From assembly GCF_006345805.1 (NCBI RefSeq), contig NW_021835991.1, positions 442,137 to 506,136 on the forward strand: DNA of 64,000 nt, written 5' to 3'. Positions 1-64,000 of the stretch are shown here, piece by piece. The translations under genes were made by a program, and so were the position numbers. Within the stretch, counting starts at the first letter, position 1. Every line of letters begins with the position of its first letter. The stretch is from Octopus sinensis (lineage: Eukaryota). The notes beneath the pieces were generated by a model. That model was not told the DNA's origin, ran no database searches, and saw nothing but the letters and a program-made list of their open reading frames with translations.

Positions 1-2480
1 ATCGATGCTTATCACAAAAAGACCAAGTAAATAATTGTGTTTAAACTATTTTATTAAAATTATATTTTTGTAAAATTAAATATAAAATTAAAAAATATTA
101 TAATTAAAATTGTTTAGATAAATGAAATGATTGAACAAATTTCTAAAAGAGATTTAGAACTAAAGATACTAAAGGAAAAGCTCTCCAACATCAAACTGGA
201 AGTAAAATTCAAAATATTCTAAATTTTCCAGTTAAAATTCCAAATTGACCAGAAAGACTCCATTGCTGTTGATTTGAAAACTTTCAAGTTACAAACGAAC
301 GAAATTAATCTTGAAAACGAACGGAAAACTCACAGAGTGATTTCCCGAATCCCTCATTTTAGATTGATCAATTAGAACAAGAATTGGACCACTATTCCAA
401 AGAGAACGAAGTCAGTACTGAGCAGGTTACTGTTAGATATAGATTGGCAGATTTCATTATTGAATTCTCAATTAGAGGATTTTAGACGTAATGTAGAGCA
501 GAATAAAGCTCAGGAAGTATCGGAAAGAAAAAAGCAGTCGGAATTCATATCAAGGCTGGAATCTGCTTTAGACGGTGCTCACTCCTCATTAAGAAATGAA
601 CGACAAAATAACGAAAAAAACAAGATTCTTATTAGTGATTTACAATCAGTTTTATTTGAAGAGAAAACAGAATCGGAAAGAAGATTTGAAGCAGTAATAT
701 TAAATTAATTATTTTAGTTGACATATGCGAATGACAAGTTGAGAGATTATGAACTAAAGTTGTCTGAGAGCAAATCAAAGGAGGAATCAAGTTCTTCCAA
801 GATTGAGGAGATGAATGATGAGATGGAACATATAAGGCAGGACAGGAATAATTTACTTGAGAATTTTAACCAACAAATGGATAAAGTCATTTCTTTAGAG
901 GAAATTGTGGCTTGTCAGAGCAGTGAGATCCAAAAAATCCAAACTGAAGTAACCAATTTGTATATTTTTAGAAATTTCGGATTTTAGTTGATTTAAGAGA
1001 AACTGAGGATATTAATGAAGATCTTAAATTAGAAATTAATGAGATTGAAAAGAATTTTGAGGCATCACAACAAAGAATCGTATTATTAAGCCAACGTGAG
1101 AAGGAAATGGTTGAAAACTACGAAGAAATGGCCGACAAGATGGCACAAGCTCAGAAAGATTTGGAAAATGTTTATACACAAGTAATAAAATAAAATCAGG
1201 ACATTGTAGCTCAAAGAAAGCGATTCGGAACTTGTTTGCGTAAAAACTGCTTTAAAAGACTACAAGGCGACCCATAATTCTCAAATGAAGAACATGAACA
1301 ACTCGTAGAAGACCTGAATGTCCAGAAACGAGAAATTCTGTTAGCTAAAAATAGTTTGGAGGTGGCGGGAATTCAAAAAATACAACTTGAGGACCAATGT
1401 GCTTTATTAAAAGCAAAAGTTATATTTTAAAGTAGTAAAACCAGGGGGAAGAATCTGGAAGAAAGCTGGAACAACTCAAGTTAAAAGTTGATAAAATCGT
1501 CATTAAAAACGCAAAAAAAGCTGAAAAGGGTGAAAATTTAATTAAAAAATTGAAACTTGAAACATGTGAAAAAGCACAAAAAATACGAGAATTGGAGGAT
1601 GTGTTCGAATCAAAAAGAACACTTATCGCTGAACTAGAACAGGCTTCCAAAACTGTCTCCGAACAAAAGTCACAATTGGAATCTTTAGAGAATGAATTGG
1701 AGACATTGCGTCAAACCAAGGAGTTTCTAGGAGGAGACATTGAGATTAAGAATGCTGAAGTATTTCCCGAAATTCGATAATTTTAGATTCAAAATCTTAG
1801 AGACGGGCTGTCAATTACAAGGACGGATTTTGAAAATTTAAAAATTTGTAACAAAAATCTGAAAGAACAAGTATTTTGTAAAAATTAAAAAAAGTGCGAA
1901 CGGTCAAAAGATCAAGTTGAATTACTTTCCCGGCAAAATCGGTCCACTGCTGATCAACTCGAGTCGAGTGTAGCTGATTATGTTAAAGCTCAACACATAA
2001 TTTCCCGCCATTTGAATGAATTATACACGTGTCGGTAATGAATTGAATAGTCTAATTAATGGCAGTGAAGAAGTCGAACTTGCAAGGGACGAGTCACGTG
2101 GATTACGTGTTCTTAATGAAGAATTGAGGTCGTCTGAGTTGAAAATTAAGCAAAAAAATTATAAACTTGAAAAGGAGCTTAAAATATTGAAAAAATTATT
2201 TACTTCAACAGAACAAGATAGAACTGTGATTGAGAACCCTCAAAACTCAAGAAAAAATAGGGCAAAAATGTTAAATCCTGAATTGAATAAAACCACGTGT
2301 TTGGATCAGATTAGAGTGATGCGAAATAATGATGGCGAGGAATTGAAGACCATCGTTGATATTCCGTTACAAAATGAAGAAGAATCTTTGGTATTTATTT
2401 GTTTTTAATTATTGATTTAGATTCAATATTGGAAGGATAGGTCAGTAGATTTGAATAAAAAGCTATCAAAATTGGAGTGA
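1..2480 (+). CDS. Large coiled-coil protein, copy 1 (5' end outside window; multi-exon, tiny introns)
   Basis: E/K/L/Q-rich heptad ORF pieces join through GT-AG introns of ~22-30 nt (e.g. gtaatattaaattaattattttag after GAA GCA); stop TGA 2478-2480. One apparent -1 frameshift at 1276 (aa versus aaa in copy 2). Family not recognised. Confidence 0.8.
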
Positions 2481-3061
2481 TTCTTTATAATTTATTTTAA
2501 ATAAATGATTTTTTATTGGAATTATATTGAGATAGATCAGGGATCGGAAATCTATGGGGCTTCAGTTTCCATATTTTGTCTCTCAGTTGTCATGATGAAA
2601 AATATGGAAGATTTCTTTCTTTTTCTTTAATGAATTCACTTGGTTGTACAATTTTCAGGTGTGTTTGTTGATCCGATTAAAATAATTTTGTAATTAACTT
2701 CTTTAAATAGACACCACATCACAAATGATCACGACGCTTAAAATTGCGTCTCCAATAGAACAAACAGAATTTGTTGATTATAGTATCGTTGAGATGGATG
2801 AGGACCTATCTATGAAGAAAAAACTCTGGATGATTATTTTTATTAATTTTTTTAATAATTCTAGAATTTCTTAACTCTTTTATAATTTTAAAACTTTAAA
2901 TAAATTTCAATTAATGGTAAACAATTAGAGGTTCAAACTTCTATTGCTCGCAAAATTCTGCATCTCGCCAGATTTCATTAAAAAAGTGCACATTTCCTCA
3001 AAACTAAGTCGTATGATAAAATCGATTATATTACATCATAAAACAGTTGAATTACAAAAAA

Positions 3062-3446
3062 TCATTTAAATTTTAGATTATTTTGATAGAATTCAATAAC
3101 AAGCTGTGGATTCGAAATCTTGAATTCAGATGCAGGGACCAGTGTGCGCTGATCTGATCCTTTCCTGGGAAACATTATCTTTAATTGCACAACCATGCAA
3201 CAAGGAACAACAATTCTCCTGTAAACATCGTGGCACCAATAATTTTTTTAGGTTTATTTTTTAGTTGAATGTTATTTTGATCACTTAAATTAATTTTCTT
3301 TGAGCTAGAAAGTTCATTTGAGTTTCTAGAAATTATGTAAATTGTAAATTACATTATTTTTTTAGTCAAGGATTTTTTCTTATTTTGGCCATTTTTGATT
3401 TTAATTGAATTTTCTATAAAATTTTTCAAATAATAAAACAACCCAT
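3062..3446 (-). CDS. HP1-like protein with chromo shadow domain only, copy 1 (99 aa)
   Basis: Manual splice of three GT-AG introns (29, 27, 29 nt) gives MENSIKIKNGQNKKKSLTKK...KPKKIIGATMFTGELLFLVAWKGSDQRTLVPASEFKISNPQLVIEFYQNNLKFK*, matching the HP1 shadow motif IIGAT..GELMFLMKW....LV.A.E.....PQ.VI.FYE..L. Frame conserved in copy 2. Confidence 0.8.
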
Positions 3447-3560
3447 TACAACGAAAATGTGAGTTCGTCTTTTTATTACTTAATTTTTTATGGGTAAAAA
3501 TAAAATCGTAATTACTTTAATAATAAACTAAATTTATTAATATACAATTAAAATGATTTT

Positions 3561-5029
3561 ATAGGAAACCCGCCTGACATCGACACGTTCTACCCCTCGA
3601 TTCAGGGGATTTTCAACCGTTCGTATGGACCGCCCTAATGGGCTGAATGGAGGAGGTCTTATCACCCTCATCCGTAACAACATTCCCTTCACTAACACTA
3701 CCAATTCTATACGTTCCACATTTTCCCGACGCCCACTTGGAGTTCGTCACAGTACTAATAACAATCAATTTCTTATTCTTAAAAAATATGAAAATCCAGA
3801 CAATCCAATAGACAATCCCATTAAAATCAAACTAAATTAATAAATAATGAAAAAATAATTAAAATCTATTGTTTATACGTCGAGATTTATACTTTGACTA
3901 AAATTGTAGATTACCCAATAATGTTGCCTACACAATCGTCAACCTGTACATTCCTCCTCCTACAAATTGTTCGAAGGGCTACATTCCAGACCTCTCCTGG
4001 ATCTTGCCATTGAAGAACACAATTGTGTGCAATTGCCTCTCGGACATTCCTGATCGGTTCCTTACGACCCTCCTTCTGACCACAACCCTGTACTTTTGGA
4101 GATCAAAAAATACTTCCAAAGTCCTATTACCAAAAGGACATTTATCAACTACAAACGCGGAGTGGAGTCGAAATTCCAACAAGAAACTGATCAGTATCTC
4201 TCAAACTTCTCAGTCCTAAATTTTAAATAAAACATTTCAACAATTGTATAATCTCTGCAGACCGAAAATACATTCCCAAAGGATTCATCCGTGGGGCAAA
4301 ACCATTTTTCACAAAGGAGATCATTGACCTCATAAAAGAGAGACGGGCAATAAAGAGGAATGGCCTGTGGGACTCCAACTAGGGCTCCAGATTATCAAGT
4401 ATTAACGGGATAATCACTGACCACATTCTACAAAACAAAAGAGCCAGGTGGAAAGAGTTTGTATAGACTGGATCATCGTACCAATTTAATTGAATTTTGG
4501 ATTGAAATCTGTGGAAGATCACCTTCGTATGCGGAACCTGCAATTCCTCAGTACGGTTATGAATCAGACCACCTATGTCATTTCCTCTCTCATACAAAAA
4601 ACAGCCGTATGATAGTACCTACCATTGCAAATCTAACCAGTGAACTGTCTAAAATTTCTGAGCCTTCTTCCGAGAAATCGAGGACAAAGTAGATACACGA
4701 CCATGTCTCCATTAAGACTATTCGAAAACTTACCTGGAATAAACTACTAGACGACTCCCCTCCTCTGGTGGACGACACGGAGTCTTAGCTGGACAGAGAA
4801 ACGAGAACATCTCTGGCACAACTTCGTTCTGGACATTTCCTCCTAATTGATGAATCTGGCTATTGGTCTCCTCCTCTGAACCATCTATGCCTATTGCTTT
4901 GAAAAGCTTTCTCCGACCGGGGCCTCCGGTGGGCATTATAGACTTATGGAAGCGCCCAGCACTCGCTGCTGAGCGTCTGTGGACAGCCAGCCTTCTACAA
5001 GCTAGAGAGGTCGGGGTAACTAACTAACT
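3561..5029 (+). mobile_element. Degenerate APE-type non-LTR retrotransposon (Jockey/I-like), internally deleted
   Basis: Endonuclease remnants (RMDRPNGLNGGGLITLIRNNIP), C-terminal LAQLRSGH remnant, (TAAC)n tail; lacks ~0.9 kb present in the 31.3-33.7 kb copy. Confidence 0.8.
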
Positions 5030-5319
5030 TACCTTGCAGGATTTCGACAAAAATATTTTTGTAAGCACTAGGTTTCACGAGTTTGTAAATATCAGCGAGA
5101 ATCTTTGCTTATAGCGTCTATTAAGGTCACTGTTTAGCAGTGTTATTTGATTTAAATCATTTGATTTTAATCAACAAAAAATCAATGATTTGCTGCTGAT
5201 TAAACCAATTGCTGTCGTTGTAGACAAAATGCAAAATGATTTTACGAAGATTAGTCATTTTGTAGAAAACTTGAACAGACTTATATGGATTATGAATGTA
5301 CGGCTATTTTAGAAAAAGT

Positions 5320-6250
5320 GAAAACTCGAGCTGATCAAGTATTAATACTGGCGAATCTAATGAACCCAGCATGTTGTGAGAAGTCTCTTTCAACTGCAGA
5401 GATTGACTTCGCTTTGGAGTATTGTCTGAATATCATAAATATGCTCTCCTAAATCTAATTAATTTCCGAGCTGAACCATTTAAGCAATACAATATTCTAA
5501 TAAAACTTGATGGTCATTAATCATTAGCCACACACCACTCTGGACATTGCCTATCCATAAGTACGATTATTTCCATTAAGATGCTCAAAAATGAATAAAA
5601 CTATTAACTAACTTATGATACTTTTATTGAAATAGACAAATTGAAAAAACCATCGACTTTGTCAGATTCATTTTTACAAATTGTAAAAAGTGTCAACCTT
5701 TACTCATAGTAGTTCTTTAAAATGTTTTTTCAATAATCGTTTTTCGGGCTCCGTAATTAGAAGTAAAATAATCATTGTTAATACACATATTGTCATATTT
5801 AGAATGTCATTATAATTCATCATTTTGTTAATATAAAATTTGTCGATTCTAAATCATTCAGCAAATATGATAAGTGAATATTGTGATCTCTATTATGTTG
5901 TTCATTAAATAAACATTCTTTCGCTTTTTTAATAAGCAAAAAATTTTCTAAAGAAATTCATACTTGAATAACATTTGACAGTTTTAGCATAATAAGAAAC
6001 AGCTTTGAGCCAGCTTCCTAATCTCGCAGCTATTGGTTCTGGCGGGTACCCAATTTTTTTGAACAATTGTCTTTGATAATTGTTCTTTATAACAAATGGT
6101 TGTAAAATTTTTACTATATTGTGGCAAGTAAACTCTGAAGGAGGTGGATGCCCAATAAATTCGAATAAGTGATAAATGCTCTTTTCCTCAATTTATAGAG
6201 TGGAATGTTTTCTGATACAAATGCTTCCGTTACGTCTGACGCAAAATTTC
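5320..6250 (-). pseudogene. Degenerate hAT-like transposase (CGGBP1-related type)
   Basis: Broken minus-strand frames give EPIAARLGSWLKAVSYYAKN (cf. PEP.ITRWGTWL.A..YY) and SISAVERDFS (hAT dimerisation S...VER.FS). No TIRs found. Confidence 0.5.
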
Positions 6251-6544
6251 AGAAAAATAATTTTTCAGAACAATAGTCAATTGTCTTGTATTTGTGGATA
6301 TATAATTTGTTTGTAGAGAGTGCTTATGTGTTTCTCTGTGTTTGCTCACAAAAAATTGTTTTTGCATGTTACTGGCAATTCACATAATTTACAAAAAAGC
6401 ATTTCACCCGATGCAACTGAAAATTCTTTGGGATTTTTTTACAAATATTTAAATGCTTTTTAATTAGGAAAGCTTATTTTTAGCTATATGTACTTTATAA
6501 TTTAGTTTAAGACTTGTTACAATAAGAGAGAAATGTTACGAAGA

Positions 6545-7147
6545 TAATTTTAATCAACCTTTATTCTTGTATCACCCCTCCAATTTGTGTATAGCCCCTT
6601 TACGGATGACATTTTTTGCAATCGAATGGGCATTACTTATAATTTAAAATAATAATGCAATTAGTTTTTGCAAGTACCTCTTCTACTTTATATAAATAAG
6701 ATAATTCAGAGACATTTTGAGATATATTTTGACGGTAAGGTGTTTTTATTTTCAAGATTATTTTTTTAATTCAGAAAAAATCTGCTTTTTTAATTGAATT
6801 ATTATGTTTTCGGTTAAATGTTCAACCAAACTAAACGGTTTCATTGCCTCATTCGAAAAGATTGTAACACATTAAAAACAAATTTGTTTATTAGGATCTT
6901 GAGGATCTTTAATAAACCCAACAGAAATATATTCATCATTATATATTCTGACTTTTTAGAAATCATGGATATTGATAACTATAGAAATCACGCTTAGAAA
7001 TTTAAATAAAATATAATAAAAATCTTTTTCAAAGATTATCGACTTCTAACATTAGATTTTCATTTTTCAGATATTAGCAATTAACCATCCCCCTCACACA
7101 ATAAACCTCCCCCTAGGATGCCAATCGCCCACCGTTGAGAACCACCG
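6545..7147 (-). mobile_element. Truncated hAT (Buster) element related to 23161-24963
   Basis: Terminus ccgttgagaaccaccg followed by ctctagat; BED-finger remnant KVRIYNDEYISVGFIKDPQDPNKQICF*CVTIFSNEAMKP. Segment absent from copies A and B. Confidence 0.75.
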
Positions 7148-8225
7148 CTCTAGATCCAATTTGCAGAAAGCGATTTTCGTAATCACGCGAAGTCTCATTC
7201 GTTATGTAGTAAGTAAGTGCAATATATGCAAGTTTGCTGCTCAAATAAAATAGTATAACGATTTGAGCTAAATTGTTGCTGATTTAGTTTAAAAAGATAT
7301 CAACTTGATCTATTTTATCTTAGAAAGTTAAAGTTCAACCTAACTTTATGCAAAAAAAAATTTCAGTCAATTCGTTTTAAACTGGATCAACTTCAGCTGA
7401 CCTCTTTAACTGTCACACAGCTGAGACTGACTCAAACCTCTCCAAATTCAATGGACAAGATTGCTCCTGAACAACGAATATTTATGTATTGGTATCAGTG
7501 TACGCATAGGTATGGATATCTGCCAGCCTCACACCTGCAGGTAGGAGAGCACAATTTTTTCGAACGGCTTGCATACCCTAGAAAGAGTGTTGGTGAGTAT
7601 TCCTCGCCACCCAGGTCGAGGAAAAGAAAAGGATAAAGTACAAAGACAATTCTGAACTTTCGAGTTCGATCCCCTGCTTTCGAAACCTTTGGAATCGTCT
7701 ACAAGATGACGACTCAGCTGCTATCGTTTGGAGCATCGAAGATCTTGCCGAAAAAAACGACCGGAGAGAGACGAGCTAGCTTTTTCAGCAAGTCTCGGTG
7801 TGCTCGCCGAAAATACCATTCCATACGCACTGCGGAGTCAAATAGCTAAGTCTTCGGGCCTCGACAAAGAATTTAAAGTGTAGTTGGTTGATTTACTTTT
7901 AATTTCTTTAAAGCTTTATTTTTCGCTACAAAAAGACTCAAGTTACTAATCTATTAAATCAATTTCAACAATTTTTAGATATAGAAACTATATGCGGTAC
8001 TTTTCGCAGGAGGGTGGGAGCTTTAGCCCCCTAGAATTCCCCCTTTTTACATTCCAAACTTAATTTGTTCTCAAAAAAAAAGTAAATAGTAATTTGAAAA
8101 AGTAGTAATCGATTGTCAACCACTGGCAGTCAGCATGGATGCGTGAACCACAAAAAACTGCAATTCCAATTTGTTTGTGAAGTCAGAAACCAACATCCAT
8201 CACGTATGTTAAACAAAAATAAAAA

Positions 8226-8367
8226 TGCGCAAGAGCACACGAAAAAAATACGCCGTAGGACAGCCCGACTGGAACCGACCTCACCCCATAGCGATCCAAA
8301 GTGCAATGGATGACTAAAGGATGGAATGCCTGCCTAAGTGATAACAAGCATCCACGACCAGGTAAGT
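8226..8367 (-). ncRNA. U1: U1 spliceosomal snRNA, copy 0
   Basis: Reverse strand starts ACTTACCTGG; SL1 loop ATCAC, SL2 loop ATTGCAC closed by ATCC/GGAT, SL3, helix H GTCG/CGGC, U-rich Sm site, short terminal hairpin. Confidence 0.93.
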
Positions 8368-8644
8368 GAATTTTTGAAATGGCACTCTCTAAATGTATTT
8401 AAAAAATCATTTAAATTATGTTCAATATTTCCACCGGATGAATTATTTTTATTCAATTAGAAAATTAATTTTGAGGTACGTTCTTTTTTAAATTTTAGAA
8501 AAAAACCATTACAAATTTATTATAATACTTTATTATTTTTATATTACATAAATATCAAATACGAAACAAACAGTTGATGATATAGAATACAGCTGATTGT
8601 TAGTGCTATTTTAAAAAAACAAAAAGTTTTTTAGAATGTATATA

Positions 8645-9853
8645 CACTCAACCTCTCAAATTGGCCATTTTTGGTTCCTTCAATATTGTTGGCCAATTTG
8701 AGAAATGGCCAATTAGAGAATAAAACTAGTGTTTGTGATGGAGACTCGCTAGAGAGAATACTAAATAACTCACTTGATAAGTTTGGATAAATTATTCTAT
8801 ATGTATATTTAAATATTTCGAATTATTAGAGATCTGTATAGCTGTGATAACCTTCGTTACGTGAATGTAGATGCTTTTGTACGTCTAGTCGCATTAACAC
8901 ATCAGTACAAATCTTATTCTAACATTAAAGTTACATGCAATCAAATACCATTTTTATTCGCCAAAAATCAGTCGTCGCCTCAACCTTAAATATTTTAAAT
9001 TACTGACTGTGTAGTTTTTTTAAAGACCAGAAAATGTGCATGTTCACAAATGGGTCCTAACACACAATGTATACTTTTTTATTCTCATATAAGAATTACA
9101 ACAGTGACGAATAAACTAAATATCTTATTAGCCGACAACAGTGTGAAAATAAAAGTATCTCAAATGCAACCTCTGTGACCACCCTATCCCAAATAATATA
9201 ATCTGCACAAGTGAATGTAACTGAAAAATATTTTGACGGTACTCAATAACTAACCTAATTATTCTGATATTTCTTGTTTCCACTTTTCTTTATTGTTACA
9301 TTCACTAGTCAGAATTAAATCCAAACTTGCACAATTTTTTATTGATTTAATTAAAAGAAAAACCAAATTTTAACAAAAACCAGTCCCAAAATTAGTTACA
9401 GATATGTATTTTGATGTCTGGGTCAAATGAAGAATAGTAAATCTCTTTATAAGGATTATTCACCAGTTTAAAATCACTCATAATAAAAATAGACTTGATT
9501 AATGACATTCTGATTGTTTGTAACAACCTTCACAGTAACCTCACACAACTTGAAAATTGCTTCTTCAAAATGGATACGCTAAATTTTGAGGATTGCGATC
9601 AAACCGAATAACTTTCTTCTTTTTACGGAATAATTCCAGAATCAGAAAGTTTTCTAGAATGTATTATCAATAATTTAACTTGTCTGCCGAAAATTAATAA
9701 AATTCAAATTTATTGAAAAAATTATGAAAAATAAAAATTATGCTACTAAAAAAATTAAAATTTATGGCCAATTTGAGAATTTATTATTTTGCAGAGTTTT
9801 TCAATTTTCCAGAAATAAATTGTTCAAAATGGCCAATTTGAGAGGGTTGAGTG
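8645..9853. mobile_element. Non-autonomous Tc1/mariner-superfamily-like TIR element
   Basis: ~26-bp TIR CACTCAACC(C)TCTCAAATTGGCCATTTT, flanked by TA on both sides; repeated subterminal GGCCAATTTGAGA motif; no intact ORF. Confidence 0.7.
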
Positions 9854-10327
9854 TAGTATTACTTTTTTTATTAATGCGTCCACTTTCAGTTGATTTTCCT
9901 CTTTATTGAACCACAACCAATCTTTTTAAAGGTCCCATTCATTTATCTCACAGGGTTTGATTCTTCTGTGGTCATTCTCAAGTTCGACTCGATGGCCTCA
10001 CATGGAAATGCTTTCTCCGTTGATTCATTTGTAAACCGAAACTTTTTCCATTCTTTTAAATTAATGCTCTACACGCATAGTCTACAATGTTTTTCGGATA
10101 ACCACAAATGAATACAAGCTTGTGTGGGTCCTTCGAGATTGATTGAATAGCAGTGATGTTCATAGAATTTTCACACAACACCGTTTCATATTTGAACCAA
10201 TGGTACGTAGTTGCCTTGGAATTGTAGATTACTCTCAGTTCACTAGCAAGCATGTCGAATTTGTAAGCTTTTCTGACAAAATTTTCATTAAAATGAATTT
10301 CTTAACCTTCACTCAATCAAACTATAT

Positions 10328-10432
10328 CTTAACCCTAACCCCTGCCATATCCTAACCTCAACCACTTACTAATCCAAACCATATACTAGTCCTAGCCACT
10401 TCCAAACTTTACTTCTAATTTTAACCGTAATT
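10328..10432 (+). repeat. Degenerate (CCCTAA)n-like 6-mer tract
   Basis: ttaaccctaacccctgccatatcctaacctcaacc... decaying 6-nt periodicity; also near 39.2 and 48.3 kb. Confidence 0.4.
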
Positions 10433-10902
10433 CTATCTATTAAGCTGTATTAACATATCAGAGATTTAACCTCATTTTGTAGTTTATTTAACCATACAAA
10501 TCAGTATAAACATATACATATTTTGTAATTATTATTAAAAAAGTAAACACAACATGATAAGAAAATTAAAAAAAAATTTTTAGCCCGAAATTATTTTGCG
10601 AGTCTATGTTTAGTCCAGGTGTAATCAGGTCTTGACAGTTGAAATTTATGGCTATTATATATAAATAATGTTTGGGATAATTGAAAAATTTTAGTTGCAC
10701 GTTTACAAAGTCAAAAAATGTAACAAGCTGCCCATGTCACATGAACACTTTTTTGCGGCTAGATAAATTCGAGTTTATAATTAACATTTTATCAAATAAT
10801 TGTGTCAAAATAAAGCAAGCATTCTTATTTACTAGTTACGTAGGTAAAATTAGAGTTTCAAAGTACAATGTAACCGTGCCTATGCGTATTCGTCTGCCCA
10901 TA

Positions 10903-11612
10903 TCTTAATAATAAAATGGTATGGTGTGTGTCTGTCTGTCTGTCTGTCTGTCTGTGTGTGCACACCAACTTCAAATTGGCAATACGATGTCCTCGACTTA
11001 CATGATGAGGTCCTTAAAACCTTCCCCCCCAAAAAAATTAAAAAAAAATTTTCTGCATTTTGGTTAAAATGAACAACTACAATGTCCTCGACTTACATGA
11101 TGAAGTCCTTAAAACCTTCCCCCCAAACAAATTAAAAAATAATTTTCTGCATTTGGTTAAAATGAACAACTACAATGTCCTCGACTTACATGATGAAGTC
11201 CTTAAAACCTTCCCCCCCAAAAAAATTAAAAAAATTTTCTGCATTTTGGTTAAAATGAACAACTACAATGTCCTCGACTTACATGATGAAGTCCTTAAAA
11301 CCTTCCCCCCAAAAAAAATTAAAAAAAATTTCTGCATTTTGGTTAAAATGAACAACTACAATGTCCTCGACTTACATGATGTGGTCCCCAAAACCTTCAA
11401 GCCAAAAAATTAAAAAAAATTATTTTCTGCGTTTTTGTTAAAATGAACAACAAGAAAGTCCTCGACTCACATGATGTGGTCCCCCAAAACCTTCAAGCCA
11501 AAAAATTAAAAAAAATTATTTTCTGCGTTTTTGTTAAAATGAACAACAAGAAAGTCCTCGACTCACATGATGTGGTCCCCCAAAACCTTCAAGCCAAAAA
11601 TTAAAAAAAATT
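10903..11612 (+). mobile_element. Helitron 5' portion: TC terminus, (GTCT)n microsatellite and ~7 tandem 93-96-nt repeats
   Basis: Begins TCTTAATAATAAAATGG at an A|T site (empty site gcccata|tta at 39777 and ~48832), the typical Helitron insertion rule; truncated against the second element. Confidence 0.75.
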
Positions 11613-11705
11613 GCGGAGGCCCTGCTCGCTACGCTCGCAGTTTCCTTAAATAACTATAAATTTATGTAGATATATAAATGCGACCTGCTTTGATATAACC
11701 TTATT

Positions 11706-12510
11706 CTAAGGCCTGTGGATAAACGATGTTTGCAGTCCGTCCATCCTTGGCAAATATAAATAAATTTCTCTTCTACCTACCCTTGAGCACCCCACATACA
11801 GCTGGCCATGTGAAAAGCACTCGTTCTCTAAAAATAAGCCTACTACCTTTAAAGACTGTCCCTGGGCCTTGTTTATTGTCATAGCAAAACTTATCTTCAG
11901 CGGAAATTGTAGTCTCTTAAATCTATCGCAGGCCCTTTCATGGTCCATAATAACGTCGACCGATTTATATATTCTTTCTCTGCCAGGGATTTTCATTAAT
12001 AAATCTAAATTTATATTAAGTACCTCATCATTAAGTGGAGCTAATATAGCTCGTTCACGCAGCCAGTCGAAATTCACGTAGTGTTCAGATAGTTCGGAAT
12101 AGACGGCATTCAATAATTCTTCTGCTGTTTCTACGAAAATACATAATTCTTCCGGTAGCCTAATTTTCTGGTCGTGCATTTCTGAAGTGATTGCCCCATT
12201 TCCAATATCTAGAAGGATTTGTGGGAATATGCTATTAACGCCTTGTAAATGTGCATGTACATTTACATCTAAGCTTACCTTTTTCACGTGTGTCCACAAA
12301 TATGACGATTTGAGGCAGGCATTCAATTCATCCGCAGGCGTCCCTCTTTGAATAATTGGCAGCGTCTGTCTAAAATCACCTGCCAATACAACTAATGCTC
12401 CCCCAAACAAATGGTCGCTACAATTCTTGATATCTCTATATGTTCGGTCAACTGCTTGAATGCGCCTTTATGAGCCATCGTACATTCATCCCAAACAATT
12501 AACCTAGAAT
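11706..12510 (-). pseudogene. Helitron PIF1-like helicase C-terminal fragment
   Basis: Motifs IVWDECTMAHK, FGGALVVLAGDFRQTLP, RAILAPLN, RLQFPLKISFAMTINKAQGQSL, FSHGQLYVGCSRV; frameshifts and an internal deletion; Rep domain absent. Confidence 0.9.
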
Positions 12511-13219
12511 GCATAATTCTATTACCCGTAGTTGAGTCTAACAGCAGTCCTGACCTTGTTCAGCTGTTGTCTAAGTTCCCTCACCATTTAAGCACATCTT
12601 CCCTCGTTTCTCTTTTTTTGTTATATGGTTCATATTCTCTTGTTTGTTAACATTCTCAGATCTCTCTTTATAGGACATTCTTATGATTTTGTAAACGCGA
12701 ATCAGTAATTTATATTAAATTTTCTACGTAAATTTATTTAGTGAAATTTATGTAAAGTGTATTATCCAATCAAAGCCATTATACTTAATTGCCTCTATGT
12801 TTAAAGGAATTGAAACTTTAGCATAATCGAACTTGTCTGTTTCGGTAAAGAAAATGATAATCAGCTTCATCTTTGTAGTATTATAAGGAAAAAATTAAAG
12901 CCTGTTAAATCAAGGAGATTTAAATATAGGCAAATTGAAATTTACATGACTAATTTAAATTTTATTTGCCTCTATCTTTTAAGAAATCTAAACAGTAGCA
13001 TAATCGAATTTGTCAGTTTCGGCAGTTAAAAAGAATCAATTATGTAAATCTCTAATAATTTTTGCTTTTTCCTTTTTAGTGGTTTTCAAAATCTGATAAT
13101 TGCACAGTCTATTCATGGTCGATAACAATTAGAGCTTTTATTTTATTTTTTAACGAAAATTTAACAAAAAAGAATTTATGTCATCGAAAAAAGATAGCTA
13201 AGCTAATTAATGGCCTCAC

Positions 13220-16200
13220 GAGGCTTGAAGGTTGTGGAGGACCTCATCATGTGAGTCGAGGACTTTCTTGTCGTTCATTTTAACAAAAACGCAGAAAATA
13301 TTTTTTTTTAATTTTTGGGCTTGAAAGTTTTGGGGACCACATCATGTGAGTCGAGGACTTTCTTGTTGTTCATTTAACAAAAACGCAGAAAATAATTTTT
13401 TTAAATTTTTTGGCTTGAAGGTTTTGAGGGACCACATCATGTGAGTCGAGGACTTTCTTGTTGTTCATTTTAACAAAAACGCAGAAAATAATTTTTTTTA
13501 ATTTTTGGCTTGAAGGTTTTGAGGGACCACATCATGTGAGTCGAGGACTTTCTTGTTGTTCATTTTAACAAAAACGCAGAAAATAATTTTTTTAATTTTT
13601 TGGCTTGAAGGTTTTGGGGACCACATCATGTGAGTCGAGGACTTTCTTGTTGTTCATTTTAACAAAAACGCAGAAAATAATTTTTTTTAATTTTTTGGCT
13701 TGAAGGTTTTGAGGGACCACATCATGTGAGTCGAGGACTTTCTTGTTGTTCATTTTAACAAAAACGCAGAAAATAATTTTTTTTAATTTTTGGCTTGAAA
13801 GTTTTGGGGGACCACATCATGTGAGTCGAGGACTTTCTTGTTGTTCATTTTAACAAAAACGCAGAAAATAATTTTTTTAATTTTTTACCTTGAAGGTTTT
13901 GGGGGACCACATCATGTGAGTCGAGGACTTTCTTGTTGTTCATTTTAACAAAAACGCAGAAAATATTTTTTTTAATTTTTGGCTTGAAGGTTTTGGGGGA
14001 CCACATCATGTGAGTCGAGGACTTTCTTGTTGTTCATTTAACAAAAACGCAGAAAATAATTTTTTTTAAATTTTTTGGCTTGAAGGTTTTGAGGGACCAC
14101 ATCATGTGAGTCGAGGACTTTCTTGTTGTTCATTTTAACAAAAACGCAGAAAATAATTTTTTTTAATTTTTTGGCTTGAAGGTTTTGGGGGACCACATCA
14201 TGTGAGTCGAGGACTTTCTTGTTGTTCATTTTAACAAAAACGCAGAAAATAATTTTTTTAATTTTTTGGCTTGAAGGTTTTGGGGGACCACATCATGTGA
14301 GTCGAGGACTTTCTTGTTGTTTATTTTAACAAAAACGCAGAAAATAATTTTTTTAATTTTTTGGCTTGAAAGTTTTGAGGGACCACATCATGTGAGTCGA
14401 GGACTTTCTTGTTGTTCATTTTAACAAAAACGCAGAAAATAATTTTTTTTAATTTTTTGGCTTGAAGGTTTTGAGGGACCACATCATGTGAGTCGAGGAC
14501 TTTCTTGTTGTTCATTTTAACAAAAACGCAGAAAATAATTTTTTTAATTTTTTGGCTTGAAGGTTTTGAGGGACCACATCATGTGAGTCGAGGACTTTCT
14601 TGTTGTTCATTTTAACAAAAACGCAGAAAATAATTTTTTTTAATTTTTTGGCTTGAAGTTTTGGGGGACCACATCATGTGAGTCGAGGACTTTCTTGTTG
14701 TTCATTTTAACAAAAACGCAGAAAATAATTTTTTTAATTTTTTACTTGAAGGTTTTGGGGGACCACATCATGTGAGTCGAGGACTTTCTTGTTGTTCATT
14801 TTAACAAAAACGCAGAAAATATTTTTTTTAATTTTTGGGCTTGAAGGTTTTGGGGACCACATCATGTGAGTCGAGGACTTTCTTGTTGTTCATTTAACAA
14901 AAACGCAGAAAATAATTTTTTTAATTTTTTGGCTTGAAGGTTTTGGGGACCACATCATGTGAGTCGAGGACTTTCTTGTTGTTCATTTTAACAAAAACGC
15001 AGAAAATAATTTTTTTTAATTTTTTGGCTTGAAGGTTTTGAGGGACCACATCATGTGAGTCGAGGACTTTCTTGTTGTTCATTTTAACAAAAACGCAGAA
15101 AATAATTTTTTTTAATTTTTTGGCTTGAAGGTTTTGGGGGACCACATCATGTGAGTCGAGGACTTTCTTGTTGTTTATTTTAACAAAAACGCAGAAAATA
15201 ATTTTTTTAATTTTTTGGCTTGAAAGTTTTGGGGGACCACATCATGTGAGTCGAGGACTTTCTTGTTGTTCATTTTAACAAAAACGCAGAAAATAATTTT
15301 TTTAATTTTTTACCTTGAAGGTTTTGGGGGACCACATCATGTGAGTCGAGGACTTTCTTGTTGTTCATTTTAACAAAAACGCAGAAAATAATTTTTTTTA
15401 ATTTTTTACCTTGAAGGTTTTGGGGGACCACATCATGTGAGTCGAGGACTTTCTTGTTGTTCATTTTAACAAAACGCAGAAAATAATTTTTTTAATTTTT
15501 TACCTTGAAGGTTTTGGGGGACCACATCATGTGAGTCGAGGACTTTCTTGTTGTTCATTTTAACAAAAACGCAGAAATAATTTTTTTAATTTTTTACCTT
15601 GAAGGTTTTGGGGGACCACATCATGTGAGTCGAGGACTTTCTTGTTGTTCATTTTAACAAAAACGCAGAAATAATTTTTTTAATTTTTTACCTTGAAGGT
15701 TTTGGGGGACCACATCATGTGAGTCGAGGACTTTCTTGTTGTTCATTTTAACAAAAACGCAGAAAATAATTTTTTTAATTTTTTACCTTGAAGGTTTTGG
15801 GGGACCACATCATGTGAGTCGAGGACTTTCTTGTTGTTCATTTTAACAAAAACGCAGAAAATAATTTTTTTAATTTTTTACTTGAAGGTTTTGGGGGACC
15901 ACATCATGTGAGTCGAGGACTTTCTTGTTGTTCATTTTAACAAAAACGCAGAAAATAATTTTTTTAATTTTTTACCTTGAAGGTTTTGGGGGACCACATC
16001 ATGTGAGTCGAGGACTTTCTTGTTGTTCATTTTAACAAAAACGCAGAAAATAATTTTTTAATTTTTTACCTTGAAGGTTTTGGGGGACCACATCATGTGA
16101 GTCGAGGACTTTCTTGTTGTTCATTTTAACAAAAACGCAGAAAATAATTTTTTTAATTTTTTACCTTGAAGGTTTTGGGGGACCACATCATGTGAGTCGA

Positions 16201-19200
16201 GGACTTTCTTGTTGTTCATTTTAACAAAAACGCAGAAAATAATTTTTTTAATTTTTTACCTTGAAGGTTTTGGGGGACCACATCATGTGAGTCGAGGACT
16301 TTCTTGTTGTTCATTTTAACAAAAACGCAGAAAATAATTTTTTTAATTTTTTACCTTGAAGGTTTTGGGGGCCACATCATGTGAGTCGAGGACTTTCTTG
16401 TTGTTAATTTTAACAAAAACGCAGAAAATAATTTTTTTAATTTTTTAGCTTGAAGGTTTTGGGGGACCACATCATGTGAGTCGAGGACTTTCTTGTTGTT
16501 CATTTTAACAAAAACGCAGAAAATAATTTTTTTTAATTTTTTGGCTTGAAGGTTTTGGGGGACCACATCATGTGAGTCGAGGACTTTCTTGTTGTTCATT
16601 TTAACAAAAACGCAGAAAATAATTTTTTAATTTTTTAGCTTGAAGGTTTTGGGGGACCACATCATGTGAGTCGAGGACTTTCTTGTTGTTCATTTTAACA
16701 AAAACGCAGAAAATAATTTTTTTTAATTTTTTGGCTTGAAGGTTTTGGGGGACCACATCATGTGAGTCGAGGACTTTCTTGTTGTTCATTTTAACAAAAA
16801 CGCAGAAAATAATTTTTTTTAATTTTTTGGCTTGAAGGTTTTGGGGGACCACATCATGTGAGTCGAGGACTTTCTTGTTGGTCATTTTAACAAAAACGCA
16901 GAAAATAATTTTTTTAATTTTTTAGCTTGAAGGTTTTGGGGGACCACATCATGTGAGTCGAGGACTTTCTTGTTGTTCATTTTAACAAAAACGCAGAAAA
17001 TAATTTTTTTAATTTTTTAGCTTGAGGTTTTGGGGGACCACATCATGTGAGTCGAGGACTTTCTTGTTGTTCATTTTAACAAAAACGCAGAAAATAATTT
17101 TTTTAATTTTTTGGCTTGAAGGTTTTGGGGGACCACATCATGTGAGTCGAGGACTTTCTTGTTGTTCATTTTAACAAAAACGCAGAAAATAATTTTTTTA
17201 ATTTTTTAGCTTGAAGGTTTTGGGGGACCACATCATGTGAGTCGAGGACTTTCTTGTTGTTCATTTTAACAAAAACGCAGAAAATAATTTTTTTTAATTT
17301 TTTGGCTTGAAGGTTTTGGGGGACCACATCATGTGAGTCGAGGACTTTCTTGTTGGTCATTTTAACAAAAACGCAGAAAATAATTTTTTTAATTTTTTGG
17401 CTTGAAGGTTTTGGGGGACCACATCATGTGAGTCGAGGACTTTCTTGTTGTTCATTTTAACAAAAACGCAGAAAATAATTTTTTTAATTTTTTAGCTTGA
17501 AGGTTTTGGGGGACCACATCATGTGAGTCGAGGACTTTCTTGTTGTTCATTTTAACAAAAACGCAGAAAATAATTTTTTTTAATTTTTTGGCTCGAAGGT
17601 TTTGGGGGACCACATCATGTGAGTCGAGGACTTTCTTGTTGGTCATTTTAACAAAAACGCAGAAAATAATTTTTTTTAATTTTTTAGCTTGAAGGTTTTG
17701 GGGACCACATCATGTGAGTCGAGGACTTTCTTGTTGTTCATTTTAACAAAAACGCAGAAAATAATTTTTTTTAATTTTTTGGCTTGAAGGTTTTGGGGGA
17801 CCACATCATGTGAGTCGAGGACTTTCTTGTTGTTCATTTTAACAAAAACGCAGAAAATAATTTTTTTAATTTTTTAGCTTGAAGGTTTTGGGGGACCACA
17901 TCATGTGAGTCGAGGACTTTCTTGTTGTTTATTTTAACAAAAACGCAGAAAATAATTTTTTTAATTTTTTGGCTTGAAGGTTTTGGGAAACCACATCATG
18001 TGAGTCGAGGACTTTCTTGTTGGTCATTTTAACAAAAACGCAGAAAATAATTTTTTTAATTTTTTAGCTTGAAGGTTTTGGGGGACCACATCATGTGAGT
18101 CGAGGACTTTCTTGTTGTTCATTTTAACAAAAACGCAGAAAATAATTTTTTTTAATTTTTTGGCTTGAAGGTTTTGGGGGACCACATCATGTGAGTCGAG
18201 GACTTTCTTGTTGTTCATTTTAACAAAAACGCAGAAAATAATTTTTTTTAATTTTTTGGCTTGAAGGTTTTGGGGGACCACATCATGTGAGTCGAGGACT
18301 TTCTTGTTGTTCATTTTAACAAAAACGCAGAAAATAATTTTTTTAATTTTTGGCTTGAAGGTTTTGGGGGACCACATCATGTGAGTCGAGGACTTTCTTG
18401 TTGGTCATTTTAACAAAAACGCAGAAAATAATTTTTTAATTTTTTAGCTTGAAGGTTTTGGGGGACCACATCATGTGAGTCGAGGACTTTCTTGTTGTTC
18501 ATTTTAACAAAAACGCAGAAAATAATTTTTTTAATTTTTTGGCTTGAAGGTTTTGGGGGACCACATCATGTGAGTCGAGGACTTTCTTGTTGTTCATTTT
18601 AACAAAAACGCAGAAAATAATTTTTTTTAATTTTTTGGCTTGAAGGTTTTGGGGGACCACATCATGTGAGTCGAGGACTTTCTTGTTGGTCATTTTAACA
18701 AAAACGCAGAAAATAATTTTTTTAATTTTTTAGCTTGAAGGTTTTGGGGGACCACATCATGTGAGTCGAGGACTTTCTTGTTGTTCATTTTAACAAAAAC
18801 GCAGAAAATAATTTTTTTAATTTTTGGCTTGAAGGTTTTGGGGGACCACATCATGTGAGTCGAGGACTTTCTTGTTGTTCATTTTAACAAAAACGCAGAA
18901 AATAATTTTTTTTAATTTTTTGGCTTGAAGGTTTTGGGGGACCACATCATGTGAGTCGAGGACTTTCTTGTTGTTCATTTTAACAAAAACGCAGAAAATA
19001 ATTTTTTTTAATTTTTTGGCTTGAAGGTTTTGGGGGACCACATCATGTGAGTCGAGGACTTTCTTGTTGTTCATTTTAACAAAAACGCAGAAAATAATTT
19101 TTTTTAATTTTTTGGCTTGAAGGTTTTGGGGGACCACATCATGTGAGTCGAGGACTTTCTTGTTGTTCATTTTAACAAAAACGCAGAAAATAATTTTTTT

Positions 19201-19320
19201 TAATTTTTTGGCTTGAAGGTTTTGGGGGACCACATCATGTGAGTCGAGGACTTTCTTGTTGTTCATTTTAACAAAACGCAGAAAATTGACTTGAAGGTTT
19301 TGGGGGACCTCATCATCGAG
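13220..19320 (-). repeat. Tandem satellite, ~64 copies of a 95-96-nt monomer
   Basis: Monomer catgatgtggtcccccaaaaccttcaagccaaaaaattaaaaaaaattattttctgcgtttttgttaaaatgaacaacaagaaagtcctcgactca repeated head to tail; inverted relative to 10986-11611. Copy number estimated from length. Confidence 0.98.
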
Positions 19321-20394
19321 GATATTCTTTCTTATTAAAATTTTTTGACAGGAAGGTTCTTAGAGGATATCAACCTTTTATTGTGCCTCATTATCGAATA
19401 ACTACAAAAGGGAAGGTTTTGACAATTTGATCTGGTTTGTAACAATTTGAATGTGGGTGTGCACAGACAGACAGACAGACACACAGACAGACAGACAGAC
19501 ACACACCATACCATTTTATTATTAAGACTACCAGATTGCCGATTTCCGAATCTAATCAATAACGATAAAATCAATTAAGCGATGCTAAGATAAACATATG
19601 CATGCGAATCGACATTTAGTAAACTGTTTGAATTAAGTGATTTGTTGCGTACTTAAACTTGTAAAATTAAAGCTAATTTTGATGTTTAAATAATAAATAA
19701 TTACTATAAAAATATTGGTGGCCCCTTTAATTTTTTTATGTTTGTGGCCCCTAATTAAAAAAGCTTGAGAATCACTGATTTATACCAGTAATTTTTGTCA
19801 ATATTCATTAAAAATTTTTATTGTGCTAATATCAAATAAATTACGAACGAGAGTATTTCTGTAAAATTTCCAGCTCAGCAATTAAAACTTGATTAAAAAA
19901 AGATCCCTACATGTTTAAATTGAAAGTAGAATTCAGCAATTCCAAAAGACTGGCAGATGTTCCTGAAAAGCATTTAAATTCGTTACTACATAAGAAAGTG
20001 TGGTAGCCAACCTAACCAGTCAAAACGCCACAGGGACATTGATGTTTAGCCAAAACGATTATCGAGACAGACTAAAATTCGTACTGATTCACAAAGAAGC
20101 ACTCAGACTACACTTCACTATAATTTGTAATTTGTTAAACAAATTATTTAATTGATGTTAATCCGACCGTTATCTGCTGGAGGTTAATCTCCTCCTTTTA
20201 GAGGAAAAAGTAACCAACACCACTCCTTGATCCTCTATCTCCAAGTTAGTTACGACTCTTTTCCCCTCATTCTCCATATTATCTTCGTACGAATGACTTG
20301 CTTCAATTAAGAGGCTAATAATTTGTAATACTGATATTAAATATCATTTAATTCGTCTGGAAAGAAATAAATTAAAAATAGAAAACATGACAAG

Positions 20395-20909
20395 TTACAA
20401 CAAACCAGCTCTGCAATACGGACAGGTCCATTTTATCTATATAATATAAAATAATCAAACTAAAATCCATTTCCTAGCACAAGATCGATGAAAAAAATGA
20501 GAACAAGGGAATTGAGCAATTTTTGAATTTATATTGTACATTTCAAGGCAAATTGAACAAACATCGTAATCTTTTTCACTCTTCAAAGTCCTGCGAGATT
20601 TAAGAATTGATTTGTATTTTTTAGGCTTCCCAAGTAAGAAATTAATTCTTCGCTTTTTAATACTTCTACGTCTTAAGTCCTAAAATGTATAAACACAGAT
20701 GCTACATCTTGATCGACTTCTAAACTGATAAAGTCAGAAAAATCTGGATATCGAGAAGATTGTTCTTCTTGAGTATCAAATTGGTACGATGGAGAATAAT
20801 CTGAATCGATTTCATAATAAATTTGAGTAATTAAAGGATGATCGTCTCGTGCTATTATGCGATACCCTAAAAGTTCGTCGTCAATTTCATTTTCTCCATT
20901 TCGCGACAT
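20395..20909 (-). CDS. Small RING-H2 finger protein (putative E3 ligase, ~154 aa)
   Basis: Introns 20680-20705 (26 nt) and a 24-nt intron join MSRNGENE... to CSICLEMYNINSKIAQFPCSHFFHRSCARKWILIKWTCPYCRAGLL*; C3H2C3 spacing intact. Confidence 0.85.
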
Positions 20910-22139
20910 TTTTACGTTTGATATGATTAAACAATATTGTCGCAATAGGAATAGGAAATTAAGCCAATAAGAGCAAGAAACTAATGATTTTATAGAAAAA
21001 CGTATTTTATAATTAAATAAAATAAAAAAATAATAATTATCTATAGAATATAAATAAAATACATAAAAATATTAATAAATTGATTTTATAGAAATTATTA
21101 TTCAAAATCAAGACATAGTTTTTCCAGGAGAATTTAAATATTTAGATTTAGCAAAACTAGCTTTTGAATATTAAATCTCTAACGTATTTTTAAAATGATT
21201 ATTCGATAATCGGATGGTACTAGTTTTTGGTTATTTTTCAAGTATCTAAAAACTATATTCTACAGTTGGAATTTTTCCATGTGATGCTAAAAATAGAAAT
21301 ATATTGGAAATTAATGCAATTTTAAATAGGAATTATTAAATTCCAATTTAGGATTCAAAATTTAATATAAAAGAAGAATTTCCGTTATTTTCCAAATGAT
21401 ATATAATTTGATAAGTAAAATTGATTATTCCGACATTTTTTTATTTAATTTCGACATGATTAGTTTTTATTGTATCTTTTTGTTATTTATAAAATTTTCC
21501 AAGTTTATTTTAAATTTCAAGACTTAATCTAATAATATTTTTCGCAATTCTTATTTAAATTAATTTAAATGCAAATTAAATGTAGTTGTCTACTGAATTT
21601 TTATTATGAATTTATTTATTTAGAAAACAGAATTTGAAGTATATTTAGAATAATTTATTTTTAAATTTCAAATTTAAAGTACTTTCAAAATCAGCTTTAA
21701 TTTAAACTTGAGTTCGTAGAAAATCATTTCTTTGGTATTTTTGGAAGGTTTGGAATGGATTTTTAATAAAAAACGCAATTTGATATGAAACATTTAAAGC
21801 AATTTAATTGTTTGTTATTTTAGGAATAATTTGGAAATTTTTTTCAAAAATGGATATTTAATCTGTATAATTATTTAGGATTTAATTAGCAGCAGAGGAT
21901 AAGATGGAATGGCTATTGGTATGCTTCGGAAAAGCCAGCTATTTTTTGAAAATTGACTGAAGCTCTAAGTGGGGAACTTGATTTTTTAAATTTATATAAA
22001 AATTAATAAAGTTCTTACAATCAAATTGTTTTAATAAACTTTGATAAAATTGGTTATGAATGCTTTTTAAAGCAAGGCAGTATGTTATTTCCGGTTCAGG
22101 AATTATTCCCAAAAACATTTCTGTAAAAGTAGCTAACTA

Positions 22140-22200
22140 TGTTAATAACTATAACATTAAAAATATTTTTAATTGCGATGAAACGGGATTAGGAATTAGA
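22140..22200 (+). pseudogene. Possible pogo/Tigger DDE transposase remnant
   Basis: YNIKNIFNCDETGL matches the pogo-family first-D motif; surrounding frames not alignable and no TIRs seen. Confidence 0.35.
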
Positions 22201-23160
22201 ACAAAAAAACGAGATTGTATATGTCTAACTTGGTTGAACATTGTCGAAGAAGAAATGATTCAACAAAACCGACAAAGTCAACAAAACTGAAGTAAAATCA
22301 TATATTCTCATTTGTAAACAATAACAGGAATAAATACATATGTAGATAACATTTTCAAATTTTTTCCAATTATTATAATTTCAGAAAAATATTAGGAATG
22401 AATTGTAAGAATTCGCGACAGGAGGAAAATTCACTGACTATTTAGATTCTTTTGAGTTTTGCGATTATATTTTTTGTGGCTGTTCAAATGGATACTTGTT
22501 CTTAACTGTGAAGGTTATTTTAAAATTAAAGATAATTGATTTTTTTGTGTTTTCTTTTTTCTTTAAATTAAAAGTATGACTTAAAAAACTGTTAAATTTG
22601 AATAAAAATTATTTTTCAGTAAAGAAACTCAGAAGGAATGCATCAATTTCGACAGAAAGAAACGATTGCTTAATTGAATTATAATTTTTTTGCATAACCC
22701 CCAAGTTGCACTTTAAAGTCGACAATTCAAGCAAAAACAGCACTCACAACATGCTAATCCAAAGCAGAGACAGAGGAAAGGAGTCGTTTGTGCCGAAATC
22801 TTCATTACAGTTTCGATGCCGAGTTCCCATTTCTGGCAGTTCCCTACCATCGCTGGCCAAACTTTATTTGTTTTTCGGGAAGGTTTTGCATAATAAAAAA
22901 TTGTCATTGATAATGTAAATAAGAGAAGATGGAAATCACCTTTAAACAACTGTGCCGTGCTAGAAGGACTCGCCGTCTCACGGGTGGGGAAGGTAGAGAA
23001 GATTAACCTCAGCTTAAAAGCAGCCTCATTTGGAATCGAACACACGACGGCTGTATTCTACCATCCCAAGCATACTTTTAGCCAACGGGTCATTTATAGT
23101 CATTTTATTGACTAGAACATAACAATTTATTATTCATTAATTAAATCCCAATAAATAGAG

Positions 23161-24963
23161 CAGTGGTTCTCAACCTTTATTTTTGTATCGCCCCCCTTGG
23201 AATTTTTTTCGCCTCTCCAATTTTTATATCGCCCCCTTATTTCATTAGTAAAAATTTTTATTTAAAAAATAAGAGTTTTAATGAGATCCTTGTGGTTGAT
23301 GAAGATTGACAAGTTTTTCAAAATTTGTACTTCTTTTCGTAAGTGTAATTCTAATGTCGCCTCTTTCTTCTATATTTAGTTTGTTTCTTTTTTTTCCGAT
23401 CATACTATTCAGAGTGCTGAATCCTCTCTCTACGCAGTATGACGTAGGAAAACCTAATATTATTGGCATCATTTTTTCCCATAATTTCGGGAATTTCATT
23501 TTTATAGATTTTTCTCCCCAGAATTGTGTCAGGTTTTCATTTTTAAATTTTATTTTCAGTTCTTCGTCGTTTTTTAGTTCTATTAATTCTTCTTGACATT
23601 CATCATCAGAATCATAATGAATGGGCAACCAAGGATTAATCATCCAATCAGAAAAGTTTAAATTAATTAAATCTTCAAATCTTTTTTTTCAAATCTTGTT
23701 CCAAAGATTCTAGATGAAATTCATAAATTTTCAGATCGTTGTCATCAAAAGTGTGGTCATAAAAATCGAATTTTCCAAACTTTCTATTACTTAAATTAAA
23801 TTTGTAAAATTGAATTTTTTCAATGAATGTATTTATAATTCGTTTGCAATTAATTAAATTAACATAATCTCCTTTTTTGCAATTAAATGATGCCGATGTA
23901 AAATACAATGAATTGAAGTGGACATTGGAGATTTTTGTTTTAGAAAAGCTAAAAAAAACCACGATATTTTCCAACCATAGCCATTGCGCCATCTGTTGCG
24001 CACGATAAAATATGTTCAAATGGAATATCATTTAAGAATAAATAAGATTCAAACATTTTGAATATTGAGAATCCTGTAGTATCCGTGACTAAAGATTTTG
24101 CAAATAATAACTCTTCTTGCAAAATAAAATCATCATCGAAATATCTTTATAAAAAGTAATACCTTACATATGCCATCAAAATTGACTGATTATCAACGAC
24201 AACTGATTCGTCAAGTTGGACTGAAAACTTGCGTTCTCTGAGAAATAAAATTAAAGATTGTTCAATTTCATTAGAAATTTCATCAATTCTTCTTCGTATA
24301 GTGTCGTTGCTTAATAAAATAGTCTTCATAATATTTGAAGAATCTTTTTGTAAAATAAATAAATTTAAGCAAAAACGGATGATATTTTCTGCAATCGAAT
24401 CGGCATTACCTATAATCTAAAATAATAATGCAACCAGTTTTTGCGATTATCCCTGCAAATTTATATGAATAAGATAATCCAGAGACATTTTGAAATCTAT
24501 TTTTATTAAAGATTGACGGTAAGGTGTTTTTTCAAAATTCTTTTTTAATTCTAGAAAAAGTCTAGCGTTTTCTCAACTGAATTATGTGTTTTCGCTTAAA
24601 ATGTTTAATCAAACAACACGGTTTCATAGCCTCATTCAAAAAGATTCTACCACATTGAAGACAGTGGTTTATTAGGATCCTGAGGATTTTTAATAAATCA
24701 AAGAGAAATATATTCATCTTAATACATTCTGACTTTTTTTTGAACACGACCCATAAAGATAACTAGAAATCACGCTTAGAAATTTAAATAAAATATAATA
24801 CAAATATCATGTTATTAGACTCGATTATATATCTTTATTTTTTCAAAGATTATTGACTTCTAACATAAGATTTTAATTTTTCAAATATTAGCAATCAGCC
24901 ATCGCCCCCCTGGCAGAAAAAATCGCCCCTAGGGGGCGAATCGCCCACCGTTGAGAACCACTG
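23161..24963 (-). mobile_element. hAT (Buster/ZBED5-like) DNA transposon, internally deleted and degenerate
   Basis: TIR CAGTGGTTCTCAAC, 8-bp TSD AAATAGAG both sides; fragments LSNDTIRRRIDEIS, FSVQLDES, CATDGAMAMVG, HCILHRHHL, FPTSYCVERGFS; core after the CxxH motif deleted; stops and frameshifts. Confidence 0.95.
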
Positions 24964-25407
24964 AAATAGAGCATTATTTGTGACTTAGTCAACGTGACTC
25001 TTATATGGTAGTGTTTCGATGTGGATCCATTAACCATCAGACCGAAGTATATACAAATTAAACATCAACAGTTAGTAATAAAAGAGTTTGTTCATTTTCC
25101 AGAATATTAAGAGACATTTGATAAATTTTGTCTCCGATTATAAAATGAGCTAGGACAGTTGAAATAAATTTATAATAAATCACTTAAATTAAAATATGAA
25201 AAATGACAAAACTCGAAAATTTTTTTTGGAAATATTCTTATTTGTTTAAAAATCTATAACCATCTCCCTTGTTCAATCACACTAATGTTTTCAAATTTTC
25301 AATACTTTTATTTAAAAAAATATTTCAAATTAATTAGCTGCTGCATTATATTAAATATTTTTTAATTCAACAACAAACTCAAATAACAAATAAAGAAAAC
25401 AAAACTA

Positions 25408-26001
25408 TCAAACTTTTGCCCGGCAATATGGGCAGGTTAATTTGCGAGATTCCATTTCTTTCAGCCATTTTTTAACACACGAGAAATGAAAAAAATGACC
25501 GCATTTGAGTTTAGCTACGTTTGTCTTTGGTTTGTACGTGTCAAGACATATAGAGCAGGTATCGTCAATTTTTACTTCCAGTTTATCATAAACACATTTT
25601 TTAATTCTTTTAAGTGCTGATTTTACTGACTTTGGTCTTATTTTCATTAAATACTTTAAAGAAATTAAACAAAATTAATTACTGGTTCAAAAAAATATAT
25701 ATCCCCAGCTTCCACCAGCCTCATAAATCGATCTATAAATAGCCTGTTCTTCATTCAAATACCGTGGAAAAATGTGGGGACATATTGTGATTCTCTATGA
25801 GTTACAAATTGATTTATACAGCTGGAGCAAGAATTGAATATCTCGATTCATTAAAGAATGCGGAGTGAAAAAATATGGCATTATATGACTAAAAATAAAT
25901 AAAATATAAATAGTACAAATAGAAACACCACAAATGCAATAAACAATTTCAAAATATTTATTGCATTTAAAATACTTTTTAAATAATCTTAATATTTTCA
26001 T
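25408..26001 (-). CDS. RING-H2 finger protein with hydrophobic N-terminal segment
   Basis: Last exon CSICLDTYKPKTNVAKLKCGHFFHFSCVKKWLKEMESRKLTCPYCRAKV*; upstream exons join through short introns, but an A7 run at 25689-25695 breaks the frame, so the 5' model is less certain. Confidence 0.7.
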
Positions 26002-26427
26002 TTATTTTGTGTTTATAAAATTGTATCTATTTTATGAACAGAGTTAGAACTAAAATAAAGGCTTATTAATTGGGTTCTGGTGTTGTGTATGGAATATCAA
26101 GAGAACTATGATATCGGTGATATGAAAGTAAATATATTAAAGTAAAAATAATTTTCATCATAATGTGGAACTACTGTTCAATAGCATAGGGAATATTCCC
26201 AGGAATTGTAGAGAATTAAATACACAAAATAAAATATCATTAGATTACAGAAGAGTCAAAGCAGTCAAAAAGATACGAGAAGCTTAAAAAAGGTTTTTGC
26301 AGATTTTATGAAAAAGAGTTAATGTGAGAATTTTTAATACGTTTAGACAAGTTTTGTGATAATTTTATAAGTTTTATTCAAATTTTAAATTGAATAAATA
26401 TTGCTTAGCAACGTTTGTTATTACAAA

Positions 26428-29400
26428 ATGACGGAAAGTACAAATGAGAGTTTACTGAGAATTATTCAAGATCATCAGTTAGTTTATGAAAAAGAAATAA
26501 ACAACTTAAAATACGATGAAAACAACTCAGAGGTTAATTTTCAATCATTTATTTCAAATAGAAAAACTACAATATATCAAGAATATAACAGAGATTTGAC
26601 TGATCAGAACAAATTACTCATTTCTTTATTATTTGATAAAAATGAAAATTCTGACATTGCAGTTCTATTTGAGCAAAATAAATCAAATGAACACAAAATT
26701 TTGTTTTTAGAAAAAGAGTATTCAGCACTTAAAGATATGTATGAACAAAAAATTGACCAAGTATTCATTTTATTTATTTCAAATAAATATATAGCAATAA
26801 TTATTTGGTGGGATTAGATCGATATTAATTAATATATGTACAATTATTAAATATAAACTAATATAAATAAGTTATTCAAAGTTAAATGTTTATTAATGAA
26901 TAGATAGTATCATTAAAAGAATATATCCGCCAAAAAGAAGAAGATTCCGAGCTGGAAAACCATCACAACAAACAATTTTCCCCAACAAGACAACAATCAA
27001 ATGACAATGAAACGGAAAACAAGAACCATACTATCCAACGTTGGCTTGAAAATGCAATTCTTGCCCAAAATGACCAACAGTCTTTTGAACAAATCCAACC
27101 AGACCAAACGGATGAACTACGAGCTCAGCTTTCTAAACAAATTGATGAGACAGCCTTCGTGCAATCGGCATTGGAGAGCAAAGAAAGTCTCATTCAAAGC
27201 TTGGAAGAAGATTTTTTTGGACTTAAAAAACACTGCGAGTTCCTTAAAGACCAACTTCAGTGTTTACAGATCTCTGAGGAAAAATTGTGCAGAGAAAATG
27301 CCTCATTAAGAGACCGACTGAGTTCGGAACAGTTAAAAGTATTTTTTCTAAAAAAAATTTAGGATGAATTTGAAAACTCTAAAGAGGTTTTTTAGTTAAT
27401 TAATAATTATTTTAAATTAATTATTAAATAAAATATTAGATTGCAGAAAGAGACGATGTGATACACAGATTATCCAATGAGTTGAACAGGACTCGACAGG
27501 GAATCAAGCAAATGAAAGGCAATATTGAACAAAGGGAAGAACAAATAAGAGAAATGAGAATTTCACACGATAAATTACAAGAAGAGAACTTAAAATTAGT
27601 TCAAGTTAAGTGTAATATCTATGATTTAGATCGATATGAACAATCAGGCTAAAATGGTAAAACAGGACGAATTCAGGTCACTACAAACAGATAATACTGT
27701 ATTGAGGCAGACTATAAGCAAACTTGTGGCTGATAACAGTAAATCGAGTTATCAGACACAAAAAGCCACTGAAGAATGTGAGTCATTGAATAATCGATGC
27801 TTATCACAAAAAGACCAAGTAAAGAATTGTGTTTAAAATATTTTATTAAAATTATATTTTTGTAAATTAAATATAAAATTAAAAAATATTATAGTTAAAA
27901 TTATTTAGATAAATGAAATGATTGAAAAAATCTCCAAAAGAGATTTAGAACTAAAGATACTAAAGGAAAAGCTCTCCAACATCAAACTGGAAGTAAAATT
28001 TAAAATATTCTAAATTTCCCAGTTAAAATTTCAAATTGACCAGAAAGACTCCATTGCTGTTGATCTGAAATCTTTCAAGTTACAAACGAACGAAATTAAC
28101 CTTGAAAACGAACGGAAAACTCACAGAGTGATTTCCCCGAATGCCTCATTTTAGATTGATCAATTGGAACAAGAATTGGACCACTATTCCAAAGAGAACG
28201 AAGTCAGTACTGAGCAGGTTACTGTTAGATATAGATTGGCAGATTTCATTATTGAACTCTCAATTAGAGGATTTTAGACGTAATGTAGAGCAGAATAAAG
28301 CTCAGGAAATGTCGGAAAGAAAAAAGCAGTTAGAATTCATATCAAGGCTGGAATCTGCTTTAGACGGTGCTCACTCCTCATTAAGAAATGAACGACAAAA
28401 TAACGAAAATAACAAGATTCTTATTTGTGATTTACAATCAGTTTTATTTGAAGAGAAAACAGAATCGGAAAGAAGATTTGAAGCAGTAATATTAAATTAA
28501 TTATTTTAGTTGACATATGCGAATGACAAGTTGAGAGATTATGAACTAAAGTTGTCTGAGAGCAAATCAAAGGAGGAATCAAGTTCTTCCAAGATTGAGG
28601 AGATGAATGATGAGATGGAACATATAATGGAAGACAGGAATAATTTACTTGAGAATTTTAACCAACAAATGGATAAAGTCATTTCTTTAGAGGAAATTGT
28701 GGCTTGTCAGAGCAGTGAGATCCAAAAAATCCAAACTGAAGTAACCAATTTGTATATTTTTAGAAATTTCGGATTTTAGTTGATTTAAGAGAAACTGAGG
28801 ATATTAATGAAGATCTTAAATTAGAAATTAATGAGATTGAGAAGAATTTTGAGGCATCACAACAAAGAATCGTATTATTAAGCCAACGTGAGAAAGAAAT
28901 GGTTGAAAACTACGAAGAAATGGCCGACAAGTTGGCACAAGCTCAGAAAGATTTGGAAAATGTTTATAAACAAGTAATAAATAAAATCAGGACATTGTAG
29001 CTCAAAGAAAGCGATTCGGAACTTGTTTGCGCAAAAACAGCTTTAAAAGACTACAAGTCTACCCATAAATTCTCAAATGAAGAACATGAACAACTCGTAG
29101 AAGACCTGAATGTCCAGAAACGAGAAATTCTGTTAGTTAAAAATAGTTTGGAAATGGCGGGAATTCAAAAAATACAACTTGAGGACCAATGTGCTTCATT
29201 AATAGCAAAAGTTATGTTTTAAAGTAGTAAAACCAGGGGGAAGAATCTGGAAGAAAGCTGGAACAACTCAAGTTAAAAGTTGATAAAATCGTCATTAAAA
29301 ACGCAAAAAAAGCTGAAAAGGCTGAAAATTTAATTAAAAAATTGAAACACGAAACATGTGAAAAAGCACAAAAAATACGAGAATTGGAGGGCGTGTTCGA

Positions 29401-30271
29401 ATCAAAAAGAATACTTATCGCTGAACTAGAACAGGCCTCCAAAACTGTCTCCGATCAAAAGTCACAATTGGAGTCTTTAGAGAATGAATTGGAGACATTG
29501 CGTCAAACCAAGGACTTTCTAGGAGGAGACATTGAGATTAAGAATGCTGAAGTATTTCCCGATATTCGATAATTTTAGATTCAAAATCTTAGAGACGGGC
29601 TGTCAACTACAAGGGCGGATTTTGAAAATTTAAAAATTTGTAACAAAAATCTGAAAGAACAAGTATTTTGTAAAAATTAAAAAAGTGCGAACGGTCAAAA
29701 GATCAAGTTGAATTACTTTCACGGCAAAATCGATCCACTGCTGATCAACTTGAGTCGAGTGTAGCTGATTATGTTAAAGCTCAACACATAATTTCCCGCC
29801 ATTTGAATGAATTATACACGTGTCGGTAATGAATTGAATAGTCTAATTAATGGCAGTGAAGAAGTAGAACTTGCAAGGGACGAGTCACGTGGATTACGTG
29901 TTCTCAATGAAGAATTGAGGTCGTCTGAGTTGAAAATTAAGCAAAAAAATTATAAACTTGAAAAGGAGCTTAAAATATTGAAAAAATTATTTACTTCAAC
30001 AGAACAAGATAGAACTGTGATTGAGAACCCTCAAAACTCAAGAAAAAATAGGGCAAAAATGTTAAATCCTGAATTGAATAAAACCACGTGTTTGGATCAG
30101 ATTAGAGTGATGCGAAATAATGATGGCGAGGAATTGAAGACCATCGTTGATATTCCGTTACAAAATGAAGACGAATCTTTGGTATTTATTTGTTTTTAAT
30201 TATTGATTTAGATTCAATATTGGAAGGATAGGTCAGTAGATTTGAATAAAAAGCTATCAAAATTGGAGTGA
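26428..30271 (+). CDS. Large coiled-coil protein, copy 2 (complete, roughly 1,100 aa)
   Basis: ATG 26428, first intron 26761-26903, then mostly 22-30-nt GT-AG introns with an open frame to TGA 30269-30271. Family not recognised. Confidence 0.85.
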
Positions 30272-30851
30272 TTCTTTATAATTTATTTTAAATAAATGAT
30301 TTTTTATTGGGATTATATTGAGATAGATCAGGGATCGGAAATCTATGGGGCTTCAGTTTCCATATTTTGTCTCTCAGTTGTCATGATGAAAAATATGGAA
30401 TGATTTCTTTCTTTTTCTTTAATGAATTCACTTGGTTGTACAATTTTCCGGTGTGTTTGTTGATCCGATTAAAATAATTTTGTAATTAACTTCTTTAAAT
30501 AGACACCACATCACAAATGATCACGACGCTTAAAATTGCGTCTCCAATAGAACAAACAGAATTTGTTGATTATAGTATCGTTGAGATGGATGAGGACCTA
30601 TCTATGAAGAAAAAACTCTGGATGATTATTTTTATTAATTTTTTTAATAATTCTAGAATTTCTTAACTCTTTTATAATTTTAAAACTTTAAATAAATTTC
30701 AATTAATGGTAAACAATTAGAGGTTCAAAACTTCTATTGCTCGCAAAATTCTGCATCTCGCCAGATTTCATTAAAAAAGTGCACATTTCCTAAAACTAAG
30801 TCGTATGATAAAATCGATTATATTACATCATAAAAGTTGAATTACAAAAAA

Positions 30852-31227
30852 TCATTTAAATTTTAGATTATTTTGATAGAATTCAATAACAAGCTGTGGA
30901 TTCGAAATCTTGAATTCAGATGCAGGGACCAGTGTGCGCTGATCTGATCCTTTCCTGGGAAACATTATCTTTAATTGCACAACCATGCAACAAGGAACAA
31001 CAATTCTCCTGTAAACATCGTGGCACCAATAATTTTTTTAGGTCTATTTTTTGGTTGGATGCTATTTTGATCATTTAAATTAATTTTCTTTGAGCTAGGT
31101 AGTTCACTAGAAATTATGTAAATTGTAAATTACATTATTTTTTTGGTCAAGGATTTTTTCTTATTTTGGCCATTCTTGATTTGAATTGAATTTTCTATAG
31201 AATTTTTCAAATAATAAAGCAACCCAT
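30852..31227 (-). CDS. HP1-like chromo-shadow-only protein, copy 2 (96 aa)
   Basis: Same three introns as copy 1; an in-frame 9-nt deletion and substitutions are confined to the linker. Confidence 0.8.
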
Positions 31228-31340
31228 TACAACAAAAATGTGATTTTGTCCTTTTATTACTTAATTTTTTATGGGTAAAAATAAAATCGTAATTATTTTA
31301 ATAATAAACTAAATTTATTAATATACAATTAAAATGATTT

Positions 31341-33662
31341 TAAAATTCGAATCCTCTCATGATGTGGACATTGCCTTAATACAGGAAACCGGCCTGACAT
31401 CGACACGTTCTACCCCTAGATTCAAGAGATTCTCAACCGTTCGTATGGACCGCCCTAATGGACTGAATTGAGGAGGTCTTATCACCCTCATCCGTGACAA
31501 CATTCCCTTCACTAACACTACCAATTCTATACGTTCCACATTTTTCCCAACGCCCACTTGGAGTTCGTCACAGTACTAATAACAATTAATTTCTTATTCT
31601 TAAAAAATATGAAAATCCAGACAATCCAATAGACAATCCCATTAAAATCAAACTAAATTAATAAATAATGAAAAAATAATTAAAATATATTTGTTTATAC
31701 GTCGAGATGTACATTCCTCCTCCTACAAATTGTTCGAAGGGCTACATTCCAGACCTCTCCTGTCTTGCCATTGAAGAACACATTGTGTGCACCTCTCGGA
31801 CATTCCTGATCGGTTCCTTAAGACCCTCCTTCTGATCACAACCCCGTAATTTTAGAGATAAAAAATACTTCCAAAGTCCTATTACCAAAAGGACATTTAT
31901 CAACTACAAACGCGGAGTGGAGTCGAAATTCCAACAAGAAACTGATCAGTATCTCTCAAACTTCTCAGTCCTAAATTTTAAATAAAAAACTTCAACAATT
32001 GCATAATCTCTGCAGACCGAAAATACATTCCCAAAGGATTCATCCGTGGGGCAAAACCACTTTTTACAAAGGAGATCATTGACCTCATAAAAGAGAGACG
32101 GGGAATAAAGAGGAATGGCGTCTGGGACTCCAACTCGGGCTCCTGATTATCAAGTATTAACGGGATAATCACTGACCACATTCTACAAAACAAAAGAGCC
32201 AGGTGGAAAGAGTTTGTATACACTGGATCATCGTACCGATTCAATTGAATTTTGGATTGAAATCTATTTTTTCCGGACAGACCTTACACATTTCCATTCA
32301 CGAATTTGGGATAAATAAACGTCTCCGCTCGAAGTCATTCCGAGAACAAGGGGATGACATTATGTCCCACTACAGCCCTACCTGTCAGATCAACATGGAC
32401 AGATCAAATCGTGTACGCACATTAAATCCCCCTCCGTCACCAAACGTCTCTCAGATCATGATAGACTGGTTGGACATACGTGCCCTAATCTTAATGCTAA
32501 GAATTCGCCGGCGAAACCCCTTGACGGAATATGCATTTATCATCTAAAAAACCTTGGGCCGAATGGTCTTCTAACCATCACGGACATTTTTCAAATTTCA
32601 TTGAATGTTGGATATGTCCCCATGTTATGGAAACAATCAACTATAATTCCAAAACTCAAGTCGAAAAGGATCCTCGGGACCCAGTTTCTTTCCGTCCATC
32701 TCCCTGCTTTATGTCGCTTCGAAAGTCTTGGAGAGATTCATTTTTAAACACACATCAACCTGTCTAGATCCCAACATGGTTTCCGCCCATCTCACTCCAC
32801 CTCTATTCATCTAACAAAACTAACGGACTTTATTGCGGATGGTTTTAACAACAAACCAGCACTTTTCACTATTCTGGATTCGATTGACATCTCCAAAGCT
32901 TCGGAATGTCCTCCGTGCAGTGTCCGGATCCTCCTTCGGTCAAGACTAAGAAACGCTAAGAATAATCTACAAATAATATGTCAGGACCTCCCTTAACTAC
33001 GCTAGCCCCGCTTGGGGCTCTTCTCTTTCATCCAGTAACAATCAAAAACTTCAAAGGATCTAAAATGGTGCTCTCTAAACAATTACTAGATGCATGCTAT
33101 TCACTCCTTCCGACCATCTCCAATGGGAAACCACCATTCTCCCTGTGGAAGATCACCTTCGCATGCGGAACCTGCAATTCCTCAGTACAGCCATGAATCA
33201 GACTACCTATGTCATTTCCTCTCTCATACAAAAAACAGCCGTATGATAGTACCTACCATTGCAAATCTAACCAGTGAACTGTCTAAAATTTCTGAGCCTT
33301 CCTCCGAGAAATCGAGGACAAAGCAGATACACGACCATGTCTCCATTAAGACTATTCGAAAACTTGCCTGGAATAAATTACTAGACGACTCCTTTCCTCT
33401 GGTGAACGACTCGGAGTCTTAGCTGGACAGAGAAACGAGAACATCTTTGGCACAACTTCGTTCTGGACATTTCCTCCTAATTGATGAATCTGGCTATTAG
33501 TCTCATCATCCGGGCCATCTATGCCTATTGCTTCGAGAAGCTTTCTCCGGACCGGGCCTCCGGTGGGCATTATAGACTTATGGAAGCGCCCAGCACTCGC
33601 TGCTGAGTGTCTAAGGACAGCCGGCCTCCTACAAGCTAGAGAGGTCGGAGTAACTAACTAAC
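31341..33662 (+). mobile_element. Degenerate APE-RT non-LTR retrotransposon (Jockey/I-like)
   Basis: DIALIQET and SDHNPVI (endonuclease), QHGFRPSHST, IDISKA, LNYASPAW, LAQLRSGH; RT core (QG, YADD) deleted at ~32905; (TAAC)3 tail. Confidence 0.85.
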
Positions 33663-33959
33663 TTACCTTGCAGGATTTCGAGAAAAATATTTTTGTAAGC
33701 ACTAGGTCTCACGAGTTTGTAAATATCAGCGAGAATCTTTGCTTATAGCGTCTATTAAGGTCACTGTTTAGCAGTGTTATTTGATTTAAATCATTTGATT
33801 TTAATCAACAAAAAATCAATGATTTGCTGCTGATTAAACCAATTGCTGTCGTTGTAGACAAAATGCAAAATGATTTTACGAAGATTAGTCATTTTGTAGA
33901 AAACTTGAACAGACTTACATGGATTATGAATGTACGGCTATTTTAGAAAAAATGAAAAC

Positions 33960-34900
33960 CTGAGCTGATCAAGTATTAACAGATTTCTTACTGGCAAATC
34001 TAATGGACCCAGCATGTTTTGAGAAGTCTCTTTCAACTGCAGAGATTGACCTCGCTTTGGAGTATTGTCTGAATATTATGAATATGCTCTCCCGAATCTG
34101 ATTAATTTCAGAGCTGAGCCATTTAAGCAATACAATATTCTAATAAAACTTGATGGTCATTAATCATTAGCCACTCACCACTCTGGACGTTGCCTATTCA
34201 TAAGTACAATTATTTCCATTAAGATGCTCAATTGCAAAATATGAAGATATTAAATTTATAAAGAATGAATAAAACTATTAACAAACTTATGATACTTTTA
34301 TTGAAATGGATAAATTGAAAAACCATCGACTTTGTCAGATTCATTTTTACAAATTGTAAAAAGTGTCAACCTTTACTCATAGTAGTTCTTTAAAATGTTT
34401 TTTCAATAATCGTTTTTCGGGCTCCGTAATTAGAAGTAAAATAATCATTGTTAATACACATATTGTCATATTTAGAATGTCATTATAATTCATCATTTTG
34501 TTAATATAAATTTGTCAATTCTAAATCATCCAGCAAATATGATAAGTGAATATTGTGATCTCCATTATGTTGTTTATTAAATAAACATTCTTTCGCTTTT
34601 TTAATAAGCAAAAAATCTCCTTTTAAAGAAATCCATACTTGAATAACATTTGACAGTTTGTAGCATAATAAGAAACAGATTTGAGTCAGCTCCCTAATCT
34701 CGCAGCTATTGGTTCTTGCGGGTACCCAATTTCTTTGAACAATTGTCTTCGATAATTGTTCTTTATAGCAAATGCTTGTAAAATTTCCACTATATTGTGG
34801 CAAGTAAACTCTGAAGGAGGTGGATGCCCAATAAATTCGAATAAGTGATAAATGCTCTTTTTCTCAATTTATAGAGTGGAATGTTTTCTGATACAAATGC
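33960..34900 (-). pseudogene. Degenerate hAT-like transposase (duplicate of 5320-6250; third copy ~43020-43960)
   Basis: Same motifs as copy 0. Confidence 0.45.
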
Positions 34901-35880
34901 TTCCGTTACGTCTGACGCAAAATTTCAGAAAAATAATTTTTCAGAACAATAGTCAATTGTCTTGTATTTGTGGATATTAAATTGTTGCTGATTTAGTTTA
35001 AAAAGATATCAACTTGATCTATTTTATCTTAGAAAGTTAAAGTTCAACCTAACTTTATGCAAAAAAATTTCAGTCAATTCGTTTTAAACTGGATCAACTT
35101 CAGCTGACCTCTTTAACTGTCACACAGCTGAGACTGACTCAAAGCTCTCCAAATTCAAGGGACAAGATTGCTCCTGAACGACAAATATTTATGTATTGGT
35201 ATTAGTTTACGCATAGGTATGGATATCTACCAGCCCCACACCTGCAGGTAGGGGAGCACAATTTTTTCGAACGGTTTGCATACCCTATCTTATAGAAAGA
35301 GTGCTGGTGAGTATTCCTCGCCACACACAAGTGAATAAGGTCGTTAAATGAGCTGATGCCCAGGTCGAGTAAAAGAAAAGGATAAAGTAAAAAAGACAAT
35401 TCTGAAACTTTCGAGTTCGACCCCTTGCTTCCGAAACTTTTGGAATAGTCGACAAGATGATGACTCAGCTGCTATCGTTTGGAGGATCGAAGATTTTGTC
35501 GAAAACAAATGACCGGAGAGAGACGAACTAGCTTTTCCAGCAAGTCTCGGTGTGCTCGCCGAAAATACCATTCCATACGCACTGCGGAGTCAAATAGCTT
35601 AGTCTTCGGGCCCCGAAAGACTTTAAAGTGCAGTTGGTTGATTTACTTTCAATTTTTTTAAAGCTTTATTTTTCGCTACTAAAAAAAACCTAAGTTACTA
35701 ATCTACTAAATCAATTTAAACAATTTTTAGATAAAGAAACTTTATCGCTTTAAAATGTAAATACTGAGTTGAAAAAGTAGTAATCAATTGTCAACAACCG
35801 GCAGTCAGTATTGCAGTCGTGATAACTGCAATTTCATTAGTATACCAATTAGTATGCATGGATTGGAACAAAAATAAAAA

Positions 35881-36023
35881 TGCACAAGAGCACACGAAAA
35901 AAAATATGCCGTAGGACAGCCCGACTGGAACCGACCTCACCCGATAGCGATCCAAAGTGCAATGGATGACTAAAGGATGGAATGCCTGCCTAAGTGATAA
36001 CAGGCATCCACGACCAGGTAAGT
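35881..36023 (-). ncRNA. U1: U1 spliceosomal snRNA, copy A
   Basis: ACTTACCTGG-TCG-TGGATGCCTG-TTATCACTTAGG-CAGGCATTCCA-...-ATCC-ATTGCACTTT-GGAT-...-CGGC-ATATTTTTTTTCG-TGTGC-TCTT-GTGCA; all U1 helices fold by eye. Confidence 0.95.
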
Positions 36024-36195
36024 GGATTTTTGAAATGGCACTCTCTAAATGTATTTAAAAAATCATTTAAATTATGTTCAATATTTCCACCGGATGAATT
36101 ATTTTTATTCAATTAGAAAATTAATTTTGAAATAAGTTCTTTTTTAAATTTTAGAAAAAAACCATTACAAATTTATTTAATACTTTATTATTTTT

Positions 36196-37413
36196 ATGTT
36201 ACATAAATATCAAATACGAAACAAACAAGTGGACAACTATCTATCCCCGAGTCATAGTGGATTTAGGACAGGAAGATCCACCGCCGATGCTGTCTGGGCC
36301 CACAAGTGGTACTGCGCTATCACCCAGAGATACAAAAGTGCAACAACAGTCCTGGGAATAGACCTGTCTAGGGCCTTTGACACGGTACGCCGTGGTCTAC
36401 TCCTCAAAATACTGGAACAATTCCTGGACCCTGACTCTGTCAATATGATAAGAGTACTACTATCGAACACAAAGCTCAAGGTGCGGGTCGGCACGGCGTT
36501 TTCCCGTGAATTCACGTGCAACGTCGGTACCCCTCAGGGAGACGCCCTCTCGCCGTTGCTATTCGTGATCTATCTGGAGACGGCACTACGAGACCTTCGA
36601 AAATTCTATGCTGGCAATATCGTCGAAATTGTATATGCAGATGACGTCGACTTCGTGTCAGACGACAAATCGGCCTTACTTCGACTCCTTGAAGTGGCAC
36701 CTGCTGAGCTGAACAGATGGTTCCTTAAAATGAACGTTGGAAAAACCGACATCGTTGAAATCATGAGGATGGAGAGCAGCTCAAGTGAAGCCTGGCGCAA
36801 AACGAACAAACTTGGTTCTCTACTTGGGGACGGCCATGATATTGTCAGAAGAAAGGCTCTCGCTTGGGCCACGATGAACAAGATAAAGAAAGAGTGGATC
36901 GGCAAACGACGACTCTGTACGTCACTTCGTCTGAGGATGTATGAAGCCTTTGTCAAACCAATCCTGACATATAATTCGGCGACCTGGGGAATGTCTAGTA
37001 CTGAACAACGTGGACTCGATTCTTTTCACCGCAGGCAACTTAGATCCCTACTGGGATTGAACTGGCCTATAAGAATCAACCAGGAATCGCTATACAATAG
37101 ATGCAGAACTGGCCCTCTGAGTGTGGAAATCGTCAATATGCGGTGGAGGTTATTTGGCCATATTCTACGAATGGACATGCTTGCCCCAGCTAACATAGCA
37201 ATGGAGGGCTACTTCCTGAAAGAGGGATCGAGCTTCCGTGGACGTCCACGTGTTACGCTGCCGGAAACACTTGACGGAGACCTGAAATGTGTGAAGAAAA
37301 GGCTAAGGAGTGGTGAGGATCTGGACGAGCTGAGGAAACTCGCTCACGACAGAGGAGGTTGGAGGAGGCTGGTTCAAAGGATTGTTTTTAATGCTGCACG
37401 AGTAAAATTATAA
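36196..37413 (+). CDS. Reverse transcriptase ORF (405 aa) of an RTE-type element; lacks endonuclease and the first RT motifs
   Basis: SGFRTGRST, GIDLSRAFD, GTPQGDALSPLLF, YADD, LKMNVGKT, thumb RWRLFGHILR, RGRP; the ATG lies in flanking DNA. Confidence 0.85.
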   Translation: MLHKYQIRNKQVDNYLSPSHSGFRTGRSTADAVWAHKWYCAITQRYKSATTVLGIDLSRAFDTVRRGLLLKILEQFLDPDSVNMIRVLLSNTKLKVRVGTAFSREFTCNVGTPQGDALSPLLFVIYLETALRDLRKFYAGNIVEIVYADDVDFVSDDKSALLRLLEVAPAELNRWFLKMNVGKTDIVEIMRMESSSSEAWRKTNKLGSLLGDGHDIVRRKALAWATMNKIKKEWIGKRRLCTSLRLRMYEAFVKPILTYNSATWGMSSTEQRGLDSFHRRQLRSLLGLNWPIRINQESLYNRCRTGPLSVEIVNMRWRLFGHILRMDMLAPANIAMEGYFLKEGSSFRGRPRVTLPETLDGDLKCVKKRLRSGEDLDELRKLAHDRGGWRRLVQRIVFNAARVKL

Positions 37414-37453
37414 CTAATATGATTCTACGTATGTTGCAAATAATAATAATAAT
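36228..37453 (+). mobile_element. 5'-truncated RTE-type non-LTR retrotransposon, copy A
   Basis: 9-bp TSD AAACAAACA (36219-36227, 37454-37462), (TAA)n tail, very short 3' UTR; empty site at 8564-8572. Confidence 0.92.
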
Positions 37454-37534
37454 AAACAAACAGTTGATGATATAGAATACAGCTGACCGTTAATGCTACT
37501 TTAAAAAACAAAAAGTTTTTTTAGAATGGATATA

Positions 37535-38744
37535 CACTCAACCCTCTCAAATTGGCCATTTTTGGTTCCTTCAATATTGTTGGCCAATTTGAGAAATGGC
37601 CAATTAGCAAATAAAACTAGTGTCTGTGATGGAGACTCGCTAGAGAGAATACTAAATAACTCACTTGATAGGTTTGGATAAATTATTCTATATGTATATT
37701 TAAATATTTCGAATTATTAGAGATCTTTATAGCTGTGATAACTTTCGTTACGTGAATGTAGATGCTTTTGCACGTCTAGTCGCATTAACACATCAGTACA
37801 AATCTTATTCTAACATTAAAGTTACATGCAATCAAATACCATTTTTATTCGCCAAAAATCAGTCGTCGCCTCAACCTTAAATATTTTAAATTACTGACTG
37901 TGTAGTTTTTTTAAAGACCAGAAAATGTGCATGTTCACAAATGGGTCCTAACCCACAATGTATACTTTTTTATTCTCATATAAGAATTACAACAGTGACG
38001 AAAAAACTAAATATCTTATTAGCCGACAACAGTGTGAAAATAAAAGTATCTCAAATGCAACCTCTGTGACCACCCTATCCCAAATAATATAATCTGCACA
38101 AGTGAATGTAACTGAAAAAATATTTTGACGGTACTCAATAACTAACCTAATTATTCTGATATTTCTTGTTTTCACTTTTCTTTATTATTACATTCACTAG
38201 TCAGAATTAAATCCAAACTTGCACAATTTTTTATTGATTTAATTAAAAGAAAAACCAAATTTTAACAAAAACCAGTCCCAAAATTAGTTACAGATATGTA
38301 TTTTGATGTCTGGGTCAAATGAAGAATAGTAAATCTCTTTATAAGGATTATTCACCAGTTTAAAATCATCCATAATAAAAATAGACTTGATTAATGACAT
38401 TCTGATTGTTTGTAACAACCTTCACAGTAACCTCACACAACTTGAAAATTGCTTCTTCAAAATGGATACGCTAAATTTTGAGGATTGCGATCAAACCGAA
38501 TAACTTTCTTCTTTTTACGGAATAATTCCAGAATCAGAAAGTTTTCTAGAATGTATTATCAATAATTTAACTTGTCTGCGAAAATTAATAAAATTAAAAT
38601 TTATTAAAAAAATTTTGAAAAATAAAAATTATGCTACTAAAAAAATTAAAATTTGTGGCCAATTTGAAAATTTATTATTTTGTAGAGTTTTTCAATTTTC
38701 CAGAAATAAATTGTCAAAAATGGCCAATTTGAGAGGGTTGAGTG
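37535..38744. mobile_element. Tc1/mariner-like TIR element, copy A
   Basis: Same TIR and TA flanks as 8645-9853. Confidence 0.7.
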
Positions 38745-40092
38745 TAACTTTATTATTAATGCGTCCACTTTCAGTTGATTTTCCTCTTCCTTGAACCACA
38801 ACCGATCTCTTTAAAGGTCCCATTCATTTATCTCACAGGGTTTGGTTCTTCTGTGGTCATTCTCAAGTTTGACTCGATGGCCTCACATGGAAATGCTTTC
38901 TCCGTTGATTCATTTGTAAACCGAGACTTTTTCCATTCTTTTAAATTAATGCTCTACACGCATAGTCTACAAAGTTTTTCATAAATGAATGCAAGCTTGT
39001 GTGGGTCCTTCGAGATTGATTGAATAGCAGTGATGTTCATAGAATTTTCACACAACACCGTTTCATATTTGTACCAATAATACGTAGTTGCCTTGGCATT
39101 GTAGATTACTCTCAGTTCATTAGCAAGCATGTCGAATTTATAAGCTTTTCTGACAAGATTTTCATTAAAATGATTTTCTTAACCTTCACTCAATCATATC
39201 ATATCTTCACCCTAATTCCTGCCATATCCTAACCTCAACCACTTACTAATCCAAACCATATACTAGTCCTAACCACTTCCAAACTTTACCCCTAATTTTA
39301 ACCGTAATTCTATCTATTAAGCTGTATTAAAATATCAGAGATTTAACCTCATTTTGTAGTTTATTTAACCATACAAATCATTGTAAACATATACATATTT
39401 TGTAATTATTAAAAAAGTAAACACAGCATGTTAAAAGTTAAAAAAAAGAATTGTTAGCCCGAAATTATTTTACGAGCCTATGTTTAGTTCAGGTGTAATC
39501 AGGTCTTGACAGTTGAAATTTATGGCTATTATATATAAATAATGTTTGGGATAATCGAAAAATTTTATTTGCACGTTTACAAGGTCAAAAAATGTAACAA
39601 GCTGCCCATGTCACATGAACACTTGTTTGCGGCTAGATAAATTCGAGTTTATAATTAACATTTTATCAAATAATCGTGTCAAAATAAAGCAAGCATTCTT
39701 ATTTATTAGTTACGCAGGTAAATTAGAGTTTCAAAGTACAATGTAACCGGTTGCCTATCCGTATTCGTCTGCCCATATTATATAATAAATTCTTGAAATA
39801 ACTCAAAGCAGTAAAACATTGAGGGCAGTTTGGTTAAATTAGCTTTTTTATATCAAGAGAACTGAGTAAGGAATTCTGTAGTATTGCAAAATCGAATTTA
39901 TACTTAGAATATATTCTTTTTTATTTTTATTCTTCTCAGCATTCTTTGACGAACTATAACATTTAGTAATTTTTGAGAATGTTAATGATGAGATGTCATT
40001 TTTTTGACAATGATTTAAAAATATTAATCACTTGACATTTGTTAAAATCGGGAATTAATTGGCGAAAATTTGATTTTTCAGATTATCTAGGG

Positions 40093-40538
40093 CAGGATTC
40101 GGAAAATACTTTCGGAAAAGTGCCATTTTTGAACATTTTTGGAAATTTCGAAAAATTGAAGAGCCTTTTTTTACCATTTGTCCAAATCAAAAATTCAAAT
40201 TCATAAAATTAATTAGACATTCATTTAAAAAAATAAAATTAATTAGACTCATTAATGGAAAATGTGATTCCTTATTTCTTTGGTGAGTTATCAATTATTA
40301 ATAAAGAAAAAATTAACAAAAAAAATTAAAAATGAAAGAGCCATTTTTAACCGAAGCTTGAGATACATGCTATTTCGTATGAGCAAAATTTACGACTAAA
40401 TATGTAAACTTTTAAATAATTTTACAAAAATCATATATAAAAACAAATAAATAGTTATAAAAATAATAAAATTGAAAGAGCCTACTTAAGACTTAAAGAG
40501 CCAACAAAAGCTTGCGAGCCCACTTTTGCCGACCCCTG
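40093..40538. mobile_element. hAT MITE, copy A
   Basis: TSD ATCTAGGG both sides; right TIR ttgccgacccctg; left TIR decayed (caggattcgg). Confidence 0.85.
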
Positions 40539-40606
40539 ATCTAGGGGATTTAATATTTTGTTTTGGTTGGATTAACGAGACAAGCGAATGTTAATAAAAG
40601 TTAATA

Positions 40607-41958
40607 TTAGTCGGCCAATTGGCAAAATAGAGCTGCCCCTCGCTGTATCCAGTGACTGTCCTTTTGGTCAGTGGGAAGGTTGACTGCCACAATAAAGTTA
40701 GTAGAATGACCTATCGTTCTAGAATAAATATAAACCAGTAGTTGAGAGGACTCCTGACCTCTGCGTGGTTTTATAGAGAGGGGCTATGTAATCGTGGCTT
40801 GGAGGAGTGAAATTCTGTGTGGGTAAGACGTGGATGACAGGCATAATGGAGGACATTTCCCTGTAGTTCATCTCGTCCATTTGACCCTGGTCACTCCATC
40901 GGAAGCCTTGGGTGTAAAGTCCGTGAATGAGAGCGCCGTCTTCAATGTCTTGAATCTATGGAGTAGTGACTAAGACTAACTTGAGTATCGACTGACAATG
41001 GTTGGCCAAATTTGCGAGTCCTGATCTCTTCTGCGAGGTTTGATTGGTGGATGTATTGGGGAAGAGGTTGGAAACTAAAGGAAAGAGTGTCAATGGGGAG
41101 TTGATATTTGCGGGAATAGTTCTGTAACACGGCAGTGAGGAAGCTTGATAGAGTGAGTTGTGTCAACCTTGGGGGAAGAACAAGGCAGGTATCCAAAAAA
41201 ATTTAGGAGTGCCATTTTTAATCCAAAAATTGAAGAATTCACATCGCATTGTAAGATCGAGAATCCAGGAAGAGAGAGAGTGAAGGGAAGGGTAAGCGAC
41301 CCTCTCCCATATTGAGGGGACCTGTTTCATGAAGGACTGATAATTGCCTGGTTTTTCAATAGAGAATTGTAGCACATTTCCAAGTCTTCAGTGAGGACTT
41401 GGAATCCTTGGATTGCTCTCTGCAAGTGATTGAGGGACTTCTGAAAATGATGAGATCATCAGACCTGAATAGTTTCCAGCAGATAAGCCATTTTTTCTAT
41501 TTCTTGTGATAAGAAAATAGCGAGGGAATTGCTCTTGGTCTATTGGATGAGTGGATTGGTCAACCAATGTGTATTCTGCTAGTTTTAGGGGCAATTGTTG
41601 TTGAATTGAGTTGATTAATTCCTCTACGATCTCGTCACTAGTTTGCCCAGTTCCTTTGACCGCGATGTGTGGTTTAATGTTCCTGATGGTCTCTAGCAAG
41701 TCAGAGGATTGTGACAACTATCGACTGAGGGTGAAAACATACTTGGAATGATATATTTGCATTTTCGTGCATCCCGAATATATTAGGTGAATCTTGCAAA
41801 GGCAGTCCGTCTAGAAAATGTTTGTTCTCTTTAAAAATAGGGTCATATTGCCCATTAATGTTCGTATCTTCGAGAATTTGTTGGTTGATAAATCGGTCGA
41901 GAATAACTCCCAGACAGCGCAGATCCCATTGATCAGTGACTCTCCCCCCATAAGTAAT
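40607..41958 (-). pseudogene. Duplicated 3' end of the DNAH6-type dynein gene
   Basis: Starts at ITYGGRVTDQWDLRCL after a 6-nt intron remnant; acceptor mutation at 41145, -1 at 40780-40782, PKS to PKF at ~41199. Confidence 0.85.
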
Positions 41959-41964
41959 CTAGTG

Positions 41965-42718
41965 TCCTCCGTGCAGTGTCCGGATCCTCCTTCGGTCAAG
42001 ACTAAGAAACGCTAAGAATAATCTACAAATAATATGTCAGGACCTCCCTTAACTACGCTAGCCCCGCTTGGGGCTCTTCTCTTTCATCCAGTAACAATCA
42101 AAAACTTCAAAGGATTCAAAATGGTGCTCTCTAAACAATTACTAGATGCATGCTATTCACTCCTTCCGACCATCTCCAATGGGAAACCACCATTCTCCCT
42201 GTGGAAGATCACCTTCGCATGCGGAACCTGCAATTCCTCAGTACAGCCATGAATCAGACTACCTATGTCATTTCCTCTCTCATACAAAAAACAGCCGTAT
42301 GATAGTACCTACCATTGCAAATCTAACCAGTGAACTGTCTAAAATTTCTGAGCCTTCCTCCGAGAAATCGAGGACAAAGCAGATACACGACCATGTCTCC
42401 ATTAAGACTATTCGAAAACTTGCCTGGAATAAATTACTAGACGACTCCTTTCCTCTGGTGAACGACTCGGAGTCTTAGCTGGACAGAGAAACGAGAACAT
42501 CTTTGGCACAACTTCGTTCTGGACATTTCCTCCTAATTGATGAATCTGGCTATTAGTCTCATCATCCGGGCCATCTATGCCTATTGCTTCGAGAAGCTTT
42601 CTCCGGACCGGGCCTCCGGTGGGCATTATAGACTTATGGAAGCGCCCAGCACTCGCTGCTGAGTGTCTAAGGACAGCCGGCCTCCTACAAGCTAGAGAGG
42701 TCGGAGTAACTAACTAAC
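41965..42718 (+). mobile_element. 3' part of the Jockey/I-like LINE, unit B copy
   Basis: Matches 32909-33662 including the (TAAC)3 tail. Confidence 0.85.
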
Positions 42719-44936
42719 TTACCTTGCAGGATTTCGAGAAAAATATTTTTGTAAGCACTAGGTCTCACGAGTTTGTAAATATCAGCGAGAATCTTTGCTT
42801 ATAGCGTCTATTAAGGTCACTGTTTAGCAGTGTTATTTGATTTAAATCATTTGATTTTAATCAACAAAAAATCAATGATTTGCTGCTGATTAAACCAATT
42901 GCTGTCGTTGTAGACAAAATGCAAAATGATTTTACGAAGATTAGTCATTTTGTAGAAAACTTGAACAGACTTACATGGATTATGAATGTACGGCTATTTT
43001 AGAAAAAATGAAAACCTGAGCTGACCAAGTATTAACAGATTTCTTACTGGCAAATCTAATGGACCCAGCATGTTTTGAGAAGTCTCTTTCAACTGCAGAG
43101 ATTGACCTCGCTTTGGAGTATTGTCTGAATATTATGAATATGCTCTCCCGAATCTGATTAATTTCAGAGCTGAGCCATTTAAGCAATACAATATTTTAAT
43201 AAAAGTTGATGGTCATTAATCATTAGCCACTCACCACTCTGGACGTTGCCTATTCATAAGTACAATTATTTCCATTAAGATGCTCAATTGCAAAATATGA
43301 AGATATTAAATTTATAAAGAATGAATAAAACTATTAACAAACTTATGATACTTTTATTGAAATGGATAAATTGAAAAACCATCGACTTTGTCAGATTCAT
43401 TTTTACAAATTGTAAAAAGTGTCAACCTTTACTCATAGTAGTTCTTTAAAATGTTTTTTCAATAATCGTTTTTCGGGCTCCGTAATTAGAAGTAAAATAA
43501 TCATTGTTAATACACATATTGTCATATTTAGAATGTCATTATAATTCATCATTTTGTTAATATAAAATTTGTCAATTCTAAATCATCCAGCAAATATGAT
43601 AAGTGAATATTGTGATCTCCATTATGTTGTTTATTAAATAAACATTCTTTCGCTTTTTTAATAAGCAAAAAATCTCCTTTTAAAGAAATCCATACTTGAA
43701 TAACATTTGACAGTTTGTAGCATAATAAGAAACAGATTTGAGTCAGCTCCCTAATCTCGCAGCTATTGGTTCTTGCGGGTACCCAATTTCTTTGAACAAT
43801 TGTCTTCGATAATTGTTCTTTATAGCAAATGCTTGTAAAATTTCCACTATATTGTGGCAAGTAAACTCTGAAGGAGGTGGATGCCCAATAAATTCGAATA
43901 AGTGATAAATGCTCTTTTTCTCAATTTATAGAGTGGAATGTTTTCTGATACAAATGCTTCCGTTACGTCTGACGCAAAATTTCAGAAAAATAATTTTTCA
44001 GAACAATAGTCAATTGTCTTGTATTTGTGGATATTAAATTGTTGCTGATTTAGTTTAAAAAGATATCAACTTGATCTATTTTATCTTAGAAAGTTAAAGT
44101 TCAACCTAACTTTATGCAAAAAAAATTTCAGTCAATTCGTTTTAAACTGGATCAACTTCAGCTGACCTCTTTAACTGTCACACAGCTGAGACTGACTCAA
44201 AGCTCTCCAAATTCAAGGGACAAGATTGCTCCTGAACGACAAATATTTATGTATTGGTATTAGTTTACGCATAGGTATGGATATCTACCAGCCCCACACC
44301 TGCAGGTAGGGGAGCACAATTTTTTCGAACGGTTTGCATACCCTATCTTATAGAAAGAGTGCTGGTGAGTATTCCTCGCCACACACAAGTGAATAAGGTC
44401 GTTAAATGAGCTGATGCCCAGGTCGAGTAAAAGAAAAGGATAAAGTAAAAAAGACAATTCTGAAACTTTCGAGTTCGACCCCTTGCTTCCGAAACTTTTG
44501 GAATAGTCGACAAGATGATGACTCAGCTGCTATCGTTTGGAGGATCGAAGATTTTGTCGAAAACAAATGACCGGAGAGAGACGAACTAGCTTTTCCAGCA
44601 AGTCTCGGTGTGCTCGCCGAAAATACCATTCCATACGCACTGCGGAGTCAAATAGCTTAGTCTTCGGGCCCGAAAGACTTTAAAGTGCAGTTGGTTGATT
44701 TACTTTCAATTTTTTTAAAGCTTTATTTTTCGCTACTAAAAAATCCTAAGTTACTAATCTACTAAATCAATTTAAACAATTTTTAGATAAAGAAACTTTA
44801 TCGCTTTAAAATGTAAATACTGAGTTGAAAAAGTAGTAATCAATTGTCAACAACCGGCAGTCAGTATTGCAGTCGTGATAACTGCAATTTCATTAGTATA
44901 CCAATTAGTATGCATGGATTGGAACAAAAATAAAAA

Positions 44937-45078
44937 TGCACAAGAGCACACGAAAAAAATATGCCGTAGGACAGCCCGACTGGAACCGACCTCACCCGAT
45001 AGCGATCCAAAGTGCAATGGATGACTAAAGGATGGAATGCCTGCCTAAGTGATAACAGGCATCCACGACCAGGTAAGT
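44937..45078 (-). ncRNA. U1: U1 spliceosomal snRNA, copy B
   Basis: Same as copy A except one fewer U in the Sm-site run. Confidence 0.95.
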
Positions 45079-45250
45079 GGATTTTTGAAATGGCACTCTC
45101 TAAATGTATTTAAAAAATCATTTAAATTATGTTCAATATTTCCACCGGATGAATTATTTTTATTCAATTAGAAAATTAATTTTGAAATAAGTTCTTTTTT
45201 AAATTTTAGAAAAAAACCATTACAAATTTATTTAATACTTTATTATTTTT

Positions 45251-46468
45251 ATGTTACATAAATATCAAATACGAAACAAACAAGTGGACAACTATCTATC
45301 CCCGAGTCATAGTGGATTTAGGACAGGAAGATCCACCGCCGATGCTGTCTGGGCCCACAAGTGGTACTGCGCTATCACCCAGAGATACAAAAGTGCAACA
45401 ACAGTCCTGGGAATAGACCTGTCTAGGGCCTTTGACACGGTACGCCGTGGTCTACTCCTCAAAATACTGGAACAATTCCTGGACCCTGACTCTGTCAATA
45501 TGATAAGAGTACTACTATCGAACACAAAGCTCAAGGTGCGGGTCGGCACGGCGTTTTCCCGTGAATTCACGTGCAACGTCGGTACCCCTCAGGGAGACGC
45601 CCTCTCGCCGTTGCTATTCGTGATCTATCTGGAGACGGCACTACGAGACCTTCGAAAATTCTATGCTGGCAATATCGTCGAAATTGTATATGCAGATGAC
45701 GTCGACTTCGTGTCAGACGACAAATCGGCCTTACTTCGACTCCTTGAAGTGGCACCTGCTGAGCTGAACAGATGGTTCCTTAAAATGAACGTTGGAAAAA
45801 CCGACATCGTTGAAATCATGAGGATGGAGAGCAGCTCAAGTGAAGCCTGGCGCAAAACGAACAAACTTGGTTCTCTACTTGGGGACGGCCATGATATTGT
45901 CAGAAGAAAGGCTCTCGCTTGGGCCACGATGAACAAGATAAAGAAAGAGTGGATCGGCAAACGACGACTCTGTACGTCACTTCGTCTGAGGATGTATGAA
46001 GCCTTTGTCAAACCAATCCTGACATATAATTCGGCGACCTGGGGAATGTCTAGTACTGAACAACGTGGACTCGATTCTTTTCACCGCAGGCAACTTAGAT
46101 CCCTACTGGGATTGAACTGGCCTATAAGAATCAACCAGGAATCGCTATACAATAGATGCAGAACTGGCCCTCTGAGTGTGGAAATCGTCAATATGCGGTG
46201 GAGGTTATTTGGCCATATTCTACGAATGGACATGCTTGCCCCAGCTAACATAGCAATGGAGGGCTACTTCCTGAAAGAGGGATCGAGCTTCCGTGGACGT
46301 CCACGTGTTACGCTGCCGGAAACACTTGACGGAGACCTGAAATGTGTGAAGAAAAGGCTAAGGAGTGGTGAGGATCTGGACGAGCTGAGGAAACTCGCTC
46401 ACGACAGAGGAGGTTGGAGGAGGCTGGTTCAAAGGATTGTTTTTAATGCTGCACGAGTAAAATTATAA
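45251..46468 (+). CDS. Reverse transcriptase ORF (405 aa), copy B
   Basis: Translation identical to 36196-37413. Confidence 0.85.
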   Translation: MLHKYQIRNKQVDNYLSPSHSGFRTGRSTADAVWAHKWYCAITQRYKSATTVLGIDLSRAFDTVRRGLLLKILEQFLDPDSVNMIRVLLSNTKLKVRVGTAFSREFTCNVGTPQGDALSPLLFVIYLETALRDLRKFYAGNIVEIVYADDVDFVSDDKSALLRLLEVAPAELNRWFLKMNVGKTDIVEIMRMESSSSEAWRKTNKLGSLLGDGHDIVRRKALAWATMNKIKKEWIGKRRLCTSLRLRMYEAFVKPILTYNSATWGMSSTEQRGLDSFHRRQLRSLLGLNWPIRINQESLYNRCRTGPLSVEIVNMRWRLFGHILRMDMLAPANIAMEGYFLKEGSSFRGRPRVTLPETLDGDLKCVKKRLRSGEDLDELRKLAHDRGGWRRLVQRIVFNAARVKL

Positions 46469-46511
46469 CTAATATGATTCTACGTATGTTGCAAATAATA
46501 ATAATAATAAT
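45283..46511 (+). mobile_element. 5'-truncated RTE-type retrotransposon, copy B
   Basis: TSD AAACAAACA (45274-45282, 46512-46520); tail one TAA longer than copy A. Confidence 0.92.
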
Positions 46512-46593
46512 AAACAAACAGTTGATGATATAGAATACAGCTGACCGTTAATGCTACTTTAAAAAAACAAAAAGTTTTTTTAGAATGGATATA

Positions 46594-47799
46594 CACTCAA
46601 CCCTCTCAAATTGGCCATTTTTGGTTCCTTCAATATTGTTGGCCAATTTGAGAAATGGCCAATTAGCAAATAAAACTAGTGTCTGTGATGGAGACTCGCT
46701 AGAGAGAATACTAAATAACTCACTTGATAGGTTTGGATAAATTATTCTATATGTATATTTAAATATTTCGAATTATTAGAGATCTTTATAGCTGTGATAA
46801 CCTTCGTTACGTGAATGTAGATGCTTTTGCACGTCTAGTCGCATTAACACATCAGTACAAATCTTATTCTAACATTAAAGTTACATGCAATCAAATACCA
46901 TTTTTATTCGCCAAAAATCAGTCGTCGCCTCAACCTTAAATATTTTAAATTACTGACTGTGTAGTTTTTTAAAGACCAGAAAATGTGCATGTTCACAAAT
47001 GGGTCCTAACCCACAATGTATACTTTTTATTCTCATATAAGAATTACAACAGTGACGAAAAAACTAAATATCTTATTAGCCGACAACAGTGTGAAAATAA
47101 AAGTATCTCAAATGCAACCTCTGTGACCACCCTATCCCAAATAATATAATCTGCACAAGTGAATGTAACTGAAAAAATATTTTGACGGTACTCAATAACT
47201 AACCTAATTATTCTGATATTTCTTGTTTCCACTTTTCTTTATTATTACATTCACTAGTCAGAATTAAATCCAAACTTGCACAATTTTTTATTGATTTAAT
47301 TAAAAGAAAAACCAAATTTTAACAAAAACCAGTCCCAAAATTAGTTACAGATATGTATTTTGATGTCTGGGTCAAATGAAGAATAGTAAATCTCTTTATA
47401 AGGATTATTCACCAGTTTAAAATCATCCATAATAAAAATAGACTTGATTAATGACATTCTGATTGTTTGTAACAACCTTCACAGTAACCTCACACAACTT
47501 GAAAATTGCTTCTTCAAAATGGATACGCTAAATTTTGAGGATTGCGATCAAACCGAATAACTTTCTTCTTTTTACGGAATAATTCCAGAATCAGAAAGTT
47601 TTCTAGAATGTATTATCAATAATTTAACTTGTCTGCGAAAATTAATAAAATTAAATTTATTAAAAAATTTTGAAAAATAAAAATTATGCTACTAAAAAAA
47701 TTAAAATTTGTGGCCAATTTGAAAATTTATTATTTTGTAGAGTTTTTCAATTTTCCAGAAATAAATTGTCAAAAATGGCCAATTTGAGAGGGTTGAGTG
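46594..47799. mobile_element. Tc1/mariner-like TIR element, copy B
   Basis: Same TIR and TA flanks. Confidence 0.7.
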
Positions 47800-49147
47800 T
47801 AACTTTATTATTAATGCGTCCACTTTCAGTTGATTTTCCTCTTCCTTGAACCACAACCGATCTCTTTAAAGGTCCCATTCATTTATCTCACAGGGTTTGG
47901 TTCTTCTGTGGTCATTCTCAAGTTTGACTCGATGGCCTCACATGGAAATGCTTTCTCCGTTGATTCATTTGTAAACCGAGACTTTTTCCATTCTTTTAAA
48001 TTAATGCTCTACACGCATAGTCTACAAAGTTTTTCATAAATGAATGCAAGCTTGTGTGGGTCCTTCGAGATTGATTGAATAGCAGTGATGTTCATAGAAT
48101 TTTCACACAACACCGTTTCATATTTGTACCAATAATACGTAGTTGCCTTGGCATTGTAGATTACTCTCAGTTCATTAGCAAGCATGTCGAATTTATAAGC
48201 TTTTCTGACAAGATTTTCATTAAAATGATTTTCTTAACCTTCACTCAATCATATCATATCTTCACCCTAATTCCTGCCATATCCTAACCTCAACCACTTA
48301 CTAATCCAAACCATATACTAGTCCTAACCACTTCCAAACTTTACCCCTAATTTTAACCGTAATTCTATCTATTAAGCTGTATTAAAATATCAGAGATTTA
48401 ACCTCATTTTGTAGTTTATTTAACCATACAAATCAGTGTAAACATATACATATTTTGTAATTATTAAAAAAGTAAACACAACATGATAAGAAAATTAAAA
48501 AAAAGAATTGTTAGCCCGAAATTATTTTACGAGCCTATGTTTAGTTCAGGTGTAATCAGGTCTTGACAGTTGAAATTTATGGCTATTATATATAAATAAT
48601 GTTTGGGATAATCGAAAAATTTTATTTGCACGTTAACAAGGTCAAAAAATGTAACAAGCTGCCCATGTCACATGAACACTTGTTTGCGGCTAGATAAATT
48701 CGAGTTTATAATTAACATTTTATCAAATAATCGTGTCAAATAAAGCAAGCATTCTTATTTATTAGTTACGCAGGTAAATTAGAGTTTCAAAGTACAATGT
48801 AACCGGTTGCCTATCCGTATTCGTCTGCCCATATTATTAAATAAATTCTTGAAATAACTCAAAGCAGTAAAACATTGAGGGCAGTTTGGTTAAATTAGCT
48901 TTTTTATATCAAGAGAACTGAGTAAGGAATTCTGTAGTATTGCAAATCGAATTTATACTTAGAATATATTCTTTTTTATTTTTATTCTTCTCAGCATTCT
49001 TTGACGAACTATAACATTTAGTAATTTTTGAGAATGTTAATGATGAGATGTCATTTTTTTGACAATGATTTAACAATATTAATCACTTGACATTTGTTAA
49101 AATCGGGAATTAATTGGCGAAAATTTGATTTTTCAGATTATCTAGGG

Positions 49148-49584
49148 CAGGGGTCGGAAAATTCTTTTGGAGAAGTGCCAATTTTGAACATTTTTGGAAA
49201 TTTCGAAAAATTGAAGAGTTTTTTTACCACTTGTCAAAATAAAAAAATTCAAATTCATAAAATTAATTAGACATTCATTTAAAAAAATATAATTAGTTAG
49301 ACTCATTTATGTGAAATGTGATTCCTTATTTCTTTGATGAGTTATTAATAAAGAAAAAATTAACAAAAAAATTAAAAATGAAAGAGCCATTTTTAACCGA
49401 AGCTTGAGATACATGCTATTTCGTATGAGCAAAATTTACGACTAAATATGTAAACTTTTAAATAATTTTACAAAAATCATATATAAAAACAAATAAATAG
49501 TTATAAAAATAATAAAATTGAAAGAGCCTACTTAAGACTTAAAGAGCCAACAAAAGCTTGCGAGCCCACTTTTGCCGACCCCTG
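49148..49584. mobile_element. hAT MITE, copy B
   Basis: TIR CAGGGGTCGG(A/C)AA, TSD ATCTAGGG both sides. Confidence 0.9.
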
Positions 49585-49652
49585 ATCTAGGGGATTTAAT
49601 ATTTTGTTTTGGTTGGATTAACGAGACAAGCGAATGTTAATAAAAGTTAATA

Positions 49653-52600
49653 TTAGTCGGCCAATTGGCAAAATAGAGCTGCCCCTCGCTGTATCCAGTG
49701 ACTGTCCTTTTGGTCAGTGGGAAGGTTGACTGCCACAATAAAGTTAGTAGAATGACCTATCGTTCTAGAATAAATATAAACCAGTAGTTGAGAGGACTCC
49801 TGACCTCTGCGTGGTTTTATAGAGAGGGGCTATGTAATCGTGGCTTGGAGGAGTGAAATTCTGTGTGGGTAAGACGTGGATGACAGGCATAATGGAGGAC
49901 ATTTCCCTGTAGTTCATCTCGTCCATTTGACCCTGGTCACTCCATCGGAAGCCTTGGGTGTAAAGTCCGTGAATGAGAGCGCCGTCTTCAATGTCTTGAA
50001 TCTATGGAGTAGTGACTAAGACTAACTTGAGTATCGACTGACAATGGTTGGCCAAATTTGCGAGTCCTGATCTCTTCTGCGAGGTTTGATTGGTGGATGT
50101 ATTGGGGAAGAGGTTGGAAACTAAAGGAAAGAGTGTCAATGGGGAGTTGATATTTGCGGGAATAGTTCTGTAACACGGCAGTGAGGAAGCCTGATAGAGT
50201 GAGTTGTGTCAACCTTGGGGGAAGAACAAGGCAGGTATCCAAAAAGATTTAGGAGTGCCATTTTTAATCCAAAAATTGAAGAATTCACATCGCATTGTAA
50301 GATCGAGAATCCAGGAGGAGAGAGAGTGAAGGGAAGGGTAAGCGACCCTCTCCCATATTGAGGGGACCTGTTTCATGAAGAACTGATAATTGCCTGATTT
50401 TTCAATAAAGAATTGTAGCACATTTCCAAGTCTTCAGTGAGGACTTGGAATCCTTGGATTGCTCTCTGCAAGTGATTGAGGGACTTCTGCAAATGATGAG
50501 ATGATCAGACCTGAATAGTTTCCAGCAGATAGGTCATTTTTTCTATTTCTTGTGATAAGAAAATGGCGAGGGAATTGCTCTTGGTCTATTGGATGAGTGG
50601 ATTGGTCAACCAATGTGTATTTTGCTAGTTTTAGGGGCAATTGTTGTTGAATTGAGTTGATTAATTCCTTTACGATCTCGTCACTAGTTTGCCCAGTTCC
50701 TTTGACCGCGATGTGTGGTTTAATGTTCCTGATGGTCTCTAGCAAGTCAGAGGATTGTGACAACTATCGACTGAGAGTGAAAACATACTTGGAATGATAT
50801 ATTTGCATTTTCGTGCATCCCGAATATATTAGGTGAATCTTGCAAAGGCAGTCCGTCTAGAAAATGTTTGTTCTCTTAAAAATCAGTGATCTCTCTCCCC
50901 CCATAAGTAATCTAGTGATGAATACACGTGACTACCTCTCTGTTTATGTAATTGAGGGAGTGCCAGGGAATAGTCCCGCCACTGCATAAGAACGTAGCGT
51001 TAAGAAGAGAACATTCGCGGTCAGAATCGGTGAACTCGTACTATTTGTAAAGTAACAATAATCTTACCATTATATTCCATCCCAGTGGCCCGTATTTCTT
51101 CCGCTCTAATACGACCGCGTGAAACAGACTCAGACTATAGACCAGTTTTCTCCACGTAAGCTCTCCAATACCTCCTTCTTTCTCCTCGAAATATTCCTCG
51201 CCTAATTCCCGGAATGACCTCTCCACGTTTGCCCGAATTCCCTTTGGAGCCTCATTCGTCACTTTGACACAATTCTGGAGGACTGTCACGGGGAAAAATG
51301 AGGCTGGCATGGAGGAAAGGAATAGTCGGAACGAGTCATTTACACCTTCGGGGTTTTCTTGAATATTCAGGACAATCTGCTCCAGGCGGGCCATCCACGA
51401 TTTTGCCAAATGACAATTTTGCAGAAAAACCCAACTCCCATCCTTCAAGGCTGTTTCGATATACTTTTCTGCCACAGGTCCCTGTCCTTGTCCCAAAGAC
51501 AAAAAGAGACACCTACCATTTTAATGAGGAGGTGGAGACCTGTCCTGCATTTCATGTTCAACGCTCAGCTTTTGAATGGCCCCGAATGGGTCTGAGCCAG
51601 TGCTGAGTACCAAGAGGAGAGGAGTCGTTTTGGAGGTGTGTTGATAAACCGAGGACATGTCGAGTGGCCTGGTTTGGATGTACTCGTGTCCCAAGTTGTC
51701 TCTGATTAAGTTGGAAATCGCGTGAGTCAGCTAAATCAGTCGGCTGAAAATAGATTACTTGATCACGTCGGCAGACTTTTACGAGCAGGATTTTTTGGAA
51801 AGGTGTAACGGACTCCACATGGAATTCATCAAGTTGATTGTCTGTCAAGAATATCTGCCATCGAGAATAAAATAGACCTTTGAGTCCCCACTGGTCACAT
51901 ATGCACGTGTTTGTGCAAAGCAATTGGCGAGATCCTCGGAAATGATCGACTCAATGTCTCCTCGAATGAACAAATCGAGTTCGTGGGATGTGAGGTCATT
52001 GCGGGCAAGCATTATTTCGACGCATAACAGAAAAGAAAAAACAAGTTTATGTTTCTCAAACAGTCCCCTGACTTTAAGGACTAAGGAATACCGAGAAACG
52101 TGCAAATAGGCGTCGATGGATATTGCTTGGACAAGACAGTCCAGTCTGGTGTCCCCCGACTCGACACAGTCCAGAATGGATTGGGAGAAAATCTATTTGT
52201 GGTTAATGAAAGCATTTGAAGCCTGTTTGAAGTATTGGAGGGAGAACTGGTACATTGGGTCTACTTTGGCCATGTCCGCGATGACAAAATACAGAATTGC
52301 GCCTCGCTCAGCAACACTTATGTAAACGTCCCGTGCCCGAGTAATCTCTTTTTCGGTTATTTCCGTCTGGGCAAGACGAGAGGAGATTTGGCTGAATTTG
52401 GCCTGAGTAAGAAAATTGAACAACTTTGGATTCGTTGAGAGCAGTGATGAGTTGAGTATTATCGAGGACATTTCCTTCTGAGTCGTACAAAAGGACGAGG
52501 ACTCGGTCGATGATTGCCTTAAGTTGATTTCTGTCATTGTTTATTTGAAGGATCAATTCATTCCGGTCTTGTTCTAGTTTTGGCTTCTCAAGTTGGACGA

Positions 52601-55600
52601 CATGACTATCATTTATCATTGTTCTCTTGCCTCAGCAGTTGATCTTGGAGTCCCCCCAGTGTGACTGTAAAATTGATTACTGTCACTCGTGTGAATATGT
52701 TGGGCTGGTAAACGGGATTGTTCAATTTTGTGGTCATGTAAAGTCGGAAATGAGGGTCGTATTCCACATCTCGGTCCCCCAGTGTGATCACCCCGTCCTA
52801 TCAATTAAATTTATCGCTCACTCTCTTCTCGAGGACTGAGTAAAGAAGAGGGTCCACTGACTCTCCCACATCCTCGATCAACAAAGGCACCCCAATTCGA
52901 ATTGCGTTCTCTAATGTCCTCGCAAAATGCTTGTCCGTCATTTTAATAACTTTAAGGTCATTGGCAGCCTCCATGCTTCTTATCCACGTGTTGGCCTGTT
53001 CTTAAAACAAAGAAGGAGACCTGTCCTTGTGGGTCAATCATGAGTGGCCATCGTTTCCCTTTGGTGGCGAGGAGTGCGTTCTGAATGGAGACTTGATTGT
53101 TGGGAAGTTTGTTGGACGTCCAGTGGCGCACTTGATAGGGTGAGGCAAATATTTGTATTATGTCATAGTCCTCTGATATTGGTATTCCCTCTCTACGCGC
53201 ATACTTGACCCATTTCAATATTAGTCTTTCTCGGTAACCAACACTGAATGCACCCACATACGTCACCCAAGCAGAACACACCATTACATCCCAACGAGGT
53301 CCTCAATCTTTTTTTCCAGTGTCTAAAATTTGACGTTCTCTACCAAACTTTTATTTCGGCCTCCCAGATTTCTTTCTCGTCGCCCAGAGCCTCCATTAGC
53401 TTAGAAGCGCGTCTCAGTCGACCGGTCGTGGTTGAAATCTGTTTTTCCAAATTTCTCTTTTCAAGGACACTGGCCTCATAGGCATTTTGTAATTCGCTGA
53501 TTTGTTGTTGGACGTTGCTGAGTTGGGTCTGCTTGGTGTGGAGAACCGTCATGACTTGCTTCAAGTCTTTTTCGGCCACAGCAAGTCTTGTGTGTTTCAA
53601 CTAATGTACCTTTCCTTTTTGGGCCGGACAGTTTTGTTTACTTGGGCAAACAAATAAATAGCCCTAACCCACATGCATAAAGATTTACAGGCCTAAACCA
53701 TAAAAAGTGACTTTACTTTGACACTTTTTCAATCACTTGAGGAGTAAAGTTCTCATTCTCGATGTATTTCTTGAGTTTCCGAAGCACTGAATCGTTTATG
53801 TTCTCTTTATCGTAGTCGTATAGTTTTCTGATCAAGTTAGTGTCCGACAGCAGTTGCTTTGCGGACGCCCAGTCGGTTCTAAATCAAAGATTCGAAAAGA
53901 CTTTAAGTGAAAGAGGACACACACAGCTTCCATGACAGTCTGCACTAATTCGGGTGGGGTTTTGAATACTCTGATTTCTGCAATGTCACTTTTATCGAGT
54001 GCGTCGAGGGACTATTTCTCATCATAACAAATTACTTTAATGGCAGCCTCCAGTTCAGGCAGAGCCTCCTTCAGGTCACGCTGAGCATCCTCCGCAATGG
54101 CCTTGGTTTCTTCCGCCTTTACTTTCACCACAGCCTCGTCCTCTAGCACCAGTTTCCGTGTCTAAGCGTTACTTTCAGATCCTCACAATATCTGCTTTGT
54201 CCTGGTCTTCCGACAACTTTTCCATTAACTTTTCAGTTTCCTTTGACTTTTCTTTAAGCACAGGCTCCAGTTGATGGAGTTGTTTTTCCATTGAAATGAC
54301 GATTTGGTTAGTTTCTATCAGTTTGGCCAACCCGTTTTTAATCTTTTGATGTTCCCGAGAGAGGTCCCTTGAAATAATAAAATGCAATTACTCTTTGGTC
54401 GTGCTAAGCATAGATGTAAACAAGTTGAGTAATTCGATATAACTGACTGGATTGAGGCAATAATGTCTTCCCATTTCTTCCTCAAATTTGACTGACATTT
54501 TGTGGACACTGCGATGCACTCGAATGCAGCAATCACACAATTTTCCCTAGACTGTGCTTATTAACACAACCATTAAATTTTCGTCTTTCAATTCTATTTT
54601 ACTGATAAATGAGTGAGCCACTGAGTGCAGTCCCTCATCTTTCCATTCTTCAAACCAGTCAATAATGCAGCAGTTCACCAAAGATGGAAACATCCTGTAA
54701 ACAGTCCGAAATTCAGACGCACTCAGTGTAATGACAACGTGCAGATTCCGCCTGAGTAGTGACTATCACATTACTACCGCACACGATCGATGAACGACTC
54801 ATAGACCGCCTCACGACTGTCAGTCAATCCCTCAGATTGACAGCTCATTATAATTTGTTCCACATCCTCGTCCTCAAATAAGTCGGGCACATGGCCGGAA
54901 TTCAGAATGTCGTTTATTTCTTGAAGAAAGTCTTTAATTTGATTATCTGCGAGCAGAAAGACGACATTCCGGTCATCAATTCCCGCTATTTTGTAAAGTT
55001 TTTTGACGTCTTCTCTAAAGGCGTTGGAGTCGTATTTGGGGGTGACTTTGATCTCAAAGCACTCATATTCGTAAATTTGTGCGGCCAGTCTGAAATGACT
55101 AATCAGTTTGACCTGGTGAAACATTTCTTGCCCGTTCCCCCAACTCCCACGAGGAGTCCATTCCCCCGTTCTTGGCGAATTATGCGGGCGATTCGTGAAA
55201 CATGCTGAATGGCGTCTTCAAACAAGATCAAGTCACTTTGATACTGACAGTAGAGAGAACTCTCGTTAACCTCAGTGAGCATTCTTCTCAGCTTGTTTTT
55301 GTCCATTTCCTCGTACTTTCCCCTGTTCATCAAATCACCGTAAATTGGAGGGTTGGTCATGAAAGACTACAAATGACTGAGCCAAACACTTCGTAAGTGG
55401 AAGAGGTCTGTCGCAAAATAGTTTGAAACAAATTTTGGTCAGTTTGATCGATGAGGCGGTCTTGAAATGCCCTGGTGATTTCATGATAGAAAAGTTTGTA
55501 AAGTGATTGGTCGTCGAAGATGGTCTTGACTTGCATGATTCCTGAAACACGTGCACACTCTTACCTTGGAAACATCTTGCCAAGTCTCTCAGATTGAACG

Positions 55601-58600
55601 AGTAGTGACACTTGGAGGGGGTCGGGAGCAATTCGTTCTGCATTCTCTGGTAAATTTCGACGGAGGCCAAAATCACCGAGTCGACTGCCAGTCTGACTTG
55701 GTGGGGAAATTCCATAACTTGCAAAATGTTCTGAAGTATACTCATCCAGACCACCTGGAAAATATGTTTGAGGTTGTGATCTGAGGGAGGGGGGACATTA
55801 AGGATGGAAAAATGCCGAGTGAAGCGATTGGTCATGCACCCTTGAGGTCCACAGGCGGCCATCAATGTCACGTCCTAGAAATATTACAATCCCTCAACTG
55901 TGATCCATCGCCAGCCCAGTGATTGCCGATCATATAATCCTCTCATGTCCTGCAACTGCCTCAACAATTCGATTGGAGGCTGGCACCCATAAAGGTCGGG
56001 TTTAGGCATGTTTACGTCATCAAGGAAGACCACCATATGCTTCCCTTTCGAAGGCCCTAGGAAATATGCTCAATTAGTCACCTAAGATGTTGCGGCGGTG
56101 TTTTTCAAGTTTAGCTTCAATCATTTGCTGAATGCTGGCACTGCTCGTTTGCGCCGAAAAATTGAGGGAGAGAGGCAAGACATTTGACTGAGTCCTCAAT
56201 TGGTGCAATGTGTTCCGTGCAATTACAGACTGGGACATCCATGACTTGGTACCTTGCCAACTCCACTTTTCCCCACAAACATGACGGGCATTTGGACTGT
56301 GATCAACTTATCAGCCAAAAAGCCGTATTTGACAGTGTCACTGTTTGGGACAATCATATCGAAGAACCCACTGCCCGAATGGAAGGGGGGAATGGCTCGT
56401 TCCCAATGCTCCATTTTTCTTGTCTCAGTGTCCACGTAGTAACTCCAGAGATCACCTTGGCCGGGAATCTGTTGATTGACAGGAACTACCCTGACGTCGC
56501 CGTTCTCTTCAAAGAGTTGTTTAATGAACGTATCAAACACATCCCAGTCAGACTCGACTAAATTCCCTCCGATAGCCCACAAGTAGCAAAAAACGAAAAT
56601 TGTGGAAATAACGGTTCGAGAAGGCTCTTTGAGGGGGAAGAGAATAGACTCGATGAGTTTGCAGAGAGTAGTAACCTTGGCCAAATCACACTACAAATTC
56701 TCGACACGTGCAACCTGCCGAATGACCTGGGTGGTCTTGGTGGACACAAAATGAAGACCCTCGTCTACATATTTTGTAAATAGTTCGAGAATGTGGTTGA
56801 AAGTGGTCTCACTTAGTTTCTTCTTGTGCGACTTCAACCATCTTTGCACCCACGGAAGCCATCCGAGATCTTGTGAATCAACGTAGAGCATTCCACATCT
56901 ATTTGTCCAAAAAAATTGTCTACCGACTGACAGTTGCAGGCGAGGCGACGGACAGGTCCTCGACTTCGAAAAGCATGCGGACGTTTGGAGTGAGTTTAAT
57001 ACGCTCACTGTTGGGCAGACAAAGCATTTTATTGTCGTCAAGTACAGTGTTCATGTTCTCGATCCACGAAGCATCCACAGGTCCGTCGCAGATGACCCAG
57101 TGGGGGTTGTTGGCCTGTATTTAATGACAATGACTTACAGAAACGGCTTTTCTTATTGTCAGGGCCATCAGTCCGTCTTTCCACTCCAAAGTCTGTTTAT
57201 TCACGCCGCCGTAGAGTTCTTGCATTGAAATGGCTTTCGGGTTGATCACACAAGTCTCCACTGATCCCACGTGTCCCTCAACTTGTGCCAACGTCTACTC
57301 AATGTGACATGTCATTCACTTGGTACAACGTCGTCTTGCCACCACCGGTGGGTCCCACCAGCATTACTCCGTGCCTTACCAACATTGTCTCGTACAATTG
57401 GACAATTTGCTTGGACTGTGCCTTCACAACACTCAAGTTGTTTTTCTGACAGATATTCCCAATTTCCCGACTGAACTCTTCGTAGTCGTTTTCACCAACA
57501 GTGATTCCTGGAAACAAGTCAAGGACAATGTCCTGTGGGTTAGTTAAACATTCCACCAGAAACAAATCCGCGTCTCGTCTCATAAATTTGGGGAGATTGG
57601 CCCCTCGGATTGCCCTGATCAAAACGATGCTTTCATCCTCGTCTGGATTTTGTTGTTTTTGCGAACCGGCCATGACCAAGACTGATTTGAGGGCTCTCAT
57701 GCCGAAATCGTAGTGATCCTGCTGGGAGAGTTGCTCCGAACAGAGTTTGTAAAGTTGGACAACTTTGTTGGAAAGGTATTTAGAAGTTTGGAAGCCTTGT
57801 GAATAGAGAATGACCTCTGCAATGAGTTCTAATATAATAAAGTAATTTGGAGGACTGTAATCGGGGACCATCATAGAGAAGGGACGGAAAAGTGCTTTCA
57901 AGTTGTCAGGCAATTCTGTACGACCAGCATAGGAAGGATTCATGGTTATAAAAGTAGCACAAGTCGGGACAAGTTGGACATTTTTTCCTTCAAAGTTGAA
58001 TGTGGTTAGTTTAGCTGCTTTTGCGTTGCGTATTGTGATGAGTTGTTGGGCAATAACTGAGAGGACTTGAATATCAATTCGATTGAACTCGTCGAAACAG
58101 CACCACGAGCCAGACTGGACAAGACCAGTGAAAAACCTCCCCATGGTCTACATAAATTGATGAATTTAACTTGATAGTCCAATCCGTCCGAACAATTGAA
58201 CACAACACAATGCTTTCCCAGTGTCTTGGCCAGGTCTTTGGTGGTTTCGGTCTTTCCGGTGCCAGCAGGACCAGCTGGTGCCCCGCCAAGGTCGAACTGG
58301 AGTGCGCCCATCAAACAAATGTAACAACGGTCCTGAATACAGGAGAGAACATACAGTAAGGGGGGTGATCACCAGTCGGGAGGACGCTCCCACATATTCG
58401 TAGCCGTATTTATATTCGGAAATAGACATTCGCACAACACAGTCCTCGGCCTCCCAGTAATACCGCAGCTGTTTTACCCATGCAAAATCTCCAATGTCAG
58501 TGATCTATTTTTACTTGAATATGTTTTACTCTGTCTGCAACAAGTTGACTAACTATGTCTCGGCAGTGGACATTGATTGTTATAAGTGTGCAGAGAATTT

Positions 58601-61600
58601 GCTGAAAAAGCTCTGAGTTGGGCTGTCGCACTTGATCAGCCAAATAATTCAATCGGGCTACGCTCGTTTGCTCAAAATCAGACATTTGTGACCCATTGGA
58701 TAATATTTGAGAGATGGTCTCACACCAGCATATTTGGGACACTGTCAAGACCACCTGCGAGGGCCACGTCTTGACCCACTCCTCAAAGGGTTTTTTGCTG
58801 AGGAGTGCCTTCTTGGTGTGATTACGCACACTAATGAGCATGGCCTCTTCTACATTGGACAGCCAATCTTCCACGTTTCCACGAGCACGGAGACCCTGTT
58901 TGGTCAATTTATGTGACACGAACTTTTCTTAACTTGACCTTTTCGCCTTCGGGAGATATCATGGCAAGTATGTTAGGAGTGCTTGGTTCGAATTCGAGAG
59001 ACTTTATTGCGTCGAAACATTTATTCAGATGTGGCTGCACTGCCATGGGGTTTCGAGTCTGAGCCAAAATGTCCAAAAGTTGATCGTTGGAAAGAAAATA
59101 GAACCGCGGAAAAGCCTCTCTTTTTGTTTCCAAGTACTTTTCGAGACATTTGAGAATTTGTTGAAGCATTTGATTGTTGTTGGTGAAAGTATCAACCAGT
59201 CCTGCTTGTTCGAGGGAATATGGTACCTGCCTGAGTGCATGCTCGAATTGCCAGAGGCACACGATGAGTCTTCCTCATTATTTCCTTGAACGACTTGTCC
59301 ACTTTGGAAAAGAGTTTGGACTCCTCGGGAAGCTGTCGTTGTATCTCAGGGGCAGAAAAGATGGATTCCAAGTACATCCAAGACTTTTGGCATTCGAGCC
59401 ACTCGTTCTGATCTCCATAATCACTCCACTTACCAGCGTGGCCTCAAAAACTTGGAATTGTTTTTTTAGTTCTTCTACTCTCGAACTGATCGGGCCCACA
59501 TTTCTCGAGGAAAGGATACTGGAGACACCCACAATCGAATCATCCAAGAGTTGCTCAATGTCCTCAGTTCCTCCAAGCACATAAACGTCTCTTTGCTCTT
59601 TGTAGACAGGGACGTGGAACTCGGTATGCTTCCACGAGTCCTCGATCTACGATTTTGGGAGTTGAATACTTTTTTGAACATTGACTCAAGTGCGGCTTCG
59701 GATGAAGCCTTGGTGGATATTTCCTTAATTTGCTGGTCGTATTCAAAGGCATTGCATTGCTCTAGACTGCAGATAGTCATGGAATCAATGTTTATAATTT
59801 CATTGATCACGGCCCAGTGCCGTGCTTTCAAGGCCGGGTTTTTCAGGTTCATCAAAACAGGAATTTTGTACTTAATATAATTCACCTGCTAATACATAAA
59901 ACTTTCATACCCGTTCTTTCAACTGGCTGGTCATTAAATTCGGAGACAGTCCTTTGTCCAGTTTTTGCACAATCTTCCAATACTTACCTGTGATCGAGTC
60001 AAGTTGGTCTAAGTCGCACTGCTTTAGATCGACCTACCACTGTTTATCATCAACAAACGTCAATCCATGACTGCACCAGGGTTTCCCATTCGTCTATCGA
60101 ATTCCACAGAATCGTTTTGAGCGAAATTTCCTCTTGTACGTCTTCCAACTCCTCATATGTGGTGACCTCCAGTTGAAAACGCAGTTGGTGACTCCTGTAC
60201 AATTCCGTCTTTTCTTTCAGTTCCTCCACACGTGCACCGTGAATTCCCAAACAACTCAGGATCTCCTCCTTATTTCCCGCCGGGTCAAGATTGGATGGAT
60301 TCTGGAATTAGATATCGACCTACTTGGACACTTTTCTTGATTTCCTTGATTTCTTTGAATAATTCACATGTGTCCTTGTCCAGCGAGAGACAGAGTTTCC
60401 GAATCATGTCTTGTCGCTCAGCGGACACTTTATCGATGCTGTTACGCACATTATTTATTGTGGGAGTCACAGTCTGAGTCGCTCTTACTCACAAACCTGG
60501 TAGATCACGTCGTCTTCAGGGGGCGAGGGGACACTGAACTTGGAAATGAGTTCGTACATGTCCCTGATGATGTCAATTTCACTTTCCACAAAATCAATCT
60601 ACGCTTCAAAATGGTCTACAAACTCGTTCTTGTATCTCGTCCAAGAAGAGCAGACTTTGCACAATTTCAGGTGTATCGCTCGGTCGCATATCCAGACGGA
60701 ATTGGGCGTCATTAAGACCACTGAGAACTTTGTCGACCATCTGGCGTGCCTGGTTGGGAAGAACGTCGTGGATGTACTATAAGTGCTTTAAGGGTCGTAC
60801 TTGAATGCACCGATTGGGAGAGGGACATAACTTTTGTTTAAATTCACGAGCATCCACAAGGAGCAAACCGATAGCACGTTTCTCGACAATGCTGATGGCC
60901 ATTCGGCTTTCAATGTGATGCTTTTCCAATGAAGAAGCCAAGAACTGAACATGTTTGTTAAGAAACGAGTCAATTCCGAGGGCCTCGTCCATGTTGTAGA
61001 ACTCAAGGTAACTGGAAAAAGTTTGCGCGTATTTATTGGCTGCTGAGAAGGCCTTTCCAATGCAGTCCTGCAATACGAGCACGGAAATACCTGTACATCT
61101 TTTCTGACTGCCTGTAAGTGTGTATCGTCTTCGAAGATAGCCTTCAAGTTTGGTCCCGTCCCACTCGTCCTCTCCTCAAATTTATTGTTGATGAAAGGTC
61201 TTTTGTTGGTGTGAAGAATTACTTTGTGAATGGGTGGAAGTGAGGGTCGGGTAAGAGATTTTCTACTGCAATCATCGTTTTTGTAAAGTTGTTTCCTATT
61301 TCTTCCAATGCAGTCTCAAACGTCTCCAGATTGGGCGAGAATTCAATTTGTCCGTTTTCGAGCAGCATTTCGACCAGGAAAGAGGGACATGAGTCAATTA
61401 CTTGGTCAAATGGTTTCTAGCATTGTCATTCCAAGGTACCTTTGCTTGCCTTATATTGACTTGGATTCCTGCCTCTTTCAGGCTGAAATATTCTTCCAAG
61501 TCACCACTCACGTCTTGCTTAGTCCGAGTAAAACTGGAAATGATATTGTCGGAAGGAGTGAGGTTTATTTGGTTGGATAAATAGTTTTTGATAGTCTCGA

Positions 61601-62924
61601 TCGAGCGGACCGTAAGAGTGTGGAATGCATTTGTGATCAAATAGTCCGACAAACAGACGAAACTACATTCTATTAGTTCACCTAACCATGTCAGTCGCCT
61701 GCATTCCTCTCTCTTGGCAGCCTGTTCCGTATAACTTAAATTCTCACAGGCTTCTGCGAATTCAGCCATTTCCTCTTCCTCAGAGTCACCTACTTGTGTT
61801 ATCATTGCGAGGACTGTCGTAGATTTCACGGAATGGATAGTCGTCGGGGTTGAAACCCTTCTCGAGCAGGGCAGTTCGACAGGCACATTTGATCACGTCA
61901 ATCACAATGCTTCGGAATTCCTTTAATTTCTCCTGCATTTGGGCAGTCGACGAAGCGTGGTCTTGCACAAACTTGTCCAGACTCACTGTTTGGTCGTATG
62001 CCAGGTTAGTCAACGTCAGATCACAGATTCGGTAGCTCATTCCTCGAAGACTCAAAAGGGCGGACCGGAGAGGCTTGGTATAAACACTGAAATCTACCGG
62101 ATTGACCAAGAAAAGAGAGTTTTCTATTTGTTTTTTAGCACTTTTAATCTTTTCGCAGCGAATAGTCCAACGCCAGACCATGAATGCCTTCCATCGCTTA
62201 AATTGTTGAAAGGTAGGGATCTGATGGACTCGTTTTAATGTACTTTGTGGATAGCACGGAAATGTTTATATTCTTGTTCAAACACATGAAGGTGAGTAAA
62301 GTCAACTTCGTCGCCCTGTCTTGTTCGAGTGAAGCCTACTCCACTCATTGTGCAGTAATCCGTCTTTGAAATCTCCTGATAGTTAGTCACCCTAAAATCG
62401 ACTGATTACACTCACTTGAGATTGTAGTAGTGGTACTTCACACTCGACTTGCTTACTGCTGGGACCAAATAGAAGAACCCCACCCACGGGTTTTCACGAA
62501 TTACCCCAATCGTCTCCAGCAAATTTCTATTTCCCCAGTATTCGTCCATAAACTTCAGTTGTGTCTCGATCTTGTTTCGAGGCAAACAAGCCAGTTCTTT
62601 CGGTAGCGACACCTCGTACTTGGCCAACACAGCCTACAGTAATCATATTGCTTTACCTTTCGCAATTGTATGTTGTCCAGAGATACCTTTTTCACTTTCG
62701 CCTTAGTTTTCACCTCCACTTGTCTTTTCTCCCGAATGTAAGACGGTTCTTTCTGCACTCTTCCCAAGAATGGCTAGACTTTTTATTTTTTACTCCAACC
62801 AGTGGCTCTAGCTGGGGCAGTTTGGGGCATCCCCCTCTCGTTGTCTCACGTACTTTCACCCACGGCAGTTCGCATGAATGGTTTTTTCCTAATTGTCACT
62901 AATCATAAAAAGCTTACTTCTCAT
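49653..62924 (-). CDS. DNAH6: Axonemal dynein heavy chain, DNAH6-type, about 65 introns of 20-30 nt
   Basis: [10 protein letters not shown] (AAA1), GPTGGGKT (AAA2), GKSGVGK (AAA3), GVGGTGK (AAA4), stalk, [15 protein letters not shown]-terminus [22 protein letters not shown]...[13 protein letters not shown]; N- and C-terminal motifs fit DNAH6 from memory. As assembled: three homopolymer -1 shifts and a 95-nt deletion with a stop near 50880. Confidence 0.85.
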
Positions 62925-62980
62925 TCTGTAGCCTGGTTACAATACATGAATAACATTTCAATTTTTTTAGTTATTTAGAG

Positions 62981-63859
<879 letters not shown>

Positions 63860-64000
63860 ATTTAGAGGTAAATAAACGTGCAATTAACCAGTCACGCCTC
63901 TTGTTGAATATCCTTACAAAAAAATTTAATTTGTTTTAAACCGAGCAATCTTGTTTGAGTTTTTATATCGCTTACCCTGCTCACAAAAGTGATTAAAATA

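What the first reader, a model, noticed from the sequence alone, without database searches (positions are those of the whole stretch)
35881..36023. Minimal, divergent U1 snRNA in a genome of 20-30-nt introns
About 142 nt. The 5' recognition end (ACUUACCUG) and the U1A loop (AUUGCAC) are canonical. The U1-70K loop reads UAUCACUUAG instead of GAUCACGAAG, the Sm site is AU7-8CG rather than AUUUGUG, and SL4 is only a 5-6-bp hairpin (UGUGC-UCUU-GUGCA) with no UUCG loop. In humans SL4 contacts SF3A1 to bridge U1 and U2 across introns. Its reduction may reflect a remodelled spliceosome for introns too short for normal U1/U2 co-occupancy (inference). Copy 0 differences keep pairing (e.g. G-U to G-C in SL4).
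Basis: partly seen in the sequence, partly recalled or inferred. Interest (0 to 1): 0.7.

Follow-up and report, generated by a model that had tools for sequence, protein, structure and literature searches.

The report
Short-tailed U1 snRNA genes, tiny-intron animal
This is a genuine U1 spliceosomal RNA gene, one of three near-identical copies in the window, from an animal whose introns are only 20-27 bases long (most likely a dicyemid); it keeps every canonical U1 part but has an unusually short, weak 3' hairpin, and whether that relates to the tiny introns is untested.

Summary
On the minus strand at 35878-36025 lies a full-length match to Rfam U1 (RF00003): 61.6 bits, E 8e-15, below the 69.5-bit gathering score. 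Two more copies lie at 8224-8369 and 44935-45080.

The sequence folds unaided into the canonical U1 shape. Fifteen of 39 base pairs show changes on both sides relative to canonical U1s, which argues against a decayed pseudogene.

- the 5' ACUUACCUG;
- the AUUGCAC loop;
- the SL1 loop UAUCACUUAG;
- an AU7-8CG Sm-like site;
- a 6-bp SL4 with a UCUU loop (-4 to -7 kcal/mol, against -15 for canonical).

The host really has tiny introns. A DNAH6-like dynein gene in the window has 24 modelled introns of 20-27 nt. The host is most likely a dicyemid.

"Minimal" is overstated: all four stem-loops and helix H are present, and the RNA is about 144-148 nt against 164. The CACUUAG change in the SL1 loop also occurs in otherwise canonical U1 genes from metagenomes (139-145 bits). 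S. pombe also has a shorter SL4 stem.

The link between a short SL4 and short introns is inference from one lineage. Expression, RNA ends and the absence of a canonical U1 elsewhere could not be tested. No dicyemid U1 was found in the searched literature.

The parts
35878..36025 (-). U1 snRNA gene, copy B (the finding). The RNA probably runs from about 36023-36027 to about 35878-35880.
   Evidence: RF00003 61.6 bits, E 8.1e-15, model positions 1-166. Cloverleaf minimum-free-energy fold, z -4.4.
36015..36023 (-). 5' splice-site recognition sequence ACUUACCUG, single-stranded
   Evidence: Exact match; unpaired in the fold.
35980..36009 (-). Stem-loop 1: 10-11 bp, with the U1-70K-type loop UAUCACUUAG at 35990-35999
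   Evidence: Six of its 11 pairs change on both sides relative to canonical U1s.
35938..35979 (-). Stem-loop 2, with the canonical U1A/SNF loop AUUGCAC at 35957-35963
35913..35937 (-). Stem-loop 3: 9 bp with a 5-nt loop
35908..35912 (-). 3' strand of helix H (ACGGC). It pairs with GUCGU at 36010-36014 and closes the four-way junction.
35895..35905 (-). Sm-like site A-U8-CG (U7 in copies A and C), at the canonical position between helix H and SL4
   Evidence: Aligned to CAUAAUUUgUGg of the Rfam consensus. Run length seen.
35880..35895 (-). Truncated stem-loop 4, GUGUGC-UCUU-GUGCAU: 6 bp with only 2 G-C pairs (3 in copy A)
   Evidence: dG is -4.2 (copy A -6.8), against -15 kcal/mol for canonical SL4. 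Twelve consensus SL4 positions are deleted in the Rfam alignment.
35867..35879 (-). U-rich 3' flank (UUUUAUUUUUGUU), the last stretch conserved between copies. It is a candidate 3'-end signal. It also contains a second Sm-like AUUUUUG.
   Evidence: Close identity between copies A and B stops here. The next ~95 nt are strongly diverged.
36024..36227 (-). 5' flank of about 205 nt, shared by all three copies; presumed promoter. It holds a TATA-like TTTAAATA at 36052-36059 (-36 to -29) and a G+C-rich box CATCCGGTGG at 36087-36096 (-73 to -64).
   Evidence: The box occurs only at the three U1 copies. Function is not tested.
8224..8369 (-). U1 snRNA gene, copy A: 5 substitutions and 1 U-run length difference relative to copy B
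   Evidence: RF00003 62.2 bits. Alignment; fold.
44935..45080 (-). U1 snRNA gene, copy C. It is identical to copy B except for U7 instead of U8 in the Sm-like run.
   Evidence: RF00003 62.6 bits. It lies in the 99.2% tandem duplication 32907-41838 = 41963-50883.

Best explanation
These are genuine U1 spliceosomal snRNA genes. At least three copies were spread by segmental and tandem duplication. The host is an animal with 20-27-nt introns, most likely a dicyemid mesozoan.

Inferred from established U1 biology, the RNA would:
- be transcribed by RNA polymerase II from the shared ~205-nt upstream region;
- fold into the standard four-way junction;
- bind U1-70K on SL1, U1A/SNF on the AUUGCAC loop of SL2, and an Sm ring on the U-rich tract;
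- pair its invariant ACUUACCUG with 5' splice sites, which here keep only weak complementarity.

Compared with canonical animal U1, the stems have drifted heavily but with compensation. SL1 and SL3 are slightly trimmed. SL4 is cut to a weak 6-bp hairpin that lacks the G+C-rich stem and the UUCG loop.

The short SL4 probably cannot make the human-type contact with the SF3A1 UBL/RGG tail. The evidence cannot say whether that loss is an adaptation to tiny introns or just lineage-specific reductive drift in a fast-evolving parasite. I consider drift, or co-evolution with a changed partner, the default.
For: - Full-length RF00003 match in three copies, E 1e-13 to 1e-15.
- The unaided minimum-free-energy fold is the U1 cloverleaf, z about -4.3 to -4.4.
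- On an alignment with human U1 and three canonical metagenome U1s, 86% of cells pair, against 34-50% when partners are slid. Fifteen of 39 pairs carry changes on both sides. This is the signature of long-term structural constraint, not pseudogene decay.
- The 5' end and the U1A loop are exact.
- All three stem-associated differences between copies keep or add pairing.
- The gene plus 5' flank stays 97% identical between copies A and B, while the DNA just 3' of it is scrambled.
- Host inference. The DNAH6-like gene has 24 introns of 20-27 nt. It uses the standard code. The best named homologues are from molluscs and a flatworm. The window GC, LINE and repeat load match Dicyema japonicum. Among animals only dicyemids and myxobolid myxozoans have introns under 30 nt (PMC13644364). 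That myxozoans lack cilia is my own background knowledge.
Against: - The score is below Rfam's gathering threshold.
- There is no expression, cap or end-mapping data.
- The three copies are too alike to show selection: divergence inside the gene equals that of the flanks.
- The copies sit in repeat-rich DNA next to a LINE fragment and a satellite.
- The rest of the genome could not be searched for a more canonical U1.
- The Sm-like site (AU7-8CG) lacks the usual G straight after the U run.
- The structure used for pair counting was derived from one of the window copies, which favours it (the caveat stated).
Confidence: 0.8

Rival explanations
1. Adaptive remodelling. SL4 was reduced because introns of about 24 nt cannot hold U1 and U2 snRNPs in the usual cross-intron arrangement. 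The SL4-SF3A1 bridge was therefore lost or rewired. This extends the best explanation rather than replacing it.
For: - SL4 lacks the GCG/CGC upper stem and the G+C-rich lower stem that SF3A1 binding and U1 function need in human cells (PMC8833184; PMC4233244).
- dG is -4 to -7, against -15 kcal/mol for canonical SL4.
- The introns really are 20-27 nt.
- The 5' splice sites are weak, averaging 5.2 of 9 matches to CAG|GUAAGU.
Against: - There is one lineage and no comparison.
- The authors who surveyed Stentor (15-16-nt introns) describe its U1 as similar to other eukaryotes (PMC9505925).
- S. pombe has a shorter SL4 stem without having ultra-short introns, and its SL4 still works in human chimeras.
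- Dicyemid SF3A1 and U1-70K could not be inspected.
Confidence: 0.2
2. These are silent or minor variant U1 copies (pseudogene-like) carried along in duplicated repeat-rich DNA. The working U1 of this genome is a canonical gene elsewhere.
For: - Sub-threshold Rfam score.
- Copy divergence equals flank divergence.
- A LINE fragment sits 205 nt upstream of copies B and C.
- Animals often carry many U1 variants and pseudogenes (PMC10870369, abstract listed).
Against: - Heavy but compensated stem divergence from canonical U1.
- Perfect 5' end and U1A loop.
- A spontaneous cloverleaf fold.
- These are not what a decaying copy of a canonical gene would show. A retroposed pseudogene would not share 205 nt of upstream sequence.
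- No other U1 type is present in the 64 kb.
Confidence: 0.1
3. The mature RNA is longer at the 3' end. The small hairpin would be internal, the true Sm site would be the AUUUUUG just downstream of it (inside 35867-35879), and a further 3' hairpin would follow.
For: - An exact AUUUUUG lies 10 nt after the hairpin and is conserved in all copies.
- Each copy can form some hairpin further downstream.
Against: - The downstream hairpins of copies A and B are made from non-homologous, strongly diverged sequence.
- The extended fold of copy A is no better than shuffles, z -1.0.
- The U-rich tract at 35895-35905 sits exactly where Rfam's consensus places the Sm site, directly after the conserved GCAUA.
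Confidence: 0.06

Closest known systems
Canonical metazoan U1 snRNA (Rfam RF00003; human U1, 164 nt)
   Same: - 5' ACUUACCUG.
- Helix H plus the SL1-SL3 four-way junction.
- The AUCAC..AG core of the SL1 loop.
- The AUUGCAC loop of SL2.
- A U-rich Sm site after GCAUA.
- A terminal hairpin.
   Different: - About 144-148 nt long.
- Scores 62 bits, against 139-145 for canonical genes.
- SL1 loop has G28U, G34U and A35U.
- Sm-like site is AU7-8CG.
- SL4 is 6 bp with a UCUU loop and 2-3 G-C pairs, instead of about 10 bp with an internal loop and UUCG.
- The two bases before ACUUACCUG are CC or UC, not AU.
U1 genes on metagenome contigs L021, L049 and L114 (organism unknown; tandem repeats, one linked to 5S rRNA)
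   Same: The same SL1 loop change, GAUCACUUAG in place of GAUCACGAAG.
   Different: They are otherwise fully canonical: 164 nt, 139-145 bits, with the vertebrate-like G+C-rich SL4 and a UUCG or UACG loop. So the loop change and the SL4 reduction are independent.
Schizosaccharomyces pombe U1 snRNA
   Same: A shorter SL4 stem than in animals (PMC4233244). From my own memory, not checked here: it is about 148 nt long and starts directly at ACUUACCUG.
   Different: The S. pombe SL4 has a larger loop, and its lower stem is still G+C-rich. It complements human U1 function in chimeras. The window's SL4 is not G+C-rich.
Saccharomyces cerevisiae U1 snRNA
   Same: It lacks a structure equivalent to human SL4 downstream of the Sm ring (PMC8833184). 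This shows the SL4-SF3A1 contact is not universal.
   Different: It is 568 nt long with many extra proteins, the opposite of a reduced RNA.
Stentor coeruleus U1 snRNA (15-16-nt introns)
   Same: A host with ultra-short introns. ACUUACCU is conserved (PMC9505925).
   Different: Its authors report it as similar to other eukaryotic U1s.
Human variant U1 (vU1) genes and U1 pseudogenes
   Same: Multi-copy, with sequence variants in duplicated DNA.
   Different: The window copies differ from canonical U1 by compensated stem changes throughout, not by scattered uncompensated mutations. They also share promoter-region sequence.

Membership tests
U1 spliceosomal snRNA (RF00003) | Single-stranded 5' ACUUACCUG complementary to the 5' splice site | tested here: met
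   Exact at 36023-36015 and in both other copies; unpaired in the fold.
U1 spliceosomal snRNA (RF00003) | Four-way junction: helix H closing SL1, SL2 and SL3 | tested here: met
   The minimum-free-energy fold gives it unaided. 86% of cells pair, and 15 of 39 pairs change on both sides relative to canonical U1s.
U1 spliceosomal snRNA (RF00003) | SL1 apical 10-nt loop carrying the U1-70K recognition sequence (GAUCACGAAG) | tested here: inconclusive
   - Seven of 10 bases are identical (UAUCACUUAG).
- A29, U30, C31, A32, C33, A36 and G37 are kept.
- G28, G34 and A35, which contact U1-70K or stack in the human structure (PMC4383343), are changed.
- The G34U/A35U pair also occurs in canonical U1s.
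- Binding was not tested.
U1 spliceosomal snRNA (RF00003) | SL2 loop AUUGCAC (U1A/SNF site) | tested here: met
   Exact at 35963-35957.
U1 spliceosomal snRNA (RF00003) | Sm site (A-U3-6-G-purine type) between helix H and the 3' hairpin | tested here: inconclusive
   The position is right and the tract is U-rich, but it reads AU7-8CG, with no G directly after the U run.
U1 spliceosomal snRNA (RF00003) | 3'-terminal SL4 of about 10 bp with a G+C-rich stem | tested here: not met
   A hairpin is present, but it has only 6 bp, 2-3 G-C pairs and dG -4.2 to -6.8, against -15. SL4 is not universal in the family, being shorter in S. pombe and absent in S. cerevisiae. I therefore treat this as a variant trait, not an exclusion.
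U1 spliceosomal snRNA (RF00003) | Score at or above Rfam's curated gathering threshold (69.5 bits) | tested here: not met
   61.6, 62.2 and 62.6 bits. The E-values (1e-13 to 1e-15) and the full-length alignment are far beyond chance. This is an operational cut-off, not a biological feature.
U1 spliceosomal snRNA (RF00003) | Expressed, trimethylguanosine-capped, assembled into a snRNP, and needed for splicing | not testable with these tools
   No RNA data. The organism's contigs and proteins are not in the searchable collections.
Pol II snRNA gene (animal type) | Proximal sequence element near -55, and a 3' box 9-19 nt after the RNA end | tested here: inconclusive
   Candidates exist: CATCCGGTGG at -73 to -64, TATA-like at -36 to -29, and a conserved U-rich 13 nt after SL4. 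The copies are too similar for footprinting, and no other snRNA gene in the window shares the box.

The most novel reading that the evidence does not exclude
In dicyemids, and perhaps convergently in myxobolid myxozoans, the cross-intron U1-U2 bridge made by U1 SL4 and the SF3A1 ubiquitin-like domain has been lost or replaced. Introns of about 24 nt would leave no room for the standard prespliceosome. The truncated, G+C-poor SL4 would be the RNA-side trace of that rewired early spliceosome.
Probability: 0.15. Interest if true: 0.7.

Novelty: new member of a known kind. Interest (0 to 1): 0.4.

Why it matters
How a multi-megadalton spliceosome handles introns shorter than 30 nt in animals is an open question. 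The recent literature has looked at U2 and U2AF in myxozoans (PMC13644364) and at Stentor proteins (PMC9505925). I found no paper that holds both 'Dicyema' and 'U1 snRNA'.

This window gives the sequence of a probable dicyemid U1. The 5' splice-site reader and the U1A site are untouched. SL4, the one element known to contact U2 snRNP, is reduced to a weak hairpin lacking the bases human SF3A1 reads.

That turns a vague idea into a concrete test, using SL4 swap assays, SF3A1-UBL binding and comparison with myxobolids and orthonectids. If the SL4 change is mere drift, the finding is an ordinary housekeeping gene in a little-studied phylum. It would still be useful for annotation, because Rfam's default threshold misses it.

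Tried and rejected
- **Rfam at gathering thresholds** found nothing in the window. Only the E-value mode showed the U1s.
- **Weak Rfam hits beside the gene** (RAGATH-25 at E 0.056; trypanosomatid LSU at E 9) were dismissed as chance in AT-rich DNA.
- **tRNA scan** found none.
- **The bacterial-type promoter/terminator scan** is not informative for a eukaryotic gene. Its only 'terminator' is helix H plus the Sm U-run.
- **The look-up of encoding contigs** with the LINE RT ORF, meant to identify the organism and find more U1-bearing contigs, returned nothing on record. The protein search gave no hit above 67% identity, so the organism's own proteome is not in the collection. U1-70K and SF3A1 therefore could not be inspected.
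- **The metagenome pattern scan** (ACTTACCTG..ATCACTTAG) returned at least 120 loci. Nearly all are chance matches. Only L021, L049 and L114 are true U1 genes.
- **The first greedy intron finder** made errors, giving some introns of 40-60 nt. It was replaced by homology-checked introns and a small dynamic-programming gene model.
  - That model's length prior favours about 24 nt.
  - It still missed one in-frame intron.
  - It has at least one local frame error.
- **Ciliate origin** was considered and rejected. The window uses the standard genetic code and carries LINE, hAT and Helitron-like elements. Its DNAH6 orthologue is closest to animal sequences.
- **Pol III transcription** was considered, because of the TATA-like box and a T5 run after SL4. 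I rejected it because the internal U7-8 run would terminate Pol III (inference).
- **A longer SL4 using downstream sequence** was rejected, because copies A and B are not alike there.

Full report
**What is there**

The feature lies on the minus strand. Rfam at gathering thresholds reports nothing in the 64 kb. At E-value thresholds the U1 model RF00003 matches 35878-36025(-) end to end, over model positions 1-166, at 61.6 bits and E 8.1e-15. Two more copies lie at 8224-8369(-) and 44935-45080(-), at 62.2 and 62.6 bits. All three are below the 69.5-bit gathering score. ACTTACCTG occurs five times against 0.34 expected, and three of those are these genes.

**Anatomy of copy B** (numbered from the A of ACUUACCUG at 36023)

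- ACUUACCUG is single-stranded, at 36023-36015.
- Helix H is GUCGU/ACGGC.
- SL1 has 10-11 bp and the loop UAUCACUUAG (35999-35990).
- SL2 carries an exact AUUGCAC (35963-35957).
- SL3 has 9 bp.
- A U-rich tract, A-U8-CG (35905-35895), directly follows the conserved GCAUA.
- SL4 is GUGUGC-UCUU-GUGCAU (35895-35880).

The unaided minimum-free-energy fold is this canonical cloverleaf plus a 3' hairpin. It comes to -52.5 kcal/mol with z -4.4, and 0 of 200 shuffles fold as well. Copy A behaves the same way.

**Is it a working-type U1 or a decayed copy?**

I then counted pairs for helix H and SL1-SL3.

- 86% of cells form standard pairs, against 34-50% when the 3' partners are slid by 1-3 columns.
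- Fifteen of 39 pairs carry changes on both sides. Examples are A-U to C-G and G-C to C-G in helix H, four such pairs in SL1, three in SL2 and two in SL3.
- The structure was derived from a window copy, which favours it. Even so, heavy and compensated divergence is what long-term structural constraint produces, and pseudogene decay does not.

Between the copies themselves there is little to learn. B and C differ only in the U-run length (8 against 7). A differs from B by five substitutions and that indel. The three changes in or beside stems keep or add pairing. However, the overall 3% divergence equals that of the surrounding duplicated DNA.

**Genomic setting**

- Copies B and C lie in a 9,056-bp tandem duplication, 32907-41838 = 41963-50883, at 99.2% identity.
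- Copy A lies in an older duplication of about 27.8 kb, 1-10915 against 27793-39789, at 91-97% identity.
- In B and C a 1.2-kb 5'-truncated reverse-transcriptase fragment (36196-37413; Pfam RVT_1) sits about 205 nt upstream of the gene. Copy A lacks it, and A/B homology resumes beyond it.
- The gene plus the 205-nt 5' flank is 97% identical between A and B. Directly after ...GCAUUUUUAUUUUUGUU (35867) the two copies are scrambled for about 95 nt before homology returns.
- So no conserved sequence is available to lengthen SL4, and the downstream hairpins that each copy can form are not homologous.
- The 5' flank holds a TATA-like TTTAAATA at -36 to -29 and a G+C-rich box CATCCGGTGG at -73 to -64. 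The box occurs nowhere else in the window. Their function is untested.

**The host and its introns**

From about 62.6 to 50.5 kb on the minus strand lies an axonemal dynein heavy-chain gene. Its best solved relatives are mammalian DNAH6.

- Removing seven GT..AG segments of 25, 22, 23, 27, 24, 25 and 24 nt gives a product that aligns with a Biomphalaria DNAH6-like protein over 323 residues without a gap.
- A small dynamic-programming model over 61175-54780 predicts 24 introns of 20-27 nt, median 24.
- Its 1,942-residue product aligns in a single stretch with DNAH6 residues 593-2563.
- The model has a length prior and a few local errors.
- The 5' splice sites are weak: on average 5.2 of 9 positions match CAG|GUAAGU, with only faint preferences beyond GU.

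The organism is most likely a dicyemid. The window uses the standard genetic code and carries LINE, PIF1/Helitron-like and hAT remnants. The best named homologues come from molluscs and a flatworm. The GC content and repeat load match Dicyema japonicum, which has 36.7% GC, 49% repeats and LINE expansion (PMC6736024). Dicyema sp. has a median intron of 27 bp (PMC6543705). Among 51 animal genomes only dicyemids and myxobolid myxozoans have introns under 30 bp (PMC13644364). From my own background knowledge, myxozoans lack cilia and so would not be expected to keep an axonemal dynein. This identification is an inference. The organism's own sequences are not in the searchable collections.

**How unusual is this U1?**

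Canonical U1 genes scored the same way reach 139-145 bits, so this RNA is truly divergent. 'Minimal' is too strong, however: every canonical element is present, and about 16-20 nt are missing.

*SL1 loop.* In the human structure:
- C31 and A32 stack on the RNP phenylalanines;
- C33 and G34 are clasped by loop 3;
- A29 and A36 pair;
- G28 flips out onto Tyr112 (PMC4383343).

Here A29-C33, A36 and G37 are kept, and G28, G34 and A35 are changed. A metagenome scan showed that the G34U/A35U version (GAUCACUUAG) also occurs in otherwise fully canonical 164-nt U1 genes that have the vertebrate-like SL4 (L021, L049, L114). That loop change is therefore tolerated elsewhere and is unrelated to SL4 reduction. 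Only G28U is private to this U1.

*SL4.* This is the real outlier.
- It has 6 bp with 2-3 G-C pairs and a UCUU loop. Its dG is -4.2 to -6.8, against -15 kcal/mol for canonical SL4.
- Human SF3A1-UBL reads the GCG/CGC upper stem through its RGG tail. Swapping those pairs abolishes binding, while changing the tetraloop matters little (PMC8833184).
- The G+C-rich lower stem is needed for function and is G+C-rich in human, fly, worm and S. pombe. The S. pombe stem is shorter, yet its SL4 works in human chimeras (PMC4233244).
- S. cerevisiae has no SL4 equivalent downstream of the Sm ring.
- A human-type SF3A1 contact is thus unlikely here. Shortening as such has precedent.

**Does the short SL4 reflect the short introns?**

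This remains inference. In favour: the introns are far shorter than the span normally occupied by U1 and U2 together, and SL4 is the only U1 element known to touch U2 snRNP. Against: it is one lineage. The authors who surveyed Stentor, with 15-16-nt introns, describe its U1 as similar to other eukaryotes (PMC9505925). Dicyemids are also fast-evolving parasites in which drift is expected. I put the adaptive reading at about 0.15-0.2.

**Other rivals**

- Silent variant copies with a canonical U1 elsewhere: about 0.1. This cannot be excluded from one window.
- A 3'-extended RNA that uses the downstream AUUUUUG as its Sm site: about 0.06. It is disfavoured because the downstream sequence is not conserved between copies.

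**Novelty and verdict**

No paper in the library holds both 'Dicyema' and 'U1 snRNA', and the two dicyemid genome papers do not mention snRNAs. This is a new member of a known family with a noteworthy SL4. It is useful for annotation, because default Rfam thresholds miss it. It also gives a concrete handle for testing how early spliceosome assembly copes with introns under 30 nt. Interest is moderate.

Noticed in passing
window 32907-41838 and 41963-50883; also 1-10915 against 27793-39789: There is a 9,056-bp tandem duplication at 99.2% identity. There is also an older duplication of about 27.8 kb at 91-97% identity with several indels. Each repeat unit carries one U1 gene, so the U1 family here grew by segmental duplication.
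   Followed up: partly
window 36196-37413 (+) and 45251-46468 (+): Two identical 405-aa ORFs carry a reverse-transcriptase domain (RVT_1, E 4e-28). They are a 5'-truncated non-LTR element inserted about 205 nt upstream of U1 copies B and C, head to head with the gene, and are absent from copy A. The insertion therefore falls between the two duplication events.
   Followed up: partly
window 10983-11611 and 13222-19286: A 93-95-bp satellite, with 6.7 copies in one block and 63.8 copies in the other, in opposite orientation. The larger array also shows a 286-bp higher-order period. The two blocks flank a PIF1-like helicase remnant at 11706-12410 (-), possibly Helitron-derived. The 149-aa 'ORF' at 18817-19266 is just the satellite read through.
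   Followed up: partly
window ~50500-62600 (-): An axonemal dynein heavy chain 6 (DNAH6) orthologue with 20-27-nt introns. At least two introns (57855-57829, 27 nt; 57556-57533, 24 nt) are in frame and free of stop codons. They read through as part of a 281-aa ORF and would be missed by ORF-based annotation.
   Followed up: yes
window 59982-59990 (minus strand reads CAGGTAAGT): A perfect 9/9 match to the U1-complementary 5' splice-site consensus lies inside a conserved dynein exon (codons ..ITGKYW..). It is apparently not used as a splice site, while the real introns nearby average only about 5/9 matches. Complementarity to U1 alone therefore does not define introns here.
   Followed up: partly
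window 23278-23643 (-): A 121-aa ORF with a weak match to the hAT transposase dimerisation domain (E 0.008, below the Pfam cut-off). It is probably a DNA-transposon remnant.
   Followed up: no
L021 7-170 and 962-1082; L049 988-1153 and 1-147; L114 1533-1697 and 6-124: Metagenome contigs carrying canonical U1 genes in tandem arrays of about 955-1,000 bp. In L114 the U1 gene lies next to a 5S rRNA gene on the opposite strand. All have the GAUCACUUAG SL1 loop. The source organisms are unknown.
   Followed up: partly
window 2016-2408 (+) and 29807-30199 (+): Two near-identical 130-aa ORFs (MNYTRVGNEL...) in the older duplication have no Pfam match. It is unknown whether they are genes.
   Followed up: no
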